From an uncultured Bacteroidota bacterium (GTDB lineage Bacteria > Bacteroidota > Bacteroidia > Bacteroidales > WCHB1-69): a stretch of 64,000 nucleotides of DNA. The stretch covers positions 85,206-149,205 of the forward strand of contig CADADB010000003.1 of assembly GCA_902786595.1 (NCBI GenBank). Direction: 5' to 3'. Positions within the stretch are counted from its first letter, which is position 1. Each line of letters opens with the position of its first letter. Position numbers and translations under genes: made by a program. Shown here in pieces: positions 1 through 64,000 of this stretch. The notes beneath the pieces were generated by a model. It ran no database searches. It saw nothing but the letters and a program-made list of their open reading frames with translations, and had not been told where the DNA came from.

Positions 1-86
1 TGGAAGGTCCTGCAGGAAAGCGAAAGAAGGTTGAAGAAGAGGGCAAGCTGGGCTCTTTCTATAGGGCGTTTGGAAGGTGGGAGTGA
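1..86 (+). CDS. 3' end of a PARG-like macro-domain (TIGR02452-like) protein, partial; paralog of 1175..2155
   Basis: In-frame ...EGPAGKRKKVEEEGKLGSFYRAFGRWE*. I count 7 mismatches in 86 nt against 2070..2155. Confidence 0.6.
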   Translation, partial: EGPAGKRKKVEEEGKLGSFYRAFGRWE

Positions 87-113
87 ACGAGTGAGGGGTT
101 ACTTGTAATCTCC

Positions 114-155
114 GATGCTCGGTTTGGAGATCGCTTGATCTCCAAACCGAGCATC
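114..155. repeat. Perfect 19-bp inverted repeat (gatgctcggtttggagatc / gatctccaaaccgagcatc) with a 4-nt loop
   Basis: Read directly. Shares the core atgctcggtttggag with the hairpin at 930..960. No T-tract, so not a classical terminator. Confidence 0.8.
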
Positions 156-282
156 TCACAAATATCCGGAAGAGCGTGACGTCTAAATAGTTGAAGTTTG
201 GCACGATATTTGCTAAATAAACACGCAAGATTCTGTCCGGGAGGACGGCTCACATTATATTAATAACCAAACCCCAAAATTT

Positions 283-948
283 ATGAACATTCTCTTTCTT
301 CACGGAATGGGTGGTGGTGGTAACAGCTACATACCCCGCTGTCTGGATAAAAAGCTCTCGAAAATGCATTTCATCACCAATGATGGTGAGCCGTGCGACC
401 TCAAGGTCATACGTAAGACCTACAACTACGACCCGGACATTGCGACGGAGCAGATCTCCAGACTGGTGGAGACCAATCACCCCGTCCTCGTCATAGGGGA
501 ATCTATGGGGGCCATCCACGCGCTCGGCATCCGGGGCATCCCGCACATTTATCTCAGTCCGGCACTCAACTACGACAGAGGTGTCGACTTCTTCATGCCA
601 CTGGCTGAATTTTGCAGTCGGATTGGGCGCACCTATCGGAATCGGCGCGGTGCCAGACGTCAAGAGATTGTCGGCGACCCAGAACTGCTGGCCAAGTTCA
701 AGCCGATGCTGGAGGGTTACAAGCAGGCCATCCTCGACAATCCCCGTGACCCTTCCTATGCATACTTCGGCACGAACGACCCCTTCAAGGTGAGGGGGAT
801 CGTCAGTGTTGAGGAGTATAAACGGCTCTATGGCGACAGTGGGGACAATTACGAGGAGTTTGAAGGGGGGCACGTCTTGGATGTCAGTCGTCTCGATGAC
901 ACCCTTGTGCCGAAGATTGTCGAAATGCTCGGTTTGGAGGTTGCATAA
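283..948 (+). CDS. alpha/beta hydrolase, YqiA-like esterase family
   Basis: 221 aa. N-terminal LFLHGMGGGGNS and nucleophile elbow GESMG. Confidence 0.6.
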   Translation: MNILFLHGMGGGGNSYIPRCLDKKLSKMHFITNDGEPCDLKVIRKTYNYDPDIATEQISRLVETNHPVLVIGESMGAIHALGIRGIPHIYLSPALNYDRGVDFFMPLAEFCSRIGRTYRNRRGARRQEIVGDPELLAKFKPMLEGYKQAILDNPRDPSYAYFGTNDPFKVRGIVSVEEYKRLYGDSGDNYEEFEGGHVLDVSRLDDTLVPKIVEMLGLEVA

Positions 949-960
949 ACCTCCAAACCG
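930..960. repeat. 12-bp hairpin (cggtttggaggt / acctccaaaccg) spanning the stop codon of 283..948
   Basis: Read directly. Related to the palindrome at 114..155. Confidence 0.7.
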
Positions 961-1068
961 TCTCGAAATGAGATAAAACCAACTATTTCAACAGTTGAAA
1001 ACTTGCAGTTCCATAACGAATAAAAATCATCAAAAAAACGGCCTTTCTTAAGATGTATGAATATTTTT

Positions 1069-1150
1069 TATTTTTGTCGCACCGTTCCCCTGCCATAATG
1101 TTTAATGGACTTCGCATTATGATTGACGGCGGCGTGAAAAGTGATAAATC
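1069..1150 (+). promoter_or_regulatory. -7 box (tatttttg, 1069..1076) plus conserved leader hairpin, copy A
   Basis: TAnnTTTG match. Stem cataatg (1094..1100) / cattatg (1115..1121) encloses the 14-nt loop tttaatggacttcg. Related to copies at 4851..4946 and 10719..10810. Confidence 0.55.
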
Positions 1151-1174
1151 AGAAGTTCACCAGAATAGTTGACA

Positions 1175-2155
1175 ATGACAAATAAAACCAACACTTTACC
1201 TTCTTGGAATGCGCAAGAAGCAATCGACAGAATAGCAAATGGCGGCCGTTTCACCGCTGGTGCCGTCCGCACCGATGTCTATAAGCACAACCAGACCATC
1301 TTCACCGCCTGGAAATACATTGCCCCTTCGGGCGAAATCGTCGACCTGCCCGGCACGCGCCAGGAGCTGCTGGATGCCACAAAAGTATATCGGGAAGAGG
1401 TATCTGCCGATAAGGTTCCGAGCCGCTATAAGACCACCAAGACCGGGTGTGCCAACGAGGATTGCGTGGTGGTTGCCAAAGGTCTCATTGACCAGGGACT
1501 GAATCCTGCCGTATTGAACTTGGCGGACGCCTACCACGCTTGTGGAAAGTACAACTCAGGGGCGAATGCACAGGAAGAGAGCATCTGCCGTGCTTCCACT
1601 CTTTCGCAGACCCTTTATCAATACTATAACAACAGTTGGGCCCAAAAAGTCGGCGTGCCTCTCCGTGAACAAAGTGCCTATCCGATGCACATCCGTTTTG
1701 GCGGCATCTATTCTCCCGTCACGGTGTTCCGCGATAATGGTTCGACCGGATTCGCCCTGCGCGAAGAACCTTTCCAGACCGCCATTATCTCCGTAGCCGC
1801 GCTCAATTTCAAAGAGGGTCACGAGCACAACAATCTGGAATATCGTGCTGAAGATGGCGGTTTCACCAAAGAGGGTGATGAGATTATGCGCGACAAAATC
1901 CGCACTATCTATCGTATCGCCCTGCTCAACGGTCACGATTCGCTCGTGTTAGGCGCAATGGGCTGCGGGGTTTTCAAACTCAAACCGGAGCTTGTGTCGG
2001 CATTGTTCAAGGAGACTCTCGAGGAGAAGGAGTTCAAGGGCAAGTTCCACACCATCGTCTTCGCGCTGATGGAAGGTCCTGCAGGAAAGCGCAAGAAGGT
2101 GGAAGAAGAGGGCAAGCTGGGCTCCTTCTATGAGACGTTTGGAAGGTGGGAGTAA
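1175..2155 (+). CDS. PARG-like macro-domain protein (TIGR02452/DUF2263-like)
   Basis: Motif VLNLADAYHACGKYNSGANAQEESICRASTLSQTLY resembles the family signature N(F/L)A.A..PGGG....A.AQEE.(L/I)CR.S.L. ATG at 1175 preferred over TTG at 1169. Confidence 0.65.
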   Translation: MTNKTNTLPSWNAQEAIDRIANGGRFTAGAVRTDVYKHNQTIFTAWKYIAPSGEIVDLPGTRQELLDATKVYREEVSADKVPSRYKTTKTGCANEDCVVVAKGLIDQGLNPAVLNLADAYHACGKYNSGANAQEESICRASTLSQTLYQYYNNSWAQKVGVPLREQSAYPMHIRFGGIYSPVTVFRDNGSTGFALREEPFQTAIISVAALNFKEGHEHNNLEYRAEDGGFTKEGDEIMRDKIRTIYRIALLNGHDSLVLGAMGCGVFKLKPELVSALFKETLEEKEFKGKFHTIVFALMEGPAGKRKKVEEEGKLGSFYETFGRWE

Positions 2156-2198
2156 GTGACAAAAAACATCAGAGATAGTAATACAAACAGATGTCAAT

Positions 2199-2696
2199 AT
2201 GAGAGGATTAAAAGTATATCAAAACCACGTGGCATTTTGGGGCTCCCCCTTTTCAAATTTTCATCCTTGCAGATTCGTATATAAAGATGTTGAATGGAAG
2301 TCTTCCGAGCAATGCTTTATGGCGATGAAAGCATTGCACTTTAAGGATGCCGAATCGTATGAACGCATACTTGAATCAACAACCCCGAAGGAAGCCAAAG
2401 CCATTGGACGAAAGGTTAGGAATTTTAGTTTCGGTTGGTCTGCTGTTTCTGAATCAATCATGTTTGAGGTTGTCTTGGCTAAATTTTCGCAAAATGACGA
2501 CTTGAAAAGTCTGATCTTGAGCGATGAATTCAAAGGTAAAAAATTTGTGGAAGGAAGTCCTGATGACAAAAAATGGGGCGTGGGAATGAGATACACGAAT
2601 CCGGCTATTGATGATGAATCAAATTGGGAAGGCAAAAACCTCCTAGGAAAAGTTCTTGACAAAGTAAGAGAACAATTATCAAGCGAACAATTATAA
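2199..2696 (+). CDS. NADAR (YbiA/DUF1768) family protein
   Basis: 165 aa. FWGSPFSNFHP...EWKSSEQCFMAMKA...TPKEAKAIGRKV...GKNLLGKVL matches the NADAR layout. Confidence 0.8.
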   Translation: MRGLKVYQNHVAFWGSPFSNFHPCRFVYKDVEWKSSEQCFMAMKALHFKDAESYERILESTTPKEAKAIGRKVRNFSFGWSAVSESIMFEVVLAKFSQNDDLKSLILSDEFKGKKFVEGSPDDKKWGVGMRYTNPAIDDESNWEGKNLLGKVLDKVREQLSSEQL

Positions 2697-2751
2697 AACA
2701 TACTATCAATAAGCACACATTCCGAGAATCTTCGAAGAGCACCTAATTAGA

Positions 2752-3246
2752 ATGAATCGTATAAAATCGTCTCAGGAAATTCAAAGAGCTGGAAATGAAG
2801 TGACAGACATAAAGTGTGTGGAATTCGGGACAACACTGGATGGTAACCGATCGATCCCAAACTTTGAACTTTGTTTCACATATGGGGGCTGCGAGATATG
2901 GATGGCAGAAGATGACGATAGTCAACAGATAGAAAAGGAAACCCTTTGTCGCATATATGATGAGAACCGGGAACGTTTCTCCCAAGCGGTTATTCCTGTT
3001 TTGCAGAAGATGTTGGATGGCGAAATAATCAGTTATGGTTTGCCGGGCAGCCATCAACTGGAGTTAGCCCGTGACAATCACTTTTTGTTATATGACAATA
3101 TGATTGATGACAATCTCATAGCCGTAATCCCATATCCGGCATACGGTCTTGCGGAAATCGCTCAAATGATTAATGATTGGGCGTACGGCCGTTGTAATCC
3201 CATAAAGGGTAGGGAAGGGATTTGGAGCATCTATGATGAACAATAA
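2752..3246 (+). CDS. hypothetical protein
   Basis: Clean 164-aa ORF in a same-strand cargo array. No motif recognised. Confidence 0.45.
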   Translation: MNRIKSSQEIQRAGNEVTDIKCVEFGTTLDGNRSIPNFELCFTYGGCEIWMAEDDDSQQIEKETLCRIYDENRERFSQAVIPVLQKMLDGEIISYGLPGSHQLELARDNHFLLYDNMIDDNLIAVIPYPAYGLAEIAQMINDWAYGRCNPIKGREGIWSIYDEQ

Positions 3247-3291
3247 TGATATCCCTAACTTATACTAACCGCCTCTTTGTTGGCATGATTT

Positions 3292-4098
3292 TTGCAAAAC
3301 AAACCAACAAAAACCATAAATAATAATATGAATCAAAACACCAATCCCAAGTCTGACAGCCTTTCGGCTGCCCTCCAACAACGTGACAACTCTCGCAATG
3401 ATGCGGGTTACACCTTTCTTGAGCATCTGTTGACACCCAACTCCCCGGGGAGACCTGAATCTGCCACCTTCAAGGAGTATTACACCCTGCGATTTCCGTC
3501 CGACCTGCCCAAATTTTACGACATAGATGTCACCTGCCGCAATTTCGCCTATCCCTTCGTGTTGGGCATGGAACCGCCAAGGGTGGATGAAAATGGGAGA
3601 TGCTATGGGCACAACAAAAAACGGAATGATTTTTGGTTTGAAGGCGACCGTCACTTCAGTATGTTTGCTGCCGCGGTATTCTACACTTCAGCCTGTGCGC
3701 AGGTTGTCGGCAAGCTGTATGGGCGCAAGGCAATGGAGGATTTCCACAAGGCCAGCGGCTGGCCGATGCTGAACTGCGGCATGGGCGGACTGATGAGTCC
3801 TGTGCAGGTGATGCTGGATAGCCGGTTATATCCTTGTACGGCAGGGTTGGACGACTTCATCAAGGTCTTCGACGAGGCGTCTGCTTACCTCGAGGCCGAT
3901 TTCGCCGATTTCTTCCGGAACGATAGTGCCAACCTTGACCCCGTCGCCTATGCCGCTATGCGCGAAACGGCAGATACGGATGCCTTGTGTGAGGAGTTGT
4001 CCCGTCAGCGCGACCTTTTCCTTCGCTGGCTCCGCGACCCGAGAACAAAATATGAGTTGTACTATATCCCGATTGAGACGATGAGGGATCCTTCTTGA
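3292..4098 (+). CDS. hypothetical protein (alternative start 3328)
   Basis: 268-aa ORF. A -7-like box (gatttttgc) lies just upstream. No motif recognised. Confidence 0.5.
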   Translation: MQNKPTKTINNNMNQNTNPKSDSLSAALQQRDNSRNDAGYTFLEHLLTPNSPGRPESATFKEYYTLRFPSDLPKFYDIDVTCRNFAYPFVLGMEPPRVDENGRCYGHNKKRNDFWFEGDRHFSMFAAAVFYTSACAQVVGKLYGRKAMEDFHKASGWPMLNCGMGGLMSPVQVMLDSRLYPCTAGLDDFIKVFDEASAYLEADFADFFRNDSANLDPVAYAAMRETADTDALCEELSRQRDLFLRWLRDPRTKYELYYIPIETMRDPS

Positions 4099-4113
4099 TA
4101 ATTTGAACAGGAT

Positions 4114-4182
4114 TATTTTTGTCGCACCGTCTCCTTGCCATTCCAGACCACGATCTAAATTTCGGCACATTGTGCCATCGTG
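4114..4182 (+). promoter_or_regulatory. -7 box (tatttttg, 4114..4121) plus leader, copy B (divergent)
   Basis: The first ~25 nt (tttttgtcgcaccgtctccttgcca) match copy A. The downstream hairpin is different: ccacgat...ggcac att gtgcc...atcgtg. Confidence 0.45.
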
Positions 4183-4197
4183 TATAAAAAACTTACT

Positions 4198-4830
4198 ATG
4201 AATGAATTATCCCAAAATTATCTCCCATACATTTTGCTGAAAAAGCGTGCCGAAATGTATTCCAATATCGCAGAAAGCGGGTTCTGTCCTTTGAAAAAAG
4301 TGAGTTTTCATTTTTCCGACCCGTATTCGGATTGGGTAGATGTCACCGTCTCCATTGATGGAGAGGAAGTGGCAAAAGCGCGTTTGTCAAATGTTTTGTC
4401 TAGTGATCCTGTAGGCGAAATGATCGATTGGGTAGAGGCTTGCACTAACAATCACAGCAATTATTGCTTTCCGTTCGGTGAAGGCACCGATTATATTTTC
4501 CATTATGAAGATTTGCTCTATTCCCCAATCCAAAGGAAAAAGGACGGGAAAAGATTAGAGACTGGGATTTTCTCGTTGTTTATTAAAAGGATAGAAGGCA
4601 TTCAGTTTGAATATGCATTATGTGACACGAAAGAGTTTGTTGAAAGCTTTTATGATGCGATTCTCGATTTTGCCAAGAGGCAGGAGACCAATGAGAACGT
4701 TGTGGATGACTGGGCAGGGGATTTGTATGGCGATGGAAGAGAAAAGTATAGTGAAGAAGACAAACAAAAGGTTAGGAGGAGGATGCTTGGCAATATGAGG
4801 TCTCCCATAATAGAGGAATACATTAAATGA
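4198..4830 (+). CDS. hypothetical protein
   Basis: ORF 4180..4830. ATG at 4198 preferred over GTG at 4180. No motif recognised. Confidence 0.5.
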   Translation: MNELSQNYLPYILLKKRAEMYSNIAESGFCPLKKVSFHFSDPYSDWVDVTVSIDGEEVAKARLSNVLSSDPVGEMIDWVEACTNNHSNYCFPFGEGTDYIFHYEDLLYSPIQRKKDGKRLETGIFSLFIKRIEGIQFEYALCDTKEFVESFYDAILDFAKRQETNENVVDDWAGDLYGDGREKYSEEDKQKVRRRMLGNMRSPIIEEYIK

Positions 4831-4850
4831 AACCGCTAATAATAATGAAT

Positions 4851-4946
4851 TAATTATGCAGCGTTGTTTGCTTATCTTGATGTTTAACGGACTTTGCACC
4901 AAGGTCGGCGGCGGCGCGAAGAAGTAAAAAAAATAGAAATCCCCTT
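4851..4946 (+). promoter_or_regulatory. Near -7 box (taattatg) plus conserved leader hairpin, copy C
   Basis: About 6 mismatches to copy D over the first ~70 nt. Inner stem cttgatg (4876..4882) / caccaag (4897..4903), loop tttaacggactttg. Outer stem gcgttgt (4861..4867) / gcggcgc (4911..4917). Confidence 0.6.
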
Positions 4947-4952
4947 GATGAT

Positions 4953-5516
4953 ATGAAAAACAATGAACCGATTCGCCTCTTAGGCGTCCGCGATGATTTT
5001 CGCAAAGTCAACTATGAAGAGTACAAGGACAGTTGTACCAATGAATTACTCCAACAATTCCGTGACGGGAAACTTGATGAAGACACCCCGATAGAGACCC
5101 TGCGCGGTCTGATGTACGGCTATACCTTCACCGATGAGTACGCCCAAAGCTGCCATTATCTAGACAGTCCGTTCAGCGTCCGGTATTGGGAGGATATTCT
5201 TGAGAATGACGATTTTCTTGAGGATGACAATCTTATAGACACTTATCAATACCAGACCGAACAGATTATTGACACAATACTGAGTACTGGTGACGGAAAA
5301 ACACCTGCTACTGCCTTCTGCGTCATCGACGTCTACCAGGAGTACGAGTTGTTGGATGAGATTTTCGTCTATAATGTGCCGAAGATAACCCGACAAAAGT
5401 TATTGGAAGGCGGTATTGACTGCATCGAATTCGAGCCGAACGATTTCGGGGTGGAAAAACTCTATTTCGATGTCCATCGGAGATTTGATGTGGATTATCC
5501 CAGGCCCTCTAAATAG
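4953..5516 (+). CDS. hypothetical protein (possibly DUF4919-like)
   Basis: 187-aa ORF directly after leader copy C. The segment GDGKTPATAFCVIDVYQEYELL is reminiscent of DUF4919, but this is unverified. Confidence 0.5.
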   Translation: MKNNEPIRLLGVRDDFRKVNYEEYKDSCTNELLQQFRDGKLDEDTPIETLRGLMYGYTFTDEYAQSCHYLDSPFSVRYWEDILENDDFLEDDNLIDTYQYQTEQIIDTILSTGDGKTPATAFCVIDVYQEYELLDEIFVYNVPKITRQKLLEGGIDCIEFEPNDFGVEKLYFDVHRRFDVDYPRPSK

Positions 5517-5645
5517 GGTGTTGAAGATGATATAAATGTATGAATATGAGCTCTATTTTCAAAGCAGTGTTGGCATTGCACACTGTGCCGTAGCAGAACA
5601 CCCTATTGTGGCCGGCGATGTAGGGCACCATCGGTGCGGTGGCTT

Positions 5646-6233
5646 TTACCCCTCAATGACCAGTTTTTCGAAGGTGTAGTAGTGTTCGGGGATGGGCGCA
5701 TCAAATTCGAGTCCATACCTGTCGGCGCGGTCGGTGGGTTTCAATGTCTCCACCCATTCTTGGTATTCATCGAATATCATATCGTTGTAATCTTCTCGTG
5801 CGTATTCTTCGTCATAATCTTCATCAGAAGTGTCCCAATCCTCTTTTTCAAGGTATTGTTCGAAACTTACAGAAGGAGTAAACAAACCGGCTTTTATATC
5901 TTCAGGCATCGTTTCCTCAAAGAAAAATTCTGTTGGGGGATCTGTTTCCAGGAAGCTTGCTACCGCCAACTCATAAGCCTCGGATTCAGCATCACCGAAA
6001 ATAGAGCTTAATTCTCGGTCAACCTGTTGGGAAATGCCATCCGAGTTGCTTATCAAATTATCCAAATCTTCGCTGGAGAGATCCAGTTCAATCTCGTTGC
6101 TTGCCTTTTCGTCATCTACCTGTTCGTCGCAATGTACCCACTGTTTGAGCAATTCGGCCAGTTCGTCGCTGATTTCATATTCCCGGGATTCGTCATTGTA
6201 CCCTCCGCTGATTTCAACATACAATTTATTCAT
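5646..6233 (-). CDS. highly acidic hypothetical protein
   Basis: 195 aa. I count 58 D+E against roughly 12 K+R. Confidence 0.55.
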   Translation of the reverse strand: MNKLYVEISGGYNDESREYEISDELAELLKQWVHCDEQVDDEKASNEIELDLSSEDLDNLISNSDGISQQVDRELSSIFGDAESEAYELAVASFLETDPPTEFFFEETMPEDIKAGLFTPSVSFEQYLEKEDWDTSDEDYDEEYAREDYNDMIFDEYQEWVETLKPTDRADRYGLEFDAPIPEHYYTFEKLVIEG

Positions 6234-6291
6234 ATTTTTAGTTTTGGGTTAATTATAAAATGGATTTGCTTGATACTGAATGGATTTTTTG

Positions 6292-6651
6292 TTAATTTGG
6301 TCCGAAAGCGTCTTCGCCGATGAATTTCACGCTTTCGGGTATGGCCACGTTTTTCAGCTCAAAACATTTGAAGAAGGCGCTCTCGCCGATGGTTTCCAAA
6401 CCTTCCGGCAGGACGATGCTTTTGAGTTTGTAGCAATTCCTAAACGCATTCGCCTCGATGGTTTTCAAGTTTTTTGACAGTTTCACGCTTTCGAGATTCG
6501 GACAACCGGAGAATGCGCCCTCTTTGATGACCGTGACGCTGTCGGGCATTTCCACGGAGAGCAAGTCCTCTTTGGTGGCGAATTCGGATTCTTTGATGAC
6601 CCTGCGGCGTTCGGGGACGACGAGGTGTGGTGAAGGGTTGGTCTTTTTCAT
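6292..6651 (-). CDS. BspA-type leucine-rich repeat protein (short)
   Basis: Repeats of the form IKEGAFSGCPNLESVKL / IEANAFRNCYKLKSIVL / IGESAFFKCFELKNVAI. Start taken at MKKTNPS (6651). Confidence 0.6.
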   Translation of the reverse strand: MKKTNPSPHLVVPERRRVIKESEFATKEDLLSVEMPDSVTVIKEGAFSGCPNLESVKLSKNLKTIEANAFRNCYKLKSIVLPEGLETIGESAFFKCFELKNVAIPESVKFIGEDAFGPN

Positions 6652-7252
6652 AATTGACAAGTTTTTTGGTTGGTAATTTTGTGTGGTTTTAGCAAAAAAC
6701 GTGCCAAAAATGCAAGGTTGTTTTTCGTGTGGAAAATGACAATGAGGTGGGGGCAGTATAAAATAGTGCTTGGTACATGACAAAAATTTCAGTCTGGTGT
6801 AAGTACTTGGTTAACAATGGCAGACAAGTTAAGATCGGTGTTTTGTTTTCATTTCTGCCTCTCAATAGGAACTCCGTCACAATGTCGAGGCCGTAGCGTA
6901 AGATGCTCTTGGCCTTTCTGTCTTGTATGTGTGTGTGTGACACACTTTTTGAAACAGTATCTTCATTTTGCAGTCAATCTGTTTGACTGCAAAATTACAA
7001 AATCAAATCATTGCGCTCTTAAAACTACTCGTAAAAGACTTTATTTCAGCAATTTCAAATAACGATTAGTCCACTTTAACGGGACAATAGTGAAGAGAAT
7101 TAGAATCTTGTCTTGTACTAGGATTGTGAATATTATTGTGTTTTTGGATAATGTAATGACTTTTTGTGCTAGTTGCATTTTTTATAGCATTATTTGTCAT
7201 TTTTAAGCGAAAAAATGCTATTTTTGCACATTAAAATGTTAATTATATTTTT

Positions 7253-9349
7253 ATGGATACACGTCAATTTTTAGAAAATATCCTACCTGGTAATTATTTC
7301 ATTACCAAATCTATGGAACTGACGAAAAGCCAAACTTCTGGTACATTGTGGTACACTAAGAAGTTTATTGTGCTTTATTACTACATATTCCTTAATGATA
7401 ACATTAATACACTGGCAGTAGCAAAAGAAATCTGTAGTATATTCGATAATTATATTAATTCACTTCCTGAAGAATTGCGAGAAGAAGCCACAGATTATTT
7501 TTATGCTTCTGAAGATGTAGCTGACCTAAGAAGTGAAAACTTTAAATTATTTAGTGATTTTGCTGGGCAAATGCAATTTGCTAATGATAGCGAAAGATTA
7601 TCTTATTATGAATGTGCCAAAAAATACTATTTTGCTTTCTTGATGGAATCTGGTGGGCAAAGCGGTGTAAACAGATGGATAAAAGACCATCTATATACAT
7701 CTGATTTCTGTTATAGTAAAATTGATGATATAATAATAGAATGGGCGGAAAACAACCGTAATAATTTAGAGGCTACAAACCTGTGGTTAAAGAAGTATAG
7801 AAGGGGGGAAGAAGAAAATGCCGTTAGTGGGATGCGAAATGACTATATGGCTTTTGTTAGAAACGAAAGGCAAATATTGTTTTATTATGGTTTTTTCCAT
7901 TCTAAATCCAGTGGTAGCGTAGATAAGGAGTTTAGTAGTTTAACACCGATAGGAGAACTAGCCGTAAAAAGTAACTTCTATGAATTAATAGCTATCTGGG
8001 AACATCAAAAGATAAAAATGTTATCACAACCTGTTAATATTGATATTAGAGGTTTGGCAGATAGTGTAATTAGCAATAAAAATAAATTTACCGTTAATAT
8101 AAATCCATACCTTACCATACTTAAATCATTAAGAAGTACTATGGGCTTTTCAAAAGAAGCCTACCAGTATATTATTTCCAGATTACCAGAGTATCCAAGT
8201 GACGGTGTCGATGTATCTGCTTCTTTTATTAAAAGTGTTAAGAAAAAGGTTATAGGCTTCCATAGAACGGCAGATGTAGCTACAGAAGATTTCAACAAAG
8301 AAATTTTAAAATACATTCTGGGAATCAGAAGTGATTTGGTTAAAGATATGAATTGTAATCCTTTCGGGTTGTGCCAATGGGATAATAGAGGATTAATCGT
8401 AACAAACCAAAGTAAGCTCGATCGGCTTATTGAAATTTATTCCATTCTATGTAATTACAAATCCCAGAAGTATAATGTATTATTTCAAGACTGCACAAAC
8501 GAATTAAAAAGACAATTTGCATGTGGCGCTGAAAATCTAGAGTATCGCATAAATCCAAAGATTAAGATAGACTGGGATATGTATAATATCCATTCTGACC
8601 TTCCTATTCTTTTGGCTACAACAGTACTATTACTGGAAGCAAAAGATAGTATCATCCTTAGTAAGGATACCATTGATTGTTTTACTGATGGCATTAGAAA
8701 TTTATGCCCCAACATATTAAGAATTTTAGGATTGACTAGTAAAGTGGCACTAAGGAATGAACTAAGGAATGTTGAGACTGTATTTACTGAAAAGATTTTT
8801 GATGTTTACTTAGAAGAAAACGATGAAGATTATGGCACAACTATAACAACATATCTGGAAGAATCGTTATCTGATCTGGAACAGAAGATAAAAGAAAATT
8901 CCAATTTGGCTCCTGTATATGTAGATGGTGTGCGTAAGCGTAATATGGTACTTATTAGTTTGATAAAATCATATAATCTACAGAAATATACAGTAGGTGG
9001 TCAGATATTAAAATGTGAATGTTGCGGCAAACCAACATTCATAACCTATAGGAATGAATCTTATGTAGAATATCACCACCTAATACCATTTAGTGAATTT
9101 GATGGACCTGACCATAATCTTAACATTTTGGCACTATGCCCGATGTGCCATAGAAAACTACATTTTCTAAGGCAAGAAGAAAAACTAGCATTATATAATG
9201 ATATTGCAGTTAATAGTTATAGTCATTTGTCAATAGAAAACAGATTGGTGGGTTTGCATAACGAACACAAACTAAAATCATACCAATTAGAGTTTCTTTT
9301 AGCTGATAACGCAATTGATGAAGATGCTTATAATCGAATCTTACAGTGA
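7253..9349 (+). CDS. HNH-domain nuclease, putative restriction endonuclease
   Basis: 698 aa. C-terminal CECCGK...YVEYHHLIPF...NILALCPMCHRKLH is an HNH/zinc-finger motif. Sits in an AT-rich block with two DNA methyltransferases on the same strand. Confidence 0.7.
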   Translation: MDTRQFLENILPGNYFITKSMELTKSQTSGTLWYTKKFIVLYYYIFLNDNINTLAVAKEICSIFDNYINSLPEELREEATDYFYASEDVADLRSENFKLFSDFAGQMQFANDSERLSYYECAKKYYFAFLMESGGQSGVNRWIKDHLYTSDFCYSKIDDIIIEWAENNRNNLEATNLWLKKYRRGEEENAVSGMRNDYMAFVRNERQILFYYGFFHSKSSGSVDKEFSSLTPIGELAVKSNFYELIAIWEHQKIKMLSQPVNIDIRGLADSVISNKNKFTVNINPYLTILKSLRSTMGFSKEAYQYIISRLPEYPSDGVDVSASFIKSVKKKVIGFHRTADVATEDFNKEILKYILGIRSDLVKDMNCNPFGLCQWDNRGLIVTNQSKLDRLIEIYSILCNYKSQKYNVLFQDCTNELKRQFACGAENLEYRINPKIKIDWDMYNIHSDLPILLATTVLLLEAKDSIILSKDTIDCFTDGIRNLCPNILRILGLTSKVALRNELRNVETVFTEKIFDVYLEENDEDYGTTITTYLEESLSDLEQKIKENSNLAPVYVDGVRKRNMVLISLIKSYNLQKYTVGGQILKCECCGKPTFITYRNESYVEYHHLIPFSEFDGPDHNLNILALCPMCHRKLHFLRQEEKLALYNDIAVNSYSHLSIENRLVGLHNEHKLKSYQLEFLLADNAIDEDAYNRILQ

Positions 9350-9379
9350 TCTCTAATTATTTCTAACTGATTGCCAGAT

Positions 9380-10640
9380 AATTGCAGGCAAAAACCTCCG
9401 CAAAAAAGACTTCTGAAATTCCCATTTTGGCCAAGTGGCCGTCTTTGAACTTTTTACGATGAAAATTTCTTGTAACCAATTGTCATTCAAAGAATTATTT
9501 GTATATTTGCCGCAAATTAGAATGGACAATGAATCAGACCAAACCAACCTACAAACAGCAAGGTAACGTCGGGCTTTTTGACAGCGACGAGACAATGGAG
9601 AAATTCAACAAGTTGGACAACCCTTTGGACAAACTCTCAAAAGCGGTTGATTTAGAGATGTTGAGAGGGAATTTGGAGAAGGGGCTTTATAAGGAGAAGT
9701 TCACCAAGGTGGGCGCGAGACCGTATGACTACGTGCTGATGTTCAAGATTGTAGTGCTGCAGCGGATATACTATCTCAGCGACGCGCAGGCGGAATACCA
9801 GATCTGCGACAGGCTCTCGTTCCGCGATTTCCTCGGACTGGCAGCGGCGACAAGGTGCCCGACGAGAAAACAATATGGGCTTTCAAGGAGGAATTGACAA
9901 AGAAAGGGTCTTTTTGAGCAATTGTTCAATGAATTTTTCGCTTTTCTGGAGGAGAACAACCTGATTTTGCATGAGGGCACCATGATAGACGGGAGCTTCG
10001 TGGAGATACCGCGCCAGCACAACACACGCGAAGAGAACAAAATAATCAAGGAAGACAGGGGCGGCGAGTTGTGGAATCCCGAAGAGGGCGACACCGAGGA
10101 GGAGAAGAGGCGCAAAGCCAACAAGAAAAGGCAGAAGGACACGGATGCTCGATGGGTGAAGAAGGGCGGCGAGAAGCATTACGGCTACAAAAGCCACGCA
10201 AAAGTGGACAAGGGAAGCAAGTTTATCAAGAAAGGGGTGACCACAAATGCGTCCGTTTATGACTCCACGCCTGTGAAAGAGCTTGTGGATGAGAATGACA
10301 GGGGTGAAGATTTGTTCGCTGACAGTGCCTAAATCGGCAAAGGGGTGAAGAGGGTGATGCGGAGGTTCGGGATGAAGGACAAGGTGATCAAGCGGAACAC
10401 AAGAGGCAAGAAAATCAGCAAATGGCAGGAGACCATCAACAGAAAGAACTCGAAGCTGCGCGTGAGGGTGGAGCATGTGTTCGGGTTTATGGAAGAGAGC
10501 CTTCACGGAATGTCCAGCCGCGAGGTCGGTTTTGCGCGGAACGCAGCCTATAACACCCTGACAGACCGGGTCTACAACCTGTTCCGGTACGAGCAAGAAC
10601 TATGTCTTAGGATAAATTAACTAATTAAAAATCAAATGGT
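9380..10640 (+). mobile_element. Decayed IS5-family insertion sequence (ends approximate)
   Basis: A GC-richer insert between the R and M genes that carries a fragmented DDE transposase. I could not identify terminal inverted repeats. Confidence 0.55.
9529..10620 (+). pseudogene. IS5-family transposase, disrupted (two frameshifts near 9840-9920, TAA at 10330..10332)
   Basis: Three frame fragments: MNQTKPTYKQQGNVGLFD...DFLGL, GDKVPDEKTIWAFKEELTKKG / EQLFNEFF...HYGYKSHAKVD...FADSA*, and IGKG...RVRVEHVFGFM. Confidence 0.7.
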
Positions 10641-10718
10641 TGAACAAATAGAAATAATAAAAATATTAACAAACTACAAACTTTTGGTTTTTTGCATCCT
10701 TTTAATAGATAAAAGAAT

Positions 10719-10810
10719 TAATTTTGCAGCGTTGTTTGCTTATCTTGATGTTAAAAGGACTTCGCACCAAGGTCGGCGACAGCGCGAAAAAGTAAAAAAG
10801 AAGTCCCCTT
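10719..10810 (+). promoter_or_regulatory. -7 box (taattttg, 10719..10726) plus conserved leader hairpin, copy D
   Basis: Inner stem cttgatg (10744..10750) / caccaag (10765..10771), loop ttaaaaggacttcg. Outer stem gcgttgt (10729..10735) / acagcgc (10779..10785). Confidence 0.6.
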
Positions 10811-10822
10811 ACAAATAGCATA

Positions 10823-11644
10823 ATGGAAAAATCAAAAATAGATAGTTTCATAGGATACATTACCAATGGTGATTGTACGGAAATACTTTCCAAAATAGAA
10901 AGTAATAGTGTTGATTTGGTTGTTACTAGTCCACCATACGATAACTTAAGGGATTATAAAAAGGATTCTACTTGGAACATTGATAGTTTCAAAAAAATAG
11001 CGAAACAACTATATCGAGTTATGAAAGATGGTGGTGTAGTAGTCTGGGTGGTCGGTGATTCTGTTATTAAGGGTAACAAATCACTTACCAGTTTTAGGCA
11101 AGCATTATATTTCCAAGAAATTGGATTTAATATGTATGATGTTATAATTTATGAGAAAGCTGGCACTGCTCCCCCACATAAAAATAGATATTTTAATGCT
11201 TTTGAGTATATGTTTGTACTTTCGAAGGGATTGCCAAAAACAATAAACCTAATAGAAGATAAACCTAATAATTGGGCTAACCATACTACTTTTGGTAATG
11301 TTACTAGAAGGGAACAAGATGGTACGTTAACCCCTAAAGGAAAGAAAGTAATAAAACCTTTTGGCATTAGGACTAATATATGGAGATATAACAATGGCAA
11401 AGGTTTTGCTACTAAAGATAAAATTGCTTATGAACATCCTGCTATTTTCCCAGAAAAGCTAGTAGAAGACCATATTATATCGTGGTCAAATGAAGGAGAT
11501 ATAGTTTTAGATCCTTTTTGCGGGAGTGGTACAGTTGCAAAAGTTGCCACAGAACTAAATAGAAGATGGGTAGGTATAGAAATATCTAAAGAATACTGTA
11601 GAATAGCAAACGAAAGATTAGGATTGGAATGTACGGAACAATAA
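10823..11644 (+). CDS. DNA methyltransferase, N4/N6 beta-class (PF01555-like)
   Basis: VVTSPPYDNLRDY (motif IV) is N-terminal. HPAIFPEKL and VLDPFCGSGT (motif I) are C-terminal. Confidence 0.85.
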   Translation: MEKSKIDSFIGYITNGDCTEILSKIESNSVDLVVTSPPYDNLRDYKKDSTWNIDSFKKIAKQLYRVMKDGGVVVWVVGDSVIKGNKSLTSFRQALYFQEIGFNMYDVIIYEKAGTAPPHKNRYFNAFEYMFVLSKGLPKTINLIEDKPNNWANHTTFGNVTRREQDGTLTPKGKKVIKPFGIRTNIWRYNNGKGFATKDKIAYEHPAIFPEKLVEDHIISWSNEGDIVLDPFCGSGTVAKVATELNRRWVGIEISKEYCRIANERLGLECTEQ

Positions 11645-13017
11645 TTATAAATGACAATATCCAAAATAGTATCAAATTACTAGAATCCAATATTGACAAA
11701 TTGGATGTCAATGGCAATGTCTTTGTTTTAGTAAGAAACGAAGTAGATGCTATTGGTGATGTTACTAATGATTTTCTGGATATAATAGAAGCTGCAGTTA
11801 AATTAAAGTATTTCTATGTGAATACAATAGTAGCACCTACTAAAAACGTAATACCTTCAAATCTGCCAGATAATGTTTTGTATATAGTATGGTTAGCAAA
11901 AGATAAAAACCATTTCTTTAATAAAGATGTAATCCGTGAAAGCCATATCTGGAAAGATGTGGAATGGGGGAAAAGGGCAAAAAATTACAATCCTAAAGGC
12001 AAAGATCCTGGAAATGTTTGGATACCAACTAAGGATGATGGAAAGGCAAATATTACCGAACATATACTTTTAGATACATCTGCTATCATCAACAGATTAC
12101 ACAAATGCTCAACACAAGAAGGTAAAGATACTATATATTTAACGTCAAAGAGTATTAGTAGTTTAAATCTGGATAGTAGTATTACTGTTGTATATAGTAA
12201 TAATGATTATGTCCCACCGATACCTTCAAAGATTTCTTATAGCAAATCTATAAATGATAAGCCGAATAATATCACTGGAAGTGTTATCTGGGGAACTTCT
12301 GAAAATATGGATAAGATACCGGATGGGAGTATAAATGTTGTTATCACATCACCCCCATACTGGGATTTAAAGGATTATTTTAAAAAAGGGCAAATAGGTC
12401 AAGAATCGTATAACACCTACTTAGATAGGCTATATAAGGTATGGGAAGGGTGCTATAATAAACTTACCGAAAACGGCTCGTTATGGCTAAATATAAACAT
12501 AAGAACAAAAAACGGAAAAGTAATACTTATTCCTAGAGATTTTGTTGCACAATGCCGTAAAATCGGATTCCATTATAAAGGTGTTCTGATTTGGCACAAA
12601 TCTTCTGGTATCCCTACACACGATAAGAATATAGTAGATAGACACGAATATGTACTAGTGTTTTCAAAAAGTGAGTACCTGATTATTAATGACTGTATAT
12701 CAAATTTTAAAGATTACAAAAATGAAAGTATTAACGGTGGCTTATTCTGGAATATTAATAGGAAAGCTGGTAGTGTAGGTAAACATTTTATACACCCTGC
12801 AATATATCCGAATGGTTTAGTTTCCCGTATAGTACAAATTACCACAAATGTAAATGATACGGTACTAGACCCATTTTTAGGAAGTGGTACTACTTTAATT
12901 GCCTCCGTATTGGAAGGTAGAAGCTGTATTGGATATGAGTATAATGAAGGATTTAAGGAATTAATATTAAGCAGATTTAATAATGAAGTTGACTTGTTAG
13001 CTAAATTGAAAATATGA
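11629..13017 (+). CDS. DNA methyltransferase, N4/N6 beta-class, with a degenerate N-terminal methylase-like domain
   Basis: C-terminal half has VITSPPYWDLKDY, HPAIYPNGL and VLDPFLGSGT. N-terminal half has YIVWLAKDK...GKDPGNVW...EHILLDT, the same layout without catalytic motifs. Overlaps the upstream gene by 16 nt. Confidence 0.8.
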   Translation: MYGTIIINDNIQNSIKLLESNIDKLDVNGNVFVLVRNEVDAIGDVTNDFLDIIEAAVKLKYFYVNTIVAPTKNVIPSNLPDNVLYIVWLAKDKNHFFNKDVIRESHIWKDVEWGKRAKNYNPKGKDPGNVWIPTKDDGKANITEHILLDTSAIINRLHKCSTQEGKDTIYLTSKSISSLNLDSSITVVYSNNDYVPPIPSKISYSKSINDKPNNITGSVIWGTSENMDKIPDGSINVVITSPPYWDLKDYFKKGQIGQESYNTYLDRLYKVWEGCYNKLTENGSLWLNINIRTKNGKVILIPRDFVAQCRKIGFHYKGVLIWHKSSGIPTHDKNIVDRHEYVLVFSKSEYLIINDCISNFKDYKNESINGGLFWNINRKAGSVGKHFIHPAIYPNGLVSRIVQITTNVNDTVLDPFLGSGTTLIASVLEGRSCIGYEYNEGFKELILSRFNNEVDLLAKLKI

Positions 13018-13157
13018 TATTGGCAGTCATGGTTTTAGGACACGGGATAATAAGTCATTTTGTCAGTTCGTTGTTCAGACAGTCAACGGCTTTGTCCAGA
13101 GCGTATCCGTCATCCCAGTCGAAACAACCTATTTCACCATTATAGAATAGGGAAAAA

Positions 13158-13430
13158 GTGTCACCTTCATCCAACAGATGGGTAGTGTTTCATCCAGTGT
13201 GTCTGGGTTGGTTTTTCAATGAACTGTATGGTCGTGCAAAAATGGTCTTTTTTCGGTTCATTCGACAGTGGGACGCGGCTTGCAGCCAACTGTACCTCTA
13301 CCGTCCTTGTCCCGATTCTCCAAAACTGGCATTCAAGGGCGGCAGATGGATGTGGTCCGGCAAACTGAAACCGGAGTTTGCAAGACTTAGCCTCGAGGAG
13401 GTCTATCTCGAGTTGGTCGGGAAATTGTAA
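13158..13430 (+). CDS. possible truncated gene remnant ending ...LSLEEVYLELVGKL*
   Basis: The last 15 codons recur at 16550..16594 with mostly synonymous differences. The upstream part has no recognisable features. Confidence 0.25.
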   Translation: MSPSSNRWVVFHPVCLGWFFNELYGRAKMVFFRFIRQWDAACSQLYLYRPCPDSPKLAFKGGRWMWSGKLKPEFARLSLEEVYLELVGKL

Positions 13431-13456
13431 CTACGAATCGGCAGGCGTGGAATCTC

Positions 13457-14005
13457 CTACAATCCCTCGATAATCCTGCGCCACGCAGCGGAGAAGTACA
13501 CGTTGTCGGGCACGGGATGCGCCAGGAACATCTTCACCAGCTCCAGACCCGTGTAACCGCATCGTGTAACCTTGTCGGCACCGTTGTGGTAGGCGACCTT
13601 GAACTTCTTGTCGGGCATCTGGCGGGCCACCTCGTACATCTTCCGGATGCTCTCGGTAATCTGCTCGGGGGAGATGCTCTTGTGCCCGTTGTTCCTCCTC
13701 ACCCGCAAGTCCTTGGTCGGTATGGCGTAGGAACGGCCCTGCAGTCCCTCGCCGACACCCCTTATGGCACCGAACTCCCGCACAGCGACGCCTGACGAGC
13801 CGGCCTTCTCGCCCCGGCCGTGTCGGCCCTCGGGGTTGGAACCGAACACGAAAATCGTGTCGTCCTGAGGCGTAATCAACCCAGTGTAATAGTGGTACTG
13901 CGTGCCCTTTCGGTCGGTGAAGGTGCCTTCGGAAAGGTTGATGCCCATCTTGTCGAGGGCGGAGAACAGATTCTTCAGAAGCTCTCTTGATGCTTTTTTA
14001 TCCAT
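13457..14005 (-). CDS. conserved phage/ICE-type protein with FVFGSN-x4-HG and SYAIPTK motifs (LOG/SLOG-like Rossmann fold?)
   Basis: 182 aa. IFVFGSNPEGRHGRGEKAGSSGVA...GEGLQGRSYAIPTKD. The family assignment is from memory only. Confidence 0.4.
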   Translation of the reverse strand: MDKKASRELLKNLFSALDKMGINLSEGTFTDRKGTQYHYYTGLITPQDDTIFVFGSNPEGRHGRGEKAGSSGVAVREFGAIRGVGEGLQGRSYAIPTKDLRVRRNNGHKSISPEQITESIRKMYEVARQMPDKKFKVAYHNGADKVTRCGYTGLELVKMFLAHPVPDNVYFSAAWRRIIEGL

Positions 14006-14081
14006 AAATGTGATATTGGTGGTTTGTTGAAAACGGATTGTTTGCTATTTGTGTAACAAAAACCGTGCCAAAATACACTCT

Positions 14082-14216
14082 CTCTTGACGATGCGCGCGT
14101 TTGCGGCGTTGAAGACAGCGCAGTTTTTCAGTCCGTCAGGCAGTTTCGGCGGCGGGGTGCCGTTCAATGCTGTAATACTCTGGATAGTGCTCCCGGATCA
14201 TTTCGTGGAGTTTCAT
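14082..14216 (-). pseudogene. Internally deleted remnant of a second NADAR-ART gene pair
   Basis: 14141..14220 aligns to 20161..20241 (NADAR 5' end, MKLHEMIREHYPEYYSIER). 14082..14141 aligns to 19127..19189 (ART 3' end, DGLKNCAVFNAAN). About 970 bp is missing relative to the intact copy. Confidence 0.75.
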
Positions 14217-14414
14217 AAAATGCTGGTTTTATGGTAGTTGTTAAAAATTCTTGGTCGGACTGCAAAAAAAAGTGCAAAATAATTACTCCGAAAAGGGAAC
14301 ACGGGCGGTTAGGAATATGCAGGGCGATGTTGCCGCTGAGTAACAAACCCCAAAAACATTGGGCAATAATGCGAAAAAACAATATAGTATATAAATCTTA
14401 AAACCAAATCACGT

Positions 14415-15272
14415 ATGAGAAATCCCATTACAACATTCATCGACATCCGCAAGTCCGAAACATTGAGCCGCTTGTCCAAGGACATCAAGAGATACCCGCT
14501 TCTATCCTTGGAAGAGGAGACTGCGCTTGCTAGGAGGGTCAAGTCGGGGGACCGGAACGCTGCGGACAAATTGGTCATGTGCAACATGCGGCTGTTGTTT
14601 CGCATAGCCGGGGGTTACCAAGGACTGGGGGTGCCTTTGGAGGACCTGATTTCCGAGGGCTGCTTTGGGCTGATTAGTGCGGCCTCCCATTTTGACGTGA
14701 ATTGTGGTTGCAGGTTCTCCACGTTTGCCGCACGCTGCATCCACCATGCCATTCAAATGGCCGTCCCTGAGTTGAGAAACATGGTGCGCATCCCGCAGAA
14801 AAAGTCTTACGACAGCTGGTCGCTAAGGGAGGCATCCGACCGACTGTGGCAGGAACTTCGACGTACACCCACCACGCAGGAAATCGCCGCAGCCACCGGC
14901 GTTTCTGAGGACAAGGTGGCCGAGCTCCTACGTCTCGATGGGAGAGCAGTGTCTATTGAAACTCCTGACGATTCGGATAGCGAATCGCAGCCGCAATGCA
15001 CCCTCGCCCTTGCCTGTGAGGAAGGCGCAGACTGGAACCTGATGCGGGAATCGACAAAACAGGCCGTCAAAATGGCACTTGACAAGCTGCCGGAGACGGA
15101 GGCCAAGGTGTTGAACCTGTCGTTTGGCATAGACACGCTTTGCGAACGCACCGACAGGGAGGTGGGGGAGATGGTTGGCCTGTCGAGAGAGCGGGTACGC
15201 CAAATCAAGGTGTCGGCACTGAAGCGCTTGAGAAAAAACGGGGATCTCGATTTCCTGCGCCCTGCCGCGTAG
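14415..15272 (+). CDS. sigma-70 family RNA polymerase sigma factor
   Basis: 285 aa. Region 2 (LVMCNMRLLFRIAGGY...DLISEGCFGLISAASHFD...FSTFAARCIHHAI) and a region 4 HTH (REVGEMVGLSRERVRQIKVSALKRL). Confidence 0.8.
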   Translation: MRNPITTFIDIRKSETLSRLSKDIKRYPLLSLEEETALARRVKSGDRNAADKLVMCNMRLLFRIAGGYQGLGVPLEDLISEGCFGLISAASHFDVNCGCRFSTFAARCIHHAIQMAVPELRNMVRIPQKKSYDSWSLREASDRLWQELRRTPTTQEIAAATGVSEDKVAELLRLDGRAVSIETPDDSDSESQPQCTLALACEEGADWNLMRESTKQAVKMALDKLPETEAKVLNLSFGIDTLCERTDREVGEMVGLSRERVRQIKVSALKRLRKNGDLDFLRPAA

Positions 15273-15363
15273 GGATTCGGACCAAAATGATGGTAAAGAG
15301 AACCTGGTCCAAGCCATCCTGCCAACTTAAAAAGCATAGTTGGCGACGAAGTTATGCATTTTT

Positions 15364-15816
15364 ATGAATATTAATCAAACAATACAATTATCAACAAAAG
15401 AAATCATTATGATTGAAGAAAAAAAGCTGGCGAGCGAAAACGCATTCATAGACTGTTATTTGAAACAATTACATCTTTCCTTGGCAAGAATATTGTACAA
15501 TATGGCGCGCTCATCAGACCCGGAACCAACAGACGAGATGCTGGATTTGATGGTGGAGACATCGCAACTTCTGAAAGAAATAGTCCCCAATGACAATCTG
15601 TATGTGTTGAGTCTTGCTACAAGTATGTATTTAGAGAGTTTTGGTGACATGACAGAACAAGAGTTCAGGAATATGGAAGCTCGACTGTTTAGAGATACGT
15701 GCCGTAAATGGATTGCTGCTGGAGTAATTAAGGATAAAATGGAATTTGTCCATATCTGGGATGAATCAAGAAAATACTTGAAGAGGGTGGAGGAGAGTGG
15801 AAGTACTTTAGTCTGA
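15364..15816 (+). CDS. hypothetical protein
   Basis: ORF 15340..15816. The first ATG is at 15364. No motif recognised. Confidence 0.45.
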   Translation: MNINQTIQLSTKEIIMIEEKKLASENAFIDCYLKQLHLSLARILYNMARSSDPEPTDEMLDLMVETSQLLKEIVPNDNLYVLSLATSMYLESFGDMTEQEFRNMEARLFRDTCRKWIAAGVIKDKMEFVHIWDESRKYLKRVEESGSTLV

Positions 15817-15913
15817 TATATTTGTGGTAACGATGAACAAAAGAAACAATTAGAAAAGAGATGTTTTCGAGTCAGAATTTATTAAAAACCTTTATAAGAA
15901 AATAAGAAAAATC

Positions 15914-16540
15914 ATGTGTGAATTAAATGATATCGTGAAAAAAGCGGCAACCAGTGCGTTTGTCGAGGATTATCCATCTGCATGCCATTATTATGAAATG
16001 GCCGCGTTAAAAGGTGACATGAAGTCTGTTCATAAACTAGTCACCTATTACTCTAAAGAGAAGTACAATCTCGACTTGGAAAAAGCTATATTTTGGTTGA
16101 ACGAATATCTCAACCGATACGCTAATGCAACAAACAGGTCAAAATATGAGCACCAGCTTGGAGCCAAATATAAAGAATACTATTTTTCCACTCATTCAGA
16201 AGAAGCAAGGGGAAAAGCTGTTTTTTGGTTAAATCAAGCATTCGAGCATCGTACAGAACAGACAAAAACAAAAATAATACTATCTATTGGCGAACAATTA
16301 TACGGACTCGGCGACTACGAAAATGCTTATGTAATCTTATATTCCATTTTACCATTGTGCATGGAAAAATCTTATCACCGTTGTATGACAATATTAGGTA
16401 AATGCTATTTATTTGGGCGGGGCGTTAAAAAAAATCCGGGCAAAGCGTTTGAATTGTTGCAAATTGCAGCAAAGTCAAATTCTCGTCAGGCGAAATCATT
16501 ATTGTCAAAATTCTTCAAAGTGGGCGATTTTGATGAATGA
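15914..16540 (+). CDS. Sel1/TPR-like repeat protein
   Basis: YYEMAALKGDMKSVHKLVTYY and GRGVKKNPGKAFELLQIAAKSNSRQAKSLL resemble Sel1 repeats. Confidence 0.55.
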   Translation: MCELNDIVKKAATSAFVEDYPSACHYYEMAALKGDMKSVHKLVTYYSKEKYNLDLEKAIFWLNEYLNRYANATNRSKYEHQLGAKYKEYYFSTHSEEARGKAVFWLNQAFEHRTEQTKTKIILSIGEQLYGLGDYENAYVILYSILPLCMEKSYHRCMTILGKCYLFGRGVKKNPGKAFELLQIAAKSNSRQAKSLLSKFFKVGDFDE

Positions 16541-16691
16541 TTTTTTTATCTTAGTCTTGAGGAGGCCTGTCTTGAGTTGGTTGGGAAATTGTAGCTAATC
16601 CAGCAATCCTGTTTTTATGCTCAATATAGTTATGTACTCAAGTTTCGCAAGTATGTCTCAGACTGTTTGAGGAAATTTGTCTTTGAACGGA

Positions 16692-16884
16692 GGAGATTCC
16701 GCCAGTTCCTATCGTCACTGGCGGAATGGTGCGCCACATTCAAGGAAAAAGGGGAAGAAGATGGGCGGCGGTCGTGAAACTTCAGGCAACGGCAGTATTT
16801 CCCCGCCGCCCATCTTCTTCCCCTTGGTCTCATACGGAGGTGCGCACCATTCCGCCGCGAACGCAGTGAGCGAGCGGAATCTCC
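16692..16884. repeat. ~190-bp imperfect palindrome with three perfect stem segments (11, 15 and 21 bp)
   Basis: 16692..16702 pairs with 16874..16884 (ggagattccgc / gcggaatctcc). 16720..16734 pairs with 16842..16856 (ggcggaatggtgcgc). 16751..16771 pairs with 16803..16823 (ggggaagaagatgggcggcgg). Internal loops are near symmetric (17/17 and 16/18 nt). Apical loop is 31 nt. Confidence 0.85.
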
Positions 16885-17028
16885 TACGGAAAGTCACGAA
16901 AATACGTCAACAGCTGCAACGTTCTGATTATAAACGCTTATTTTCGTTTATTTTCTTTGATGTTTTCGAAGAAAAGTATACAGGAAGATTTGATGGTAAA
17001 CTATCTTCCTTAATCAAACATCGTTTCA

Positions 17029-17458
17029 TCACTTCCTTTTGCACATATTTCTCAGATTATTTATAATATCGTCTGCGTTTACACCAACATCAAAATTTGA
17101 ATCAACATTTATTGCACGCATTGGCTCGTTAGATTCATCTATTGGGACTTTAGACATATATTCTTTGACTTGTTCTTGTGTCAAATCACCCAATGTGTTC
17201 ATGTATTCTTCAATTGGCAGTTTGTTGATCCATTCCACATCCAAACCGCCGTCTTCTTTCAATAATGCCATAATCAATTTCTTTTGGGTGAGTTTTGTTG
17301 AATTCATCAGAGGTGACATATCCGTGGGATAGATACCATTCTATATCACACCGAACATCCTCATTATTTTCGTTTAAAAGCCGTAACTGTTCTGTTGTCA
17401 CAGTCTCTTTTACATCATTCCTTATGATGTGATGTAATCTCTTTTTCCCCATATCCAA
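17029..17458 (-). pseudogene. hypothetical gene split over two overlapping frames (17210..17458 and 17029..17319)
   Basis: The two ORFs overlap by ~110 nt in different frames on the same strand. This fits a frameshift or sequencing error, or two real small genes. Confidence 0.35.
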
Positions 17459-17475
17459 TAAGTTTTGAGCGTTTT

Positions 17476-17730
17476 TTATCTGTAAGAATGACTCAATGAG
17501 ACACCTTGTTTCTTGTAATGCCTGATAATAGCATCTTCCAAGTCAATAAGAATTTCAGCAAGATTCAATGTGTCGCCGACGGGAACCGACACTCCGCAAT
17601 CAGAACAAAGCTCGTTGGTCTCCTCATCATACCAAATTTCAGAACATTGGATTTTATCATCATTCCAATTAAGAAGAGAAGGGAAGACACCCATGTCTTT
17701 CAGTATTTTGCTTATTTCTTTCCTGTCCAT
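17476..17730 (-). CDS. small hypothetical protein (84 aa), last gene of the minus-strand operon
   Basis: MDRKEISKILKDMG... starts 11 nt after the ARH stop. The longer upstream extension overlaps ARH and was rejected. Confidence 0.45.
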   Translation of the reverse strand: MDRKEISKILKDMGVFPSLLNWNDDKIQCSEIWYDEETNELCSDCGVSVPVGDTLNLAEILIDLEDAIIRHYKKQGVSLSHSYR

Positions 17731-17740
17731 AAAACAGTTG

Positions 17741-18583
17741 TTATTCTCCCCAGTACCTCTCAAGTTGCTCCATCCGGCTGCCATAAGCTGACTTTTCTGC
17801 CATTCCGATAATGGTTTCCTTGAAATACTGCGGGATGATGCTTGTGGCTTCAATGATAATGTCATCGGGTATTCCATAGAAGGCCTCCGCGATACCACCG
17901 GCGATGCAGGCTTGCGTGTCGCTGTCACCTCCAAGAGATACCGCCAACCGCAGGGTGCTCTCATAGTCCGTGCTGTCGAGGAATGCAATGATCGACTCCG
18001 GCACCGATTTCTGACACGACACCTCAAAACCATACGAAGGTCGGATTTGGTCGCAAGTCCTGTTGAGGTCATACTCGAACTTCTTTGAGATATAGTCTCT
18101 TATCGCTTCCTTGCCGGCTCCGTTTCGTGCCATATAGATGGCCGCAGCCGTGGCTTGCGCCCCCTTGATGCCCTCAGGATGGTCGTGCGTGATGCTGGCC
18201 GAGATCCCCGCCACACGTTCGGTCTCTTCCAGCGAATCAAACATCCAACCGACCGCGCTGACACGCATGGCCGAGCCGTTGCCGAAACTGTTGTATGGTT
18301 TCCGCTTGCCATCAGAGAAGATCGCTTGAGGGACAAATAGCCAGCGGAGGAAATGAGGACCATACCCGACGTGGGTATTCAAATTGCCTAATTTCACCAT
18401 CTTCTCTTCCAGGACTTCGTGTGTATTCATCGGGTCCTCGAGAAGCCATTCCGCCACGGCCATGGTCATCACCGAATCGTCTGTGTAACAACTTTCTGGC
18501 TGGAACAGGTCAAATTCCGTTGTTTTGATGTTGTTGAACTCGTAACAAGAGCCAACAATGTCTCCAATAATTGCTCCTAACAT
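17741..18583 (-). CDS. ADP-ribosylglycohydrolase (ARH/DraG) family protein
   Basis: MLGAIIGDIVGSCYEF...YTDDSVMTMAVAEWL...GNGSAMRVSAVGW...SLGGDSDTQACIAGGIAEAFYG are typical ARH metal-site motifs. Confidence 0.85.
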   Translation of the reverse strand: MLGAIIGDIVGSCYEFNNIKTTEFDLFQPESCYTDDSVMTMAVAEWLLEDPMNTHEVLEEKMVKLGNLNTHVGYGPHFLRWLFVPQAIFSDGKRKPYNSFGNGSAMRVSAVGWMFDSLEETERVAGISASITHDHPEGIKGAQATAAAIYMARNGAGKEAIRDYISKKFEYDLNRTCDQIRPSYGFEVSCQKSVPESIIAFLDSTDYESTLRLAVSLGGDSDTQACIAGGIAEAFYGIPDDIIIEATSIIPQYFKETIIGMAEKSAYGSRMEQLERYWGE

Positions 18584-18637
18584 AATACTTGTTTTTTTGT
18601 TTTTTCACGCGGCAATACTACGCTTTTTTTCAGAATA

Positions 18638-19054
18638 TTACTGATGCATATCCCCATCTATCATCCCTTTGCTTCCCATAAAGCCCACACTGTGGGAGGC
18701 GATAGCGGCTGCCGTGTTCAAGAATGCGCAAACATCCGCTTCCGTGAGGTCTGCAATGGAGCGTTTGCCCGATTTGCAGAGCTCGGCAATGAAGACCGAG
18801 GTGGTCCAGTCGCCCGCCCCTTCCCAGTCCACCACGTCGGGGTTGGGCACCGGGGCGATCTTCTTCCAACCCTGCCCACAGAGGTTGAATTCCATCCCGT
18901 TTTCGCCCATAGTTCGGATGAAAAGCTTGTCGGGGAGCTCGTCCACAAAAGGGTTGCGCTTCTTGGCCGTGTCGAATCCCTCCGGATACTTTCGTTGATA
19001 GATGATGTCCAGGGCAAAATTTCCCGTACCGAGTACTCGTTTGTTTGTTGTCAT
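18638..19054 (-). CDS. PfkB/ribokinase-like mini-protein (apparently missing the central half)
   Basis: 138 aa. The N-terminal strand VLGTGNFALDIIY joins almost directly to the C-terminal module ...VVDWEGAGDWTTSVFIAEL...AAAIASHSVGFMGSKG (GAGD anion-hole motif). Confidence 0.5.
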   Translation of the reverse strand: MTTNKRVLGTGNFALDIIYQRKYPEGFDTAKKRNPFVDELPDKLFIRTMGENGMEFNLCGQGWKKIAPVPNPDVVDWEGAGDWTTSVFIAELCKSGKRSIADLTEADVCAFLNTAAAIASHSVGFMGSKGMIDGDMHQ

Positions 19055-19059
19055 AATGC

Positions 19060-19629
19060 CTATACGATTTGTTTGCTGTTCTCCACTAACACATATTTCT
19101 TTCCCTTCAGTTCCACCTCAATGCGCTCTCGCTTGACGATGCGCACGTTGGCGGCGTTGAAGACGGCGCAGTTTTTCAGTCCGTCAGGCTTCGACTGCGC
19201 CTGAGGCCACACGTTGCAGAAGACGCCGATGCCGTCCAGGAACTCCGCCGCGGCCCTCTCCGACTCCACATCCACCGTTTCGCCTCCCGTCAGCGTCAAG
19301 CCGAGCCATTTGCGGAACTCCTTGCCTTGCAAGGTTTTCTCCTTAGGAATCGGTTTGCCCAACTTGGTCTCGACACGTTCCACGATGGATGCGGGCACTG
19401 GTTTCGCCGACACAATGTGGTTGTCATCGGTCAGGCCTGGAATCTCCACCGTGTAAAGATAATGGCTCTTGGCCAAGGGTTGGTGACGGGGTTGCGAATA
19501 GTGCACCGCGCTGGCTTCCGACTCGGTGAGATAGACGCCAAATCCGAATTTGATGCCGGTGCCGTCACCGGCTTTGCTGAGGTCGAACTGGTCGAACAAC
19601 TCGGGCGAACCGTGATAAAAAGTAGTCAT
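19060..19629 (-). CDS. PARP-like (H-Y-E class) ADP-ribosyltransferase domain protein
   Basis: TFYHGS (H6), GFGVYLTESEASAVHY (Y33) and HYLYTVEI (E62) fit the H-Y-E ART core, like ART modules of polyvalent proteins. Does not fit DarT (DUF4433). Confidence 0.6.
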   Translation of the reverse strand: MTTFYHGSPELFDQFDLSKAGDGTGIKFGFGVYLTESEASAVHYSQPRHQPLAKSHYLYTVEIPGLTDDNHIVSAKPVPASIVERVETKLGKPIPKEKTLQGKEFRKWLGLTLTGGETVDVESERAAAEFLDGIGVFCNVWPQAQSKPDGLKNCAVFNAANVRIVKRERIEVELKGKKYVLVENSKQIV

Positions 19630-20237
19630 AATTTATGGATTAACTTGAATGATTCAATGAATGTTAATGTGTCTTCGGGCAAAGAGTATTCCAGTTTGCC
19701 GTTGTCACGCAGTTCCATCAACAGGCGACCTAAAAGGTTGGGGCCCACATATTCGTCGTCGCGCTTCACCACGCCCCAGCTGTCAGCATCGCGGCCCTTC
19801 TTGTGGGAAGTCTCGTCCTCGACGATGAATTTGCCCCGGCTGCGCTCCAGCTCCTTACGGAAGACTTCGCTCTGCTCATACTTCAGTACGAGACAGAATT
19901 TCATCGCATCCACCACCATACTGGGCCAATGGTCGTGGAACCATTCGGGATGGACTTTGTACAGATGTTTCACGTGCATTTTAAGCCCCAGTCCACCGTG
20001 TTGCGACATAATGTCGCGGTAGCCCTCCGTGTTATCTGAACGAAGCTTCAGGATGTGGAAGAGCCGTTCGGTGCAGTCGAAAGTGACACCATTGACCACG
20101 ATGGGTGTCTGGGCGAAATTGCCCAAGATGCCCCATTCATCCTTCGTCTTGCGGATGCAGACGGTTTTGGTGGCGGGGTACCGTTCAATGCTGTAATACT
20201 CGGGATAGTGCTCCCGGATCATTTCGTGGAGTTTCAT
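19626..20237 (-). CDS. NADAR (YbiA/DUF1768) family protein
   Basis: 203 aa. GILGNFAQTPIVVNGVTFDCTERLFHILK...GPNLLGRLLMELR. The stop overlaps the ART start (ATGA). Confidence 0.7.
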   Translation of the reverse strand: MKLHEMIREHYPEYYSIERYPATKTVCIRKTKDEWGILGNFAQTPIVVNGVTFDCTERLFHILKLRSDNTEGYRDIMSQHGGLGLKMHVKHLYKVHPEWFHDHWPSMVVDAMKFCLVLKYEQSEVFRKELERSRGKFIVEDETSHKKGRDADSWGVVKRDDEYVGPNLLGRLLMELRDNGKLEYSLPEDTLTFIESFKLIHKL

Positions 20238-20264
20238 AAAAGGTTGATTTTATGGGATGTAAGG

Positions 20265-20615
20265 TTAATAATCGTTGCTTGATTGCTTGTTGACGGGGTG
20301 CGCGTCCGCCCATCTCACGCCTTCGAGGAATGCCCTCCCGTAATGGCTGTTTATGGGATGCGGGGCGATGGCCTCGCACACCTGCAGGTCTCGTAGGGAG
20401 ATATGCAGCATTTCATAAATCTGTTCCTTGCTGATGGGATTCCCGTTCAGCTTGTAGTGGCCGTAGTAAAAGGTGACTGTATCGTCCCCTTTCACCCATC
20501 CGTTGCCCACCATGAATTGGTGGTACATTTTCCAGCCGTCACGTTCAAACGCCTCGCTGATTAGCATGAAGTTCAGTGAAGCTAAAGATTGATAAGGGTT
20601 GTTTTTTTTCATCAT
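20265..20615 (-). CDS. hypothetical protein
   Basis: 116-aa ORF. 4-nt overlap with the upstream gene. Confidence 0.45.
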   Translation of the reverse strand: MMKKNNPYQSLASLNFMLISEAFERDGWKMYHQFMVGNGWVKGDDTVTFYYGHYKLNGNPISKEQIYEMLHISLRDLQVCEAIAPHPINSHYGRAFLEGVRWADAHPVNKQSSNDY

Positions 20616-21034
20616 TTCACCACCTCCTTGAACATTGGTGCGGCTTTCACGCAGAGCGCATACACCTCGTCTTCAACCACCGCTCCCGTGCTTTTGTCGA
20701 AAGAGAGACTCCACCACGGCACCGGTTGTGTCGAACTGTGGTCCCACTTGGCCAATTGGCTTTGGTGTCTGTTGACCTCTTGGGTTAAAAGCTCAAGGAG
20801 CTTCGGCGACACGTAGGCGGTGACGTTCTCGTCTTTCTTGTCGGCAGACTTGTCAGATGTTTCACAGTTTCCATTGTCATAATGGTAAATGCACTGAATG
20901 TGAAGGTGTTCGCTCTGTGCCGGACGCACTAAACGATACTCTTCCTCGCTGATCAGGCCGAGCGTTTTGCAGCCTTCAGCAATCATGCCCATTGCCAGGC
21001 AGATGTCTTTTAAGAATGTCATATTTTTTTCCAT
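20612..21034 (-). CDS. hypothetical protein (first gene of the minus-strand operon)
   Basis: 140-aa ORF. No motif recognised. Confidence 0.45.
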   Translation of the reverse strand: MEKNMTFLKDICLAMGMIAEGCKTLGLISEEEYRLVRPAQSEHLHIQCIYHYDNGNCETSDKSADKKDENVTAYVSPKLLELLTQEVNRHQSQLAKWDHSSTQPVPWWSLSFDKSTGAVVEDEVYALCVKAAPMFKEVVK

Positions 21035-21154
21035 GTTTTTTTGATATTAACGAATTATTTATGTCTAATATTGTCTATCTTGTCTTTTATCATTCGGCTT
21101 CGGTTCGTTTTCTGTGGGATCGTGTAATTCTATCATTTTTTTGTTTTTTGCGAA

Positions 21155-21216
21155 TGGTGATTAGTGAATAGTGAGTAGTTAACTGCTAACTACTGACTGT
21201 TCACTGCTAACTAATT
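21155..21216. repeat. heptamer-type tandem repeat tract (gtgatta/gtgaata/gtgagta...aactgct/aactact)
   Basis: Read directly. First tract at the island 1/core border. Confidence 0.7.
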
Positions 21217-21359
21217 ACACGAACAACTTAACAACGCAAATATATAGAAAAAAATAATACGCTTGTTAGTTTTTAACTTTTTTTCCACGCCGCATCTAAA
21301 GGTATGCCTATTTTTCTTACTTTTGCAGCTTGTTTTGAATATTAAAAAAACAAAGATAT

Positions 21360-22748
21360 ATGACACTTATTAAGTCCATTTCCGGAATCCGCGGAACCAT
21401 CGGAGGAACTGTCGGCGAGAACCTTACACCCGTTGATGTCGTGAAATTTACAACGGCTTTCGCCACTTTCCTGCTTGAAAAGAGAGAGGAAACTAACCCT
21501 ATGCGCATGGTGGTCGGGCGCGATGCCCGTATCTCCGGCGATATTGTGAACCGCTTGGTCTGCAGTACGTTGCAGAGCATGGGCATTGACGTGATCGACC
21601 TCGGCCTCTCCACGACCCCGACAACGGAGATGGCGGTCATCCAACAAAAAGCCGACGGCGGCATCATCATCACCGCCAGCCATAACCCGATGCAGTGGAA
21701 TGCGCTGAAGCTGCTCAACAGCACCGGTGAGTTCGTCTCCGGCGAGGAGGCCAAGCGTATTGTGGAACTTACAGAATCGGATGAATTAAACTATGCAACG
21801 ATCGACAAATTAGGTAGTTATACTCTGTATGAAAATGCTATCAAGGATCATGTGGATGCCATCCTGAATCTGCCGTTGGTGGACAAGAACGCCATCACGA
21901 AGGCCAACTTCAAGGTCATTTTGGACACGGTGAACTCCACGGGGGCATTGGCGCTTCCAGTGCTTCTCAAAGCGTTGGGCGTCAACGATGTGACGGTGCT
22001 TAACAGCGAGATGAACGGTGTCTTTTTCCACAATCCCGAACCGATCCCTGAGAACCTCGCGGGCATCTGCAACGCCATGAACCGCTCCAACTACGATGTC
22101 GGCTTCGTAGTTGATCCTGATGTGGATCGGTTGGCCATTGTCAAGGAAGATGGCACGCTGTTTGTCGAGGAGAACACCCTGGTGGCCGTGGCCGACTATG
22201 TGCTGCAACATACGCCCGGCAACACCGTCTCCAACCTCTCGTCTTCCCGTGCGTTGAAAGACGTAAGTGACAAGTATGGCGTTACTTACACGCCTTCCGC
22301 TGTGGGCGAGGTCAACGTGGTAGAGATGATGAAGAAGACCAACGCCGTCATCGGTGGTGAGGGCAACGGAGGGGTCATCTATCCCGAGCTGCACTATGGT
22401 CGCGACGCGCTCGTGGGCATCGCGCTCTTCCTCACCTACATGGCCAAGAGCGGCAAGAGCTGCAGCCAGATCCGCGCCCTCTATCCTGACTACTGCATCG
22501 TGAAGAAGAAAACCGAACTCGACAGTTCCGTTGACTTGAAGGGGATTCTGAACAAGATTGCCGAGAAATACGCTAATTATCAGGTAAATACGGTCGATGG
22601 TGTACGCGTCGATTTCGAGGACAGCTGGGTGCACGTGCGCAGTTCCAACACCGAACCCATCATGCGCATCTACGCCGAAGCCCTCACCCCGCAGGTCGCC
22701 GAGAACATCGCCAACAAGCTGATGGCGGACATACGGGAACTAATGTAG
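21360..22748 (+). CDS. glmM: phosphoglucosamine mutase
   Basis: MTLIKSISGIRGTIGG and the phosphoserine loop TASHNPMQWNALK. 462 aa. Confidence 0.85.
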   Translation: MTLIKSISGIRGTIGGTVGENLTPVDVVKFTTAFATFLLEKREETNPMRMVVGRDARISGDIVNRLVCSTLQSMGIDVIDLGLSTTPTTEMAVIQQKADGGIIITASHNPMQWNALKLLNSTGEFVSGEEAKRIVELTESDELNYATIDKLGSYTLYENAIKDHVDAILNLPLVDKNAITKANFKVILDTVNSTGALALPVLLKALGVNDVTVLNSEMNGVFFHNPEPIPENLAGICNAMNRSNYDVGFVVDPDVDRLAIVKEDGTLFVEENTLVAVADYVLQHTPGNTVSNLSSSRALKDVSDKYGVTYTPSAVGEVNVVEMMKKTNAVIGGEGNGGVIYPELHYGRDALVGIALFLTYMAKSGKSCSQIRALYPDYCIVKKKTELDSSVDLKGILNKIAEKYANYQVNTVDGVRVDFEDSWVHVRSSNTEPIMRIYAEALTPQVAENIANKLMADIRELM

Positions 22749-22820
22749 AATGCTGAATGATGAATGCTGAATGCTGAATGCTGAATGATGAATGTAGAAT
22801 GCTGAATGATGAATGATGAT
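22748..22820. repeat. ~10 tandem heptamers (GAATGCT/GAATGAT)
   Basis: Read directly. Starts at the glmM stop codon. Confidence 0.85.
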
Positions 22821-22821
22821 T

Positions 22822-22873
22822 GGGTCGAAGCACCATTCCCCCCTTTAGGGGGGATGCCCGAAGGGCAGGGGGG
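22822..22873 (+). repeat. REP-like double-hairpin element (cccccc-ttta-gggggg; gccc-gaa-gggc)
   Basis: ggtcgaagcaccattcccccctttaggggggatgcccgaagggcagggggg. Related copies at 24364, 45175, 47806 (x3, inverted) and 49475. Confidence 0.8.
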
Positions 22874-22874
22874 T

Positions 22875-22912
22875 AAACGATGAAGCGATGATACGATGAA
22901 ACGATAATACGA
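22875..22912. repeat. octamer tandem repeat (gatgaagc/gatgatac/gatgaaac)
   Basis: Read directly. Confidence 0.75.
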
Positions 22913-24277
22913 ATGACCAAACGAACACATATCCGGATAATTCCTGTGCTGCTGGCCCTGGTTATGGGGACGGCGGGGATGGTGTGCGCACAGGTGGATG
23001 AGCCATGCGGGTGTATGACCTCCGTGCGAAATCTGATCCATTATAATATCCAAATAATTGACAAGGGCATCATATCGAATCATAAGATTCTGTATTTGGA
23101 AGGTTATCAATGTGGAACTCCCGTTTATCTGGACAGCGCTGTTGTCAAGGGAGGCAAAGCTAAATTCAAAAGCAAGCATCCCGTCGAAAAGGGTGTATAT
23201 CATTTAGTCTATGAAAAAGGCGGGGCGCCGGTTTGGGACATCATGTTGCGAAATTCTCATAATAGCTTGATGACATACGGCAATGGGTACAATAAAGTTG
23301 GAAATTTTGCTTGTAAATCAGGAAGTTATGAGGTAAATTACGCGAATTTGTCTGATGAGATTCGTCGTGATTCAAGAGCCATCATTTCTGTGGATGCTTT
23401 CCGGCAGATAATAGAGAAATATTCCGATGCACCTGGCAGTTCTGTGGAACAGTATTATCTGTACGACGTTGCACTTTCTGCATACTTGTCTGTCCTCCAA
23501 CAGAATCCGCAGTTATCCATACCTAAATCTATTTACGACTATGTGATCTCGAAATTGAACCTTTCAGATCCTCTGATCTGGAATTCCAAGTCTGCGATTC
23601 ATCCGTTTATTTCTAAATATTTGACAGATAATCAGATATATGACACGGAATATTTGATTCCCGCTATAGATAGTCTGTTGGCGGGTTGCTGTAGGCCCGG
23701 TTTCTTGGCAACTTATCTTTTCAATGCCTATTGGGCATCGGGAGAACCTGCTTACGATCCAATTCTGTTGCATCTTTATGACAAATACAATCTTCCCTGT
23801 TGCTTGGGCGACCGTGCGCGTATAGCCAAACGGAAAATAGACGTTGTCCGCAAGCTCGCCCCCGGTGCGCAAATCCCCGAACTCACCGCTTACGACATTG
23901 ACGGCAAACAACACTCCACCAACGAGATACAGACGAAATACACGATTCTCTGGTTTTGGGATCCCGACTGCGACCACTGTCAGGAACAGACGCCGATTTT
24001 GCACGACCTATACCAAGAAAAAGCTGACGAGCTTGATTTTGAGGTCTTTGCCGTGGAGGTCAACGACGACTATGACCGCTGGACGGCCTTCTCCGAGAAA
24101 CACGGTCTCAGCGATTGGATCAATCTTAGCACTTCTATGGGCGAAACTAGTGAGGATTTCATCGAGTATTTCGATATTGTCACCACGCCCGTGATTTTGT
24201 TGATAGATAATGAAAAAAATCATGTAATAATTGCACGTCAAATTACGTTAGATGAGATTATGCGGTTGATGCGATGA
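22913..24277 (+). CDS. secreted thioredoxin-fold (TlpA/DUF5106-like) protein
   Basis: Signal peptide. WFWDPDCDHCQ CxxC motif near the C-terminus. Paralog of 24450..25979. Confidence 0.65.
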   Translation: MTKRTHIRIIPVLLALVMGTAGMVCAQVDEPCGCMTSVRNLIHYNIQIIDKGIISNHKILYLEGYQCGTPVYLDSAVVKGGKAKFKSKHPVEKGVYHLVYEKGGAPVWDIMLRNSHNSLMTYGNGYNKVGNFACKSGSYEVNYANLSDEIRRDSRAIISVDAFRQIIEKYSDAPGSSVEQYYLYDVALSAYLSVLQQNPQLSIPKSIYDYVISKLNLSDPLIWNSKSAIHPFISKYLTDNQIYDTEYLIPAIDSLLAGCCRPGFLATYLFNAYWASGEPAYDPILLHLYDKYNLPCCLGDRARIAKRKIDVVRKLAPGAQIPELTAYDIDGKQHSTNEIQTKYTILWFWDPDCDHCQEQTPILHDLYQEKADELDFEVFAVEVNDDYDRWTAFSEKHGLSDWINLSTSMGETSEDFIEYFDIVTTPVILLIDNEKNHVIIARQITLDEIMRLMR

Positions 24278-24357
24278 GACGATGAAGCGATGAGACGATG
24301 AAGCGATGAGACGATGAAGCGATGAGACGATGAAGCGATGAGACGATGAGACGATGA
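24273..24357. repeat. ~10 tandem octamers (gatgagac/gatgaagc)
   Basis: Read directly. Overlaps the stop codon. Confidence 0.85.
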
Positions 24358-24363
24358 AAAAAT

Positions 24364-24413
24364 GGTCGAAGGACCATTCCCCTTCTTTTAGAAGGGCTGC
24401 CCGAAGGGCGGGG
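24364..24413 (+). repeat. REP-like double-hairpin element
   Basis: ggtcgaaggaccattccccttcttttagaagggctgcccgaagggcgggg. Confidence 0.75.
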
Positions 24414-24449
24414 TAGTAATAAAACGATAAACAAATATAGTACAGAAAT

Positions 24450-25979
24450 ATGAAAAAAACGTTTATTCTTCTGTTGTTGTCCAGTTTCTTCATAGGCATT
24501 TCTGGAATATCCGCCCAGAACAATGTGCCGAAGAACCTGCAGAAGTCGAGGAACAATCCGGCCAATTATAGAGACAAAGACGGTCACGAACTGATATTTA
24601 ACGTCAAAGATTCCAAGGACACTCTGGTGTATTTGGTAATTCATTATAATGAGAAGCTGATTCTCAAGGATTCCGTGAAACCGGCGGCGAAAGGTAAATT
24701 TGTGTTCAAAGGCACTGACCGCTACGATGACGGCATGTATTCGCTGGTTTCGATGGACAAGAAGCTGTATCTGAACTTCATACTTGACAACAATCAGCAT
24801 TTCGAGTACAATTTGGACACCACGATGAATCCGGAGAATTTCTCGGTGAAGAACTCGCCGGAGAATGACGAGATGCTTCGTTTCCAGAAAAAAACCTCCC
24901 AGGCCTCCCAGCTGGCCAACGAATGGGCCAAAAAACGCAAAGCGTTTGAAGAGGCAGGCAATACCGACAGCGTCAACTATTACAAGGAGAAGCTGTCCGG
25001 AATCAACGACGAGATGACCGCTTTCATTGAGGATTTGATTGCCAGAAATCCGGATTTCCTCTTCTCTAAGATGCAGAAATCTTACCAGAGTATTGATGTC
25101 CCGGAATTAAAAATGGACGACGGAACCCCCGATTACCAAAAACAGGCGGCATACTATCGTCTGCATTATTGGGACAACTTTGATCTCGGGGATCATCGTT
25201 TCATCTATATTCCCTCTTTTGAACCAAAGTTGAAGGATTATTTCCAGAAAATACTCTATCACCAGGAAGTGGACACCATCAACAAATACATCGATATTTT
25301 CTTGAAGAAGACGGAGAAGGATACGTTCATGTACCACTATTGTTGCGACTGGCTCTCATACCAGTTCGAGACCAGCAAAGTGATTGGCCATGATGCGGTG
25401 TTCTATCATATTGCCAAGACGAACCAGCTTCAGGGTAAGTGCTATTGGTTGGACGAGGACATCATTGCGAAATACCAGAAACGTATCGCACGTATTGAAC
25501 CCATTCTGATTGGGAAAATCGCCCCGGAGCTCTTTATTCCCGACACCACCTTGACGGATGATATGACCCAATGGCATTCATCGTACAGAATTAACAAGCC
25601 CTATACGATTCTCTGGTTCTACGACCCTGACTGCCCGACCTGTAAGAAGGAGTCCAAGAAGTTGCGGGAAGTGTATGATTCGTTGCAGGCCATCGGCAAG
25701 CGTAATTTCGAAGTCTATGCCGTCGGTAACGATTCCGACATCGACCGCTGGAAAAAGTATGTGAAAGAAAACAACTATCCTTGGATTCAAGTTGGAGGCA
25801 ATAAGGGCAACATGGACTACCTTGAGTATTTCAACATCTACGAGATGGGCAATCCGGCCATGTTTATCCTTAACAGTCGCCACGAAATCATCCTCAACAA
25901 ACGTATTGATATGCACAACATCCCGCAGTTCCTCGAGGAGTACGAGAAGATGGAGGAGGCGAAACGGAAGCAGGAGTGA
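24450..25979 (+). CDS. secreted thioredoxin-fold (TlpA/DUF5106-like) protein
   Basis: Signal peptide MKKTFILLLLSSFFIGISGISAQ. WFYDPDCPTCKKE CxxC motif. Confidence 0.65.
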   Translation: MKKTFILLLLSSFFIGISGISAQNNVPKNLQKSRNNPANYRDKDGHELIFNVKDSKDTLVYLVIHYNEKLILKDSVKPAAKGKFVFKGTDRYDDGMYSLVSMDKKLYLNFILDNNQHFEYNLDTTMNPENFSVKNSPENDEMLRFQKKTSQASQLANEWAKKRKAFEEAGNTDSVNYYKEKLSGINDEMTAFIEDLIARNPDFLFSKMQKSYQSIDVPELKMDDGTPDYQKQAAYYRLHYWDNFDLGDHRFIYIPSFEPKLKDYFQKILYHQEVDTINKYIDIFLKKTEKDTFMYHYCCDWLSYQFETSKVIGHDAVFYHIAKTNQLQGKCYWLDEDIIAKYQKRIARIEPILIGKIAPELFIPDTTLTDDMTQWHSSYRINKPYTILWFYDPDCPTCKKESKKLREVYDSLQAIGKRNFEVYAVGNDSDIDRWKKYVKENNYPWIQVGGNKGNMDYLEYFNIYEMGNPAMFILNSRHEIILNKRIDMHNIPQFLEEYEKMEEAKRKQE

Positions 25980-25980
25980 C

Positions 25981-26029
25981 GATGATACGATGATACGATG
26001 ATACGATGAAAACTGATGAATGATTGATG
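25981..26029. repeat. octamer tandem repeat (gatgatac x3, degenerating)
   Basis: Read directly. Confidence 0.8.
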
Positions 26030-26057
26030 TATTCTCTAATAGATACTACTTATTGCT

Positions 26058-26102
26058 ATTATTCCCTATTCCCTAATCACTAATCACTGATCACTGATCA
26101 CC
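26058..26102. repeat. heptamer tandem repeats (tccctat/tccctaa/tcactaa/tcactga)
   Basis: Read directly. Confidence 0.8.
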
Positions 26103-26138
26103 AAAAAACGAATAAACAACAAATAAATCGACAATAAT

Positions 26139-27401
26139 ATGAAAGACATTTTCGAAAGAATAAAAGAGTCATCCGGTGGTCCGATTGGACAATACCGCGA
26201 GAAGATTGACGGTTATTTCGCATTCCCGAAGCTGGAAGGCGAACTGGGCCCCCACATGCGTTTCAACGGCAAGGAGGTGCTTTGCTGGAGTCTTAACAAC
26301 TACCTTGGTTTGGCCAATCATCCCGAGGTTCGTAAAGCCGATGCGGAAGGCGCTGCCCGCTGGGGTATGGCCTATCCGATGGGCAGCCGTATGATGACCG
26401 GCCAAACTGCCCTCCACGAACAATTGGAGCGGGAATTGGCTGATTTCGAGCATAAGGAAGCTGCTTTCGAGTTCAACTTCGGCTATCAGGGCATCATGTC
26501 CACCATTGACTCGCTGGTCTGCAGACGCGACGTCATCGTTTATGACGCGGAGGCACACGCCTGTTTGCGCGACGGTATCCGTTTGCACCTTGGCAAGAGC
26601 TTCAAATTCCGCCACAACGACATCGTCGATTGCGAGCGTATTCTCGGCAACGCCTGCAAGATTGCCGATGAGCAGGGCGGCGGCGTACTGCTGATCACCG
26701 AAGGCGTGTTCGGCATGACCGGCGCACTCGGCATCCTCGACCAGATTGCGGCTCTCAAGAAAAAGTATCCGTTCCGCATCCTCATCGACGACGCCCACGG
26801 TTTCGGAGCCATGGGTCCTCACGGAAGAGGCACCTCCGAGCATTTCGGCGTGATGGACGATATCGATGTCTATATCGGTGCGTATGCGAAGTCTATGGCC
26901 ACCATTGGCGGCTTCGTGGCTACCGAAAAGAGCATCATCAACGTTTTGCGTTACAACATGCGTTCCCAGATGTACGCCAAATCACTCCCGATGCCCATCG
27001 TGGTCGGCTGTCTGAAGCGCCTTGAGATCATCCGCAGCGAAGAAGGCGACCGTCTGAGAGCCCAACTGTGGAAAATCACCCGCGCCTTGCAGAAAGGTTT
27101 CCGTGACCTCGGTTACGAGATCGGACCCGCCGAGGCGTGTGTCACCCCGGTGCACTTGTATTGCGGTGTCGATCAGGCCGCCAACATCGCTGTTGACTTG
27201 CGCGAGAACTACAACATCTTCTGCTCGATCGTCACGTATCCTGTCATTCCTCCGGGAATGCTCATCTTCCGCATCATCCCCACCGCTGCCCACAGCATGG
27301 AGGACGTGGAGCGCACCCTCGCCGCATTCCGCGACATCAAGGAACGCCTGGCCCGTGGCGAATACGACAAACCGATGCCGGATATGGCGCTGATCAAGTA
27401 G
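26139..27401 (+). CDS. alpha-oxoamine synthase family PLP enzyme (serine palmitoyltransferase / cysteate-C-fatty-acyltransferase-like)
   Basis: 420 aa. DDAHGFGAMG and the PLP-lysine region GAYAKSMATIGGF. KBL/SPT-like layout. Confidence 0.75.
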   Translation: MKDIFERIKESSGGPIGQYREKIDGYFAFPKLEGELGPHMRFNGKEVLCWSLNNYLGLANHPEVRKADAEGAARWGMAYPMGSRMMTGQTALHEQLERELADFEHKEAAFEFNFGYQGIMSTIDSLVCRRDVIVYDAEAHACLRDGIRLHLGKSFKFRHNDIVDCERILGNACKIADEQGGGVLLITEGVFGMTGALGILDQIAALKKKYPFRILIDDAHGFGAMGPHGRGTSEHFGVMDDIDVYIGAYAKSMATIGGFVATEKSIINVLRYNMRSQMYAKSLPMPIVVGCLKRLEIIRSEEGDRLRAQLWKITRALQKGFRDLGYEIGPAEACVTPVHLYCGVDQAANIAVDLRENYNIFCSIVTYPVIPPGMLIFRIIPTAAHSMEDVERTLAAFRDIKERLARGEYDKPMPDMALIK

Positions 27402-27477
27402 TTAGCAGTTAGTAGTTAGCAGTTGACTGGCAACGGCACTGTTAATTATCAATTATCAATTATCAATTGTCAATTCA
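27401..27477. repeat. two heptamer tracts (gttagca/gttagta; tcaatta x4)
   Basis: Read directly. Confidence 0.8.
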
Positions 27478-28704
27478 ATGAACAAATACCATCTGAAATG
27501 TACCCAATGTGGCGAAGTCATTCCCGACTTTGCCACTTGGTTTTCGCAGAACCAGCAGTGCAAGTGCGGCTGCAAGCGCGCCGATGTCGTCTATTCGGCT
27601 GATTATCAAAAGATCACGGAGCTGACGAAGCCGGAGCATAAACCCGCCAATTTTTATCACTATTTCGACTTTTTGCCTGTGATGGACGAGAAGAACATCG
27701 TCTCATTGGGCGAGGGTGCCATTCCGATTGAGGAGTGGGATTTCTTGGAGAAATACGCACGGGAGAAATATGGCGTTGACTGTAAGGTGATGGTCTATCG
27801 CAACGACTTGAACGGCGGCAGCAACACCTTCAAGGACATTGCTGCTTCGTTGGCCGCTTCCCTGTTCAAGGAGAACGGCGTTAAGGAGTTCTGCGTGGCT
27901 TCCACGGGCAACACCGCCACGGCGTACGCCCGTTATTTGGCCGAGGCCGGCATCAAGTTCACGGTCTTCATGCCGCATGACGCTTGTCCTGATTCCGTTG
28001 CGGCCATCTGCTCCTACGGCCAGAATGTGGTCGTGTGCGATGGCAACTACGGTGATGCGAAGAAAGAGGCCAACGACTTCCATGAGAAGAACCATGTGCT
28101 GATTTCCACGGGCAACATCGATCCCATCCGAGTGGAGGCCAAGAAGACGATGGTCTTTGAGTACTTGCGTCAGCTGGGTAAGATGCCCGATGTGTATGTG
28201 CAGGCCGTTGCGGGCGGAACAGGCCCCATCGCTCTCGACAAGGGCATCCGCGATCTGCAGACCACCTTCCCGGAAACCAAGATGCCCCGTATGCTGCTGA
28301 TCCAGCAGGACACTTGCGATCCGATGGTGCAGGGGTGGGAGAGTGCCGTGAAGGCCGGATTCCCGGAGGGTTACGAGAAGGATTACCCCGTCATCCCGAA
28401 TCCGCAGACCATGGTCTCCATCCTTTCCGCCGGCAATCCGGGCATGTATCCCATTGTCGCGCCCATCGTGCGCAAGAGCGGTGGCACGTTCCTGCGTGTG
28501 AAGGAGAGTGAGCTGGCGAAATACGGCAAAATTGTCAAGGACGAGCGCGGCATCTACTTCGGACCCGCCTCCGTTGTCTGCCTGGCCGGCTTCTACAAAG
28601 CCCTGGAGGAAGGACAGATCCGTAATGGCGAGACCGTACTCCTCAACACCGGTGAAGGTGCGGCGCGAGCCAGCTTCTTCAAGAAGATGGTGGACGAGGC
28701 GTAA
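27478..28704 (+). CDS. threonine-synthase-like PLP enzyme, candidate cysteate synthase
   Basis: N-terminal Cys-rich ribbon (CTQCG...CKCGC). PLP-lysine motif SNTFKD. ASTGNTATAYARY. Confidence 0.6.
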   Translation: MNKYHLKCTQCGEVIPDFATWFSQNQQCKCGCKRADVVYSADYQKITELTKPEHKPANFYHYFDFLPVMDEKNIVSLGEGAIPIEEWDFLEKYAREKYGVDCKVMVYRNDLNGGSNTFKDIAASLAASLFKENGVKEFCVASTGNTATAYARYLAEAGIKFTVFMPHDACPDSVAAICSYGQNVVVCDGNYGDAKKEANDFHEKNHVLISTGNIDPIRVEAKKTMVFEYLRQLGKMPDVYVQAVAGGTGPIALDKGIRDLQTTFPETKMPRMLLIQQDTCDPMVQGWESAVKAGFPEGYEKDYPVIPNPQTMVSILSAGNPGMYPIVAPIVRKSGGTFLRVKESELAKYGKIVKDERGIYFGPASVVCLAGFYKALEEGQIRNGETVLLNTGEGAARASFFKKMVDEA

Positions 28705-28746
28705 GGGTAGGGGCGAATGATTATTCGTTCTTACAATATTATATTC

Positions 28747-28778
28747 AAAAAAGAGCGCTTCGTTTGAAGCGCTTTTTT
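28747..28778. terminator. bidirectional intrinsic terminator
   Basis: Stem gcgcttc / gaagcgc, with an A-run on the 5' side and a T-run on the 3' side. Confidence 0.7.
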
Positions 28779-28808
28779 GTTGGAAGGAAGAGTGCTGTGC
28801 CTTTCGCC

Positions 28809-29657
28809 CTATGGCAACACCTCCTCCGCCTTCATTTCCATCCTGCAGAACGCGAACAGCTTCTTTCCCAGGTCTTTGAGGGAGGCGCCGAGGTGATATA
28901 CGGTGTCGTCGATGATGAGGAAACGGTCGTGGTAGCGGTCGCACTCCCGAATAGTGACGGGCGGATACTGCCGGTTATGCCGTTCGAGGTCGAGCTTCAG
29001 CGTTTCCGTGACGTGTCTCGTGACAATCTCCGTTGCCACGCCCTCTTTCCGTTTCGCCAGCATCAGCAGCACCGAATCGTCCACGTAGTTGTCGATGAGA
29101 ATGATACGTTCCTGCGCCGACCGGATCAGGTCTGCCGCGAAGGCGTATGCGTCGAAGATTTGCCCGTCGTAGAAGACACCCTCAACTGGCGGCAAGGCGG
29201 TGCGCACGAAGAAGCCAATCTGTTCCTCAGTCTTGGACACCCGCTGCTCCAGTCGCTCAATCCGTTGGTTGATGGCGTGTCCGCGAAGGAGATATTGTTT
29301 GAGCACAGATGTCGCCCATTGACGGAATTTTGTGGCGTTTTTTGAACTGATGCGGTATCCTACAGACAAAATAGCGTCCAAATTGTAATGTGTGATCCGT
29401 CTCGATACTTTTCTGTTCCCTTCAAGCCGAACTACCGAGATTTCCTCGGTAGTTGCATCCTGTTCAATTTCTCTTTCTGAATAGATGTTCTTCAAATGAA
29501 GACCAATATTGTCTTGGGAACAACCGAACAGCACTGCCATCTGCGCCTGAGTGAGCCACACTGTGTCCTCTTCCATCCGCACCTCCAGCCGGATGCTGTT
29601 GTCGGGCTGGTAGAGGATGATTTCGCCGTTTTGTGCCAAAGGTTTGTTTTCTTCCAT
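28809..29657 (-). CDS. RhuM-family (virulence protein RhuM-like) DNA-binding protein
   Basis: ILYQPDNSIRLEVRMEEDTVWLTQAQMAVLFGCSQDNIGLHLKNIY...SVGYRISSKNATKFRQWAT is characteristic of the family. Confidence 0.7.
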   Translation of the reverse strand: MEENKPLAQNGEIILYQPDNSIRLEVRMEEDTVWLTQAQMAVLFGCSQDNIGLHLKNIYSEREIEQDATTEEISVVRLEGNRKVSRRITHYNLDAILSVGYRISSKNATKFRQWATSVLKQYLLRGHAINQRIERLEQRVSKTEEQIGFFVRTALPPVEGVFYDGQIFDAYAFAADLIRSAQERIILIDNYVDDSVLLMLAKRKEGVATEIVTRHVTETLKLDLERHNRQYPPVTIRECDRYHDRFLIIDDTVYHLGASLKDLGKKLFAFCRMEMKAEEVLP

Positions 29658-29838
29658 ACAAGTTTTTTTGTTTTGTGGTTACAGAATTCATGTTGCAAAT
29701 ATACAACAAAAACCGTTGTTTGTCAAGGGTTTTGCGTGATTTTTCTTGCTTTTGAAAACCAGAGAGTTGTAATTATTATTTACTCTTTGTTTTGTTGATT
29801 GTTAAGATACAGGGACTGAATTTCGCTGATTTTGGCCT

Positions 29839-30178
29839 CTTGCGGGTCGGAGATCCCGTTCGGCCGGACAAGGCATCGCTTTAACGTTGGTGCGGTGGGT
29901 TTCGGAAATGCGTGTTGTTTCCGGCAGGGGAGGGTGGCCAAACGGAATGGTGCATTTGCTGTTCGTTTCCGCTTGCGCTTGCGGGTGGCACGGTTGATCG
30001 GTTGTCCTTGCTCTTGCGGGTCGTGCGGGTTGCGAAGCGCACTGCTCTGGCGGGCGACCCATGCACCATTCCGTTTTGCCGGAAGAGGGAGGCGTTGGAT
30101 CGCGAGGGTGTCGTTGTCGTCAAGGCACGTGGTGGCTTGTCAGGACAGGATGGCAAAACGAAATCCCGTACCCGCAAG
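29839..30178. repeat. ~340-bp GC-rich imperfect palindrome / structured non-coding element
   Basis: Outer 9-bp pairing cttgcgggt (29839..29847) / acccgcaag (30170..30178). Inner 19/20 pairing ggccaaacggaatggtgcat (29936..29955) / atgcaccattccgttttgcc (30061..30080). The ~117-nt arms are partially complementary. cttgcgggt recurs at 29978 and 30013. Confidence 0.75.
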
Positions 30179-30274
30179 GGCGCATTTCAATCGCTACAAA
30201 GGATGATGTAATTATGAAGAAAGTAAAGAGATGGATTTTATACATGGGCGAAAATAGAGTTCGTAAAACGAGTG

Positions 30275-30282
30275 TACTTTTG
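30275..30282 (+). promoter_or_regulatory. Bacteroidetes -7 box (tacttttg)
   Basis: TAnnTTTG match ~40 nt upstream of the ATG at 30321. Confidence 0.5.
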
Positions 30283-30320
30283 CGGCGTCAAACGGAATTA
30301 CAAACCAGAAATTTAGCGTC

Positions 30321-30884
30321 ATGAGTAAGACCTACAGAAGTGCTCCGGAAGATTATAAAATTAAAGAAAAAACAACAGCCATCAAGCCAAAACATACAAG
30401 GTATTGTTACGACTGTCGCAGAAACAAACTTCTGTTTTCGACAAAGGAAAAGGCTGAACGCTACATATCATTTAATTCGGCAGCGATAAAAGAAGAAAGC
30501 GGCTATGCACCAGTGCGTGCCTATTATTGTGTGGCTTGTGGAGGATGGCATGTGACCCACCTGTCTGAATTCCAATCACAATCAAAGTATGAAGAGTTCT
30601 GTGACAGCTTGGTGAAAAGAAAAAAGAACAAAGTGTCAAAACCTGTTGCGGTTCAACCTGTCGCTTCTGATTCTCTAGAATCCCTTCGTGAATCTTGCCA
30701 AAAGGCAATGAAGAAGATTTCGAAATACTATGCAAAAGGACTGTATATCCAATGCGAGAAGGAAATACTACGTATCACAGAAATGTTACAAAACAGCACC
30801 ATCTTGTCGGACAACTTTAAGGAGTCCTACTATGGTATGCTTGAGATTATTGGCTCTCAAATTCTCTTAAATACTGTTGCATAA
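30321..30884 (+). CDS. hypothetical zinc-ribbon protein
   Basis: CYDCRRNK...CVACGGWH (two CxxC pairs). 187 aa. Confidence 0.5.
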   Translation: MSKTYRSAPEDYKIKEKTTAIKPKHTRYCYDCRRNKLLFSTKEKAERYISFNSAAIKEESGYAPVRAYYCVACGGWHVTHLSEFQSQSKYEEFCDSLVKRKKNKVSKPVAVQPVASDSLESLRESCQKAMKKISKYYAKGLYIQCEKEILRITEMLQNSTILSDNFKESYYGMLEIIGSQILLNTVA

Positions 30885-30932
30885 TGCGAGGTTGTTTATT
30901 CAAACCGAAAAATTCCGAAAATAGGTTTCGCA

Positions 30933-30949
30933 TAATTTTGATATTTTTG
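30933..30949 (+). promoter_or_regulatory. two overlapping -7 boxes (taattttg, tatttttg)
   Basis: TAnnTTTG matches upstream of 30993. Confidence 0.5.
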
Positions 30950-30992
30950 CAGCATCAAATCAAATGTATAATCATACAATAAAAGAATAAAT

Positions 30993-31430
30993 ATGGAATT
31001 AACAACAAGAGAAAAAAGAGTGATTGTTAAACGGTTGATTAGCAAGAACAAAGTCGAATTTGATAGTTTGTTAAGCGAGTTGGTTTGTTCTAATTATAGT
31101 TCAACAAAGGGCGACAGTTTTGATTTTCAATTAAATTCAATTGAACTACGCGAATTAACATCTAAAGAATGGACGATCTTTTTGAGTATGCCAGTTCGGA
31201 TTTTGCAATGGATAGTGGAAAGTTTCACATCAACTATCAACAAAAAGTACTGCCAATCATTAACCGAACAGGAAGCCCTTGATGAAATGTGGAGAACGCT
31301 AAAGAATGAAAACAAGGTGGACGTACTAATGTTCATATTTGGTTTTACCGAGGATGAATTAAAAGAGTACTTTGCTGGGCAAATCTCTATGATCTACCAA
31401 AAGTACAATTTCCAATCGATGGAATCGTAA
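30993..31430 (+). CDS. hypothetical protein
   Basis: 145-aa ORF. No motif recognised. Confidence 0.45.
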   Translation: MELTTREKRVIVKRLISKNKVEFDSLLSELVCSNYSSTKGDSFDFQLNSIELRELTSKEWTIFLSMPVRILQWIVESFTSTINKKYCQSLTEQEALDEMWRTLKNENKVDVLMFIFGFTEDELKEYFAGQISMIYQKYNFQSMES

Positions 31431-31496
31431 TCAGCCGAACGAATATCAACAATATTCAAGGTCTAAAAAACAAACACGAACTATAATATTAAATCT

Positions 31497-32543
31497 ATGC
31501 CTGCAAACAAGAATGCTGTAACAAGGTACAAAGTGTTAGACGAATTGCTGTCCGACAAGTACCATTACTATAACATACACGAACTGACTGAAAAGATCAA
31601 TGACAGATTGGACGAATACGGATACAAGCCTGTTTCATCGCGAATGATTGAGAAAGACATCGAGTACTTGTCTGAACGTCCGTTCTGTGCGAACATTCAA
31701 AGGTTCAGGCACGAGGGCAAACGTTGTATTAAATACGAAGACCCATCGTTTTCCATCTTTACAAAGGAGCTTTCAGAGGATGAAAAGATTCTTTTGCACG
31801 AGGTGCTTAGCACTATAGGCCAATTTGACGGGCTTGACAATTTCGACTGGCTTGACGGATTGAAGCAGCGGTTGAAAGACAGCGAGTCCAACCAGAAAAA
31901 GATAATCTTTTTCGCCAACAATCCGGACCTTGAGAACTCAAATCTATTGGGTCGGCTTTTTTCCTCTATCTCGAACAAGGTCGCACTCAAAATGATCTAC
32001 AAGCCATTTGAACTTGAGAAAGAAACCTTTTTGTTCTATCCGTATGCCTTGAAACAATATAATGGACGTTGGTTTGTCTTCGGTAGGAAAGACGAAACGG
32101 ATAGGATATATAATCTCGCCATCGATAGAATCCGAAAAATCGAACCGAAGCCGAATGCGGCCTACATCGATTCGGATTTCAATCTGGAAGACCACATTTT
32201 TGATGTGGTTGGTGTCTCGATCCCCTTCGATGCTGAAATCGACGACATATTACTCTGGGTCTCGGACAAGTCTTACAACTATGTCAGGACTAAACCATTG
32301 CATCCGACCCAAAAGGAAGTAAAGGGGACTGCCGATTTAAAACTGCGCGATAACTATCCCCAACTTAACGGAGGCCGTTTCATTAGATTGAGATGCATTG
32401 TCAACTATGAACTTAAACAAACCATAGCGTCTATGCTCGGAGAAATGATTGTGCTTGAACCTGTCATTCTTCGTGATGAAATGGAACGATGCATTATCGC
32501 ACAAAGTGAAAAATATAAAGCTATACGAAAAAAGGATGCGTAA
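31497..32543 (+). CDS. WYL-domain transcriptional regulator (wHTH-WYL-WCX, BrxR/CapW-like)
   Basis: N-terminal wHTH (RYKVLDELLSDKYHYYNIHELTEKI), WYL core FYPYALKQYNGRWFVFG, C-terminal ...MIVLEPVILRDEM. Confidence 0.75.
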   Translation: MPANKNAVTRYKVLDELLSDKYHYYNIHELTEKINDRLDEYGYKPVSSRMIEKDIEYLSERPFCANIQRFRHEGKRCIKYEDPSFSIFTKELSEDEKILLHEVLSTIGQFDGLDNFDWLDGLKQRLKDSESNQKKIIFFANNPDLENSNLLGRLFSSISNKVALKMIYKPFELEKETFLFYPYALKQYNGRWFVFGRKDETDRIYNLAIDRIRKIEPKPNAAYIDSDFNLEDHIFDVVGVSIPFDAEIDDILLWVSDKSYNYVRTKPLHPTQKEVKGTADLKLRDNYPQLNGGRFIRLRCIVNYELKQTIASMLGEMIVLEPVILRDEMERCIIAQSEKYKAIRKKDA

Positions 32544-32551
32544 ATAAATCT

Positions 32552-32559
32552 TATTTTTG
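32552..32559 (+). promoter_or_regulatory. -7 box (tatttttg) driving the retron ncRNA/RT transcript
   Basis: TAnnTTTG match 13 nt before the a1 repeat. Confidence 0.55.
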
Positions 32560-32766
32560 CGGCATCAAAACAAACGTTCTTTGAGAGTCCTTCTGAAATG
32601 GCATTTTGAAAACTGTCTGGCGTCTTGCCAGATTTCCAGGTCAAACTGGAAAAGCAATGTTAGTGCGTTATTGTTTTAAGGTGTTTGGATGTGTTTGGAT
32701 GTTATTATAGTGATATATGGCATATACAAAGAAAACGAATTTCAGAAGACTCTCACGAACGTTTTA
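32560..32766 (+). ncRNA. retron-type non-coding RNA (msr-msd) candidate
   Basis: a1 (32572..32599, aaacgttctttgagagtccttctgaaat) and a2 (32739..32764, atttcagaagactctcacgaacgttt) are inverted repeats. Two msr-like hairpins: tctggc/gccaga (32616..32632) and ttccag/ctggaa (32634..32651). a2 ends 12 nt before the RT start. Confidence 0.6.
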
Positions 32767-32776
32767 GTATGTACAG

Positions 32777-34180
32777 ATGAATAGAGAAACTATTGCTGAA
32801 AAAGCGGAGAAAATGACGGAGAAGCAGGACCTGCTTCATTTGCTAAATGAAGTGAAGGTTGACATGCTTGGAGACAAGGCTCATCCCTTCAGTCTTCGAC
32901 AGCTCTGCTATTACTGTAACCCAAGAGTTAACAGGAAAAGATACACTGATTTCGAGATCCCCAAAAAATCCGGAGGCAAGAGACGCATTTCCGCTCCAGT
33001 CAACGGCCTGAAATCTATACTTTCATGCCTGAATATCATTTTCCAAGCCATGTACGAACCCTCAGAAAATGCGATGGGGTTTGCTGTGGGGAAATCTGTC
33101 GTTGACAATGCCAAGATACATGTTGGCAAGAATTATGTGTTCAATACGGATTTGAAGGATTTCTTCCCAAGCATTCACCAAGCTCGTGTTTGGAAACGAT
33201 TGCAATTGCCGCCCTTCAATTTCAATCAAAATATAGCTAACGTCATGGCTGGCCTTTGTTTTATGAAGGTAAGCAGTCCCGAAGGTGACAAGTATGTTCT
33301 TCCGCAAGGGGCACCCACTTCTCCCATAATCACAAATATGATATGCGACAAACTGGACAGGAGACTGAACGGGCTTGCGAACCGCTTTGGCCTGACATAT
33401 ACAAGATACGCAGACGACATTACTTTCAGTAGCATGCATAATGTTTATCAGGAGGATGGGGAGTTTATCAAGGAACTTCGTAGAATCATAGAAGACCAGA
33501 ATTTCACTATCAATGACTCCAAGACAAGGCTTCAGAGAAAGGGTTCACGACAAGAAGTGACAGGACTGACCGTGTGTGCCGCTCCTAATGTGACAAAACA
33601 ATATGTCCACAACATACGTTCTTTGCTTGCTATCTGGGAACACCATGGATATGACATTGCATACAGGCGTTTTCTTCCTCGATATATCGGAGAGAAAGGG
33701 CATGTAAAAAAAGGATTGCCGAATTTGGACAGTGTTTTGGCTGGCAAGCTTCTGTATTTGAAGATGGTCAAGGGCGCGGACAATCCGTTATATGCAAAAT
33801 TGCAATGTCGTTTCGACAATTTGATTGGAACAATGAATGGCGAAATGACTTCTGACACAGAATTACGCTTCCTATATACAATGGGGGCCAAAGAATTCGA
33901 CTTCACACATTCCAAAGGAAAATTGGAGAAAATTCAGGATGGTTTCTGCTATATAGAGAATGGTGCCAGAATACCTTTCAAGATCAGCAAGCAATTGTCA
34001 CAAGATGATTTAAATAATGACAATATCCAGATTTCGTATTGCGATAACGGGAAATCAAGGTTTTACTTGGTCCACAAACCGTTCCTGCAAAAACAGCCCA
34101 AGGACGACTCTCGCAACGATGAACTGAATAAGAAACTTACTGCTTTATGCGATTCTGGTTTTGATTTAAACATTTTATAA
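32777..34180 (+). CDS. retron-type reverse transcriptase with ~120-aa C-terminal extension
   Basis: IPKKSGGKRRISAP, NAKIH (NAxxH), DLKDFFPSI, LPQGAPTSPIITN, YTRYADDITFS, RQEVTGLTV (VTG). Confidence 0.85.
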   Translation: MNRETIAEKAEKMTEKQDLLHLLNEVKVDMLGDKAHPFSLRQLCYYCNPRVNRKRYTDFEIPKKSGGKRRISAPVNGLKSILSCLNIIFQAMYEPSENAMGFAVGKSVVDNAKIHVGKNYVFNTDLKDFFPSIHQARVWKRLQLPPFNFNQNIANVMAGLCFMKVSSPEGDKYVLPQGAPTSPIITNMICDKLDRRLNGLANRFGLTYTRYADDITFSSMHNVYQEDGEFIKELRRIIEDQNFTINDSKTRLQRKGSRQEVTGLTVCAAPNVTKQYVHNIRSLLAIWEHHGYDIAYRRFLPRYIGEKGHVKKGLPNLDSVLAGKLLYLKMVKGADNPLYAKLQCRFDNLIGTMNGEMTSDTELRFLYTMGAKEFDFTHSKGKLEKIQDGFCYIENGARIPFKISKQLSQDDLNNDNIQISYCDNGKSRFYLVHKPFLQKQPKDDSRNDELNKKLTALCDSGFDLNIL

Positions 34181-34181
34181 G

Positions 34182-35078
34182 ATGGCTCAAGACAAAGAAA
34201 AATTAAAAAAATTGTTGGATTTCATCAAAGCATTGGCTGAAGAAGAAGGTAATGAATGGTTTGTTGATGAATTGAAAATGAATTTTCCTTCTGTTCAGAC
34301 AACGCAGGGCAATCTGGCCAACAGTATGGAGATTGAAAATCTGAACATGAGAATTTCAAGTATAGAGAAATATCTCGGCCTTGACTTCAGTACTGATACA
34401 ACAGATTCCATAATTGACTATTCGAGAATAGGAGGTAAAGAGAACAGGAACAGGCTTGAAAGCGACAATCGTGAAATGTTGCGTTGGCGATACGGAACCC
34501 GGTCACATATACAAGATTTTTATGAGTATTGCCGGTGTGCTCATCAACAAGCCGAGTTCCTTTTGAATTACTTTTATGAGAACGTCGAACAAGACTTGCA
34601 ATCTTCCATACAACACATAAAGTGGTTCTTGCCAGACTATTTTACTATACGAGATACGATAAGTGATGTCTCCGAAATACCTTACGCAAATAAACTATCG
34701 GCTTTTTACAAAGAACACCAAAACGAGCTTGGCTTTTATAACAGATCTATACTGGAGAAGACTAATACCACAAGAAACGAACTGTTACACAGGAGTCCTT
34801 CAAATAAAGATCTGCAAGAATGGAAGAAGTTCTTCAATACTATGAAAAATAGTGGCTTCCCGGTGTCAGAAATCTCATTTGATTTTAAGGTGTCTGAAAT
34901 AAAAAAAGATGAGCAACTGTATAGGAACTTTATAATAAAATACGGTTATACGAACAAAGAATACCAGAATTATTTGTGGCATCTTTTCGTGGAAAGGAAA
35001 CCGTATGGAGAAGTGTTACAGGCAGTCAAGACCCTCGCTGGGATCATACAGTCAAATGTAGTCCCTTCCGACAGGTGA
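34182..35078 (+). CDS. hypothetical protein with RNxxxH (HEPN-like) motif; candidate effector
   Basis: The start is 1 nt after the RT stop. TRNELLHRS has R198 and H203 (R-x4-H). Predicted to be mostly helical from the sequence character. Confidence 0.5.
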   Translation: MAQDKEKLKKLLDFIKALAEEEGNEWFVDELKMNFPSVQTTQGNLANSMEIENLNMRISSIEKYLGLDFSTDTTDSIIDYSRIGGKENRNRLESDNREMLRWRYGTRSHIQDFYEYCRCAHQQAEFLLNYFYENVEQDLQSSIQHIKWFLPDYFTIRDTISDVSEIPYANKLSAFYKEHQNELGFYNRSILEKTNTTRNELLHRSPSNKDLQEWKKFFNTMKNSGFPVSEISFDFKVSEIKKDEQLYRNFIIKYGYTNKEYQNYLWHLFVERKPYGEVLQAVKTLAGIIQSNVVPSDR

Positions 35079-35237
35079 GAACAAGATCAATATGTCTTGT
35101 TCAAGCATTTTTTTAACGAACATCTGTTCATATACCGATAAGGTTTTTCAATGGACTAATGGAATGAGGATAGAATGCCAAAACATAAATTATGAACAAT
35201 CCAAACCAATACGAATATAGGGGTCGCGAAGTAGTTG

Positions 35238-35245
35238 TATTTTTG
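35238..35245 (+). promoter_or_regulatory. -7 box (tatttttg)
   Basis: TAnnTTTG match 22 nt upstream of the ATG at 35267. Confidence 0.5.
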
Positions 35246-35266
35246 CGACATAAAAAATGAGCATCC

Positions 35267-36955
35267 ATGGATGAAAAAAGAGTTATAAACAGAGATTATA
35301 TTGGAGTAGTTGTTGAAGAGTGTGGACTGCTCCAATACAAAGAAATTGACATTAACTACCCTCGGGAACTTGTGGCGGAAATGACAGCTATGGAAAAGGA
35401 CGAACAATCAACTATAATTGATGCACAGAGACTTTTTTGGAAATATTACCCGAAGGATAGCACTGGAGATAAAGGATTAAACTACCTATTCCCTAACAGT
35501 TATGAATCAACTTATAATGTGTGGTCACATGCTCCGAAGTTTTTCAATCAACAAGATTTCCCAATCGATAAAGTTGATGTTGGTGGCCTTATGTCAACAT
35601 GTCACATTGAAGAATATCTACTATACCCCTGTGGTTTTAATACCGAGAAAGAATATGTGCAATTTCTTGAACACAGAGAGCAGTTTTTTTTCTGTGAAAA
35701 TCAGATATTAACCCTTAAAGAGTTCCAAGAGCAATATGATGGAGATCCTGAAAGGTATGCTAAAGAAATAATAGAACTTGAAAAATTGGAGAATAGCGAT
35801 TTCAAGTATACTATTGAAATGGAGGATCTTCGGGAAAAATTCAAGGATGAAGTTCGTAAAAGAACAGAACGAGACCTTAAACAATTGGAAAATGAAATAC
35901 GATCATATTTTATCAAGGGCTGCGTTCGTTATGTCCATGCGATTTGCTATGATAGGTTAAGGGAGAATCTCCCTAAGTCCGCTTTCATGTTTTCTACTGA
36001 CAATTTGGGTTGGACTACATATAAACATCAATTATCCCAAATAGAACGCTTTGAAATCCACACGAACTATGGTTATGGGTCAAGATCGTATGCCTATTGT
36101 AATCTTTTCTACAAAGATATACCGATACTCCCATATACAGATGTGATTAAATACTCTTCTGTCGCATGGTTGCAAATTGTGAACTATACTCGTAGTTTTG
36201 TTCCTCAGAGAGAGGTCTGTTGGGAAAAGACGTTTGATTTTGTGATTGCGGTGTCCAATTTGATAAAAAAGAATCCCCAAAAATTTATTGACGAGTTCAT
36301 TGTGGATGAGATTAGTCAGCTGTTAAAACAACTGAAAGAGATTTTAAGGAACTCCCCTAAAGAGCTAAAAGAACACTTTGAAAGATATAAAATAGAAGAC
36401 AGAAGAACAACATTTGTTTGGAGTACAGGATTGGATCAAGAATCCTACAAAATTTTCCCGGAAGAACTTGCCGATGCTGAAAAAGTCGAAAAAATTACCG
36501 GTTGTTTGTTCTTTCTTGATAATATGCGTAAATTGAATGAGTTCATTCCTGTGATACGTGTATTCATAAACGATTTGATCGCATTGAACAATCAAATAAC
36601 CCCGATGATTGACTCCTATCTGTCTAAATTGTCGGAGGAAATACAACAGAATATGGCAGAAATAGAAGATCTGGCAGAAGCTATAAAGGAGGTTAAATCG
36701 CGTATGAAAAAATGCAAAGAGGAGAATGCTCCAGATTTGATCAAGGCACTCAATCTCAAAGAGGATCTCCTAAATGATTACTTGGAAAATCATCCTCTTA
36801 TAACAGATGCTTATCAGGAATATACCATTATGAGAGAAAAGTTAAGGGAACTTGATTGCCAAAAAGAAGAGAAATCCACGCATTTGCGGTTGCGAAAGAA
36901 CTTTTCAAAGAGATTTGAGGAATGTAAAGAGAGGATTAATAGACTTATGAAATAG
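35267..36955 (+). CDS. large hypothetical protein, paralog A (562 aa) with coiled-coil-like C-terminus
   Basis: Shares MD.KR.INRD(Y/F)IGV...YPRELVA..., ...ILPY.D.(I/V).Y.S..W....N.TRSF..., and the C-terminal K.F.K(R/K)F.EC..RI with 37010..38506. Confidence 0.6.
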   Translation: MDEKRVINRDYIGVVVEECGLLQYKEIDINYPRELVAEMTAMEKDEQSTIIDAQRLFWKYYPKDSTGDKGLNYLFPNSYESTYNVWSHAPKFFNQQDFPIDKVDVGGLMSTCHIEEYLLYPCGFNTEKEYVQFLEHREQFFFCENQILTLKEFQEQYDGDPERYAKEIIELEKLENSDFKYTIEMEDLREKFKDEVRKRTERDLKQLENEIRSYFIKGCVRYVHAICYDRLRENLPKSAFMFSTDNLGWTTYKHQLSQIERFEIHTNYGYGSRSYAYCNLFYKDIPILPYTDVIKYSSVAWLQIVNYTRSFVPQREVCWEKTFDFVIAVSNLIKKNPQKFIDEFIVDEISQLLKQLKEILRNSPKELKEHFERYKIEDRRTTFVWSTGLDQESYKIFPEELADAEKVEKITGCLFFLDNMRKLNEFIPVIRVFINDLIALNNQITPMIDSYLSKLSEEIQQNMAEIEDLAEAIKEVKSRMKKCKEENAPDLIKALNLKEDLLNDYLENHPLITDAYQEYTIMREKLRELDCQKEEKSTHLRLRKNFSKRFEECKERINRLMK

Positions 36956-37009
36956 TGGGATTGTAAAATAGAGTGCTGGAAATATAGTAACAGATTGAAA
37001 CAAATAAAC

Positions 37010-38506
37010 ATGGACAATAAGCGAATAATTAACAGAGATTTTATCGGGGTGATAAAGGATGAGGGAGGTCGGTTTAAATATGACGAGGTTGAAATCCATT
37101 ATCCACGAGAACTTGTGGCAGCGATTGAGGCGATGAGTAAGGATGATGATTGTACGATAATGGATGTCCAGGGCATTTTTTTAAAGTATTACCCCAAGCA
37201 GACAATCAACGAACGTTTTTATCATTACATTTACCCATATTCGTATAGATGTTATTGTAAAAGTGTTGCTGATGCCCCCGAATTCTGTTCTTTTGATAGT
37301 TATAAACGAAGCCTCGTCAATCAGGGAGGATATTTGCTGAGAAACAATGAAACGCCTCTGGGATTTGAATCCCAAGAAGCATATCAAAAGACTACTGCAT
37401 GGCTTTGCGATGAGATGAATATTGAACCGGCGGAATGTTCTAATCTATTACGAAGAAATTTTTCCCGTAATATTATTAGGTATATATATGCGCGTAATTA
37501 TCATGAAACCTTGGAATCCATCAAATCTTCGGTATTGATTTACTCCGATGAGAAGTCAGGGTGGAGGACGGTCTCTGTTGATTTCGGTGGCGGACTTTCG
37601 GTGACTATTTCAACTAATTTTTCTTTTCCGTGTAACTGGTATATTGATGTCAGAGTCTATCTAAATAATATTGTGATATTACCTTATTTGGATTCAGTCA
37701 TATACCCGAGCACTCAATGGCAGATTTTTCATAACGCAACACGCTCTTTTGAAAAAGAAGATCGAGACACATGCTGGCAAAGTATGTTTTTATTTCTGGT
37801 GGATGTCGCAAATATGTGGATAGAAAGTCCGCAACGTTTTGTTTCTAAGTATATTGTGGAAGAAATTAAAGGAGCTGTTTCTGGTCTAGATTATATATTA
37901 CAATCTTCCGATGAACAGTTGCTGGAACAATTCAAGAATTTCCCAGAAGGGGAAAAGCGGACTTCGTATGTTGGAGAAATGCTTGATTCCACTTTAATTG
38001 AGACAGAACCAGAACTGACTGTGATGTTTGAAAAATCGGATAAAATTACAGGACTACTATGCTTTTTGCACTTATTTCGCCAGTTGAGTGAGTTTGACTC
38101 ATCTGTCTGCCAATTCATTGACAAATTGACGGCTCTGAATGAACAGATGTCCCCTTTGATAGAGTCAAAACTTTTAGAATTGCATAAACAGATTCAATTA
38201 AACAAAATAGAAATTGATGAACTAAATAAGGCTATACGAGACGGAAAATCCAGGATAAAAGTATATAAGGAAGAGCATTTTCGAGAATTCGAAGAATTCT
38301 TGAATCTAACAGGCGTTGATCGAAAAAATTATCTAAATGATAAACCACAATTTGCCGAAGTGTATCAGAAATATAAGTCTCAAAAAGAACAAATAAAAGA
38401 ACTTAAGCAAGATTTTGATAATAAATCGGCTCATTTGTGCACGCAAAAAAACTTCATGAAGAAATTTAAAGAATGTCAGAAAAGAATAGAGACGTACTTG
38501 ACATAA
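37010..38506 (+). CDS. large hypothetical protein, paralog B (~498 aa)
   Basis: Start set at MDNKRIINRDFIGV by alignment to paralog A. The ORF track begins at TTG 36995. Confidence 0.6.
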   Translation: MDNKRIINRDFIGVIKDEGGRFKYDEVEIHYPRELVAAIEAMSKDDDCTIMDVQGIFLKYYPKQTINERFYHYIYPYSYRCYCKSVADAPEFCSFDSYKRSLVNQGGYLLRNNETPLGFESQEAYQKTTAWLCDEMNIEPAECSNLLRRNFSRNIIRYIYARNYHETLESIKSSVLIYSDEKSGWRTVSVDFGGGLSVTISTNFSFPCNWYIDVRVYLNNIVILPYLDSVIYPSTQWQIFHNATRSFEKEDRDTCWQSMFLFLVDVANMWIESPQRFVSKYIVEEIKGAVSGLDYILQSSDEQLLEQFKNFPEGEKRTSYVGEMLDSTLIETEPELTVMFEKSDKITGLLCFLHLFRQLSEFDSSVCQFIDKLTALNEQMSPLIESKLLELHKQIQLNKIEIDELNKAIRDGKSRIKVYKEEHFREFEEFLNLTGVDRKNYLNDKPQFAEVYQKYKSQKEQIKELKQDFDNKSAHLCTQKNFMKKFKECQKRIETYLT

Positions 38507-38653
38507 ATGGAATAATAATAGTATGTTGAAATGATTAACAATCCCAAACTATCTCCTTTTCCTCTCTAATATAAAGACAGCAAAAACAAAGCACTTCGAA
38601 TGATTGAAACCTGCAGTAAGAATCATATTGTTTTGCTGGTCGGGTAATTCTCT

Positions 38654-38930
38654 GTGAATTTGTGGCAACGTTTTGGGAACAAATCAGAGCACCGTCATCT
38701 TGTGAAAAAGTATAGAAAAAACGATCAAAATGATAACATCCGTGTCGCGAACAGCGGGAAAGGTATGTGGGCCGTCCTGGATGATGCAGGAAACGAAATA
38801 GTGCCTTTCGGCAAATACAGTTGGATTGATTGGTTTCGATCACGGATTGGCTCGAATTGTTGGACGATTTGTCAGACTGGTGACCTTAAGGTTTTAGAAA
38901 CATCATATATGTTTAGATTATAACTGGTTG
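38654..38930 (+). pseudogene. fragment of a WG-repeat (KWG-like) protein, frameshifted
   Basis: GMWAVLDDAGNEIVPFGKYSWIDWF, then FDHGLARIV in the adjacent frame. Confidence 0.3.
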
Positions 38931-38956
38931 TTATTGTAACTGTTTTTGTAATTGTT

Positions 38957-39496
38957 ATGGAAGGACTTGCAAAATTATTTGAAAAAGAAAGAAAACAATA
39001 TTATGCTATTTTTGACGCTCTACAAAAACACGGTTGTTTTGTTGAGAAGTTCAGAGGGTATGTTTTGGAACATAAACAATCTAAAAGGGTCACAGGAGGT
39101 GCTGGAGGTGTTCAATGTGTATTTTCTGGTTTGGTTATAGATATTTATTGCCGAGGGAATTGGGGGCAGGATTCGATAGAATGTGACATCATTGTCGGAC
39201 GAAACCTTTCGAAAGAACAAGATGAATATCTTAAAGGTGTTGTTAACATGCTAAACTATAAGTTCACGCAAGTTGCATTTTACTATAGGATATGCAACGA
39301 TCCTAACGACGAGTGGGAGAGGATTGACATGGATGCATTCGAGGATGGCACCCGGTACATGCACTTGATTATTAATTATGATTCTGGTTATATTACAGAG
39401 CATAATGTGATGGAAGAATTGCGTCGCGCCAGTAAGATTTTTATGGACATCACAGCCGATTTCTTCAAGTTGCTTTACGCTTCGATTCAGAAATGA
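38957..39496 (+). CDS. hypothetical protein
   Basis: 179-aa ORF. No motif recognised. Confidence 0.45.
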   Translation: MEGLAKLFEKERKQYYAIFDALQKHGCFVEKFRGYVLEHKQSKRVTGGAGGVQCVFSGLVIDIYCRGNWGQDSIECDIIVGRNLSKEQDEYLKGVVNMLNYKFTQVAFYYRICNDPNDEWERIDMDAFEDGTRYMHLIINYDSGYITEHNVMEELRRASKIFMDITADFFKLLYASIQK

Positions 39497-39544
39497 AGAC
39501 TTTCCCATTTACACAAATTCGATTTAAGAAATTCCCATACCCCT

Positions 39545-40174
39545 ATGAAAAAAGAAAACCTCTACAAGGTCGCCGGCATCATCTATATCGCCCTGATGGC
39601 CGCCATTACAGAAACGATGGGTGACTTCTCCTTCGGATTTATGATTGCACTGTTAGTACTGTGTTTTGGAATTGCTTACCTTTTCGACCTGTTTGTGCTC
39701 AGCATCCCCACCGTCGCCGACCTTGAGAAACGGGTGATAATCAAGATGAACGACGAAGGCTTCCTGTGCAAGAAGAACGAGGGCGTTTTGGAATACACCA
39801 TGAATGGCAGAGTATATGAGTCATACTTTTGGCGTGTCGATAAGAATTTTTTTAGGACCTTGATTGTTGATCGCGCCAAGATTGATGAGCATTGGGACAA
39901 AATCAGTGAGGAGGGGAAGTCTGTGCTGGCCAACTATGTCAATAATGAATGTTACCACACCACATTTATTGCGAAGGAAAACGGATGCATTTGCACGCAT
40001 ATCACATACGTTCGGACCTCTTCCGATTTTCTGGGCGAGGCGCAAAACGCTTACGAGGTGATAGGAAGAACTTTTAATACAGCTCTTGAGATCCTGCCGC
40101 AGGTTAAGGGCCGGTATCCTGTTGATGAGACAGAGGGTGGCATTGGATTTGTGAACAGAGAGAAGAAAATGTAG
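39545..40174 (+). CDS. hypothetical membrane-anchored protein
   Basis: Two N-terminal hydrophobic segments (VAGIIYIALMAAI; FMIALLVLCFGIAYLFDLFVL). Confidence 0.5.
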   Translation: MKKENLYKVAGIIYIALMAAITETMGDFSFGFMIALLVLCFGIAYLFDLFVLSIPTVADLEKRVIIKMNDEGFLCKKNEGVLEYTMNGRVYESYFWRVDKNFFRTLIVDRAKIDEHWDKISEEGKSVLANYVNNECYHTTFIAKENGCICTHITYVRTSSDFLGEAQNAYEVIGRTFNTALEILPQVKGRYPVDETEGGIGFVNREKKM

Positions 40175-40281
40175 TCTGGGCAAAATCAAAATTATAGTAA
40201 CAAATCAATTCTATTAACCAAAATTTTACGCTAATGCTCTCCAGATGTCCGACTACTAATATTTCCCCAAAAAACAAGATC

Positions 40282-41094
40282 ATGAGAAATATTCCAATTC
40301 TTTTATTCGCATTTCTGATGCTCATCCAATCAGGTTGCACTCGGAAACATAAAATAAACACGTCAAGCGACGATTTCACACGACAGGAATGCTGCTATGT
40401 GTTTGATGAAAACAGGATTTCGTCAATCGAAGCGTTGTGCGATGTGACGGAGATGGCGCTCTATGACACCACAATGTCGTCACGAGAGCTGAACTTGAGG
40501 ATGTCCCTTTTGGCAGACACATTGCAGTTTGCCATCCGCCATTGTCAGGACTTTGAATTCAACCTGTGGATGCGAGGATTTGTGCGCCGCATCACGCCGA
40601 CCATCCTGTTTGACCGAAGAGTGGAAGAGGACCTGGTTGACAAATATCTCTTTCTTCCATACTTGTGGAATATAAATCGCTCAGATTCTGCGACAATTGT
40701 TTATACGAGTATATTCAGAGCTTCCAACGAAATGTACGATCGATTCACAAATGTTTTGCTGTTCTCCAAAGGAGATGAACAAAGATGCTTGTTCACGATC
40801 ACTAATTTTTCGGACACTGTGATAAAGGATGTCTGCATTGCTTTCGTAGATACGGCTGGAAATCATAAGACATTAGACCAACATGATGCTTTATTTACGG
40901 ATTATCAAGATGCTGAACCCAGTGTCTTAAGAATGTTATTCCCCTTAGACACTTTTTTGTTGTTGCTCAACAATGCAACTTCCATAGATGTCCAGTATCA
41001 AGCCAAAAAGTCAGAAATCGTGATGCGGCATTACCTGCCGGAATCGGAAAAGTTGTTTGTGGAGAATGTTTTTGCGAAAAAGAACATGCCATAA
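40282..41094 (+). CDS. hypothetical lipoprotein
   Basis: MRNIPILLFAFLMLIQSGC lipobox. Start chosen at the internal ATG of ORF 40234..41094. Confidence 0.5.
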   Translation: MRNIPILLFAFLMLIQSGCTRKHKINTSSDDFTRQECCYVFDENRISSIEALCDVTEMALYDTTMSSRELNLRMSLLADTLQFAIRHCQDFEFNLWMRGFVRRITPTILFDRRVEEDLVDKYLFLPYLWNINRSDSATIVYTSIFRASNEMYDRFTNVLLFSKGDEQRCLFTITNFSDTVIKDVCIAFVDTAGNHKTLDQHDALFTDYQDAEPSVLRMLFPLDTFLLLLNNATSIDVQYQAKKSEIVMRHYLPESEKLFVENVFAKKNMP

Positions 41095-41125
41095 AAAAAC
41101 GGCGCTTTATCGAAGCGCCGTTTTT
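41093..41125. terminator. bidirectional intrinsic terminator
   Basis: Stem cggcgctt / aagcgccg, flanked by A- and T-runs. Lies between convergent genes. Confidence 0.75.
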
Positions 41126-41157
41126 CTTACGTCTTACGTCTCAAGTCTAACGTCTTA
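41126..41157. repeat. heptamer tandem repeat (cgtctta/cgtctca/agtctaa)
   Basis: Read directly. First tract at the island 2/core border. Confidence 0.75.
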
Positions 41158-43314
41158 TTTCTGATAGAATCTCACGCGGTTGTCCAGCACTTTGGATTGG
41201 CTGATCAGGTAGCTGAGGAGCGTGTTTTCGTTGCGCTCACGGCCGATCAACTCGTTTTGGAGGTAGTTCTTCTCCATCATGAGGTTTTGAGAAGCTTGTC
41301 CGTCGCGCAGCTCTTTCACGTTCACCACATACACCATGTTGTTGCCGCAGACTGCTGCCGATTTGTTGACGGGCAGGTTGAAGATTTGGCCGATGGCCTT
41401 GCTATCGACGCCACGGTTCATGTAGTAATCGCCGGCGAAGCTCAACATCACGCTGTCGTTGGCGGCAATGGAGTATTTCTGAGCCACGGCGTTGAAACCG
41501 GAAGCAAGATCTTTGTTCAGCTGGTCAGCAACCATGTTCAGCTTGTTCTTGCGCTCCAGAATCGTTTTGATGTCGTCTTTTGCGTCTTTGTATTTCTGCA
41601 CGCCTTTTTCACGGGCCTGAGCCACACATGCCACGGCGAAATACATTCTGTCGATGTTGAACACGTCTGAAATATTGTCTTTCTTCACGTCATCGCTGAA
41701 TGCCCAGCTCACGATGTCGCGGCAGTTGGGCAGTTGACCGACATTCGCCATCATGGAGGTCACTTTTTCGCCGTTGACCACTTGGATACCTTTCTTGGCG
41801 GCGTTGGCGATGAATTCCTCGTTGTTGCTCACGCCAGCGGCGAATTCGTTGGCCTGGGAACGCAAAGCGTTGAAGGTGGCCTCGGAAGCGTTCACATCAT
41901 AGTCGTAAAGCACAAACTGACGTTTTTCGATGAGTTGGGTGCGGTCAAGGACTTGGAAGACGATATAGCCGTTGGGAGCTTTGTAAAGGTAGATACCGCC
42001 GTTGGGAGTTTCCAGCAAGTTGTTGTAAAGAGTGGGCATCGTGCCTCTTTCAGCGAGCCAGAAGGTGGTGTCGCCTTGTTCGCGGCCATAGAGATAGTTG
42101 GGCTGAAGGGCGAAGATGGAAGCTTGGTTGGATTTGATCACATCAACAAGACTGTCGGCGATTCTGTGTGCTTCCTTCTTGGAATAGGGAGCTTCTTTGT
42201 ATTGAGCGGTCTTGAACGGCAGCTCGATGGTGGCAACGAGCACTGAGTCAGGACGGTTTGCAGCACCGAACACCTTGCCGAAGTACCACTTCACGTTCTC
42301 ATAAAGGAAGGGCTCGATGAAGCTGCCCACAGAGGATTTGAAGATGAGACTGTCCAGCTCGGGAAGATTGATGTCTGATTCCTTAAAATAAGTGCTATCG
42401 ACCACGCCGTTGCCTTTGGAGAGGTTGAATTCGGCGATGGACTGTTGCGTGAAGTTGGTGAAATCCTTGCGCACGCTGTCTTCAATAGCTTTCAAGTCAG
42501 CAGGGGTGGGGTTGATGGGGAACACGGCCACGTTGATGTCGCGGTTGTCGGCCTGAAGGTCGAACATGTCGCTCTTGTGGATGTTGTAGAAGTCCTTCAT
42601 CTCTTTTTCGGAAACTTCCGGCTTCATGTTCTGGAAGGCGGTGAGTTCCGGGTTGACGGTCATCAGGGAAACCATAGCCATGTTGTTGTCCTTGGCCAGC
42701 TGTTTTGCCAACGGGTCGGAGAAGTAAATGGAATTCTGAGCCAAAGCGAAGTAGTTCTGCTGTTTTTCAGCGCTCACAGCGAAACGGACCAGTGCCTGGT
42801 AGGCGTTGTAGATGTCCTTGCCTTGGTCTTGGTTGGCCAGGGTCTCGATGTTGGAGATGATGCCCATGGCGTTCTCGGGACCGTAGATTTGAGCCAATGC
42901 ATTGGCAAATTGGGCGATGAACTGGTTGGGTTGCTGGGTGCTGAGAGAAGCCACCATGTTTTCCTTGAAATCCTCAATCATTTGCGGTGTGAAGGTCAAG
43001 CCCAACTTCGCTAACTGTTTGTCCAGAACTGCATCCTGAAGCATCTGCTGCCAGGTCATCTCGTGGATTTGGTAGGTCTCGTTGTCTTCAAAGGAAGTCT
43101 TGTTCTGCAGCAGTTTCATGAGGGCAGTGTTCTCCTCATATTGCTTGCTGTACTGCTGATCCATCTTCTTACCATCGATCTTGGCCATCACATACTTGTT
43201 CGAGAATGTGCGGTGAACATTAGAAAGGTCGCCTAAGATGAACGCTAATAAGGCCAAACCGATGATTACCAATAAAAGCACGCCGTGCTTACGAATTGCG
43301 CCAATTGCTGCCAT
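41155..43314 (-). CDS. ppiD: PpiD-like periplasmic chaperone / peptidyl-prolyl isomerase
   Basis: 719 aa. N-terminal MAAIGAIRKHGVLLLVIIGLALLAFILGD anchor, typical of PpiD/SurA-N proteins. Confidence 0.7.
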   Translation of the reverse strand: MAAIGAIRKHGVLLLVIIGLALLAFILGDLSNVHRTFSNKYVMAKIDGKKMDQQYSKQYEENTALMKLLQNKTSFEDNETYQIHEMTWQQMLQDAVLDKQLAKLGLTFTPQMIEDFKENMVASLSTQQPNQFIAQFANALAQIYGPENAMGIISNIETLANQDQGKDIYNAYQALVRFAVSAEKQQNYFALAQNSIYFSDPLAKQLAKDNNMAMVSLMTVNPELTAFQNMKPEVSEKEMKDFYNIHKSDMFDLQADNRDINVAVFPINPTPADLKAIEDSVRKDFTNFTQQSIAEFNLSKGNGVVDSTYFKESDINLPELDSLIFKSSVGSFIEPFLYENVKWYFGKVFGAANRPDSVLVATIELPFKTAQYKEAPYSKKEAHRIADSLVDVIKSNQASIFALQPNYLYGREQGDTTFWLAERGTMPTLYNNLLETPNGGIYLYKAPNGYIVFQVLDRTQLIEKRQFVLYDYDVNASEATFNALRSQANEFAAGVSNNEEFIANAAKKGIQVVNGEKVTSMMANVGQLPNCRDIVSWAFSDDVKKDNISDVFNIDRMYFAVACVAQAREKGVQKYKDAKDDIKTILERKNKLNMVADQLNKDLASGFNAVAQKYSIAANDSVMLSFAGDYYMNRGVDSKAIGQIFNLPVNKSAAVCGNNMVYVVNVKELRDGQASQNLMMEKNYLQNELIGRERNENTLLSYLISQSKVLDNRVRFYQK

Positions 43315-43530
43315 AGATTATTATTTTTAGTTATACATTATATTTCAAAAAATTAGCCCGCAAAGGTAGCATTTTTTTGTATTGCTTCGTCTCTGTCGCT
43401 GTTTTTTATTATTAGATTGTAAAATTTTGATATATAGCAATTTGAAAAACAAACACCCACTTTTTGAAGTTTTATCCAAAGTGGGCGCTGTAGAAAAATG
43501 GTCGATTTTGAGGTGCTGTTTCCGCAAAAT

Positions 43531-43593
43531 CGGTTTGCGGTTTACGATTTGCGGTTTACGATTTGCGGTTTACGATTTACGGTTTACGGTTTT
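43531..43593. repeat. 9 tandem heptamers (CGGTTTG/CGGTTTA/CGATTTG)
   Basis: Read directly. Confidence 0.85.
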
Positions 43594-43610
43594 GGAGATA
43601 GTCGTCACTA

Positions 43611-43636
43611 ATAGCCAACAGCCAATAGCCAACAGC
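43611..43636. repeat. heptamer repeat (agccaac/agccaat)
   Basis: Read directly. Confidence 0.7.
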
Positions 43637-45057
43637 TACCCCCGGTACACCTGCGCGAAGAACGGGTTGTGCTTCGCCTGTTCCGCATAGTTCCATTCCG
43701 GCGGGAGGCATTCGGGACACCAATGGCCGCCTTCGAGGATGAGCTTCGGGGAGGCCTCGAAGGTGTGTCCGTCATGACATTGCCAGGTCAGCTTTTTGGC
43801 AGGGTCGCCGTCGTATTCCGTGGAAACCAACTTGCCGCCACGGAATTCCGCCGCCTTTTGCAAATCGCTGACAGTCAGTTCTGAAAGCGGCTTGCTTTCG
43901 TCATAGCCGTGGTCGATGTGCACCGCGTGCTCGCGTCCGGGAAGATCCGACAAGTCCCAATCTTTCCAATCGGGGATGGCGCGGTATTTCTCCATGCTGC
44001 CGTAGTAGGCGCGGATACGTTTTTCGTCGTTATGCTTGATCCAGTACTGCGTGCCGTAAGTTTTCTTGTTGGCCAGCGTGCGCAATGCCATCTTGATGAC
44101 GAACGGCGGCGCGATTTTGGCGAGTTTGAAGAACCCGGGAAGCCCGTCGCTCAGCTGACGGAAATAGTCGTCCACGGGCATGTTGGCGCGGAAGTGGAGG
44201 TAGTTCTCCAGCACGTCGGCGTCTAAATAATATTGACCGTGGAAATTCTTGAGTACGAACCAGTTGGAGTTGAAAATCTTTTCGGGTTTCGGGCAGTAGG
44301 TGGCCTTGAGAATGCGGCATTCGAAGTCGTAGTTGGTCATGCGGTATTCGGGGCCGCTGCTGATGTTGTAGAAGCGGTTCCAGAACTCCGCCGGCACCTC
44401 GTCGCGGCAGACGCGTTCGAGTAGGCGTCCAGAGTCCTCCACGGTGGCCCATTCCAGCACGCCCTTGATGGGCACGTGGAACATGATGGGGTCGAAGTTC
44501 TTGAGGATGCCGGGGTAGAGGATGCCCGATTGGCGAAGACTCACCCAGTGCTTGAGCCCCGAGTCGGCGAAGACGCGCTCGGCGATGATCTTGCTGATAC
44601 CGTAGCAGTCGAACTCGCTGGAGCAGACAGGGTCGCCGGTGCGGCCCCAGTGCAGCGGGGCGTTGCGGTCGGAGGTCTGTGCCACCGAGCCGATATAGAC
44701 GGCCTTGATGTCATCAGCGTTGGGTTGTGCAAGGATGGCCTTGACCACGTTCTGTGCCGCGGTCACGTTGACTTTCAGGGTCTTTTCGGGGAAGTAGTCC
44801 GCCGACGGGGAGACCATGCCGCCCACGTGCAGCACGATGTCCGCGCCGGTGACGCCGCGCAGCACGTCGTCGTAGTTCATAAGGTCGCCCCACACGATGC
44901 GGATTTTGTCCGCAATGGGGGCCAGTTTCTTCTCGTTTTTGGGACTTTTGCGCGCCAGGATGGTCACGTCATATTGTTCGGGATAGCGGAGCAGCTCTTT
45001 GAGCCCTTCCCATCCCATGGTGCCGGTCGCGCCGGTCAAGAACACGTTTTTCTTCAT
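43636..45057 (-). CDS. NAD(P)-binding epimerase/dehydratase-family protein with Cys/His-rich C-terminal tail
   Basis: VFLTGATGTMGWEG Rossmann motif. 473 aa. Confidence 0.7.
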   Translation of the reverse strand: MKKNVFLTGATGTMGWEGLKELLRYPEQYDVTILARKSPKNEKKLAPIADKIRIVWGDLMNYDDVLRGVTGADIVLHVGGMVSPSADYFPEKTLKVNVTAAQNVVKAILAQPNADDIKAVYIGSVAQTSDRNAPLHWGRTGDPVCSSEFDCYGISKIIAERVFADSGLKHWVSLRQSGILYPGILKNFDPIMFHVPIKGVLEWATVEDSGRLLERVCRDEVPAEFWNRFYNISSGPEYRMTNYDFECRILKATYCPKPEKIFNSNWFVLKNFHGQYYLDADVLENYLHFRANMPVDDYFRQLSDGLPGFFKLAKIAPPFVIKMALRTLANKKTYGTQYWIKHNDEKRIRAYYGSMEKYRAIPDWKDWDLSDLPGREHAVHIDHGYDESKPLSELTVSDLQKAAEFRGGKLVSTEYDGDPAKKLTWQCHDGHTFEASPKLILEGGHWCPECLPPEWNYAEQAKHNPFFAQVYRG

Positions 45058-45174
45058 CTTTCGGTTGGAATTTTGAGGCCGCGAAGATACGATTTTTTAG
45101 GGAATAGGCAATAGGCAATAGATTGGCATCGGCCAGCCATTGCGTCCGATATGCGAGAACAATAGCGGTCGCCT

Positions 45175-45215
45175 CCAATTCCCCTTCCAAAGGAAGGGGT
45201 GCCCGAAGGGCGGGG
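45175..45215 (+). repeat. REP-like double-hairpin element (variant)
   Basis: ccaattccccttccaaaggaaggggtgcccgaagggcgggg. Confidence 0.65.
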
Positions 45216-45309
45216 TAGGGACGCGAAAGATTGGCCGAAAGGCCATCCTTGGAAATAAATGTTTTTTTTAATAATAAGAAAAAAGGGAACCTTTCCAGAT
45301 TCCCCAAAA

Positions 45310-45357
45310 GTCTTACGTCTCACGTCTTAAGTCTTAAATCTTAAATTTCAAGTCTAA
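45310..45357. repeat. heptamer tandem repeat (gtcttac/gtctcac/gtcttaa...)
   Basis: Read directly. Confidence 0.8.
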
Positions 45358-46605
45358 TTACCGTCGCAGCACCTTCAGTGTCTCGACACCCTTGTCCGTG
45401 CGAATCTGGCAGAGGTACAAACCAGCGGACAAGACTGAAAGATCCAACTCCGAATGGTAGATGCCGGCAGACTGGATTCCGTTGTCATAGTGTAGCAACG
45501 TGCGGCCACTCAAGTCGAGCACGGAAATGCCGACGGGTGAGTTCTGCTCCAACAGGAACTGTACCGTGACCTTCCCGCAAGTAGGATTCGGATAGACGTG
45601 TGTTGTGGTGACGGTGGGAGGTTCCTCTGGAATAATCCAGGAGACGGAACCTGCGTAGGTGGCAAGCATCGCCATATTGTACCGGGCAACTTCGGCGAGA
45701 TAGGCGTAATTACAGGAGTCGGTTACATCGTAGGCCGTGTGATATGTAGAAGGATAGGTATATTCACTGGCGTAAGTTGCACGAAAACCATACTCGTAGT
45801 AAGAGTAGCTGTCGCTTCTTGTTGCTCTCAGCATATTTTCGGAGTCGGGTAAGGTAACGGGAAGTAGGTCAGTGTATTGTTCGCAAATGGAAGAGGCGCG
45901 CATTAACACATCCACGGCATTGTCGTACCAGCGAAGCAGAAGTCGCCAATCGCCATCGGGCGGGTTGCTCACCATGTCGTTGTTCATCATCAGAGCGATT
46001 TTGTCGCCCGCCTTGCTGCGTTTATAAGCGTCAGCTTCGCTTCCCCATAGACCGAATTCTTCCGCATCATAAGCCATGAAATGGATGTTGCGGCTGAATT
46101 GGATTTTGTTTGCGTGACAGATGCGTGCCAATTCAAGCATCACGGCCACACCGGAAGCATTATCATCAGCCCCAGGTACTTGAGCGGTTACATAATAATT
46201 GTTGCTGTTAAATGCGATGGCATCCATGTGGGCACCCACAAGTACGATTGAGTCATCAATGGGATTGTCTGCAGGCAAAACGCCTTTGACATTGTAGAAC
46301 CATTGGTCAATCCATAATCCGTATGCTACGGTATTACCCACAGCAAACGAGTCAAGTTCCGTTGTGACACCATATCTCTCCAAACGTTGGATAATATAAT
46401 CAGCAACATCCCGATTGCCGTCAGGATTGTTTTCATTTTGTACCGCCAAACGGCTGCCGAAGTTCTGCAGATCCTGCACCGTCGCATATACGCTGTCGGC
46501 GCTGATTTGGTTCAGAATCTCACTCAAGTCAGTTTGGTTCTGTGCCCGCAGTGCGCCGGATATTGAGGCACAGACGATTATCAACAGGAGGGCGGTCTTT
46601 TTCAT
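45358..46605 (-). CDS. M28-family aminopeptidase with T9SS C-terminal sorting domain
   Basis: Signal peptide MKKTALLLIIVCASISGALRAQ. HFMAYDAEEFGLWGS. C-terminal VYPNPT...GLYLCQIRTDKGVETLKVLRR. Confidence 0.8.
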   Translation of the reverse strand: MKKTALLLIIVCASISGALRAQNQTDLSEILNQISADSVYATVQDLQNFGSRLAVQNENNPDGNRDVADYIIQRLERYGVTTELDSFAVGNTVAYGLWIDQWFYNVKGVLPADNPIDDSIVLVGAHMDAIAFNSNNYYVTAQVPGADDNASGVAVMLELARICHANKIQFSRNIHFMAYDAEEFGLWGSEADAYKRSKAGDKIALMMNNDMVSNPPDGDWRLLLRWYDNAVDVLMRASSICEQYTDLLPVTLPDSENMLRATRSDSYSYYEYGFRATYASEYTYPSTYHTAYDVTDSCNYAYLAEVARYNMAMLATYAGSVSWIIPEEPPTVTTTHVYPNPTCGKVTVQFLLEQNSPVGISVLDLSGRTLLHYDNGIQSAGIYHSELDLSVLSAGLYLCQIRTDKGVETLKVLRR

Positions 46606-46655
46606 TTTGCGTTTGATTTTTATGCCGCGAAGATACATTTTTTTGTTTAGTGCGA

Positions 46656-46731
46656 AGAAGCGATGAGACGATGAGACGATGAAGCGATGATTATCATCTC
46701 ATCGTTTCATCGTTTTTCATCGCTTCATCGT
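46656..46731. repeat. octamer repeats arranged as an inverted repeat (gatgagac... / ...tcatcgtt)
   Basis: Read directly. The two halves are reverse complements. Confidence 0.8.
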
Positions 46732-46777
46732 GAAATAACAAAAAAAAGCGAAGATTCCTCTTCGCCCTTACTATTGT

Positions 46778-46805
46778 TAATTTGCTAATTGCTAACTACT
46801 AACTG

Positions 46806-46812
<7 letters not shown>
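46778..46812. repeat. heptamer repeat (ttgctaa/ctactaa/ctgctaa)
   Basis: Read directly. Confidence 0.7.
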
Positions 46813-47726
<914 letters not shown>

Positions 47727-47749
47727 ACGGTTTGCGGTTTACGGTTTAC
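47727..47749. repeat. heptamer repeat (cggtttg/cggttta)
   Basis: Same unit as 43531..43593. Confidence 0.75.
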
Positions 47750-47805
47750 TGGCCCCACACAAGCGCAGCGCAGTGTGGGGTTATTAGCGCTTCGCGCGTC
47801 TTGCC

Positions 47806-47937
47806 CCTTACCCCCTTGCCCTGCGGGCATCCCCCCTAAAGGGATTTACCCCCCTGCCCTGCGGGCATCCCCCCTAAAGGGATTTACCCCCCTGCCCTTC
47901 GGGCATCCCCCCTAAAGGGGGGAATGGTCCTTCGATC
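47806..47937 (-). repeat. three tandem REP-like double-hairpin elements (inverted orientation)
   Basis: The unit cccctgccctgcgggcatcccccctaaaggg occurs three times. The last copy ends ggggggaatggtccttcgatcg. Confidence 0.85.
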
Positions 47938-47943
47938 GAATTT

Positions 47944-47994
47944 ATAATTCTTAATTCTTAATTCTTAATTCTTAATTATTCTACATTCTACATT
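47944..47994. repeat. heptamer repeat (attctta x4, attctac x2)
   Basis: Read directly. Confidence 0.85.
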
Positions 47995-49381
47995 ATTTGA
48001 AGAGGAACCGTCGGAAGTCCAGCCCTAACGCATAGACCATCAGGGCGATGAGGAGGACGAAACCGATGGTGTTGGCGACGCTGAGGAACTTGTCGGAGGG
48101 CTTCTTGCCGGTGATCATCTCCACGAGGATGAAGAGGATGTAGCCGCCGTCGAGACCCGGAATCGGGATGATATTCATGAAAGCGAGGATGATGCCTAAA
48201 AGGGCGGTCATGCTCCAGAAACGGTACCAGTCCCACACTTTCGGGAAGATGCTGCCAATGGTCAGGAAGCTGCCCAACTGCGTGGCGCCCTCCTTCGTGA
48301 ACACAATCTTGAATTGCTTGACGTAGTTGCCCAACGTGCTGAATCCCTGGGAGATGCCGGTCGGGATGGACTGCCAGAAGCTGTAATCGACATGCACCAC
48401 GTCGAAGAAGTCGGCGGGCTGACGGTAGGCCACGCCCATGTTGCCGACAGAGTCGAGGGTGAGCATCGTGTGGCAGAGACTGTCGCCTCGCATGTAGTCG
48501 ATTTGCAACTCGTTGTTCTTGTTTTCGTTGAACACCTTTTTGAAGTCGAAGAAGCAGAACATCGCGGAGTCGTTGATGCCTACGAGCGAGTCGCCCTTCA
48601 GCAATCCGGCCTTTTCCGCCGGTGTGCCTGCCAACACGCTGTCGATGACGAACGGGATGCGGTAATTGCAGAAGAGGGAAGAGCTGCCCGCGCCAACTAC
48701 CTTTCTGGGCAGGTCTTTCGGGATGTTGATGACCACTTCCTCTCCGTCACGCTCCACCGTCACGGTCTTCACGTTGTCGAGAAGCACGGTGTTGGCGAAG
48801 TCGCCGAGAGTCTTCGGATGTGCGGTGTCAACCATCAGGATATTGTCGCCGTTCTGAAAGCCGGCATCCTGCATCTCTTGAGAGAACTCGAGTCCGTATT
48901 TGGCGTTTTCGAGCGGGATGTAGTCGTTGCCCCACGTGAAGCACATCAATATATATATAATGATGGCTGTTAGGAAATTAACCAAAACACCGCCGATGAT
49001 GATGAAGAAACGTTGCCAGGCGGGTTTCGCACGGAACTCCCACGGGTGCACTTCGCTACTTAGGTCGCTGGCTTTCGTGGTCTCATCCACCATGCCGTTG
49101 ATGGAACAGTAGCCGCCCAGTGGAAGCCATCCGAGCCCCCATTCGGTGGATTCGGGGTGGTTGGCCCACTCTTCAGGCGCCTTGCCGGAGAAGAAACTGA
49201 AGTGCATCTTCCCGTTGAAACGCTTCATCCGGATCAGGGAAAGTCCCGGATTGAAGAAAACGTAAAACTGGTCCACGCGGGTCTTGAAGATTTTCGCGAA
49301 GGTGAAATGCCCGAGTTCGTGCGTGATGACTAAGAATGTCAAGCTGGCCAGAAGGCCAAGTATTTGCATTGATATACCCAT
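47993..49381 (-). CDS. rseP: RIP metalloprotease (site-2 protease)
   Basis: HELGHF zinc motif at the N-terminus, internal PDZ-like region, C-terminal membrane segments. Confidence 0.85.
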   Translation of the reverse strand: MGISMQILGLLASLTFLVITHELGHFTFAKIFKTRVDQFYVFFNPGLSLIRMKRFNGKMHFSFFSGKAPEEWANHPESTEWGLGWLPLGGYCSINGMVDETTKASDLSSEVHPWEFRAKPAWQRFFIIIGGVLVNFLTAIIIYILMCFTWGNDYIPLENAKYGLEFSQEMQDAGFQNGDNILMVDTAHPKTLGDFANTVLLDNVKTVTVERDGEEVVINIPKDLPRKVVGAGSSSLFCNYRIPFVIDSVLAGTPAEKAGLLKGDSLVGINDSAMFCFFDFKKVFNENKNNELQIDYMRGDSLCHTMLTLDSVGNMGVAYRQPADFFDVVHVDYSFWQSIPTGISQGFSTLGNYVKQFKIVFTKEGATQLGSFLTIGSIFPKVWDWYRFWSMTALLGIILAFMNIIPIPGLDGGYILFILVEMITGKKPSDKFLSVANTIGFVLLIALMVYALGLDFRRFLFK

Positions 49382-49390
49382 TTCTTGAAA

Positions 49391-49450
49391 GGTTATTGGT
49401 TAGTGGTTATTGGTTATTGAGGGTTAGAGTTTAGGAGTTATAGATTACAG
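49391..49450. repeat. heptamer repeat (ggttatt/ggttagt...)
   Basis: Read directly. Confidence 0.8.
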
Positions 49451-49474
49451 GATGGTGAGTTTATGGGGCGTAAT

Positions 49475-49499
49475 ACCCCCCTTTAGGGGGGCAGGGGGG
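49475..49499 (+). repeat. partial REP-like element (cccccctttaggggggcagggggg)
   Basis: Read directly. Confidence 0.6.
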
Positions 49500-49512
49500 T
49501 ATGCTTACGATT

Positions 49513-50376
49513 TTACAGATAGTTTCTTATGTCGTCTCTCATGCGGATGGCTTCGGCGCGGGCGCAGTCGGCGAAGTTTGCCGCTCCGTTGTCCTGCTTG
49601 CGGTAGGCGAGGAGGATGCCGCGGGAGGAGTTGACCACGCCGCCGTTGCCATTGCGGAGGTACTTGGCGATGTCTTCGGCTTTGCCGCCTTGGGCACCGT
49701 AGCCGGGGATGAGGAAGAAGGTGGTGTCGAGCATCTGACGGATTTCCGCCGCCTCGTCGGGATGGGTGCAGCCCATCACGCCGCCGATGGCGGAGTAGCC
49801 GCATTCGCCGATGAAGTCCTTGCCCAACTGTTGCAGCTTCTCGCCCACGACATGATAGACGCGCTTGCCGTTCTCCGTGGGCAGGTACTCGATGTCCTTT
49901 GCGCCCTCGTTAGATGTGCGGATGAGCACGAACACGCCTTTGCCGTTATCCTTGATATAAGGAAGATATGGTGACAAGCTGTCGAGGCCCATATACGGAC
50001 TAAGCGTGATGAAGTCGGCCTCGAACTCACCGGTGAAGTGCGCCTTGGCGTACATCTCGGCGGTTTTGGCGATGTCGCCGCGCTTGATGTCGGCGATGAT
50101 GACGGCCTTCTTTTCGCGCAGGTAGGCGAGGGTGCGGCAGTAGGCGCGCAGGCCGGCCATGCCGTATGCTTCGTAATAGGCGATCTGTACCTTGTAGCAG
50201 GCACTCACGTCCAATGTGCTGTCTATAATGGCCTTGTTGAAGGCGAACAGTCCGTCCTCAATGTTAGGGAATTGCTGTGCGAGATGTTCGGGCAGATAGC
50301 TGACATCGGTGTCCAACCCGACACACACGTGGCCTTTCTCTGCCACGCTGGCAAATAGTTTGTCGATATTTGACAT
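49513..50376 (-). CDS. pyrF: orotidine-5'-phosphate decarboxylase (type 2)
   Basis: VCVGLDTD...IIADIKRGDIAKT...287 aa. Confidence 0.85.
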   Translation of the reverse strand: MSNIDKLFASVAEKGHVCVGLDTDVSYLPEHLAQQFPNIEDGLFAFNKAIIDSTLDVSACYKVQIAYYEAYGMAGLRAYCRTLAYLREKKAVIIADIKRGDIAKTAEMYAKAHFTGEFEADFITLSPYMGLDSLSPYLPYIKDNGKGVFVLIRTSNEGAKDIEYLPTENGKRVYHVVGEKLQQLGKDFIGECGYSAIGGVMGCTHPDEAAEIRQMLDTTFFLIPGYGAQGGKAEDIAKYLRNGNGGVVNSSRGILLAYRKQDNGAANFADCARAEAIRMRDDIRNYL

Positions 50377-50400
50377 ATTAATCGTTAATCTATGTTTTAT

Positions 50401-50508
50401 ACTTTAGACTGAGGACTTTGGACTGAGGACTTTGGACTCTAGATTTGTATTATCCTTTACATCTCAAGTCTCAAGTCTCAAGTCTCAAATCTCAAGTCTT
50501 AAGTCCTA
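50401..50508. repeat. 14-nt (2x7) repeat ggactgaggacttt, followed by heptamers tctcaag x5
   Basis: Read directly. Confidence 0.85.
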
Positions 50509-51282
50509 ATTCTCCAGCACTCTCATCATAAATCCCGTGCCATGGATGTTGCAAATCTCCACGGTCGGTTGAAAGCCGTCTTTGTATTTCACTTTACGTT
50601 CGCCGTCCTTCTTGGGCAGGACTTTGTCTTCGTAATCGACAAGAATGTAACCGCGGAGTTTGGTCATGAACACGTCCATGCTGCGGCTCGTGGTATTGTC
50701 GTCTTCGCCCCACACTTCGCGGAGGATGATTTCGCGAGGCACGAGCTTGTTCTTATGGTCAAGCAACAGCTTCAGCAGTTCGCATTCCTTGCGTGTAAGC
50801 GTGCGGGTGATCTTCGGGTGGATCAGCTGCATCTCAGTGTAATTCAAAGAGAAATTGCCGAACTTGATGACTTCGTCCTCGTTCACGTATTCACGTGGCG
50901 CATTGTTCTGGCAGCGGCGCAGGATGGCCTGCATGCGCAGTCCCAGCTCCTCGATGCTGAAAGGCTTGGTGATGTAGTCGTCGCAACCCAGGTTGAACCC
51001 TTTGATGCGGGCTTCCTTTGAAGTGTAAGAGGAAAGAATGATAATGGGCACATTCTTGTCCAATTTACGCATGTTTTGCAAAAGCTTGTAACCATCATAG
51101 TTCTTAAGCGCAACATCGATGATGCAGATGTCATACAAGCCCTTGTTAAAAGATTTGTTGGCGTCGAGCCCCCCGTTGTAGTCCACCACATCATATCCCG
51201 ACATCTCCAGATAATCCTTTATCACATGCCGCAGATTGTCGCTGCTGTCCACTAACATTACTTTTTCTTTTTTTAATTTCAT
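50506..51282 (-). CDS. response regulator with winged-helix output domain (orphan)
   Basis: Receiver: CIIDVAL (Asp), ILSSYTS, KPF. C-terminal trans_reg_C-like domain: LTRKECELLKLLL...REVWG. Confidence 0.75.
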   Translation of the reverse strand: MKLKKEKVMLVDSSDNLRHVIKDYLEMSGYDVVDYNGGLDANKSFNKGLYDICIIDVALKNYDGYKLLQNMRKLDKNVPIIILSSYTSKEARIKGFNLGCDDYITKPFSIEELGLRMQAILRRCQNNAPREYVNEDEVIKFGNFSLNYTEMQLIHPKITRTLTRKECELLKLLLDHKNKLVPREIILREVWGEDDNTTSRSMDVFMTKLRGYILVDYEDKVLPKKDGERKVKYKDGFQPTVEICNIHGTGFMMRVLEN

Positions 51283-51642
51283 AACAAATGTATTTTATTG
51301 TTCTTAAAACTTAATTCTTAAACATCGTTCAACGGAGTGGTTGCCATTAGACTTTATCAATCAAGATAATACACTCCTTAAAAACAGCCGCAAAGATATA
51401 AAAAATATACCTTCGTTTCATCATTATTTTAAAAATACAGTAAATTTTTTTTCAGAGAAGGAAAAAACAATGTTACACACTTGTGTTGCGATAGTGTAAC
51501 TATTTGAAATATGGAGGTTTATGATTGTGTTAAGAGAGAAGGTCTGACTAAGAAAAAAATAATTATTTTTTATTCTGATCTGTTGTCATGGAATTTTAAT
51601 ACCTTTGCAAGCAAAACTGTAAAAATTATAACTTATTAAAAT

Positions 51643-53952
51643 ATGGTAAAATACTCTTCTGTTGAACGATCGTTTTTGCAGAATTCAAAAAGATTGTTTC
51701 CCACCAATGTGCCTTATGTCACGGTTGAAAATTTCCCTGCTTTAGGCCTTATGACCGCACTTCGCTTTCTCGAATGGGTGCATGATCATCCTTCCGGGGT
51801 GATCAGTCTTCCTACAGGGAAGACTCCTGAATATTTCATCACTTGGACGAAAAGAATATTGGCAGAGTGGGATTCTCCCGAAGGTCATGCTTTTCGCGAG
51901 CGGAACGGCTTGCTGATTCCGCAGAAACCTGATTTGTCGGGCCTGCATTTCGTCCAGATCGACGAGTTTTATCCGATTTCCCCTGCACAACACAACAGTT
52001 TTTACAATTATGTGCAGAAATACTATGTGGAAGGATTCGGTTTGGACGCTTCCAAAGGGCTTTTCATCAATTGTGACGAGATTCCTCTGGCAGAGGGAAA
52101 GCATTTCACCGAAGTCTTCCCTGATAATTCCGTGGATTTGTCGTTGCGCTACCGGGAGGCGAAGAGTGCCGTGGAACGGTTGCAGCAGCAATCCATTTTC
52201 ATGATTGACGACTGGTGCAGTGCATACGAGCAGAAAATCAACGACTTGGGTGGAATCGGTTTCTTCTTGGGCGGAATTGGTCCTGACGGTCACATCGCCT
52301 TCAATGTGCGAGGCAGCGATTTTCATTCGACCACGCGGCTCACGGCCACCAACTTCGAGACCGCGGCGGCAGCGGCGGGTGACCTGGGCGGCATTGAGGT
52401 GTCGCGCCACCGTCCCGTCATCACCATCGGTCTGCACACCATCACCAGCAATCCTGATGCCGTGGCCATCATTTTCGCAGCGGGCGAGGCAAAAGCGGAG
52501 ATGGTCAAATTGGCCTTGGAGGAGAGTCCCAGCAACCGCTATCCCGCTTCTGTGCTCGCCAAGATGCCCAATGCCCGTTTCTACTTGACCACAGGTGCTG
52601 CATCCATGCTGAAAGATTCTGTCTATCAGTATTATACGACTGGCGTATGGAATCAGGAAAAAAGCGATCGCGCCATTCTGGACTTATGTAAGAATATCAA
52701 CAAGTTCGGGGATAAATTGCAGCTTCAAGATCTGAAAGACGATGCTTTTTGCCAGCTGATTCCTGATTTGAGTATAGATTCCGTGCAAAAGAGCATTGAA
52801 TCCATACAATCGAAAATCGAGAAAGGCATGGAGGAGGTGCACGGCAAGGTGATTTACAACACCGCCCCGCATCACGACGATATTCTGTTGGGAATGCTGC
52901 CTTACATCAACCACATTTCCAATGATTTAAGTAATGATTTGCGTTTTTCCATCATGACTTCCGGGTTCAACGCCGTTACCAACCGCTTTCTTATCCAGCA
53001 TCTCACCAATACCCTGGATTTGCTGCGTGAAGGGAAGATACAGATGGTCAATTATGAAAATTTCTTCGCGGAGGGTTATAAAATCAAGCGCGAGAAGGAT
53101 GTTTACCATTCTTTGATCAAGATTGCCTCGCAGCAGAGACCAGAATTCCTCCGTGGTTTCGCCCATCGTTTGGTGCGCGACATCGTGGAAATCTGGCATG
53201 TGGATTCGGTGCAGTCTTTGGATGACAAGTTGGTGGAAATCATAGAGTTCACGCGCGGCTGTTACGATGGTCAGAAGATGCCGACGGACATTCAGAAGCT
53301 CAAGGGCATGATTCGGGAGTTCGAGGAGGAGCTTGTTTGGGGGCATTTCGGTTTTATGGAAGATCATGTGCACCATCTGAGGTTAGGATTCTACAAAGGC
53401 GACATTTTCACCGAGAATCCCGACCGCACCCGCGATGTTATGCCGATTTTGGAGGAATTGCGCGAGATACAGCCCGACATCATCACGTTGGCGTTTGATC
53501 CGGAAGGCAGCGGCCCGGACACTCATTATAAAGTGCTGCAGGCGATTGCGGAAGCGGTGCGGCAGTGGGGTAGGGAGCGCGACCTGTCCAACCTTAAGAT
53601 TTGGGGCTACCGGAATGTCTGGTACAAGTATCATCCTTCTGAGGTGACGCACATTGTTCCTGTCTCGCTCAACGACATCAGTGCCTTCAACGAATCTTTC
53701 TCCAACTGTTATCTCAGTCAGGTGGATGCCTCCTTCCCGAGTTACAAGCTTGACGGCAAGTTCAGCACTTTGGCGCGAAGTATTTGGGTGGAACAACTCA
53801 AAAACGTGCAGTTGTTGCTCGGAAAGCCCTATTTCTTCCAAAACGAGAACCCGGTGTTGCGTTCCACCCACGGTTTGGTCTTCCTCAAGGAGATGACCGT
53901 CGGGGAATTCCTTGCGCAGGCGCGGGAACTTGAGAAGTCAATGGGAGATTAA
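51643..53952 (+). CDS. nagB: long-form glucosamine-6-phosphate deaminase-like protein fused to a LmbE/PIG-L-like domain
   Basis: ISLPTGKTPEYF, VQIDEFYPI and GIGPDGHIAFN form the NagB core. APHHDDILLG is a PIG-L-like motif in the C-terminal half. Confidence 0.7.
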   Translation: MVKYSSVERSFLQNSKRLFPTNVPYVTVENFPALGLMTALRFLEWVHDHPSGVISLPTGKTPEYFITWTKRILAEWDSPEGHAFRERNGLLIPQKPDLSGLHFVQIDEFYPISPAQHNSFYNYVQKYYVEGFGLDASKGLFINCDEIPLAEGKHFTEVFPDNSVDLSLRYREAKSAVERLQQQSIFMIDDWCSAYEQKINDLGGIGFFLGGIGPDGHIAFNVRGSDFHSTTRLTATNFETAAAAAGDLGGIEVSRHRPVITIGLHTITSNPDAVAIIFAAGEAKAEMVKLALEESPSNRYPASVLAKMPNARFYLTTGAASMLKDSVYQYYTTGVWNQEKSDRAILDLCKNINKFGDKLQLQDLKDDAFCQLIPDLSIDSVQKSIESIQSKIEKGMEEVHGKVIYNTAPHHDDILLGMLPYINHISNDLSNDLRFSIMTSGFNAVTNRFLIQHLTNTLDLLREGKIQMVNYENFFAEGYKIKREKDVYHSLIKIASQQRPEFLRGFAHRLVRDIVEIWHVDSVQSLDDKLVEIIEFTRGCYDGQKMPTDIQKLKGMIREFEEELVWGHFGFMEDHVHHLRLGFYKGDIFTENPDRTRDVMPILEELREIQPDIITLAFDPEGSGPDTHYKVLQAIAEAVRQWGRERDLSNLKIWGYRNVWYKYHPSEVTHIVPVSLNDISAFNESFSNCYLSQVDASFPSYKLDGKFSTLARSIWVEQLKNVQLLLGKPYFFQNENPVLRSTHGLVFLKEMTVGEFLAQARELEKSMGD

Positions 53953-54097
53953 CTGTTGGCTGTTGGCCAATAAAAGTCCAAGTCTTGTGATAAAGTCAAA
54001 AAAAAAAATAATTTCCGTGTGCCATATCATATAAATTTTATACTTTTGCACCCGAATTTCCAAATTAAAAAAACACCAAATTAAATTAAAAAACAGT

Positions 54098-55441
54098 ATG
54101 GATCTTCAAAAATTAATCAAACAAACTGAAGAAAAGAATCCTGGCCAACCTTTGTACAATCAGGCCGTTAGAGAAGTCCTCGAAACCATTTGCGACTTCG
54201 TGAACGAACACCCTAAATACGATCAATACAAGATCGTTGAGCGTTTGTTGGAACCCGAAAGAATCGTCAAATTCAAAGTCACTTGGGTTGACGACAAGGG
54301 CGAAATCCAAGTCAACAGAGGATACCGTGTTCAACACAACATGGCTATCGGACCTTACAAGGGCGGTTTGCGTTTCCACCCGACCGTGACGGAAGACACC
54401 ATGAAGTTCCTTGCTTTCGAGCAGACTTTCAAAAACTCCCTGACCACTCTGCCTATGGGCGGCGGTAAGGGCGGTTCCGATTTCGATCCTAAGGGTAAAT
54501 CCGAGGGTGAGGTGATGCGTTTCTGCCAGTCTTTCATGACTGAACTGCAGAAATACATCGGACCTGACACCGACGTTCCCGCTGGTGACATCGGCGTTGG
54601 TGGCCGTGAGATCGGCTTCATGTATGGCCAATACAAGAGACTCCGTGGCGAACACGTCGGCGTGCTCACCGGCAAGGGTCTTGAGTGGGGCGGCTCTCTG
54701 ATCCGTCCTGAGGCAACCGGTTACGGTGCTGTCTATTTCCTGGAAGGCATGTTGGACGCTAAGAAAGACACCTTGAAGGGCAAACGTTGCATCATCTCCG
54801 GTTTCGGTAACGTGGCTTGGGGTACTGCTCTCAAACTCGCTGAGCTGGGTGCTAACCTGGTCGCTATCTCCGGTCCTGATGGCTACATCCTCGATGAGGA
54901 AGGCATCAGCACTCCTGAGAAGATCGAATACATGAACGAGCTGAACGCTACCCGTAACAACGTGGTCGCCCCGTTCGCAGAGAAATTCGCTTCCGCGAAG
55001 TTCTTCCCGGGCAAGAAAGTTTGGGAAGTTCCTTGCGAAATCGCTATGACCTGCGCTATCCAGAACGAGCTCAACGGCGACGACGCCAAGAAGCTGATCG
55101 CCAACAACGTGAAATACGTTGTCGAGGTCTCCAACATGGGTTGCACGGCTGACGCTGTTGCTGAACTGCAAAAAGCCGGTATCTCCTTCGCTCCTGGTAA
55201 AGCTGCCAACGCTGGTGGTGTGGCTACCTCTGGTCTCGAAATGACCCAGAACGCCGCTCACCTGGGCTGGACCGCTGCTGAAGTCGATGCAAAACTGCAC
55301 GGCATCATGAACAGCATTCACCAGAACTGCGTGAAGTACGGTACTGAGGCCAACGGCTACATCAACTATGTGAAGGGCGCTAACATCGCCGGCTTCATCA
55401 AAGTTGCTGACGCCATGATTGCTCAAGGCATCGCTTACTAA
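54098..55441 (+). CDS. gdhA: NAD(P)-specific glutamate dehydrogenase
   Basis: KGGLRFHP, LPMGGGKGGSDFDPKGKS, SGFGNVAWG. Confidence 0.95.
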   Translation: MDLQKLIKQTEEKNPGQPLYNQAVREVLETICDFVNEHPKYDQYKIVERLLEPERIVKFKVTWVDDKGEIQVNRGYRVQHNMAIGPYKGGLRFHPTVTEDTMKFLAFEQTFKNSLTTLPMGGGKGGSDFDPKGKSEGEVMRFCQSFMTELQKYIGPDTDVPAGDIGVGGREIGFMYGQYKRLRGEHVGVLTGKGLEWGGSLIRPEATGYGAVYFLEGMLDAKKDTLKGKRCIISGFGNVAWGTALKLAELGANLVAISGPDGYILDEEGISTPEKIEYMNELNATRNNVVAPFAEKFASAKFFPGKKVWEVPCEIAMTCAIQNELNGDDAKKLIANNVKYVVEVSNMGCTADAVAELQKAGISFAPGKAANAGGVATSGLEMTQNAAHLGWTAAEVDAKLHGIMNSIHQNCVKYGTEANGYINYVKGANIAGFIKVADAMIAQGIAY

Positions 55442-55468
55442 TCTTCAGTTTGCGAAACTGATTAAAGG

Positions 55469-55502
55469 GAAGGCCTCCTCTTATGGAGGCCTTCTTTTTT
55501 TA
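55469..55502 (+). terminator. intrinsic terminator
   Basis: Stem gaaggcctcc / ggaggccttc followed by a T-run. Confidence 0.8.
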
Positions 55503-55553
55503 TGGAAGGTTACAGTTTTTTTTGTACTTTTGCCGCCAATTTAATTTTGGAAA

Positions 55554-57494
55554 ATGGATAAGAATACGGTTATCGGTCTGTTGCTGATTTTCGCCCTGTT
55601 TCTGGGGTTCAGCTTCTACCAGACCTCCCAGGTGAAGAAGAAACAAGCCGCGCAAGAAGCGCAGATGATGGAAGAAATAGAGAAAGAAACGGCGGAATCC
55701 GCCCAAACCCTTTCCTTGGATGCCCAATCCGATACGACAGGAGTCTCTGGATCGGCTGAGACGGCCACCCTCACTCCTGCGCAGAAATTCTCCAACGCAC
55801 AAGTGACCGAAGATGGCGATTATATGGTGGAGACCGCCAAGGCCTACTACTACTTCAGCAAAAAAGGCGGCTACCTCAAACAGATAGAACTGAAAGATGT
55901 TTACCGCTATACCCCGAAAGACTCCGCCAAACAACCGCTCGTGATTTACGATGGCGGTTCCAACAAGATGTCCATGAAACTGATGCTCCGTGACCAGTCG
56001 GAAATTTCCACTGGCGACTGCTATTTTGTGGCTAATACAGAGGAACTTGTTGTGGATGAGCAACATAAGAAGCTCTCTCTGCGGTTGTATCCGAATGCCG
56101 GAACCGACAGCTCCCAATGTCAAGTCCTCGACCAAAAATCCTACATCGAGTATCTCTACACTTTCTCCAATGATGATTACAAGTTTGACTATGAGATCAA
56201 TATCGTCAATATGGAGCCGTATCTCTACCCGAACCGCCACGCCTTCACGATGCAATGGGAGGCACAGCCCAAGTGTGTGGAGAAAAACTTCGACTATGAG
56301 AAGAACATCACCTCTATATATTATATGGACAACAGCGACGGGGTGGGTAACCTTGACGAGCGCAAGCCCGACAAGAAAGATTTCACCTCTCCGTTGAAGT
56401 GGGTCTCATTCAAGCAGCAGTTCTTCACCACATGCCTGGTTTCCAAGGAGGTGCCGTTCTCATCGGGAACACTGTCGGTGCAGATTCCGGAAGAGAAGCG
56501 GGATAATATCTTGAAGGACTGTTCTGCCGACCTTGACTTTGAAGTGCCCGATCTGAACAAGGGGCATTTCGGAATGTATATGTTCGTTGGACCGAACCAA
56601 TATCGCTTGCTCAAGGAGTACGATGTGAAGCTGGAGCGTCAGGTTCCGCTTGGTTGGGGCTTTTTCCTCTTGCACTGGGTGAACCGTTTCATCATCATCC
56701 CGATATTCAACTGGCTGGAGGCATATGGTTTGAGTTATGGACTTATCATCTTGATACTCACCATCTTCATCAAGATTGTGGTGTTGCCGGTAAGCTACAA
56801 GACTTATATGTCGTCGGCCAAGATGCGTGCCCTGAAGCCGGAGATTGAGGCCCTTAATGCGAAATATCCGAAGGATGAGGACATGATGAAAAAGCAGCAG
56901 GCCACGATGCAGCTTTACCGGAGCGCGGGTGTGAAACCTGCCGGCGGCTGTGTGCCGATGCTGCTTCAGATGCCCATCCTCATCGCCATGTACCGTTTCT
57001 TCCCTGCCGCTTACGAGCTAAGACAAAAATCGTTCCTTTGGGCCGAGGATCTTTCGACGTATGACTCCATCTGGGATTTCGGTCATAGCATCCCACTTTA
57101 TGGCGATCACGTCAGTTTGTTCACCCTGCTGATGACTGCCGCCACGATAGTCTATACCTGGCTGAACCAGAAGCTGATGGCCCCCACACAGGGTAACAAG
57201 GACCAGCAGCGCATGATGAACATCATGATGTATATGATGCCGATCATGTTCCTGTTCATGTTCAACAACTTTGCTTCAGGTCTCACGTACTACTATTTGC
57301 TCTTCAACCTTGTCACGTTCCTGCAGATGTTCATTTTCCGCATAGCCGTCGATGAGAACAAGTTGCGCGCCAAGATGCAGGAGAACATGAAGAAGCCCGT
57401 GAAGAAGTCCAAATGGCAGATTAAGATGGAGGAACTGCAAAAACAGCAGGCACAAATGCTTAAACAGCAGCAACAAGCACAAAAAAGAAAATAA
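55554..57494 (+). CDS. yidC: membrane protein insertase YidC (long Bacteroidetes form)
   Basis: 646 aa. N-terminal anchor, large periplasmic domain, and the conserved core ...GCVPMLLQMPILIAMYRFF... Confidence 0.9.
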   Translation: MDKNTVIGLLLIFALFLGFSFYQTSQVKKKQAAQEAQMMEEIEKETAESAQTLSLDAQSDTTGVSGSAETATLTPAQKFSNAQVTEDGDYMVETAKAYYYFSKKGGYLKQIELKDVYRYTPKDSAKQPLVIYDGGSNKMSMKLMLRDQSEISTGDCYFVANTEELVVDEQHKKLSLRLYPNAGTDSSQCQVLDQKSYIEYLYTFSNDDYKFDYEINIVNMEPYLYPNRHAFTMQWEAQPKCVEKNFDYEKNITSIYYMDNSDGVGNLDERKPDKKDFTSPLKWVSFKQQFFTTCLVSKEVPFSSGTLSVQIPEEKRDNILKDCSADLDFEVPDLNKGHFGMYMFVGPNQYRLLKEYDVKLERQVPLGWGFFLLHWVNRFIIIPIFNWLEAYGLSYGLIILILTIFIKIVVLPVSYKTYMSSAKMRALKPEIEALNAKYPKDEDMMKKQQATMQLYRSAGVKPAGGCVPMLLQMPILIAMYRFFPAAYELRQKSFLWAEDLSTYDSIWDFGHSIPLYGDHVSLFTLLMTAATIVYTWLNQKLMAPTQGNKDQQRMMNIMMYMMPIMFLFMFNNFASGLTYYYLLFNLVTFLQMFIFRIAVDENKLRAKMQENMKKPVKKSKWQIKMEELQKQQAQMLKQQQQAQKRK

Positions 57495-57573
57495 TTTTAG
57501 AAAAAAGTATCCCTGTGAATAAAAATTCCTTACTTTTGCAGGTTCATTTGAATAAATTAAAGTATTAGAGATT

Positions 57574-57921
57574 ATGGAAAATCAAGACAAGAACGAAGTC
57601 CTCTCCCGTGCGATAAAAGCCGGAAAAAGAACCTATTTTTTTGATGTCAAGAAAAGTCGCAATGAGGAACTCTATTTGACTATCACGGAGAGCAAACGCA
57701 AATTCAATGCCGACAGCGGTAACTTCTATTACGAGAAGCATAAGATTTTCCTCTATAAGGAAGATTTTGAGAAATTCAAGAATGCATTGTCCGGAGTCAT
57801 TGATTTTATTGAGAATGGTACTGTCCCTGAAGACACGTTTTTCGAAAACGACAACTTTGAGAAAACGGATAGTGACATGGATTTAGGAATCACCTTTGAC
57901 GATATAGATCTTTCATTATAA
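57574..57921 (+). CDS. DUF3276 / PUR-alpha-like nucleic-acid-binding protein
   Basis: KAGKRTYFFDVKKSRNEELYLTITESKR...IFLYKEDFEKF. Confidence 0.7.
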   Translation: MENQDKNEVLSRAIKAGKRTYFFDVKKSRNEELYLTITESKRKFNADSGNFYYEKHKIFLYKEDFEKFKNALSGVIDFIENGTVPEDTFFENDNFEKTDSDMDLGITFDDIDLSL

Positions 57922-58694
57922 TGGGGAAAATAGTAGCCATTGTAAACCAGAAGGGCGGGGTGGGGAAGACGACCACCGCGGTGAATCTGGCGGCGTCGCT
58001 GGCGTTGCTGGATTTTCGTGTTTTGCTGATTGATGCCGACCCGCAGGGGAACGCCTCAAGCGGTGTGGGTGTCTATCCGGATGACAACACGATCAGCATC
58101 TACGACTGCATTGTGAACGGCAAGATGGCTTCCGAGGCGGTCGTGGAAACGAAAACCCCCAATCTCTACTTGATGCCGGCCACCATACACCTTGTGGGTG
58201 CCGAAATCGAGATGATCTCCTTCGACCGGCGCGAATACCGGATGAAAGACGCTGTCGCTGACATCAAAAACGACTACGATTTTGTCTTTATCGATTGCTC
58301 GCCGTCACTCGGTTTGGTGACGCTTAACGCCCTTGTGGCCGCCGATTCGGTCATCATTCCGGTGCAGTGCGAGTATTTCGCCCTCGAAGGCCTTGGCAAA
58401 CTGCTCAACACCATCCGTATTGTGCAGTCCAACATGAACCCTAACCTCTCCATAGAGGGAATTCTGATGACAATGTACACGAACCGTTTCAAGTCAGCCA
58501 ACGCCGTCTATGAAGATGTTCGTTTCCATTGTCGCGACATCGTGTTCGACACGGTCATCAACCGTACCGTGCGATTGAGTGAGGCACCCAGCTACGGCGT
58601 TCCGATTGCTGTCTATGACGTGAAGTCCGTCGGATATGTCAACTACATGAACCTCGCCAAGGAGTTCCTGCTCAAGAACGGATATACTGTTTAA
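57921..58694 (+). CDS. parA: chromosome partitioning ATPase ParA/Soj
   Basis: Deviant Walker A NQKGGVGKTTTAVNLA. Confidence 0.9.
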   Translation: MGKIVAIVNQKGGVGKTTTAVNLAASLALLDFRVLLIDADPQGNASSGVGVYPDDNTISIYDCIVNGKMASEAVVETKTPNLYLMPATIHLVGAEIEMISFDRREYRMKDAVADIKNDYDFVFIDCSPSLGLVTLNALVAADSVIIPVQCEYFALEGLGKLLNTIRIVQSNMNPNLSIEGILMTMYTNRFKSANAVYEDVRFHCRDIVFDTVINRTVRLSEAPSYGVPIAVYDVKSVGYVNYMNLAKEFLLKNGYTV

Positions 58695-58726
58695 TTCATA
58701 ATTCATAATGCATAATTCATAATTAA
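58692..58726. repeat. heptamer repeat (ttcataa/tgcataa)
   Basis: Read directly. Confidence 0.8.
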
Positions 58727-58742
58727 TCGGAATCAAAATATT

Positions 58743-59618
58743 ATGCCGAAAAATGACAGACCTTTAGGACGCGGATTGGGGGCGATGCTTGGCGACACGC
58801 CGATTCCGGTGCACAATGAGCATTCGCAGGTGGTGAGTGGTAACACCAATGTCCGCATTGAATCCATAGAAGCCAACCCTTACCAGCCGCGTACCCGCTT
58901 TGACGAGGAGTCGCTGAGTGAGCTGGCGCAGTCTATCAAGACTTACGGGCTGATTCAGCCGGTGACGGTGCGTCCGATCGGCAATGGCAAATATCAGCTC
59001 ATTTCAGGAGAACGCCGTTTCCGTGCCGCCCAGTTGGCAGGTCTGACAGAAATTCCCGCCTTCGTCCGCACGGTTGACGATGCCCTCTCCATCCAGATGG
59101 CGCTCGTGGAGAATATCCAACGTTCTGACTTGAATGCCATTGAGATAGCCCTTAGCTATCAGATGCTTATGGACGAATGCCATTTCACCCAGGAAGAGTT
59201 GGGTGAGAAAGTGGGCAAGACCAACGCCTCCATATCCAACTATTTGCGTCTTCTCAAACTCTCCACGCCCGTTCAGGTCGCCGTGCGCGACAATCAGATT
59301 GCGATGGGCCACGCCCGCGCCTTGGTGCCTGTGGAAGATGAAGCCCAGCAAGCCAAATTGGTGCAGCAAATCATTAAGGACCAGCTCTCCGTACGCCAGA
59401 CCGAATCCTTGGTGAAAACCGTTCTGGAAGGCACGCGCAACAAGAAGTCGAAGGTGAAAATCACCCTTTCCGATGAAGTGCGCAATGCCCAGACTGCTCT
59501 TGGCAAGAAACTGAACACCAAAGTGAACATTAAGAAAGACATTTCCGGTAAAGGAATGATTCAAATACCTTTCACCTCTGATGAGGAACTAAAGCATATC
59601 CTGAACGTTTTGCAATAA
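58743..59618 (+). CDS. parB: chromosome partitioning protein ParB/Spo0J
   Basis: IQPVTVRP...YQLISGERRFRAAQLAG (ParB box). Confidence 0.9.
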   Translation: MPKNDRPLGRGLGAMLGDTPIPVHNEHSQVVSGNTNVRIESIEANPYQPRTRFDEESLSELAQSIKTYGLIQPVTVRPIGNGKYQLISGERRFRAAQLAGLTEIPAFVRTVDDALSIQMALVENIQRSDLNAIEIALSYQMLMDECHFTQEELGEKVGKTNASISNYLRLLKLSTPVQVAVRDNQIAMGHARALVPVEDEAQQAKLVQQIIKDQLSVRQTESLVKTVLEGTRNKKSKVKITLSDEVRNAQTALGKKLNTKVNIKKDISGKGMIQIPFTSDEELKHILNVLQ

Positions 59619-59658
59619 TTTCGCTGGATCAGCGTTATGCTTTTTTAATAGTGAATAT

Positions 59659-60237
59659 ATGAAATCGAAGAAGCGGATTTTTGTGGGTGTATTATTACTC
59701 TGCATGAGTCTGTTTGCTTATTCCCAAGATATTTCCTCGCCTAAGGTGTCGCATGTGAAAACACGCGACTCTTTGAAGGTCGCCAAGCATAGTCCGACGG
59801 CTGCGATGCTGTATTCGATTATTCCTGGCGGTGGACAGATTTACAACCGGAAGTATTGGAAAGTGCCTATTATTTACAGCTTGTTTGAAGTTTCCGGATA
59901 TTTTCTCTACCAATACACCTCCGAGATGCTGATGTATAGGCGGGAGTTCATCAACCGTCGTGACGGGAACACCGACCTCCTGATCCCCGGGCTTGCCAAT
60001 TCTGATGACGAGAACATTCTCTCGCTCTACCAGAAGTCCTTGCGAAATATGGAAATCAGCATCGCCGCTACCGCTCTCATCTATACCCTCAACTTCATTG
60101 ATGCCATGGTGGATGCACATCTCTACTATTTCGATGTGTCTGATGATTTGTCGCTGTATTGGAGCCCGATGCTGCTCCCGACCCCGGGCAGGTTCTCGCC
60201 CTCATACGGCATTGCCATTACGTTGAGCTTCAAGTGA
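59659..60237 (+). CDS. DUF5683 domain-containing protein
   Basis: YSIIPGGGQIYNRKYWKVPIIY. Conserved position downstream of parB in Bacteroidales. Confidence 0.65.
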   Translation: MKSKKRIFVGVLLLCMSLFAYSQDISSPKVSHVKTRDSLKVAKHSPTAAMLYSIIPGGGQIYNRKYWKVPIIYSLFEVSGYFLYQYTSEMLMYRREFINRRDGNTDLLIPGLANSDDENILSLYQKSLRNMEISIAATALIYTLNFIDAMVDAHLYYFDVSDDLSLYWSPMLLPTPGRFSPSYGIAITLSFK

Positions 60238-60243
60238 TTCCAA

Positions 60244-60281
60244 AACCTTAAACCTTAAACCTTAAACCTTAAACTTTAAAA
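60244..60281. repeat. heptamer repeat (accttaa x4-5)
   Basis: Read directly. Confidence 0.85.
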
Positions 60282-60289
60282 CTATAATA

Positions 60290-61393
60290 ATGACAAAATT
60301 AAACTTCATTTCAATCATAATTGTTCTGTTTATGCTCCCATTGGGACTTTCGGCGCAGAACTGCCATATCACAGGACGGGTTGACTTGCCGGACTTACAG
60401 GGCAAGAATATTGCCGTGCTTAACATGAACACCGGTAAGACGCTGGCTACCACAAAGATAGTGGACAGTACTTTTGCTTTTGACTTAGAAGTGGAAGAAC
60501 CGTTTGTGGGTATGTTGAAAACCGACTCGCAGAGCGGCAATCCCCGCAGTTACTATTATCTGCGCATTGTCGGTGAGCCGGGCAACATTTACGCTGACTT
60601 GGTGACCGACTCGTTGTCGGGTACACAGCTGAATGACTGGTTGTATATTTTTTCCCAAAGATGCAAGCGTGAGATAGGAGCCATTAATGCCTATTATTCG
60701 AAAATGGATAAGATGGTTTCTATGCCAAGCGAGGAGCGCGAGAAGTTGGCGCAGGAGACCCTTGACCGAACTGCCAAGCTTTTTGTCATGATGAAAGACA
60801 TCTATAACGTTAACAAGTCCAATCCCCTGGGCGCGATCGTCATGGAGGATTACTTGGAATACGAGATAGATGATTACGAATCAGTGATGAAGATGTTGGA
60901 TGGGGCAGCACCTGTGGTAACAACATACCAGCCGCTTAAGACGAGACTTGCGGCAATGGAGAAGGTGAGCCACACCGCTGCGGGGAAACCCTATATTGAT
61001 CTTGATTTGACGGATTATAAGACGGGCAAGCCAATCAAGCTGAGCAAGGTGATTAACGGCAAGGTCGCGCTCATCGACTTCTGGGCCTCATGGTGTCGTC
61101 CGTGTCGTGCAGAAATCCCCAACATCAAGAAAATTCACGAGAAATACGGGAGTAAGGAATTCGTGGTGGTCAGTCTTAACGTGTGGGACAAACCCGACGG
61201 GCAGGCGAAAGCCATTAAGGAGCTGGGCATGACTTGGACACAGTTGACGGATGCGACACGCAATGCTACAGAAACATACGGTGTGGATGGCATTCCTCAA
61301 ATTCTGCTTATCGGTAAGGACGGGAAGATTATCGCCCGCAATTTGAGAGGGGAAGAAATGGAACAGGCCGTGAAAAAGGCATTGGGGCAATAA
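60290..61393 (+). CDS. TlpA-family thiol-disulfide oxidoreductase (DUF4369 N-terminal domain)
   Basis: ALIDFWASWCRPCRAEIP. Confidence 0.8.
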   Translation: MTKLNFISIIIVLFMLPLGLSAQNCHITGRVDLPDLQGKNIAVLNMNTGKTLATTKIVDSTFAFDLEVEEPFVGMLKTDSQSGNPRSYYYLRIVGEPGNIYADLVTDSLSGTQLNDWLYIFSQRCKREIGAINAYYSKMDKMVSMPSEEREKLAQETLDRTAKLFVMMKDIYNVNKSNPLGAIVMEDYLEYEIDDYESVMKMLDGAAPVVTTYQPLKTRLAAMEKVSHTAAGKPYIDLDLTDYKTGKPIKLSKVINGKVALIDFWASWCRPCRAEIPNIKKIHEKYGSKEFVVVSLNVWDKPDGQAKAIKELGMTWTQLTDATRNATETYGVDGIPQILLIGKDGKIIARNLRGEEMEQAVKKALGQ

Positions 61394-61394
61394 A

Positions 61395-61425
61395 TAGGCA
61401 AAAGGCAATAGGCAAAAGGCAATAG
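61395..61425. repeat. heptamer repeat (ggcaaaa/ggcaata)
   Basis: Read directly. Confidence 0.8.
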
Positions 61426-61428
61426 TAT

Positions 61429-62151
61429 ATGAGAGTTGCGATATTAGGATACGGGAAAATGGGCCATGTCGTGGAGAAGGTGCTGTTGGAACGGCGGCAC
61501 GAGATTGTGGCCGTGATTGACAACGAGGCGGACTGGCAGCGTCTTGACAACGAGTTTCGTCGTGCGGAGGTGGCCATCGACTTCTCCGAACCGAGTGTCG
61601 CGGTTTCGAACATGCTCCGCGCATTCGAGGCGCACGTTCCGGTAGTGGTTGGAACTACTGGCTGGCTCGACCGTTTGGAGGAGGTCTGCAAAAGATGCGC
61701 CGACGCGAACGGTAAGTTAGTCTATGGCTCAAACTTCAGCATTGGCGTTAATATCTTCTTTAGAGTCAACAGGTTGTTGTCCAAACTGATGAATACGCAA
61801 GACCGCTATCATGTGACTATGGAGGAGACGCACCACATCCACAAGAAAGATGCGCCGAGCGGTACCGCCATTCATCTTGCCCAGGACATTATCCACGAAG
61901 TGGATGCGCTAAACGAATGGCAGCTGACCCCTTGTGATCATACGAATGTGGTGCCTATCACTGCCATCCGCGAAGGCGAAGTTCCCGGCACACACAAAAT
62001 TGTCTGGGATTCCCCCGAGGACACTATTGAGATTACCCACACCGCCCACGGCCGCGAAGGTTTCGCCCGCGGTGCCGTCCACGCCGCCGAATGGCTGGTG
62101 TTGCAGCCCTCTGGCGTGTATCCGTTTGAGAAATGTTTAATTGATAATTGA
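61429..62151 (+). CDS. dapB: 4-hydroxy-tetrahydrodipicolinate reductase
   Basis: MRVAILGYGKMG...EETHHIHKKDAPSGTA. Confidence 0.9.
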   Translation: MRVAILGYGKMGHVVEKVLLERRHEIVAVIDNEADWQRLDNEFRRAEVAIDFSEPSVAVSNMLRAFEAHVPVVVGTTGWLDRLEEVCKRCADANGKLVYGSNFSIGVNIFFRVNRLLSKLMNTQDRYHVTMEETHHIHKKDAPSGTAIHLAQDIIHEVDALNEWQLTPCDHTNVVPITAIREGEVPGTHKIVWDSPEDTIEITHTAHGREGFARGAVHAAEWLVLQPSGVYPFEKCLIDN

Positions 62152-62275
62152 TAATTGATAATTGATAATGAGGGGGATAGGTACTTTCTGTATTTCTAAT
62201 CACTGATCACTGATCACTATTCACTATATAACGAATCCCCTGTCTCAATAACCCATAACCCATAACCCATAACTA
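62137..62275. repeat. three abutting heptamer tracts (ttgataa x4; atcactg x3-4; cccataa x3)
   Basis: Read directly. The first tract overlaps the dapB stop codon. Confidence 0.85.
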
Positions 62276-62284
62276 TTCAAAAAG

Positions 62285-63922
62285 ATGTTCATATCAAAAA
62301 CCGCATTAATCATCATCCTCGTAATCTCCTTTCTCGGCTGGCAAGCCGGAATGTGGGGCATTTTCAAGAAAGCTGGGCTGAAACCGTGGCTGTCGCTGAT
62401 CCCGTTCTACAACATCTGGCTGTGGATCAAAGTGGTCATCGGACGGAAATGGTGGTGGATGTTGTTGTTCCTGATCCCTTATCTGGGCATTTTCATGTTT
62501 TTCTACATGATTTGGGAAACCATCCGTCAGTTCAACAAATATAGCTATTTGCCGCTGATTTTAGGCACGTTGCTCTTCCCATTCTATTTGCCGTATCTGG
62601 GCTTTTCACCGAAAGAGCAATATGTCACGCCGGAGAATCTGGAACGTCCGAAGAAGAGTTCCGCCCGTTCTTGGGGCGATGCGTTGATTTTCGCGGTGGC
62701 CGCCGCCTACATCATCCGTTCCTGCTGGTTCGAACTCTACACCATCCCGACCTCCTCCATGGAAAGCTCCTTGATGATTGGTGATTTCCTTTCGGTGAGC
62801 AAAATCGCATACGGTGTCCGTGCGCCGCAAACCCCGTTGGCGATCCCGTTTATTCACAACAAGCTGCCAAAGACAGAGGTCAAGTCCTATTCGGAAATCA
62901 TCAAGTTGCCATACATGCGTTCCAAGGCGTTGAAACCCGTGAAACGCAACGATGTGGTGGTCTTCAATTACCCTGACGGTGATACGGTGGTGGTGGAGCG
63001 GCAGGCAGAAAGTTACTATGCCATTGTCCGTGAATATGAGACCATGCTCAATCCCAATGCAAGTGTATCGGAGAAAAACAGTCTTTTCCGGCATTATGCC
63101 CCTGAATATATCCAGCAGATCCGGATGAAATATCCTGGCGCATATTTCCCTGGAAAGGGTAGGGAAGCGGTATGGAACGAATACAAGGTGATTGCCCGTC
63201 CTGTTGACAAGCGCGAGAACTATGTGAAGCGTTGTATCGGAACACCGGGCGACAAACTGCAAATTATTGACAGACAAGTGTATATCAATGGGCAGAAAGC
63301 CGCCAATCCGGACAGAATCCAATATGCTTGCCTGATTTCTCATCCGGCGGGTATGCAGTTGTCCAAAAAAGAACGCAAGAATCTGAATCTCAACGAGGAA
63401 GATATTCAGCAGGTGGATATAAACCGTTATGTCCTTATGCTGAATCAGCAACAGCGACAAGCGATAGAAAAGAAGGGATACGACGTGCAGGTGCTGAGTG
63501 AAGAAAGCGGGGTTTATAGTCCCGACATTTTCCCGCACGACAGTAACTACAAGTGGAACAAGGACTTCTTCGGTCCGTTGACGATTCCGCAAAAAGGTGT
63601 TTCTGTGCAGATTTCACCCGAGAATATTGCCTTGTATGAGAAAATCATCCACAATTACGAAGGTCATGATTTGCAGGTTAAGGACGGCAAGGTTCTTATT
63701 GACGGACAAATTGCCACCTCCTATACCTTTGCGATGGACTATTACTTCATGATGGGTGACAACCGCCACAACTCCGCTGACTCCCGATTCTGGGGATTCG
63801 TGCCGGAAGACCACATCGTGGGCAAGGCCTCCGTTGTGTGGCTCTCCCTCGACAAGTTCAAGACATGGAGCGACAAAGGGAAGATTCGCTGGAACAGGAT
63901 GTTCAAGAAGATACGAATGTAG
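62285..63922 (+). CDS. lepB: signal peptidase I with N-terminal DUF5684-like membrane domain
   Basis: [10 protein letters not shown] (Ser nucleophile), YVKRCIG (Lys), [16 protein letters not shown]. Confidence 0.85.
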
Positions 63923-63982
63923 AGACGCAATGCATTGCGTCTCTACAATAAAAAAGGTCTGCATTTGCAGACCTTTTTTTTG
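63921..63982 (+). terminator. 24-nt perfect palindrome followed by an intrinsic terminator
   Basis: agagacgcaatg / cattgcgtctct (63921..63944). Then stem aggtctgc / gcagacct plus T8 (63955..63982). Confidence 0.75.
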
Positions 63983-64000
63983 TGGGAACTACTAGATTCG

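Follow-up and report, generated by a model that had tools for sequence, protein, structure and literature searches.

We analysed a window of 64,000 nucleotides from an uncultured Bacteroidales bacterium (lineage WCHB1-69). Three copies of a short cassette (A, C, and D) precede unrelated genes in this window, and copy D forms one end of a decayed insertion sequence (IS). The features, by position in the window, are as follows.

1069..1161, + strand: copy A, an old solo right end
1069-1076, + strand: copy A box TATTTTTG
1079-1135, + strand: copy A hairpin, loop 1101-1114
1136-1161, + strand: copy A inverted-repeat remnant, degenerate
1175..2155, + strand: PARG-like macro-domain gene behind copy A
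4851..4944, + strand: copy C, a solo right end without IS body upstream
4851-4858, + strand: copy C box TAATTATG, one mismatch to TAnnTTTG
4861-4917, + strand: copy C hairpin, loop 4883-4896
4918-4944, + strand: copy C inverted-repeat remnant
4953..5516, + strand: DUF4919 gene behind copy C, starting 8 nt past the IS end
7253..9349, + strand: HNH endonuclease gene, final codons replaced through the IS insertion
9341..9344, no strand: target-site duplication TTAC, left copy, repeated at 10809-10812
9345..10808, + strand: IS5-family IS, decayed but end-to-end, 1464 bp, with copy D as its right end
9345..9367, + strand: left inverted repeat AGTGATCTCTAATTATTTCTAAC (row L003 of the repeat comparison)
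9529..10605, + strand: IS5-family transposase pseudogene, 84% identical to the intact 357-aa transposase
10606..10718, + strand: conserved IS spacer, from the transposase stop to the putative outward promoter
10719..10726, + strand: copy D box TAATTTTG, putative outward-facing -7 promoter box
10729..10785, + strand: copy D leader hairpin, outer stem 10729-10736 with 10778-10785
10744-10750 with 10765-10771, + strand: copy D inner stem, loop 10751-10764
10786..10808, + strand: copy D right terminal inverted repeat (IRR) GAAAAAGTAAAAAAGAAGTCCCC
10809..10812, no strand: target-site duplication TTAC, right copy
10823..13017, + strand: two N6/N4 DNA methylase genes, 14 nt past the end of the IS

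Copies A, C, and D lay where an earlier note on this DNA had placed them, with covariance-model (CM) scores of 127, 109, and 118 bits, and the model found no further copies in the window. A core pattern with up to three mismatches returned the same three sites, where shuffles predicted 0.00. A fourth copy (Z) was located 1.5 kb upstream of the window, at G000:C3:83594-83710, and the gene behind it is a paralogue of the gene behind copy A, indicating that cassette and gene were duplicated together. The TAnnTTTG-type box followed by a hairpin that the note had described in each copy was present in all three, with the one mismatch in the copy C box, and the 14-nt loops and stem sequences were as it had quoted them, including a single A.C mismatch within the 7-bp stem of C and D. 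For the differences between C and D it had given about six, and we counted seven positions plus one indel. The ORF before copy C ends with its stop at 4830. Beyond the IS of copy D, no left repeat was found elsewhere in the window, and copies A and C therefore consist of the right end only and are not MITEs.

An IS5-family IS of the IS1168/IS1169 clade supplies the cassette, which makes up the final ~90-115 bp on its right-hand side. Homology between the intact copy L136 and the deleted copy L126 spanned from GGGGA(C/T)(T/C)TCTAATTATTTCT to exactly ...ATAGAAGTCCCC, and the terminal inverted repeats read GGGGACTTCTAATTATTTCT on the left and, for the reverse complement of the right end, GGGGACTTCTATTTTTTACTTC. 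The transposase of the intact copy matched the IS5-family model NF033581 with 238.5 bits (cut-off 140) as well as DDE_Tnp_1 and DUF772. Among 117 copies compared, similarity stopped sharply at the IS end on the 3' side, with ragged boundaries on the 5' side. Target duplications were TTAC in the window, TTTA at L126, TTAA at L221 and L223, and ATTA for IS1168. What had been read as a conserved 3' linker of the cassette is the IRR of this IS. As a separate observation, L136 is flanked by a 35-bp direct repeat.

The IS ending in copy D shares the architecture of the intact 1.45-kb IS of L136 and is dead. Its transposase pseudogene, the sole transposase copy in the source genome, has two internal stops (one TGA and one TAA), and the tip of AGTGATCTCTAATTATTTCTAAC is mutated relative to the GGGGA(C/T)(T/C)TCTAATTATTTCT of intact copies. 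The insertion split an overlapping HNH-nuclease/methylase (R-M) operon, so that the stop codon of the HNH endonuclease gene now falls within the IS left inverted repeat and the IS fronts the methylase genes. When we searched the 152 genomes of the family for an empty site, the joined flanks matched only the flanks in the IS's own genome.

The element was found in 89 of these 152 genomes, with up to 21 copies per genome scattered over chromosomal contigs. The hosts were uncultured rumen and horse-gut Bacteroidales from nine genera. When plasmids were searched with the nucleotide sequence of the entire IS, nothing but a trivial 66-nt match came up. Among the 142 copies having at least 1300 nt of upstream context, the upstream transposase was absent in 105 (~74%), reduced to remnants in 32, and full in 5, and remnants were on the same strand as the cassette in 49/50 cases. 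MITE-like forms, having both repeats without a transposase gene, were found at L086, L023, L135, and L161, with both repeats kept in 245-350 bp at L086 and L023. Most copies appear to be leftover ends now serving unrelated host genes as putative promoters. The module was kept across transposases just 46-55% identical, including intact, presumably active elements in several families, and was absent from the more distant relatives G265, G422, G283, and G248 (transposases 42-45% identical). Solo copies at orthologous positions were conserved in place, with the cassette 73-84% identical compared to 44-62% at four-fold degenerate sites and 57-67% in the 100 nt upstream, and some have been retained since before the species diverged.

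Motif, geometry, and homology to IS1168/IS1169 point to promoter activity directed out of the right end and to a start site just past the box. Across 182 copies, box positions 1, 2, and 5-8 were at least 98% conserved and positions 3 and 4 varied freely, giving the TAnnTTTG pattern. The median distance from the IS end to a co-oriented ATG-ORF was 15 nt, and such an ORF began within 40 nt in 78% of cases vs 20% at random positions. The usual spacing in Bacteroides promoters is about 19-21 nt. The TTTG nearest the box lies 24 nt upstream, which exceeds this spacing and counts against the promoter reading; the spacer at 10606..10718 has TTTG motifs at -28 and -37 relative to the box, and solo copies that keep just ~12 nt before the box have none. 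The 118 downstream proteins fell into 86 clusters and represent at least 86 unrelated protein families, in support of the earlier proposal of a portable promoter and structured, covarying leader before unrelated genes. Por_Secre_tail (6) and Fib_succ_major (4) were the top Pfam families, and the others were singletons. Across genomes the downstream genes were mostly ordinary secreted, envelope, and hypothetical ones, with no special tie to conjugative transfer or anti-defence cargo.

Hairpin covariation, first noticed in the three window copies, was strong in a wider set. Over 97 distinct copies, taken from many genomes, pairing held in 92% of cells vs 80% in shuffles, and slid controls were 34-49% paired. 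Cells changed on both sides numbered 277 vs 109 +/- 13 in shuffles, a value reached by 0/500 shuffles, although many copies are recently related and independent compensatory events are consequently fewer than the cell counts suggest. The ratio of G.U to A.C was 206:23 in the outer stem, 55:27 in the inner stem, and 38:14 in a further helix between the loop and the IRR; judged by these substitutions, the fold behaves as sense-strand RNA. In copy D, this third helix joins the loop GGACTTC (10757-10763) to the complementary IRR tip GAAGTCC (10800-10806), and it had 10 cells changed on both sides vs 2.0 +/- 1.3 in shuffles. Some copies had loop-IRR mismatches, including copy C with a C.A mid-helix. 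Folding energies of single copies were unexceptional (z -0.45 to -2.6), and the IS1169 hairpin differs from the predicted minimum-energy fold. Rfam gave no match at gathering score in the window and only a chance snoRNA match in a permissive search (E up to 10) of positions 900-11000, consistent with the earlier statement that the structure belongs to no named RNA family. That statement's companion, a functional RNA or ssDNA structure, fits the RNA-like pairing of the sense strand, but the structure is not free-standing and is part of the IS right end. We know of no description of a leader whose hairpin loop pairs with the IRR in this way, and the locus apparently combines a known kind of element with an undescribed conserved leader fold.

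We propose, with a probability of roughly 0.8, that the cassette is an IS end bearing an outward promoter and a leader fold, and that solo ends are retained by the host. The full element of ~1.45 kb opens with the left inverted repeat, followed by the gene for the 357-aa DDE transposase, a spacer of ~110 nt, and a complete putative outward Bacteroidetes promoter with the -7 box TAnnTTTG. On the 3' side of the box comes the ~57-nt interrupted hairpin with its conserved 14-nt loop, and the ~23-25-bp IRR closes the element. The IS inserts at 4-bp sites rich in A/T, as a rule with 0-30 nt left before a start codon, and would thereby sever the gene from its own promoter. Transcription would then start ~3-6 nt past the box, at the hairpin foot, and run over the IRR into the neighbour gene. 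The leader RNA would form the hairpin, and its loop GGACUUC would pair with the IRR tip GAAGUCC as a pseudoknot. Where the transposase body is later deleted, a solo right end or a MITE-like derivative would remain, to be kept by the host as a promoter. The most likely role of the fold is that of a compact 5' leader that would stabilise the transcript and shield the translation start of arbitrary downstream genes from IS-derived sequence.

Alternatively, the hairpin and loop could act as DNA in transposition, as a sub-terminal binding site for the transposase or a host factor or as a cruciform, with the promoter and RNA fold incidental. The recurrence of the inverted-repeat tip in the loop, the conservation of the module in intact elements of several families, and L172, where the loop and the right and left repeats share one change (GGACCTC), would all suit such a role. 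We consider it unlikely, in that the outer-stem G.U:A.C ratio is nine to one, and a duplex or cruciform would show no G.U excess because G.T on one strand is A.C on the other. Furthermore, where the two repeats differ, the loop tracks the right one: in IS1168, L221, and L223 it matches the right repeat (GGGTTCT) and not the differing left repeat (GGGGACTTCT), and in L153 and L169 the loop and IRR changed together with the left repeat unchanged. Orthologous solo copies, which are immobile, are also still conserved and paired at a divergence where synonymous sites are nearly saturated.

It is quite improbable that the promoter and fold instead serve the IS itself, with the promoter of a circular or tandem intermediate reading over the right-left junction into the transposase gene and effects on neighbour genes arising as a by-product. 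The loop-IRR pairing would then prevent the two repeats from pairing into a hairpin that blocks or terminates. In favour of this, the complete promoter is aimed at the junction, and the module persists across the divergent transposases noted above. In a transcript of the junction, the repeats would pair into an 11-bp G+C-rich stem with a U-rich run (AUUAUUUCUU) behind it, and the loop is a competing partner for that right-repeat strand. Against this, no circle or tandem junction was seen at any locus, and this IS5 group is not known to form circles. The repeat tips of IS1168-type elements differ at three positions, which would weaken the supposed junction hairpin, and the conservation of orthologous solo copies is left unexplained. 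We assign a similarly small likelihood to the idea that the hairpin, loop, and IRR form a dedicated 'right-end RNA' of this IS5 clade acting on transposition itself, which might sense or mask the terminus of the element, or might regulate how the transposase is expressed from transcripts that cross the junction or arise by read-through.

A free-standing cis-regulatory or riboswitch-like leader, or a single-strand promoter used at conjugative entry, spreading without a transposon, is very unlikely. The structured, covarying 5' region with its conserved loop and pseudoknot, and the anti-defence-type genes that follow in the window (PARG, methylases), would be compatible with it. However, the 3' third of the cassette is a transposon inverted repeat that stops where the IS ends and the target duplication begins, the downstream genes have no common function, and the copies sit on chromosomal contigs across 89 genomes. 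A riboswitch or second-messenger function was dropped once the conserved 3' part proved to be the terminal inverted repeat, and a dedicated cis-regulatory leader was rejected since the 86 downstream clusters form no functionally coherent set. The single-strand promoter raised in the earlier note does not fit either: the TAnnTTTG box is no part of the hairpin, which it precedes on the 5' side with 2 nt between it and the first paired base. The box belongs to no stem and would be single-stranded in folded ssDNA. Finally, a leader-peptide attenuator, in which translation of a 15-codon upstream ORF (MFNGLRTKVGGSAKK, with its ATG within the inner stem and its stop past the outer stem) remodels the fold, is hardly credible: most copies in the window's genus do contain the ORF, whose stop alternates between TAA and TGA, and in copies A and Z it has 24 codons and stops 2 nt before the main ATG, but the subfamily in other genera has TTG for ATG and no stop, IS1168, IS1169, L221, and L223 have no such ORF, and third codon positions are not enriched for substitutions.

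Read as an IS end with an outward promoter and leader, the puzzling repeat is the end of a transposon and nothing out of the ordinary, and the annotation of the window is corrected: the 'promoter cassette' that precedes the methylase genes lies inside the IS rather than after it. It also illustrates the reach of one IS family within a lineage, since in nine genera from rumen and hindgut the same IS-derived putative promoter and leader precede genes, as many as 21 of them in one genome. The leader fold is common to IS1168 and IS1169, which turn on nitroimidazole resistance genes in Bacteroides, and if the fold affects expression it would be part of the activation of those genes.

IS1168, IS1169, and IS1186 of Bacteroides fragilis are IS5-family elements whose outward promoters turn on nim and cfiA genes. 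By transposase protein search, IS1169 and IS1168 were the nearest annotated relatives of our element (46% amino-acid identity). Our covariance model R1 did not match either, as their nucleotide sequences are too distant, yet the order of transposase, spacer, -7 box, hairpin, and right repeat is the same, with 90 nt from box to IS end and the box of IS1169 (TAAATTTG) and IS1168 (TAACTTTA) at the same position as here. They likewise have a loop complementary to the right-repeat tip and a 4-bp A/T-rich target duplication. A review lists both among the elements with complete outward promoters, activating nimD and nimA/B (PMC9330008, Table 2), and the activated gene begins about 8-19 nt from the IS end, the nimA-IS1168 distance being 19 nt (PMC13597742). 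In contrast to those recent, antibiotic-selected insertions, our copies are mostly solo ends fixed before ordinary genes in uncultured rumen and horse-gut hosts, and the left and right repeat tips, which differ in IS1168, are identical.

Putative mobile promoters, defined as highly similar upstream regions before non-homologous genes, are in part known insertion sequences (Nijveen et al., PMC3575422). Ours share the highly similar upstream regions and non-homologous genes, but constitute one family with a vehicle, boundaries, orthologous retention, and a conserved RNA fold. The IS5-derived MITEs of Bacteroidales, e.g. in Porphyromonas gingivalis (PMC4596501), are also intergenic IS5-family derivatives without transposase, while copies A and C retain just the right, promoter-bearing end. 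Like IS10 RNA-OUT, the TnpB omega/right-end RNA, and the IS110 bridge RNA, the fold would be a structured RNA in a non-coding transposon end, here with one loop complementary to the terminus of the element. The likeness is a resemblance only: the element has an ordinary DDE transposase, and its transcript is most simply an mRNA leader into the neighbour gene rather than a trans-acting or guide RNA. Were the fold nonetheless a right-end RNA, it would go beyond an mRNA leader and give a DDE transposon its equivalent of the RNAs encoded in the ends of IS10, IS110, and TnpB elements.

The earlier note placed three copies of a promoter-hairpin cassette at 1069-1150 (A), 4851-4946 (C) and 10719-10810 (D). 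They lie upstream of a macro-domain gene (PARG-like), a gene for a small protein (DUF4919) and the methylase genes, respectively. All three were found there, and the stems, loops and G.U pattern it quoted were correct on re-check. With ≤3 mismatches allowed, the core pattern matched A, C and D and nothing else in the 64 kb, vs 0.00 matches expected in shuffles. An unfiltered search with a covariance model derived from the copies detected no additional copy inside the window. The fourth known copy is outside it, 1.5 kb upstream (G000:C3:83594-83710, G000 being the window's own genome). The gene behind it is a paralogue of the PARG-like gene behind copy A, and each of these two copies was duplicated jointly with its PARG-like gene.

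The model was also run on the window's own genome and other Bacteroidales, a check proposed in the earlier note, and further copies were found in both. The window's genome had six strong and several weak copies. Two more strongly diverged copies on other contigs of this genome (G000:C14:70132-70247 and G000:C4:110908-111021) had inner stems that were entirely different yet complementary (GCGGCG/CGCCGC at locus L009). The cassette was present in 53/55 genomes of the genus and in 89/152 genomes and 9/22 genera of the family, a single genome having as many as 21 copies; none were found in 24 other families of the order, each searched through a single representative. The hosts were uncultured Bacteroidales of the rumen and horse gut, including 'Candidatus Limimorpha caballi'. 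The earlier note had not recognised the cassette as a named RNA family, and it matched no family in Rfam.

Alignment of upstream sequence showed that the 60-110 nt before the box were also common to many copies, and some copies had an IS5-type transposase gene on the same strand with its stop ~100 nt upstream. Homology between loci L136 and L126 ran from the left end GGGGA(C/T)(T/C)TCTAATTATTTCT to exactly ...GAAGAAGTAAAAAATAGAAGTCCCC, and these ends are mutual inverted repeats. The conserved 3' part of the cassette, first taken for a 'linker', thus proves to be the right inverted repeat of an insertion sequence (IS) of ~1.45 kb. The 357-aa transposase matched IS5 model NF033581 at 238 bits (cut-off 140) as well as DDE_Tnp_1. 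Among 117 copies aligned to the IS, the 3' boundary coincided sharply with the end of the IS; the 5' boundary was ragged. The transposase was absent from 105 of the 142 copies with sufficient upstream sequence, a remnant in 32 and complete in 5. MITE-like relatives carried both repeats within 245-350 bp. At the intact IS copy L136, a 35-bp direct repeat (TAAGGTTTGTGTAGCTTGTTTACGGAGTAAAGTTA) bordered the element in place of the usual 4-bp duplication. At L028, a reverse-complemented left repeat (AATTAGAAGTCCCC) adjoined the start of a solo cassette, suggesting that members of this IS family inserted into, or head to head with, one another. The IS spacer also contained a small palindrome upstream of the promoter, which both subfamilies conserve and which could be a protein-binding site. 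In the window (e.g. 10628-10645) it reads TCAAATGGTTGA; other genera have TCAAATAGTTGA or TCAAACTGTTGA.

The element carrying copy D is decayed but complete in extent:

9345-10808, IS carrying copy D, flanked on both sides by TTAC

Copy D is inside this IS, not downstream of it. Immediately 3' of the HNH gene lies the left repeat, its tip mutated, and the transposase, the sole copy in the genome, is a pseudogene (84% identical, two stops). Joining the flanks with the IS removed restored ...AATCTTACAAATAGCATAATGG, in which the HNH reading frame stops at a TAA overlapping the methylase ATG (TAATG). It follows that the IS inserted within the final codons of the nuclease gene, 14 nt ahead of the methylase start, and split a coupled R-M operon. 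The nuclease, which had ended in ...LQIA*, now ends in ...LQ*, and its gene is no longer coupled to that of the first methylase (window 9330-9349, 10809-10825). Neither a left repeat nor an IS body was found for copies A and C, which are therefore solo right ends.

The covariation described in the earlier note extended to a set of 97 distinct copies, in which both nested helices were 90% paired, with changes on both sides at 14/15 pairs. The ratio of G.U to A.C was 206:23 for the outer stem and 55:27 for the inner one, an excess that points to a sense-strand RNA and not to duplex DNA. GGACTTC in the loop and GAAGTCC at the tip of the right repeat are complementary, and this loop-repeat helix, outside the covariance model, was 96% paired, with 10 cells changed on both sides vs 2.0 ± 1.3 in shuffles. 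Three loci (L196, L173 and L208) had matched insertions in it. IS1168, L221 and L223 had the left tip GGGGACTTCT, with both loop and right repeat GGGTTCT, while L153 and L169 had loop and right repeat altered together and the left repeat unaltered; in these comparisons the loop tracks the right repeat, not the left. Our preferred reading is a compact 5' leader, complete in itself, which would stabilise or insulate the transcript; the fold may have a role in controlling the element itself.

The box in 182 copies was T(98%) A(98%) n n T(100%) T(99%) T(99%) G(99%), with positions 3 and 4 freely variable, as in the Bacteroides -7 element (motif from PMC9330008). A co-oriented start codon lay at a median of 15 nt past the IS end, and within ≤40 nt in 78% of copies vs 20% of random positions. 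Target sites are near-palindromic and so do not explain this orientation bias. We infer that insertion at -15 is tolerated only when it brings its own promoter. The cassette is a putative promoter, with a predicted start site at the hairpin foot; the weakest pair was the first of the outer stem (29/96 cells unpaired), which fits a start just inside the stem. The hairpin also contained a 15-codon ORF (e.g. MFNGLRTKVGGSAKK) at window 4880-4927 and 10748-10795 and in most copies of the genus, its stop alternating between TAA and TGA. In copies A and Z this ORF had 24 codons, with its stop 2 nt short of the main ATG. Other subfamilies did not conserve the ORF.

An ATG-initiated ORF of at least 40 aa followed 118/136 distinct copies, and the 118 proteins formed 86 unrelated clusters, in agreement with the unrelated cargo genes of the earlier note. 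Their top Pfam families were Por_Secre_tail, Fib_succ_major, TonB_C, OEP and transporters, with PARG and methylases a minor share; hence the cassette has no tie to conjugation or anti-defence cargo, and the suggested link to transfer did not hold on downstream gene content. Solo copies before orthologous genes of different species were 73-84% identical, compared with 57-67% in the 100 nt upstream and 44-62% at four-fold degenerate sites. Their insertion points were identical and their stems largely paired. Together these comparisons argue that solo right ends are retained by the host under selection. Stem pairing was 89% in solo copies vs 92% in IS-attached copies.

The nearest annotated transposases (46% identity) were those of IS1169 and IS1168 from Bacteroides fragilis nim plasmids. 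The promoter-hairpin module was absent from remoter relatives with 42-45% identical transposases, and four copies in genome G265 instead had a terminator-like G+C hairpin and U-run at its place. At two G265 loci (L225 and L226, transposase 45% identical), the G+C-rich hairpin and U-run overlapped the right repeat. Related IS copies in different families (L221, L223 and L227) had 7-10 units of a (GATA)n microsatellite immediately behind the stop codon of the transposase. Complete outward promoters are listed for IS1168, IS1169 and IS1186 in a review (PMC9330008, Table 2). On plasmid pBFO18_1, 8 nt separate the IS1169 end from the nimD start codon; nimA is 19 nt from IS1168 (PMC13597742). In both IS1168 and IS1169 the distance from box to IS end is 90 nt, identical to that of the element described here, and both have a hairpin, with a 13-nt loop TTAAAG(A/G)GTTCTG.

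Follow-up and report, generated by a model that had tools for sequence, protein, structure and literature searches.

Among the described systems that pair an ADP-ribosyltransferase (ART) with a NADAR enzyme, the NADAR of DarTG1, a phage-defence system, is the antitoxin of DarT1 and reverses N-linked ADP-ribosylation of guanine (Schuller et al. 2023, PMC11543638). In YbiA-YarT of myxobacteria, described in 2024, the antitoxin role against YarT, a small ART with an H-Y-E motif, is played by a YbiA-like NADAR (Cihlova et al. 2024, PMC11125620). The preliminary description of the locus considered here knew of no system with its exact composition, but a pairing of NADAR with a non-DarT ART was already published in YbiA-YarT (PMC11125620).

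The locus lies in a 64,000-nucleotide stretch of DNA (the window) from an uncultured Bacteroidota bacterium, in which seven consecutive open reading frames (ORFs) occupy positions 17476-21034 of the minus strand:

20612-21034, minus strand: 140-aa ORF without a recognised domain
20265-20615, minus strand: 116-aa ORF without a recognised domain
19626-20237, minus strand: NADAR, 203 aa (Pfam NADAR, 2.5e-12), the putative core eraser
19060-19629, minus strand: ART, 189 aa, of the ART-PolyVal type, the putative core writer
18638-19054, minus strand: PfkB remnant, 138 aa (PfkB, 1.4e-5)
17741-18583, minus strand: ARH/DraG-family ADP-ribosylglycohydrolase, 280 aa (Pfam ADP_ribosyl_GH, 4.1e-37, nearly full length)
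17476-17730, minus strand: 84-aa ORF without a recognised domain, 39% GC

The overlaps and domain calls were all checked and confirmed. The 140-aa and 116-aa ORFs share 4 nt, the NADAR stop and ART start share ATGA, and the remaining gaps are 5, 10, 27 and 54 nt, so that the reported packing (4-nt overlaps, gaps of at most 54 nt) is borne out by the ORF coordinates; the earlier calls of NADAR, ART, PfkB-like and ARH proteins likewise proved correct in profile searches. As the identical seven-ORF arrangement is seen in L094, which comes from an independent sequencing run, it is not an assembly artefact. The view of the locus as a seven-gene module has nevertheless to be given up, since the core consists of ART and NADAR only and the three orphan ORFs are missing from 79 of 79 related loci compared. 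What the window contains is one copy, in partial decay, of a little-studied cassette found repeatedly in Bacteroidales of gut and rumen. None of the orphans has a Pfam, PHROG or PADLOC match. Homology to other genomes starts just ~14-18 nt before the NADAR start codon. All three orphans are lineage-specific, and the 140-aa and 116-aa ORFs stand outside the conserved cassette; members of the 90% cluster of the latter are named 'hypothetical protein' and come from Bacteroidales MAGs. The 84-aa ORF, whose GC content stands against 50-56% in the six upstream ORFs, differs in origin from the cassette. These flanking orphan ORFs are unrelated passengers.

The assignment of an ART fold to the 189-aa protein is upheld by an AlphaFold2 model (pLDDT 94.3) and its Foldseek matches. 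The best of these in the PDB is the cyanophage A4 pre-ejectosome protein (9k3a_B, E 3e-5), with further matches to diphtheria toxin, cholix toxin and tankyrase, while BFVD yields ART-PolyVal and polyvalent proteins of phages (E as low as 1e-11, TM 0.6-0.7). Profile matches are weak, to ART-PolyVal (7e-5), DUF3990 (4.5e-4) and PARP (0.013), and the profile search gave no match to DarT, HYD1, RES or Tpt1, in agreement with the earlier remark that the protein does not resemble DarT. In 29 homologues, with identities as low as 29%, H6, G7, G29, Y59 and G135 never vary and Y33 (26/29) and Y44 hardly do, and the NAD+-pocket signature HG[ST]...GxY[LV][TS]...A..Y is intact. Two members of the suggested triad, H6 and Y33, are thus well conserved. 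The third, E62, sits where the third strand ends and probably does not occupy the canonical catalytic position, which strand order and the PARP12 alignment assign to N153. Because an Asn appears to stand at the position of the catalytic Glu, strong transferase activity cannot be taken for granted. The protein also carries a helical insert of ~55 residues.

A profile built from the ART-linked NADARs has a sole PDB match, E. coli YbiA (2b3w, 5.6e-16), and the window protein is predicted to be a YbiA-type N-glycosidase; its best NCBIfam match, DS32_2, scores 85 bits where the model cut-off is 240 bits. Conservation of the NADAR-ART adjacency had been set beforehand as one test of the proposal. 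It was found to hold, a same-strand NADAR accompanying the full-length ART in 42/42 species-representative genomes, in 34 of them within 300 nt. Start and stop codons of the two genes overlap in the window, L009 and L072, and five protein clusters consist of single-chain ART-NADAR fusions, which show that the two predicted activities are functionally coupled. Judged from sequence, the ART and the YbiA-type NADAR are the obligatory, conserved core of the cassette. The order of the genes varies: the ART precedes NADAR in 25 of the adjacent pairs and follows it in 9, so the antidote-first order that was taken as a toxin-antitoxin hallmark is the minority one.

We tentatively favour, at slightly less than even probability, the explanation that the cassette is a toxin-antidote-style conflict module of writer and eraser, usually found in defence or variable islands. 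The ART would consume NAD+ and link ADP-ribose N-glycosidically to a macromolecule of the cell or of an invader, the likeliest acceptor, by analogy with DarT1 and YarT, being a DNA or RNA nucleobase. NADAR would hydrolyse this bond and so protect the producer, PARG and ARH may supply erasers for other linkages, and a dedicated PfkB kinase is a frequent third partner, wrecked in the window by an in-frame deletion; from a second copy in the window NADAR and ART have been lost together. The ART fold, the family assignments, the conserved linkage, the fusions and the deletions are direct observations; the NAD+ dependence of the transfer, the N-linked nucleic-acid acceptor, a toxic effect and the protective role of NADAR are inferred. 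The conflict-module explanation is favoured because of the intact NAD+ pocket, the 42/42 linkage, the fusions, the paired deletions, the defence neighbours, the operons recovered with PfkB, the swapping of an ART paralogue, carriage by host chromosomes, and the precedents of DarT1 and YarT. It is opposed by the apparent Asn at the catalytic Glu position, by the unfixed gene order with the putative toxin first in most loci, by the kinase, cREC and Nudix proteins, which have no place in a simple toxin-antitoxin pair, and by PADLOC, which calls no known defence system here.

A full-length PfkB kinase is present in 18/35 cassette loci and PARG in 12/35; ARH (3/35), cREC and Nudix are rarer. Searches seeded with PfkB return PARG-NADAR-PfkB-ART operons, and a fuller form, cREC-PfkB-NADAR-ART-ARH-PARG-NUDIX, was also seen. 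What had been called a PfkB-like mini-protein is a deletion remnant according to blastn and alignment with full-length kinases. The Pfam match of the remnant is limited to profile positions 217-290 of 302 and lies under the gathering score, positions 10696-11205 of L009 are missing from the window, and residues 1-40 run straight into the last ~98 residues of the intact kinase. The window gene thus carries an in-frame internal deletion that removed ~175 codons from a conserved kinase of ~310-320 aa, and the same allele recurs in the independent sequencing run (L094). The window ARH also matches phrog_6572 (2e-53). An ARH gene adjoins ART-NADAR in L013, L015, L021, L028 and L069-L071, and in L009 it is reduced to a 64-nt leftover of its 3' end. 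An NT5C nucleotidase gene adjoins the cassette in L009 and L076.

Elsewhere in the window are the scar of a second cassette copy, recognised from direct repeats, sequence reading and tblastn, and three related or recurrent neighbours:

14072-14234, minus strand: scar of a second cassette copy
13457-14005, minus strand: A1S_2505-family protein, 182 aa (NCBIfam A1S_2505_Nterm, 5.5e-24; phrog_2072, 4e-26)
1169-2155, plus strand: PARG (Pfam PARG_cat_microb, 1.2e-22)
2199-2696, plus strand: second YbiA-type NADAR, NADAR2 (Pfam NADAR, 2.2e-40)

In the scar the 5' end of a NADAR gene (start codon at 14216) is joined, with loss of the reading frame, to 70 nt from the 3' end of the ART gene, the two parts corresponding to direct repeats D1 (14137-14234 = 20158-20255, 91%) and D3 (14072-14141 = 19120-19189, 91%). 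A comparable NADAR-ART co-deletion is found in L059, so that two independent deletions each took NADAR and at least the catalytic half of the ART. The A1S_2505-family gene lies downstream of the scar in the window and after the cassette in L009 (11647-12446 matching window 14072-13268 at 89.6%), and is a recurrent neighbour, with homologues near the cassette in L038, L047 and L061. In L018 the order is PARG-NADAR2-PfkB-ART, the eraser pair directly preceding PfkB-ART, followed by a DUF4919 gene that matches window 4953-5516.

Single components are also lost. In four assemblies (L076-L079) the otherwise nearly invariant W104 of NADAR is changed from TGG to TGA, while the neighbouring ART is 95% identical to that of the window and has lost none of the conserved residues; half-fragments of NADAR account for a large proportion of the contigs in the 90% cluster. 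Loss of an obligatory antitoxin with its toxin intact is unexpected, unless paralogous erasers such as NADAR2 or PARG compensate, and covalent fusion is unusual for toxin-antitoxin pairs and would be just as compatible with successive steps of a pathway. The stop codon beside an intact ART and the single-chain fusions therefore count against the favoured explanation and weaken a classical addictive toxin-antitoxin reading. Tolerance of such null alleles (PfkB deletion, NADAR nonsense, ARH deletion) with the other genes intact would suit a non-toxic multi-enzyme pathway, in which ART, NADAR, PfkB, PARG/ARH, cREC and Nudix act sequentially on ADP-ribose derivatives, the substrate is a small molecule or nucleic-acid ends, and NADAR is a downstream step and not an antidote. 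It might take the form of KptA-like 2'-phosphate or end processing with clean-up of ADPr>P, or of clearance and recycling of ADPr conjugates and signals after NAD+-directed attack. The ART-NADAR fusions and an ART homologue fused to an HTH-HAD phosphatase, the complete operons, the flexible gene order and the adjoining nucleotidase are in keeping with it, as are the prediction of cREC, Nudix, NADAR and kinases around ART/sirtuin-based RNA-end processing (PMC9503650) and the ligase-PARG-polynucleotide kinase operon of D. radiodurans (PMC11833690). In about half of the species, however, no kinase, cREC or Nudix gene lies within 6 kb of the ART-NADAR pair, which must therefore be able to function unaided; the ART lacks Tpt1/KptA similarity, and PfkB kinases act on small molecules, not polynucleotide ends. 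The same NADAR and PfkB also occur with a swapped ART paralogue (41% identity), a kind of effector diversification known from conflict systems that, with the defence-island setting, suits a conflict role better. We consider such a pathway unlikely, though the most probable of the rival explanations.

Frequent neighbours of the cassette are defence genes, including MmeI/Eco57I-type restriction-modification, Z1, SLFN/AlbA_2, T5orf172, reverse transcriptase (RVT_1), a UvrD/PD-(D/E)XK pair and an nSTAND NTPase. Paralogue swapping would also suit an orphan toxin-immunity cassette of interbacterial warfare, with the ART as a detached effector tip and NADAR as its immunity enzyme, stockpiled with other ADP-ribose erasers in an island of acquired immunity genes. 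Some ART homologues do form the C-terminal part of proteins of 672-1309 aa and others are Sel1-repeat fusions, and the window island and related islands, one of which borders a tyrosine integrase gene, are mosaics of PARG, two NADARs, ARH, Sel1, BspA-type LRR, DUF4919 and hydrolase cassettes. PARG and ARH serve as immunity against ART effectors (PMC11833690), and there is a Tri1-type NCBIfam match. Yet domains for trafficking or delivery are lacking in the 189-aa ART, T6SS, Rhs, PAAR and adaptor genes are missing from every context read, toxin-immunity fusion is not the norm, and many loci are islets of two or three genes amid housekeeping or phage-defence genes, which makes this origin improbable. 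Still less probable is a counter-defence toolkit of mobile elements, in which the ART would modify host defence proteins, NADAR, PARG and ARH would strip host ADP-ribosylation, and the linkage and fusions would be an instance of the way 'polyvalent proteins' join independent anti-host domains. In structure the ART is a member of the ART-PolyVal family, which is known from polyvalent proteins of phages and conjugative elements, its best PDB match is a phage ejection protein, and DarT1 is neutralised by phage-encoded NADARs (PMC11825919); the window island also contains orphan DNA methyltransferases, a sigma factor and a transposase fragment, and FtsK/SpoIIIE and YAcAr genes lie near the L071 cassette. 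On the other hand, no close relative was found among 2.9 million viral contigs (IMG/VR), INPHARED phages or PLSDB plasmids, which places the cassette on host chromosomes and not on known mobile genomes, and several loci are small chromosomal islets without mobility genes. The 42/42 ART-NADAR linkage, far above that of other 'toolkit' genes (9% to 51%), also suggests dependence and not independent effectors.

Compared with known systems, the cassette resembles YbiA-YarT in having a YbiA-type NADAR beside a small stand-alone non-DarT ART of the diphtheria-toxin-like (H-Y-E/D/Q) clade and, in the window, in having NADAR upstream. It differs in that YarT groups with HYD1/Tre23-like toxin domains, whereas the window ART matches ART-PolyVal, DUF3990 and PARP, not Tox-ART-HYD1, and carries the helical insert; the present cassette is mostly ART-first, with frequent PfkB and PARG, and also occurs as fusions. 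DarTG1 shares the ART writer and NADAR eraser in one operon and the defence setting, but the window ART has no DarT domain and the NADAR profile matches YbiA and not the solved DarT1-linked NADARs. ART-PolyVal domains (Pfam PF18760) give the best sequence and structure matches of the window ART, though they lie within giant injected multidomain proteins, whereas the ART here is stand-alone, chromosomal and always NADAR-linked. The anti-phage system DS-32 (DefensePredictor preprint, 10.1101/2025.01.08.631726), whose NADAR model is the best NCBIfam match of the window NADAR, also joins NADAR to another enzyme, but the score is far under the cut-off and its partner is a phosphoribosyltransferase, with no ART. 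In Tre1-Tri1, and with PARG against RhsP2 (PMC11833690), ARH/PARG hydrolases likewise protect from ART toxins by removing the modification; those toxins are secreted T6SS effectors with delivery domains, unlike the cassette, where no secretion genes were seen. The NAD+-dependent RNA-end processing sets (KptA/sirtuin with cREC, 2H, Nudix and kinase; PMC9503650) share cREC, Nudix, PARG and kinase with the fuller cassettes, but in contrast to these sets and the D. radiodurans operon the cassette has no Tpt1/KptA-like ART, its kinase is of PfkB type and a ligase is absent. Relative to the known ART-NADAR pairs, the PfkB kinase partner is a new element.

Seven consecutive open reading frames (ORFs) lie on the minus strand of the window between 17476 and 21034, with the coordinates and spacing reported in the preliminary description, and the ATGA overlap of the NADAR stop codon with the ART start codon is borne out on reading the frames. 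From upstream to downstream they are:

20612–21034, minus strand: orphan ORF of 140 residues
20265–20615, minus strand: orphan ORF of 116 residues
19626–20237, minus strand: NADAR (Pfam NADAR, 2.5e-12)
19060–19629, minus strand: ART of 189 residues (weak Pfam matches to ART-PolyVal, 7e-5, DUF3990, 4.5e-4, and PARP, 0.013)
18638–19054, minus strand: PfkB remnant of 138 residues (sub-threshold Pfam PfkB match, covering only profile positions 217–290 of 302)
17741–18583, minus strand: ARH (Pfam ADP_ribosyl_GH, 4e-37)
17476–17730, minus strand: orphan ORF of 84 residues

An independent sequencing run (L094) has the identical gene string, and exact copies in public assemblies were found for all eight window proteins looked up, namely the seven ORF products and a 182-residue protein. 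The Pfam search gave no matches for the 140-, 116- and 84-residue products, and little was gained for them from PHROGs, NCBIfam and PADLOC. The ARH makes a full-length domain match to PF03747 (residues 1–238, 128.9 bits against a cut-off of 26.2 bits), in keeping with its earlier assignment to the ARH/DraG family, and also matches phrog_6572 (2e-53). The 5′ end of its gene (18477–18602) shares 74–79% nucleotide identity over 70–126 bp with ARH genes of the Porphyromonas phages phage005a and phage005b and of the Bacteroides phage Versailles.

The 189-residue protein is, as judged from its modelled structure, an ART fold, with a split beta-sheet core and an NAD+ cleft. The AlphaFold2 model, built on 29 homologues, has a pLDDT of 94.3, and its best match in the PDB using Foldseek is the cyanophage pre-ejectosome ART (E 3e-5), with further matches to diphtheria toxin, cholix toxin and the tankyrases at Foldseek probabilities of 0.9–1.0. 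Its matches amongst predicted viral structures are phage ART-PolyVal proteins and large polyvalent proteins (E-values down to 1e-11, TM-scores of 0.6–0.7). The original identification of the protein as an ART is upheld by these matches to diphtheria toxin, tankyrase and phage ART-PolyVal. Against PF18760 the window ART scores 24.0 bits, below the gathering threshold of 31.2 bits, and many homologues at 70–85% identity have a precomputed match to this entry; by sequence and structure the protein belongs to the ART-PolyVal family. A DarT-like reading was rejected, as the ART gave no Pfam match to DarT at E ≤ 0.1, in agreement with the initial view that it is not DarT-like, and no DarT structure is among the fold matches listed. 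PADLOC returned only a weak, non-diagnostic match to PDC-M13B. When 1.8 billion representative proteins were scanned in full with HMMER, 518 relatives emerged, some of them domains within proteins of 1,800–4,800 residues.

H6, G7, G29, Y59 and G135 are invariant in homologues down to 29% identity. Among the residues of the NAD+ pocket, H6 and G7 (of the HG[ST] motif) are present in 29 of 29 ART sequences, Y33 is found in 26 and Y44 in 28 of 29, and A41 is likewise nearly invariant. In PARP12, PARP16 and tankyrase, the residues aligned with H6, Y33 and Y44 are the His, the Tyr and the second Tyr. The catalytic triad proposed at the outset, H6/Y33/E62, is retained for its first two members, which are conserved, and probably not for E62, on the grounds of strand order and the PARP12 alignment, in which E62, at the end of the third strand, lies upstream of the third-triad position. 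The residue here is Glu in 23, Gln in 4 and Asp in 2 of the 29 sequences. By strand order and topology the canonical catalytic Glu (or Asp/Gln) position, at the start of the strand after the ARTT region, would map to N153, where Asn is found in 21 sequences, His in 3, Asp in 3, Glu in 1 and Tyr in 1.

Scanning one genome per species (GTDB) with the narrower alignment A2 as query gave 57 loci, nearly all of them in MAGs of gut or rumen Bacteroidales and a few in Kiritimatiellae or Verrucomicrobia bins. The adjacency of NADAR and ART, on which the preliminary description had made its proposal depend, is kept in other genomes: at all 42 species-level loci with a full-length ART and flanks of 1.5 kb or more on either side, a NADAR is encoded on the same strand in the cluster, at most 300 nt away in 34 of them. 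The antidote-first order that had been stressed is the minority arrangement, as the ART gene precedes the NADAR gene in 25 adjacent pairs and follows it in nine; of the other eight loci, most have a PfkB gene in between. Five representative clusters are single-chain fusions, with the ART at the N-terminus and the NADAR at the C-terminus, and the ART is also found fused to Sel1 repeats and to an HTH-HAD phosphatase. Because the linkage is invariable and fusions exist, the NADAR in all probability acts on, or jointly with, the product of the ART. The ART-linked NADARs form a YbiA-like group, the profile of which matches only E. coli YbiA among PDB structures (5.6e-16). The best NCBIfam match of the NADAR is DS-32 NADAR, at 85.4 bits far under the 240-bit cut-off, and PADLOC gave only a weak, non-diagnostic match to PDC-M42C. 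At two loci (L074 and L075) the same NADAR (76%) and PfkB (82%) accompany an ART paralogue of 41% identity, located in L074 at 6952–7545; a second ART paralogue is also present in L004, L037, L047 and L053.

Of 35 loci, 18 encode a full-length PfkB kinase no more than 3 kb away, 12 have PARG, and ARH, an A1S_2505-like protein and a sigma factor occur in three each. The seven-gene module first proposed thus stands in its ART–NADAR core and in part for PfkB and ARH, and falls for the three orphans, which never recur among the related loci compared. Searches seeded with the kinase found PARG-NADAR-PfkB-ART operons in which stop and start codons overlap, and a fuller version, cREC-PfkB-NADAR-ART-ARH-PARG-NUDIX, beside a tyrosine integrase. 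More than 100 related clusters hold full-length kinases of about 310 residues that are 77–89% identical to that of L009, a close relative of the window locus, and full-length relatives elsewhere carry PF00294 and a GAGD motif. The predicted structure of the full-length partner has a pLDDT of only 57, from a shallow alignment, and its marginal sequence matches are to sulfofructose kinase (0.003) and ribose-1-phosphate kinase (4e-4). Sigma-factor genes recur beside the cassette (L001, L024, L062, L063, L069, L071 and window 14415–15272); they are small and sigma-70-like, in some cases accompanied by an AAA ATPase and a Sigma54_DBD protein, and their recurrence hints at dedicated transcriptional control. 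A sigma-70-type promoter and terminator scan, ill-suited to Bacteroidetes promoters, performed no better than on shuffled sequence.

The window's own copy of the cassette is, on sequence comparison, partly degraded. The L009 ART is about 97% identical to that of the window, and set against this locus the window's kinase gene lacks 510 bp; in the protein alignment residues 1–40 are joined in frame to the last ~98, with ~175 central residues gone. The kinase fold is incomplete (25.0 bits against the PF00294 cut-off of 25.8), and what had been taken for a PfkB-like mini-protein is an in-frame deletion remnant of the ~310-residue kinase. L009 has lost the ARH gene bar a 64-nt remnant and has an A1S_2505-like gene downstream. 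The scar of a second copy is visible at 14072–14234 (minus strand). What is left of NADAR there is ~95 nt from its 5′ end, with the start codon, and this piece runs out of frame into a 70-nt piece from the 3′ end of ART. The scar is followed by the A1S_2505-like gene (13457–14005) and adjoined by the divergent sigma-70 gene at 14415–15272. L059 has a similar NADAR–ART co-deletion, its start no more than about 8 nt from the same point in NADAR. As homology with other genomes always starts 14–18 nt before the NADAR start, the 140- and 116-residue ORFs lie outside the cassette; the 84-residue ORF has a GC content of 39%, against 50–56% in the six ORFs upstream of it. The window copy itself is of lesser value, several features that were striking at first reading being passengers or deletion products.

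The 21 kb around the cassette is a mosaic, with glmM at 21360 as a marker of ordinary chromosome. PARG is represented twice:

3–83, plus strand: C-terminal fragment of PARG, at the window edge
1169–2696, plus strand: complete PARG with a second YbiA-type NADAR (NADAR2), in L018 directly before PfkB-ART

At L018, a related locus, PARG-NADAR2 and PfkB-ART are followed by a DUF4919 gene matching that of the window (4953–5516), and the shared flanks suggest that one cassette may have been replaced by another between them. The mosaic also holds DUF4919, LRR, Sel1, HNH and two DNA methyltransferase genes, a transposase fragment and a sigma factor. The segment at 7253–13017, of ~32% GC, encodes a 698-residue HNH protein, a DUF772 transposase fragment (9499–9897) and two adjacent N6_N4 DNA methyltransferases (10823–13017), and is possibly a restriction-modification-type insert. 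The 182-residue A1S_2505-family protein (phrog_2072; 13457–14005, minus strand) has the motif FVFGSNPEGRHGRG and a pI of 9.7, and is a repeated neighbour of ART–NADAR cassettes (L009, L038, L047, L061). A 48-nt direct repeat, 85% identical, is present at 13386–13433 and 16550–16597, in each case at the end of a segment, the two segments being otherwise unrelated; translated, the repeat resembles the C-terminus of an ABC ATPase. Downstream of the 84-residue ORF, at 17029–17458 (minus strand), overlapping out-of-frame ORFs of 82 and 96 residues in DNA of 36% GC look like one frameshifted gene. Just downstream of glmM, short tandem-like repeats with a 14-nt period (AATGCTGAATG...; 22742–22822) precede the first of two thioredoxin-like lipoprotein genes, and HRFIVSS-type repetitive translations recur in minus-strand ORFs at 24248–24800.

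That an intact candidate toxin gene is never found without its antidote gene holds across species, at 42 of 42 loci, but fails in the window's own lineage. In four assemblies (L076–L079; for example L076 4986–6163) W104 of the NADAR is changed from TGG to a TGA stop beside an ART keeping every conserved residue, and the allele is also found at population level in many NADAR cluster members. The PfkB gene in these four is deleted after ~9 codons. It is possible that NADAR2 or PARG covers in trans for the lost NADAR; both lie ~17 kb from the cassette in the window, and NADAR2 is the sole NADAR partner in L018. This allele, the fusions and the variable gene order count against a classical addictive toxin–antitoxin pair.

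The linkage, the fusions and the precedents for NADAR chemistry and antitoxin function (DarT1, YarT) lead us to favour, tentatively, a toxin–antidote style writer/eraser module used in conflict, in which the ART would write onto an N-linked acceptor, probably a nucleobase, and the NADAR would act as antidote by removing the adduct. An orphan interbacterial toxin–immunity cassette seems quite improbable; like the writer/eraser module and the two further alternatives considered here, it leaves the role of the PfkB kinase unexplained. The neighbours of the cassette are heterogeneous and often defence-like, including MmeI/Eco57I-type enzymes, Z1, SLFN/AlbA_2, T5orf172, AAA_14/DUF4143, a reverse transcriptase, SbcCD, a UvrD/PD-(D/E)XK pair and an nSTAND NTPase, and PADLOC recognised no known defence system at the cassette. 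A counter-defence toolkit of mobile elements is highly improbable. Close relatives were absent from IMG/VR viral contigs, INPHARED phages and PLSDB plasmids, whose only matches were distant and N-terminal, to polyvalent or DUF3990 proteins, and these searches lend no support to this exact ART family having come from phages or plasmids. A non-toxic pathway processing ADP-ribose or RNA ends is unlikely. A NARP-like pathway, with the ART rebuilding NAD+ from kinase-made ADPR-1''-phosphate, was set aside because about half of the species have a kinase-less ART–NADAR. This reverse reaction is thermodynamically unfavourable. The NARP pathways that have been published rely on unrelated enzymes (PMC13464706).

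It would be more surprising, and we regard it as improbable, if ART, NADAR and a dedicated PfkB, often with PARG, made up an undescribed three- or four-enzyme conflict system coupling phosphorylation to ADP-ribosylation. The kinase might create a phosphorylated acceptor, or might act on the ADP-ribose adduct, whose phosphorylation would then put it beyond the reach of invader-encoded erasers, and the single-chain fusions would be self-limiting versions of the same chemistry. If this is true, gut and rumen Bacteroidales would possess a widespread immune or warfare mechanism that is as yet uncharacterised, going beyond another DarTG-like pair. On the favoured writer/eraser reading, the cassette would bring a third ART family with a NADAR partner, and a structurally distinct one, to a recently recognised mechanism of warfare and defence, nucleic-acid ADP-ribosylation with NADAR reversal, so far represented by DarT1 and one myxobacterial ART, YarT. 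Gut and rumen Bacteroidales carry the family in abundance (more than 500 protein clusters, 57 species-level genomes), and ART-PolyVal, a term present in only two papers of the literature searched, appears untouched by experiment. The tight linkage, natural fusions and highly conserved PfkB partner offer leads on new targets or chemistry.

NADARs are N-glycosidases that strip ADP-ribose off guanine and cytosine bases and serve as antitoxins of DarT1 (PMC11543638, PMC12945103), and a NADAR is also the antitoxin of the small H-Y-E ART YarT (PMC11125620). YbiA-YarT and DarT1-NADAR are the closest described systems. As in the former, a YbiA-type NADAR adjoins a small stand-alone ART of the H-Y-E clade, although the window ART, judged by domain matches, lacks a match to Tox-ART-HYD1 (the HYD1/Tre23-like subclade). 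In contrast to DarTG1, the candidate toxin is not of the DarT family and the ART-linked NADARs match YbiA rather than the DarT1-linked (BC4488-like) type. DS-32, a PRTase with a NADAR, differs in that the NADAR here falls below the equivalog cut-off and no PRTase is among the cassette genes. No description of NADAR, ART and a PfkB kinase as one system was found in the literature searched, and what is genuinely new is the conserved PfkB partner, the fusion of ART with NADAR and the wide spread of the family among the Bacteroidales.

Follow-up and report, generated by a model that had tools for sequence, protein, structure and literature searches.

A protease-less, type XI-like retron of Bacteroidota with a predicted RNA-cutting partner protein

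How many of the genes grouped around a retron-type reverse transcriptase (RT) belong to one system, and how much of that system is new? The question is raised by a 64,000-nucleotide stretch of DNA (the window) from an uncultured Bacteroidota bacterium, for which an initial annotation had proposed a candidate new retron-type system of five genes: a WYL regulator, an RT preceded by a non-coding RNA (ncRNA), a protein with a HEPN-type motif (ORF3) and two large paralogs (ORF4 and ORF5). Every sequence feature listed there was found in its place, and all five ORFs are present as described. Based on the sequence comparisons made here, the locus is a real retron, in which an RT and its template RNA are accompanied by a protein predicted to cut RNA. 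Fewer genes belong to it than first proposed, and its lineage is confined to Bacteroidota and has so far been catalogued only computationally. The conserved unit, all on the forward strand, is composed of the WYL regulator, a promoter, the ncRNA bounded by the repeats a1 and a2, the RT, ORF3 and a terminator-like hairpin. The locus as a whole is best explained as a three-component retron plus a regulator, with a protease-less type XI-like RT and with ORF4 and ORF5 as an unrelated cassette, a reading to which we give a probability of roughly 70%.

The RT (467 aa, 32777..34180) has the expected retron hallmarks in its translation, namely NAKIH (NAxxH), YADD within YTRYADDITFS, and VTG, and is recognized by Pfam (RVT_1, 2e-21) and, as a retron RT, by PADLOC. 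The PADLOC matches were RT-Protease_XI (1.8e-103, spanning only positions 23-325 of the 510 in the model), RT-TIR_XII (4e-95) and RT-Toprim_I-C (9e-85); all matches to the NCBIfam retron models were under their cut-offs, and the closest solved structure was that of retron Ec67 (2.3e-40). The conservation profile divides the protein into a core (residues 1-350) and a variable C-terminal extension (residues ~355-467). This poorly conserved extension of ~115 aa, already noted as unassigned, matched no family, including those of Pfam. By sequence, the RT is thus closest to type XI but lacks the protease, and we assign it to the protease-less, Bacteroidota-restricted TXI_C2like, a candidate retron lineage described computationally (Toro, May 2026; bioRxiv 10.64898/2026.05.14.725207).

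The non-coding stretch ahead of the RT, whose inverted repeats had been compared in position to retron a1/a2, proved to have the organization of an msr-msd RNA (32572..32766). Within the 233-nt gap ahead of the RT, the imperfect repeats a1 (32572-32599) and a2 (32739-32766) pair over 25 bp in three blocks, and the predicted fold has an energy of -67.1 kcal/mol (z = -5.7 against shuffled sequences). Inside the repeats are a conserved ATTTTGA (32603-32609), two msr hairpins (32616-32632 and 32634-32651), a conserved CAATGTTAG (32655-32663), an AT-rich msd hairpin and, directly 5' of a2, a conserved ACAAAGAAAA (32726-32735). Candidates for the branching G are G32608, in ATTTTGA, and G32600/32601, directly after a1. 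The architecture and its sequence anchors are kept in at least 17 loci. The variable part of a1 is only 31% identical between loci, and its complementarity to a2 is maintained: duplexes of the variable parts had a mean energy of -18.6 kcal/mol for native pairs, versus -6.9 kcal/mol across 272 non-native pairings; in 15 of 17 loci the native partner ranked first. The ncRNA had no match in Rfam. RNAalifold, applied to a MAFFT alignment of the ncRNAs, gave zero consensus pairs because stems of variable length do not align, and the argument for a1/a2 covariation therefore rests on our duplex-energy control.

A scan for TAnnTTTG located a Bacteroidetes-type -7 promoter motif, TATTTTTG, 13 nt upstream of a1 (32552..32570, an extended match), which is the predicted start of a transcript carrying the ncRNA, the RT and ORF3; the related loci have the same -7 motif 10-25 nt ahead of a1. 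The extended form, TATTTTTGCGRCATMAAAA, was matched six times against 0.12 expected. Starting 1 nt past the ORF3 stop, a 9-bp stem followed by a T-run (35079..35112) is where both the retron transcription unit and the sequence block shared with close relatives come to an end; blastn homology stops at 35123 against one of these (L035) and at 35051 against another (L032). The gene before the promoter (31497..32543) encodes a 348-aa WYL-domain protein (Pfam WYL, 1.7e-8; PADLOC WYL, 6.8e-18; WCX, 0.013, under the cut-off), the predicted transcriptional regulator of the module. Its proposed role as the regulator directly upstream is supported both by these domains and by the presence of a WYL homologue near the RT in 27 of 31 loci; the two genes share a strand in Bacteroidales and are divergent in Flavobacteriia and Cytophagia. 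No TAnnTTTG motif was found ahead of the WYL gene (31431-31496), which is therefore probably co-transcribed with an upstream 145-aa ORF (30993-31430).

Only 1 nt separates the stop codon of the RT from the ATG of ORF3 (298 aa, 34182..35078). A survey of gene neighbourhoods, as suggested in the initial annotation, found the RT followed by ORF3 in about 30 Bacteroidota genomes, with gaps of -16 to +7 nt. ORF3 is adjacent to or overlaps the RT in 26 of 31 loci (Bacteroidales, Flavobacteriales, Cytophagales and Chitinophagales), and the linkage was also seen for one distant family member. Distance correlations were 0.92 for RT and ORF3 and 0.79 for RT and WYL, host phylogeny not being corrected for. 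The translationally coupled protein is thus a conserved partner of the RT.

The family of ORF3 comprises 522 clusters at 50% identity. Across 106 representatives (at most 50% identical), only E125, R198 and H203 are invariant, and N199 is kept in at least 90%; R198, N199 and H203, which form the motif R198-N-x3-H203 (RNxxxH), are together with E125 the candidate catalytic residues. ORF3 itself matched nothing in PADLOC, Pfam or NCBIfam. None of PADLOC's retron effector models therefore fits it, and the earlier view that this accessory gene lies outside the known effectors agrees with the lack of fit to any effector model of the 13 classified types. Weak matches, however, converge for ORF3 and its relatives on the HEPN clan (DUF4145, HEPN_Apea, HEPN_Cthe2314, HEPN_Swt1, Abi_2 and pEK499_p136). 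For ORF3 these were HEPN_Cthe2314 (E = 0.0079, the best value, obtained on the trimmed core and not significant) and HEPN_Apea (0.038), while some relatives exceed the cut-off of DUF4145 (7.5e-6; 26.4 bits versus 23.1), for which the ORF3 of the window is not significant. The AF2 model is all-helical (pLDDT 81), with low confidence at a conserved N-terminal motif, IEKYLGLD...SIIDYS. Foldseek searches of PDB and BFVD gave nothing significant, the highest-probability match (0.15) being the HEPN protein HepS. From the three invariant residues and the weak HEPN matches, together with the linkage to the RT, ORF3 is probably a divergent HEPN RNase and the predicted effector of the retron.

The related loci bear differently on ORF4 (562 aa, 35267-36955) and ORF5 (503 aa, 36995-38506). 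They are indeed paralogs (35% identity, E = 2e-63), and with a -7 promoter motif of their own (35238-35256) they make up a two-gene cassette (35238..38506). The original proposal, that they are lineage-specific extra components of the retron, either effectors or sensors, is in keeping with their location directly downstream, on the same strand and in the same low-GC island, and the ORF4 promoter has the extended motif in common with the retron promoter. This motif, however, also occurs outside the island, and thus looks generic. Three loci (L002, L003 and L008) have, just upstream of the RT, a 260-284-aa protein remotely similar to the ORF4/ORF5 core (hhalign probability 86%, E = 4.9e-6; hmmsearch 1e-4), and some large extra gene fills the slot after ORF3 in many related loci. 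Nevertheless, homologues of ORF4 and ORF5 are found in none of 36 RT-ORF3 loci, including those of the closest relatives (76-82% ORF3 identity), in which housekeeping genes follow ORF3. The homologues form only 13 clusters and, in the contexts examined, are single genes without RT, WYL or ORF3. ORF3 and ORF4 are separated by the terminator-like hairpin and by the cassette's own promoter motif, and nucleotide synteny with relatives ends before ORF4. Membership in the system is thus quite unlikely, and by their absence from the 36 loci and standalone occurrence elsewhere, ORF4 and ORF5 are separate cargo next to the retron. A fold search with the AF2 model of the cassette (pLDDT 82) gave no significant match, and the best weak matches were to ClyA-family toxins such as AhlC.

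Other recurrent neighbours in many related loci are a TOTE/PDC-M16 helicase pair, a ~950-aa protein and NERD-UvrD, and the minimal three-gene picture may therefore be incomplete. One of these three large modules stands beside the core in 21 of 31 loci, in positions and bacterial orders that vary, and PIF1/AAA_30 helicases occur as well in two loci (L043 and L045). Such exchangeable neighbours, perhaps with ORF4 and ORF5, could be the true effectors, with WYL, retron and ORF3 as a sensing front end and ORF3 as a non-catalytic adaptor or sensor, for which the lack of a significant structural match of ORF3 to a HEPN nuclease also speaks. We regard this as unlikely: the three invariant residues of ORF3 are the pattern expected of a catalytic Rx4H site, and in the closest relatives of the window, the core stands without any recurrent large neighbour. 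Moreover, TOTE/PDC-M16, NERD-UvrD, TmtA and PLD proteins are independent defence candidates or components, so that clustering in defence islands suffices to explain their presence. It is very improbable that the element is not antiviral at all, being a retroelement or addiction module that stabilizes a mobile island, or an inactive remnant. In relatives the block does move with island genes such as resolvase, ORF6N and RhuM, but its catalytic motifs are intact, all of its parts are kept across several Bacteroidota orders, its genomic context consistently consists of defence genes, and all effector-bearing retrons characterized so far serve in phage defence.

For a three-component retron with a regulator, the best model of a possible mechanism is that of type IX retrons (Retron-Kva2 and Retron-Yin1), which consist of an RT, an ncRNA, a WH/KH-HTH protein and a HEPN RNase; there, msDNA cages the HEPN protein, and its cleavage by a phage nuclease releases it. 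In the present system, a single transcript would start at the promoter at 32552, cover the msr-msd ncRNA, the RT and the coupled ORF3, and stop at the hairpin. As in other retrons, the RT would bind the ncRNA closed by a1/a2, use the 2'-OH of a conserved G close to where a1 ends as primer, and begin copying the msd beside ACAAAGAAAA, giving a branched msDNA of about 60-80 nt. ORF3 would probably be kept inactive in the RT-msDNA complex, possibly through the variable C-terminal extension of the RT and its own conserved N-terminal motif. By analogy with type IX, ORF3 would be released or activated once a phage factor cut, modified or bound the msDNA, and would then cleave cellular RNA (tRNA, rRNA or mRNA) and arrest growth of the infected cell. 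The WYL protein, to judge from the BrxR/CapW/PafBC family, most likely responds to a nucleic-acid ligand by adjusting transcription of the module, or of the island.

The initial annotation knew of no HEPN protein as a retron effector, a statement overtaken by type IX, with which the present system shares a HEPN-type RNase effector (predicted here) and a helix-turn-helix partner protein. The RT clade and the HEPN-like family are, however, unrelated to those of type IX (PADLOC RT_IX, 1e-48, versus XI, 1.8e-103; Kva2 RT, 6e-22, versus Ec67, 2e-40). In type IX, the HEPN protein is missing the canonical H of the RNxxxH motif, which ORF3 has; the accessory genes precede the ncRNA, whereas ORF3 comes after the RT and is coupled to it; the partner is a WH/KH-HTH protein instead of a WYL protein; and the hosts are Proteobacteria, not Bacteroidota. 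The closest RT sequences are those of types XI (RT-protease), XII (RT-TIR) and I-C (RT-Toprim, Ec67/Eco2). These also join one effector tightly to the RT, but by fusion at its C-terminus; the present RT has only its variable tail there, and a separate coupled gene of an unrelated family encodes the effector. DUF4145 is a HEPN family with proven RNase activity in RAZR, and such RNases resemble ORF3 in the Rx4-6H motif, the all-helical domain and the abortive-infection logic proposed here; RAZR, though, is a single protein with a zinc-finger domain that is activated by phage protein rings, whereas ORF3 is linked to a retron and has no zinc finger.

Most similar is TXI_C2like, in which, as here, a protease-less type XI-like RT that retains NAxxH and VTG is found only in Bacteroidota, together with a WYL protein (mostly at position -1 in TXI_C2like) and an upstream ncRNA whose a1/a2 enclose several stem-loops. 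Its description names no effector, but reports an abundant, unannotated accessory cluster, AC006, without Pfam or structural homologues and occurring in 26 loci, as often as the main WYL cluster AC003; we liken ORF3 to AC006 by description only. In short, the architecture had already been recorded in silico and the pairing of retron and HEPN is known from type IX, so that the claim of a new system is narrowed. Beyond the TXI_C2like description are the linkage of the +1 gene to the RT in about 30 genomes, its reading as a divergent HEPN, and the a1/a2 anchors, promoter and terminator mapped at the present locus. What is still new is the tie between a TXI_C2like-type RT lineage and a separate HEPN-like family with the canonical motif.

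Five ORFs lie on the plus strand of the window between 31.5 and 38.5 kb, exactly where the initial annotation had placed them. They encode a WYL protein (31497-32543), a reverse transcriptase (RT; 32777-34180), the 298-aa protein ORF3 (34182-35078), and the large proteins ORF4 (35267-36955) and ORF5 (36995-38506), and they are situated in a low-GC stretch that extends from about 30 to 41 kb (GC 0.35-0.42, versus about 0.5 in the flanks). Because a sigma-70 promoter scan was uninformative for the host organism (30 promoters found versus 31 expected), the Bacteroidetes -7 motif TAnnTTTG was used instead; the motif scan located it at 32552, 13 nt 5' of the a1 repeat of the ncRNA, and again at 35238, 22 nt 5' of the ORF4 ATG. 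A 9-bp hairpin with a T-run begins 1 nt past the ORF3 stop, and the nucleotide homology to close relatives extends from 30249 to 35051 (in L032) or 35123 (in L035) and then ends. Based on the promoter motifs, the hairpin and the end of homology, the retron unit would extend from 32552 to about 35112, and ORF4 and ORF5 appear to form a separate cassette (35238-38506) with its own promoter motif. A longer promoter-like motif, TAyyTTyGCrrCrTmAAA, has six copies in the window versus 0.12 expected; the four copies in the island (30275, 30942, 32552 and 35238, plus strand) each mark one unit, and two copies lie outside it (45071 and 46617, minus strand). A WYL operator shared by the retron and ORF4 promoters was considered and dropped, because the motif also precedes two other island genes and is found twice outside the island; its shape is probably the generic strong-promoter consensus of this organism around the -7 element.

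The low-GC island contains several other genes. The gene at 30321-30884 encodes a zinc-ribbon-like protein of 187 aa that has two CxxC pairs; this gene and the retron block show 85-87% nucleotide identity in the five loci of the closest relatives (L032-L036), and the gene is absent from distant loci. Between this gene and the WYL gene is a 145-aa ORF (30993-31430), the place of which is taken by other small ORFs in L035, and with which the WYL gene is probably co-transcribed; neither the 187-aa protein nor the 145-aa ORF gave a family match. At the island edge, 28809-29657 (minus strand) encodes a RhuM-family protein (PADLOC candidate PDC-S05, E-value = 9.7e-124) with a weak PLD-like C-terminus, and L035 also has a RhuM gene near its retron. 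Three more ORFs of 179, 209 and 286 aa, 3' of ORF5 (38957-41094), had no match in Pfam, PADLOC or NCBIfam. Two further sharply low-GC stretches of the window (7000-9000 and 11000-13000; 0.32) suggest additional acquired islands.

The retron hallmarks noticed initially in the RT are all found in its translation: NAKIH (NAxxH) in region X, YADD, and VTG in region Y. Retron RT models of PADLOC matched it best by far (RT-Protease_XI, 1.8e-103; RT-TIR_XII, 4e-95; RT-Toprim_I-C, 9e-85; RT_XIII, 9e-78), versus only 1e-8 to 1e-10 for the DRT models, and the NCBIfam retron models matched strongly, yet below their family cut-offs. The closest solved structure is that of retron Ec67 (2.3e-40). The protein is a retron RT. 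The type XI model aligned over the RT part only (positions 23-325 of 510), and Pfam found no protease domain, either in the whole protein or in its C-terminal 116 aa. The last ~115 aa have no Pfam domain at all, in agreement with the early remark that the C-terminal extension is unassigned. Among relatives, the RTs range from 382 to 548 aa, and this tail is poorly conserved and variable in length.

The 233-nt gap 5' of the RT gene harbors inverted repeats, as first described; they are imperfect, span 32572-32599 and 32739-32766, and have the position of retron a1/a2 on the RT strand. Their pairing comprises three blocks with 25 bp in total; a1 starts 205 nt 5' of the RT ATG, and the repeats enclose several hairpins, of which two fold at 32616-32632 and 32634-32651 and a distal one is AT-rich (plus strand). 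The predicted fold has an energy of -67.1 kcal/mol (z = -5.7 versus dinucleotide shuffles), and an Rfam scan of 28-42 kb gave no retron or other relevant family. A common layout was recognized in at least 17 related loci, consisting, in order, of (G)TTCTTTGA, a variable stretch of 10-22 nt, ATTTTGA(A), two GC-rich hairpins, AATGTTAG, an AT-rich msd region, ACAnAAAGAAAA, the complement of the variable stretch, and TCAAAGA. RNAalifold, applied to a MAFFT alignment of 16 ncRNAs, returned zero pairs, as the stems vary in length and are not aligned, and the duplex energies of native and non-native a1/a2 pairings were therefore compared in its place. Although the variable part of a1 has only 31% identity between loci, the native duplexes average -18.6 kcal/mol, versus -6.9 across 272 non-native pairings; in 15 of the 17 loci, the native partner comes out on top. 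The a1/a2 stems thus show covariation in all but name.

The genes that belong with the RT were identified with a profile of ORF3, built from 34 of the 68 homologues found and scanned against one genome per species. The 31 loci recovered are nearly all from Bacteroidota (Prevotella, other Bacteroidales, Flavobacterium, Mariniflexile, Pontibacter, Algoriphagus, Cognataquiflexum and Chitinophagaceae), with a few short contigs binned as other phyla. Nearly all have an RT homologue directly 5' of ORF3; in 26 of the 31, RT stop and ORF3 start are separated by -16 to +7 nt. A WYL homologue is close by in 27. Even a distant member of the ORF3 family (profile E-value = 2.5e-35) is encoded 3' of an RT. 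Pairwise distances, uncorrected for host phylogeny, correlate at r = 0.92 for RT and ORF3 and at 0.79 for RT and WYL. This conserved arrangement ties ORF3, the candidate effector gene, specifically to the RT. The ORF3 homologue at L026:7651-8412 is the sole one with no detectable adjoining RT; upstream of it are WYL, two ORFs with no known role, a NERD-UvrD gene and an LRR protein.

The five-gene system first proposed for this locus is not supported: WYL, ncRNA, RT and ORF3 are linked, and ORF4 and ORF5 behave differently. No homologue of these two was found in any of the 31 ORF3 loci or in five further loci, which carry the nearest relatives of ORF3 (82% and 76% identity) and in which HAD or TonB-receptor genes follow ORF3; the gene-neighborhood survey thereby gives 0 of 36 loci. 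ORF4 (562 aa) and ORF5 (503 aa) are indeed paralogs (35% identity, E-value = 2e-63), and their family is rare, with only 13 homologous clusters among 5.8 billion proteins. In the six contexts examined, the homologue is a single gene in a variable region with no RT, WYL or ORF3 nearby, and neighboring genes encode ORF6N, YhcG, CHAT and Schlafen/AlbA2 proteins. In the AF2 model of ORF4, a small beta unit at the N-terminus is followed by a central beta-sheet, formed around the conserved SNFGYGS.SY motif, and by a long helical bundle at the C-terminus; Foldseek found no significant match to this model in the PDB. The only leads, all of them weak, point to pore-forming toxins of the ClyA family, namely AhlC, MakA and SmhB by fold (E-value = 0.15-0.7) and NheB by sequence. 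A 260-284-aa protein encoded between a helicase pair (TOTE) and the retron RT in three loci (L002:6662-7447, L003:6812-7594 and L008:7363-8217) is remotely similar to the ORF4/ORF5 core (hhalign probability 86%, E-value = 4.9e-6, 124 columns), and this likeness is the only thread that ties the two paralogs to the retron family. The trimmed gene set corrects the five-gene model and spares work on the paralogs as parts of the retron.

No family was named for ORF3 by Pfam, PADLOC (E-value ≤ 0.1) or NCBIfam. An exhaustive profile search yielded 522 cluster representatives at 50% identity, and among the matches listed nearly all are single proteins, about 240-300 aa long. The RNxxxH motif pointed out earlier is present as R198-N-E-L-L-H203; in an alignment of 106 representatives, E125, R198 and H203 are the only invariant residues, and N199 is kept in at least 90%. 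This corresponds to the Rx4-6H motif of HEPN proteins, commonly R[NHD]xxxH, in its R[N]xxxH variant. The core of ORF3 itself weakly matches the HEPN clan (HEPN_Cthe2314, 0.0079; HEPN_Apea, 0.038), and its relatives match DUF4145 at up to 7.5e-6, exceeding the gathering score of that family, with further scattered weak matches to HEPN_Swt1, Abi_2 and pEK499_p136. DUF4145 is a HEPN family (PMC3710099) and was shown to be an RNase in RAZR (PMC13017515). The AF2 model is all-helical (pLDDT 81, pTM 0.71) and has no significant Foldseek neighbor in the PDB or BFVD; its top-probability match is the HEPN protein HepS (probability 0.15, TM 0.32), and the profile matched only designed helical repeats among PDB sequences (E-value > 0.5). 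We estimate a probability of about 75% that ORF3 is a HEPN-type protein, on the basis of the motif conservation and the converging weak profile matches rather than the fold.

BrxR/CapW-type regulators have a wHTH-WYL-WCX architecture. The WYL protein passes the cut-off for the Pfam WYL model (1.7e-8) and is under it for WCX (0.013); no HTH model in Pfam matched, and the PDB holds no sequence relative. The retron parts are present and linked, with a covarying stem and transcription signals of their own, and the mechanism may be pictured as follows. The RT would synthesize msDNA from the ncRNA, with a 5' end predicted opposite ACAAAGAAAA, and the RT-msDNA complex would cage ORF3. A phage trigger would release ORF3, which would then cleave RNA, and WYL would regulate the module.

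Several other modules recur beside this core. The TOTE pair (PADLOC PDC-M16A/B), comprising an AAA_30/PIF1 helicase with TBP-TOTE and a DUF7017 protein with S1CSD-TOTE, is found in 9 of the 31 loci (L002, L003, L008, L020-L022, L025, L027 and L031) and also in the further loci L043 and L045. It is placed either 3' of ORF3 or in the interval from WYL to RT, and it recurs across several bacterial orders. A protein of about 950 aa (820-1010 aa; e.g., L001:10812-13655, L017:5182-8214 and L023:10748-13756) exists in nine loci, where it follows ORF3, precedes WYL or separates WYL from RT, and has no family match except a faint beta-propeller hint. NERD-UvrD adjoins the core in three loci, and PLD nucleases and WG-repeat proteins do so in related loci. 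Small genes for retropepsin-like aspartyl proteases (Asp_protease_2) lie between WYL and RT at L005:8098-8577 and in L007, L013 and L014, and a 508-aa retropepsin-like fusion follows ORF3 at L008:10864-12390; this is curious, since the protease fused to the RT in canonical type XI retrons is a serine protease. Pontibacter arcticus has an inserted TmtA-like (Tiamat) gene that separates RT from ORF3 (L020:7377-9986, identical in L021). One scaffold bears the whole 15.2-kb stretch in two copies of 100% identity, which points either to duplication of a mobile element or to an error of assembly.

Because most of these modules are defense candidates in their own right, clustering in defense islands is the simplest reading of their recurrence. 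That recurrence is strong enough to make a functional link to the core conceivable, and the TOTE pair beside it may represent more than island clustering. The WYL-retron-HEPN core might even serve exchangeable neighbors as a portable front end, for sensing or for regulation. Such neighbors may include TOTE/PDC-M16, the ~950-aa beta-propeller-like protein, NERD-UvrD, the retropepsin-like proteases and, here, ORF4/ORF5; the last two could then represent helical, ClyA-like membrane effectors of a new class, recruited to that slot. We consider this improbable; if true, the retron would couple to, or gate, other defense systems rather than act alone.

Type XI retrons, the PADLOC model of which fits the RT best, are RT-protease fusions for which no ncRNA was found (Mestre et al. 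2020) or reported before 2026, and no type XI-like retron has been characterized experimentally. The RT studied here differs from the canonical type in having no protease domain. Type IX consists of an RT, a HEPN protein and a winged-helix protein (Mestre et al. 2020). According to three 2026 preprints, the HEPN RNase of this type is caged by the msDNA until a phage nuclease cuts that DNA, and the freed RNase then cleaves tRNA or rRNA; the opinion in the initial annotation that HEPN is unknown as a retron effector is thus out of date. Type IX is, however, a different system: its RT belongs to clade 7, whereas the present RT scores 1e-48 with RT_IX and 1.8e-103 with XI, which indicates a different clade; its HEPN protein is of cluster 1740, whereas ORF3 has no PADLOC match at E-value ≤ 0.1; and its HEPN and WH genes are encoded 5' of the ncRNA, a gene order that differs from the one here.

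The TXI_C2like lineage (Toro, May 2026 preprint; bioRxiv 10.64898/2026.05.14.725207) is restricted to Bacteroidota. Its type XI-like RT lacks the protease and ends in a C-terminal tail that varies, WYL is encoded within ±2 genes (in most cases at -1), a multi-stem-loop ncRNA flanked by a1 and a2 lies 38-388 bp 5' of the RT, and an abundant accessory cluster without annotation, AC006, is found in 26 loci. The present locus shares with it the Bacteroidota host (here a Bacteroidales MAG), the protease-less RT, the variable tail, WYL at position -1 relative to RT, and the ncRNA, and fits each feature compared. ORF3 is plausibly AC006, a cluster that the supplements of the preprint do not list; a probable HEPN-type effector for this retron lineage was not described in the literature searched. 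In short, the sequence evidence argues for a genuine retron with clear limits, from a Bacteroidota lineage that was catalogued only recently, in a compact form of about 2.6 kb from promoter to terminator, with a clear a1/a2 stem, conserved anchors and a candidate effector for which R198A and H203A are two obvious point mutants. As a gut-Bacteroidales retron, it is a candidate for defense assays or for a msDNA-producing tool in Bacteroides. HEPN-type effectors have probably been recruited to retrons at least twice, by the unrelated RT clades of type IX and of the present lineage, and such repeated recruitment would support a modular view of retron evolution.

Follow-up and report, generated by a model that had tools for sequence, protein, structure and literature searches.

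A probable msr-msd RNA of a protease-less, WYL-associated type XI-like retron in an uncultured Bacteroidota bacterium

Organization and distribution of the locus

The DNA analyzed is a 64,000-nt stretch of contig CADADB010000003.1 from an uncultured Bacteroidota bacterium (WCHB1-69), referred to here as the window. A candidate retron non-coding RNA (ncRNA) had been predicted at positions 32560-32766. The interval is preceded by a gene for a WYL-domain regulator and followed by a gene for a retron reverse transcriptase (RT). The start codon of the next gene, for a translationally coupled 298-aa protein, is located 1 nt past the RT stop codon, and two diverged paralogous genes lie further downstream. 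The elements identified are listed in Table 1. Family searches with Pfam, PADLOC and NCBIfam gave no match for the two paralogues. Their relatives recur near RTs in four loci, downstream in L011 and L012 and upstream of the WYL gene in L018 and L020, and the two may be accessory genes of the retron system.

Table 1. Genes, RNA elements and regulatory sequences of the retron locus, in window coordinates
Feature	Position	Strand	Remarks
WYL-domain regulator gene, 348 aa	31497..32543	+	Pfam WYL 1.7e-08; PADLOC WYL 6.8e-18
Palindrome TACG-N11-CGTA (TACGaaaaaaggatGCGTA)	32524..32542	.	candidate WYL operator
Presumed Bacteroidota -7 promoter box TAnnTTTG (TATTTTTG)	32552..32559	+	motif count in homologous loci
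a1 arm	32572..32599	+	conserved box UCUUUGA at 32578-84
Internal loop GGCA	32600..32603	+	holds G32600/G32601
Innermost a1 helix UUUU	32604..32607	+	pairs with 32732-32735
Invariant G of the (A/U)UUGA box	32608	+	branching-guanosine candidate
msr stem-loop 1 (SL1)	32615..32633	+	91% paired; 6/8 pairs change on both sides
msr stem-loop 2 (SL2)	32634..32651	+	72.5% paired; 3/5 pairs covary
CAAUGU box (32655..32669) with small stem-loop 3 (SL3)	32656-32669	+	about 90% paired in 4/5 pairs, the fifth 62%; 2/5 pairs change on both sides
Presumed msd template	32661..32731	+	limits by analogy with sequenced clade-8 RT-DNAs
Decamer repeat GTGTTTGGAT	32681-32702	+	TRF: period 10, 2.2 copies, 100% match, score 44
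Small palindrome tatatg-g-catata	32714-32726	+	
Conserved msd 3' end UAUAC-AAAG	32722-32731	+	
Innermost a2 helix AAAA	32732..32735	+	
a2 arm	32739..32764	+	
Retron RT gene, 467 aa	32777..34180	+	PADLOC RT-Protease_XI, Pfam RVT_1
Gene for all-helical protein, 298 aa	34182..35078	+	RNxxxH motif; candidate HEPN-type effector
Two diverged paralogous genes, 562 and 503 aa	35267..38506 (35267-36955, 36995-38506)	+	no family match

A family search with the RT gave 7,658 matches, mainly unnamed metagenome proteins, and 94 loci (L001-L094) were fetched from species genomes, by exact-protein look-ups and from metagenomes. The loci from species genomes include MAGs of Barnesiella, Duncaniella, Prevotella and Bacteroides. 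A WYL homologue adjoins the RT in about 45 loci, and in about 16 the next gene after the RT encodes a homologue of the 298-aa protein. An RT homologue was present in just one of 18 genomes from the same genus; thus, the system is island-borne and patchy in its distribution. Immediately 3' to the homologous retron locus L011 are genes for a HipA-like kinase and an HTH protein (L011 7989-9407), a neighborhood that fits a defence or toxin-antitoxin island. The window itself holds many short tandem arrays with units of 7-8 nt (for example at 22748-22819, 24267-24357, 43531-43592 and 50462-50505), as well as a 38-nt unit repeated 2.9 times at 47808-47919 (TRF score 210).

The reverse transcriptase

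The best PADLOC match of the RT was to RT-Protease_XI (1.8e-103, aa 41-353), followed by RT-TIR_XII and RT-Toprim_I-C, and all of these models align with aa ~40-355 only. The values for the type XII and RT_IX models were 1e-95 and 1e-48. NCBIfam agrees with PADLOC in placing the protein among the RTs of retrons XI, XII and I-C. The motifs NAxxH (N111-A112-H115), YADD (Y211-A212-D213-D214) and VTG (V261-T262-G263) are invariant in 35 sequences. When the AlphaFold (AF2) model of the RT (pLDDT 84) was compared with known structures using Foldseek, the best match was retron Eco2 (E 4.5e-22, ~30% identity), followed by Ec86, Eco7, Ec78, Ec83 and Eco8; the top 16 matches were all retron RTs.

The match to RT-Protease_XI ends at aa 353, which corresponds to position 325 of the 510 positions of the profile. 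No Pfam match was found for the C-terminal ~110-117 aa, which are modelled by AF2 as a small beta-rich domain plus a helix. We conclude from this that there is no fused protease, and the C-terminal trypsin-like protease that marks canonical type XI RTs is absent from this protein. Related RT ORFs carry highly variable C-terminal fusions and range from ~360 to >1,000 aa, with a conserved core that ends near aa 350; the C-terminus is thus a swap site.

Pairing of the a1 and a2 arms

The original prediction described an a1/a2 pairing with one bulge and one mismatch region, and such a pairing is present. It comprises 25 bp in three blocks, 32572-79/32757-64 (8 bp), 32582-89/32748-55 (8 bp) and 32591-99/32739-47 (9 bp), which are separated by UU32580-81 opposite C32756 and by the bulged C32590. 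The two arms are 139 nt apart. RNA folding of 32560-32776 gave a minimum free energy (MFE) of -68.2 kcal/mol (z = -5.5), and none of 200 dinucleotide shuffles was as good. The two short hairpins proposed at 32616-32632 and 32634-32651 were likewise recovered, with SL1 one base longer on either side.

The upstream regions of related RT loci were read for elements in common, and these occur in a fixed order. The promoter box comes first. Next is a1, whose outer box, (G)GUCUUUGA, is conserved and whose inner part varies, and then (A/U)UUGA. The middle part consists of SL1, GAUGUC, SL2 and AACAAUGU with the small SL3; an AT-rich variable stretch, Y-AAAGA(A/G) and a2 complete the series. Both anchor motifs together with an a1/a2 duplex of -21 to -43 kcal/mol were found in 53 loci, which were picked by these anchor motifs, so that the invariance of the motifs is partly circular. 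The ncRNA of the window, at 195 nt, is among the shortest of the 53.

Since the variable a1 and a2 arms cannot be aligned by sequence, no consensus structure emerged from RNAalifold when a1 + linker + a2 chimeras were aligned with MAFFT, and the columns of the a1-inner helix are only 58% paired in alignment A3. For this reason, duplex energies of cognate and non-cognate arms were compared and named structures were counted, and it is pairing energies, not alignment columns, that speak for a conserved a1/a2 stem. The mean duplex energy was -33.6 kcal/mol for cognate arms versus -15.4 kcal/mol for non-cognate arms, and in 41 of 50 loci the cognate partner was better than every partner taken from loci with <70% a1 identity. 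A locus-specific a1/a2 pairing is thus kept in at least 53 homologous loci. Rfam searches at the gathering threshold and, over 32450-32850, at E <= 10 gave only chance matches to models of eukaryotic lncRNAs; we know of no Rfam model for this retron lineage.

Several short boxes in the RNA resemble one another. There are two look-alike 5' boxes, UCUUUGA (32578-32584) and AUUUUGA (32603-32609), and two look-alike 3' boxes, CAAAGAA (32727-32733) and UCAAAGA, the latter in most relatives. An alternative partner for the a1 box, in place of a2, is CAAAGA (columns 18-23 and 68-73 of A3), in which case 93-100% of cells are paired, without covariation. Both the window and locus L014 have CACGAAC as the a2 box, leaving an uncompensated mismatch in the stem.

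The msr stem-loops, the inner helix and the candidate branching guanosine

Covariation was counted over SL1-3 and the inner helix in a 34-sequence alignment (A2), in which 86.4% of cells are paired and 12 of the 22 pairs change on both sides across homologous loci. Controls in which the structures were slid along the alignment reached at most 54% paired, and none of 500 shuffles reached the observed counts for the named structures. In loci L015, L021, L023, L025, L028, L029, L032, L033, L034 and L041 the loop of SL1 holds an extra hairpin of ~30 nt (A2 columns 85-117); the msr thus tolerates expansion at this site.

The 25-bp stem is followed by an internal loop, in which GGCA (32600-03) faces CGA (32736-38), and then by the 4-bp inner helix. 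The cells of this helix are 97.8% paired in 45 loci and 96.3% paired in A2. Double changes from U-A to A-U occur at two of its positions, in 8 and 12 sequences, so that UUUU/AAAA becomes AUUU/AAAU or UAUU/AAUA. The inner helix leads directly to position 32608, which is G in all 45 rows of A3. Seven additional loci, chosen without requiring the full anchor motifs, likewise have G at the equivalent position, which mitigates the circularity of the motif-based selection. On the 3' strand, the inner helix is preceded by an invariant AAAG (32728-31) in the conserved context (A/U)UA-N-A-Y. The first 10 nt of the putative template, (A/U)UA-N-A-Y-AAAG, are conserved, as expected for an initiation site.

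The branching guanosine had been proposed at G32600 or G32601, right after a1. These residues do directly follow the 25-bp stem; they lie, however, within the internal loop and not at the end of the conserved stem, which runs on as the covarying inner helix. Over the four columns that correspond to them, G is missing from 21 of 45 homologues, and over six columns it is still missing from 15 of 45. Thus, priming at these residues is probably not the case. On this pattern of conservation, G32608 is the best candidate for the guanosine that supplies the branching 2'-OH, and we consider this assignment somewhat better than an even chance. Its placement at the inner end of a1, facing the first template nucleotides, corresponds to classical retron geometry. 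In proteobacterial type XI ncRNAs, UUUAAC takes the place of the UUUUGA of the window's family, and a G is found in the short spacer (ACG, GAG) instead (PMC10849725); the junction G is therefore not universal in RT clade 8.

The presumed msd

The limits of the msd were set by analogy with RT-DNAs sequenced for RT clade 8. The RT-DNA of type XI terminal 1278 starts opposite the G of GUAAAAGAG|AAAAUG-a2 and ends a few nucleotides 3' of CCAAUG (PMC10849725, supplement 3), and that of type XII ends within UUAAUG (PMC10849725). In three of the four sequenced clade-8 RT-DNAs (XI 1278, XII and I-C3), the first nucleotide lies opposite a G or A immediately 5' to the A-tract that precedes a2 (PMC10849725). 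By this analogy, the template in the window would extend from about G32731 to about position 32661 and would give a DNA of ~70 nt.

The original prediction found no long hairpin in the msd, and folding bears this out. RNA 32655-32731 has an MFE of -13.6 kcal/mol (z -1.0). Its complement folded as DNA has an MFE of -0.3 kcal/mol (z +1.1), so that the textbook long msd hairpin is absent here; as a yardstick, Ec86 msDNA gave a DNA fold of -23.6 kcal/mol (z -7.3). The description of the msd as atypical holds only against textbook retrons such as Ec86, since members of this RT family as a rule have an msd with little structure and few Gs. Over 47 non-redundant loci, the msd from the CAAUG box to AAAG had a median z of -1.05 as RNA and -0.41 as the DNA complement, and DNA values below -2 were found in only four of the 47. 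A conserved msd hairpin was sought in the homologues and gave no family-wide signal, with hairpins seen in some loci (e.g. L029, L040 and L041). Across the family the predicted DNA strand is A-rich (~42%) and G-poor (~11%; 5% in the window). When the sequenced clade-8 RT-DNAs were folded as DNA, z values were -0.44 and -0.65 for type XI terminals 1278 and 1235, +0.51 for type XII terminal 1195 and +0.33 for type I-C3. The msDNA strands in the cryo-EM structure of Eco2 also "did not form hairpins" (PMC12916289). Since a hairpin is absent both from the clade-8 RT-DNAs and from the Eco2 structure, a long msd hairpin is not a family-defining feature. The lack of a hairpin is real, and it characterizes RT clade 8 as well as the entire family; the data for this are already in the literature.

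Two smaller features of the msd had also been pointed out. The tandem decamer is an exact repeat, and the small palindrome is present, at coordinates one base before those originally given. The emphasis on the decamer does not hold up. Its TRF score is near the bottom of the 43 TRF rows scoring >=40 in the window, and the rest of the 64 kb shows no excess of the decamer. The closest relative, L014, has an RT 91% identical to that of the window; over promoter and ncRNA (246 nt) the two loci have six differences, five of them within 32677-32716, in the presumed msd, and two of these break the decamer. The decamer is therefore not a conserved feature; it is real but not statistically special, an incidental local duplication.

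Promoter and candidate operator

The sequence TAnnTTTG, which we take to be the consensus of the Bacteroidota -7 promoter box, occurs in the 60 nt that precede a1 in 42 of the 53 loci, versus 0.05 per scanned interval as background. The palindrome TACGaaaaaaggatGCGTA is located within the 3' end of the WYL gene, some 10 nt before the box. At the equivalent position just upstream of the promoter box, homologous loci have ACGAAcatAGanTTCGT. Judged from sequence, the palindrome may be an operator for the WYL protein.

The candidate effector

The 298-aa protein has 68 homologues, all without annotation. Its structural model is all-helical (pLDDT 82). Foldseek against the PDB gave a best E-value of 1.2, and a profile search of PDB sequences found nothing significant. 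Residues R198, N199 and H203, which form an RNxxxH motif, are invariant in 40 aligned sequences, and this motif would fit the Rx4-6H motif of HEPN RNases. Weak matches to DUF4145 were found in nine of 40 members (best 2.6e-5), along with a few to HEPN_Apea or HEPN_Swt1, and one homologue (L008) passes the Pfam cut-off for DUF4145. From the motif and the sub-threshold Pfam matches, a weak assignment can be made of the protein as a candidate HEPN-type RNase effector. In L011 the RT is followed by a gene (5413-6147) for a 244-aa protein that resembles the 298-aa family (hhalign probability 92.7%) in its N-terminal ~115 residues only. These residues may thus be a common RT-docking module, with C-terminal effector parts that are exchangeable.

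Interpretation and alternatives

The downstream retron-type RT, the a1/a2 complementarity in more than 50 loci, the covarying msr and the conserved promoter strongly support the reading of this element as a retron ncRNA. We consider that 32572-32764 is very probably the msr-msd ncRNA of a protease-less, WYL-associated type XI-like retron (TXI_C2like), which would work as follows. Transcription from the promoter, possibly gated by the WYL protein, would give one transcript of ncRNA, RT and 298-aa gene. The RNA closes through a1/a2 (25 bp plus the 4-bp inner helix) and presents the three short msr stem-loops, which would be recognized by the RT. With the 2'-OH of G32608 as primer, the RT would begin copying at about G32731, proceed leftwards and end in the neighborhood of the CAAUG box, at about 32661, yielding an msDNA of ~70 nt, A/C-rich and G-poor, that would stay single-stranded without a hairpin. 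By analogy with Eco2 and other retrons, the complex of RT and msDNA may hold the HEPN-like protein inactive, and phage-induced damage to, or binding of, the msDNA would free it for RNA cleavage and abortive infection. In this scheme the closure of the RNA and the existence of the named parts come from the computations, and the functions of the parts are predicted.

Other readings of the same DNA were weighed against this one. Priming might occur at G32600/G32601, with an msd peculiar to this locus and the decamer as a functional part of an unusual msDNA. The placement of these Gs directly after the 25-bp stem would suit such a reading, as would the proteobacterial type XI ncRNAs, in which G is found in the equivalent short spacer (ACG, GAG) and none follows the U-tract. 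It is nevertheless improbable, as many homologues have no G there and the stem covaries beyond the loop; the decamer, which two substitutions disrupt in the closest relative, scores among the lowest of the 43 arrays, and the hairpin is missing family-wide. It is also quite improbable that the conserved RNA serves without any branched msDNA, as an RT-bound scaffold, as a 5' leader controlling expression of the RT and effector, or as a template like those of DRT2 or DRT9. No msDNA has ever been shown for the type XI-like retrons of Bacteroidota, as Toro 2026 states (PMC13712802), the msd has no structure, and type XI terminal 1278 was scored as 0 for RT-DNA by PAGE in the census (PMC10849725). 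Yet the RT keeps every retron-specific motif and is structurally closest to Eco2, relatives of types XI and XII yielded sequenced RT-DNA, which in three of four clade-8 cases starts opposite a G or A 5' to the A-tract, and the first 10 nt of the template are conserved. An inverted repeat that has nothing to do with the RT (a WYL-gene terminator, a MITE-like element or chance) could be suspected in an AT-rich, intergenic region without an Rfam match. Here, however, the arms, 139 nt apart, enclose a conserved structured RNA, and in over 50 loci, which come from many genera, the homologous RT is preceded at a constant distance by the same architecture with locus-specific complementarity; this explanation is effectively refuted.

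A more speculative proposal can also be made, which we regard as possible though unlikely. The single-stranded msDNA of this Bacteroidales lineage, with ~5% G, may be deliberately structure-free and serve as bait for phage SSBs or nucleases rather than as a folded scaffold, and the output would be a separate HEPN-type RNase; alternatively, the RNA may never be copied into DNA in the classical branched manner. If true, this would set bait-type msDNA use apart from the scaffolds whose structures have been solved to date, the hairpin of Ec86 and the three-way junction of Eco2. Among gut Bacteroidales the dominant retrons are those of the type XI-like kind, whose ncRNA was recognized only in a computational survey of September 2026. 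Since its parts are compact and clearly delimited, the locus lends itself as a construct with which to begin msDNA and defence assays in this lineage. A template that tolerates free sequence change and needs no hairpin would also be of interest for the production of DNA donors by retrons.

Comparison with known retrons

Type IX retrons consist of an RT and a HEPN-domain protein (Mestre 2020), and the window is like them in having a separate gene with a HEPN-type motif beside a retron RT. However, the RT is far weaker on the RT_IX model than on that of type XI, and the HEPN assignment is weak. The closest solved RT structure is that of Eco2 (Ec67, type I-C), in which the msDNA is likewise not folded as a hairpin. 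There, the msDNA cages an RNA-cleaving nuclease: the phage nuclease DenB degrades the Eco2 msDNA, whereupon the tRNA-cleaving TOPRIM domain is released (PMC12916289). The nuclease of Eco2 is a fused TOPRIM domain, whereas the candidate nuclease here is a separate HEPN-like protein. The msDNA strands of Eco2 form a three-way junction, whereas the msDNA predicted here is only 5% G and thus would have almost no capacity for self-pairing or inter-strand pairing.

No ncRNA was found for type XI by Mestre 2020 (PMC7736814); in the census of Khan 2024, some type XI ncRNAs were validated experimentally and RT-DNAs were sequenced for RT clade 8 (PMC10849725). The RT core of the window matches canonical types XI and XII of this clade at E 1e-103 and 1e-95, respectively. 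The RNAs are also built alike: a1, a short spacer and a U-tract box are followed by one or more stem-loops and an AAUG box, and after the template come AAAGA(G/A) with an A-tract and then a2. The sequenced RT-DNAs, too, are not hairpins. Unlike in these types, the RT of the window has no fused trypsin-like protease or TIR domain, and the candidate effector is encoded by a gene of its own. The window has UUUUGA as its junction box versus UUUAAC in the proteobacterial examples, and the hosts here are Bacteroidota.

The closest likeness is to TXI_C2like, the type XI-like retrons of Bacteroidota defined by Toro (mSystems 2026; PMC13712802) in a purely computational study, which stressed that msDNA synthesis was untested. 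The window has the marks by which that group is recognized: a protease-less type XI-like RT, a WYL gene at -1, a Bacteroidota host and, compared with the published description, an upstream ncRNA of three stem-loops flanked by a1 and a2. The likeness extends to an RT that scores best on type XI models and has a variable C-terminal extension, to hosts among the Bacteroidales and to an unannotated accessory protein without a structural match. Toro 2026 names no branching G, msd limits or effector fold (PMC13712802). To that description the present analysis adds a junction G, a covarying inner helix, an msd that is unstructured throughout the family and clade, a promoter, a candidate operator and the RNxxxH motif. 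The locus is otherwise ordinary; it confirms and refines a known kind of retron, in a lineage first described computationally in 2026.
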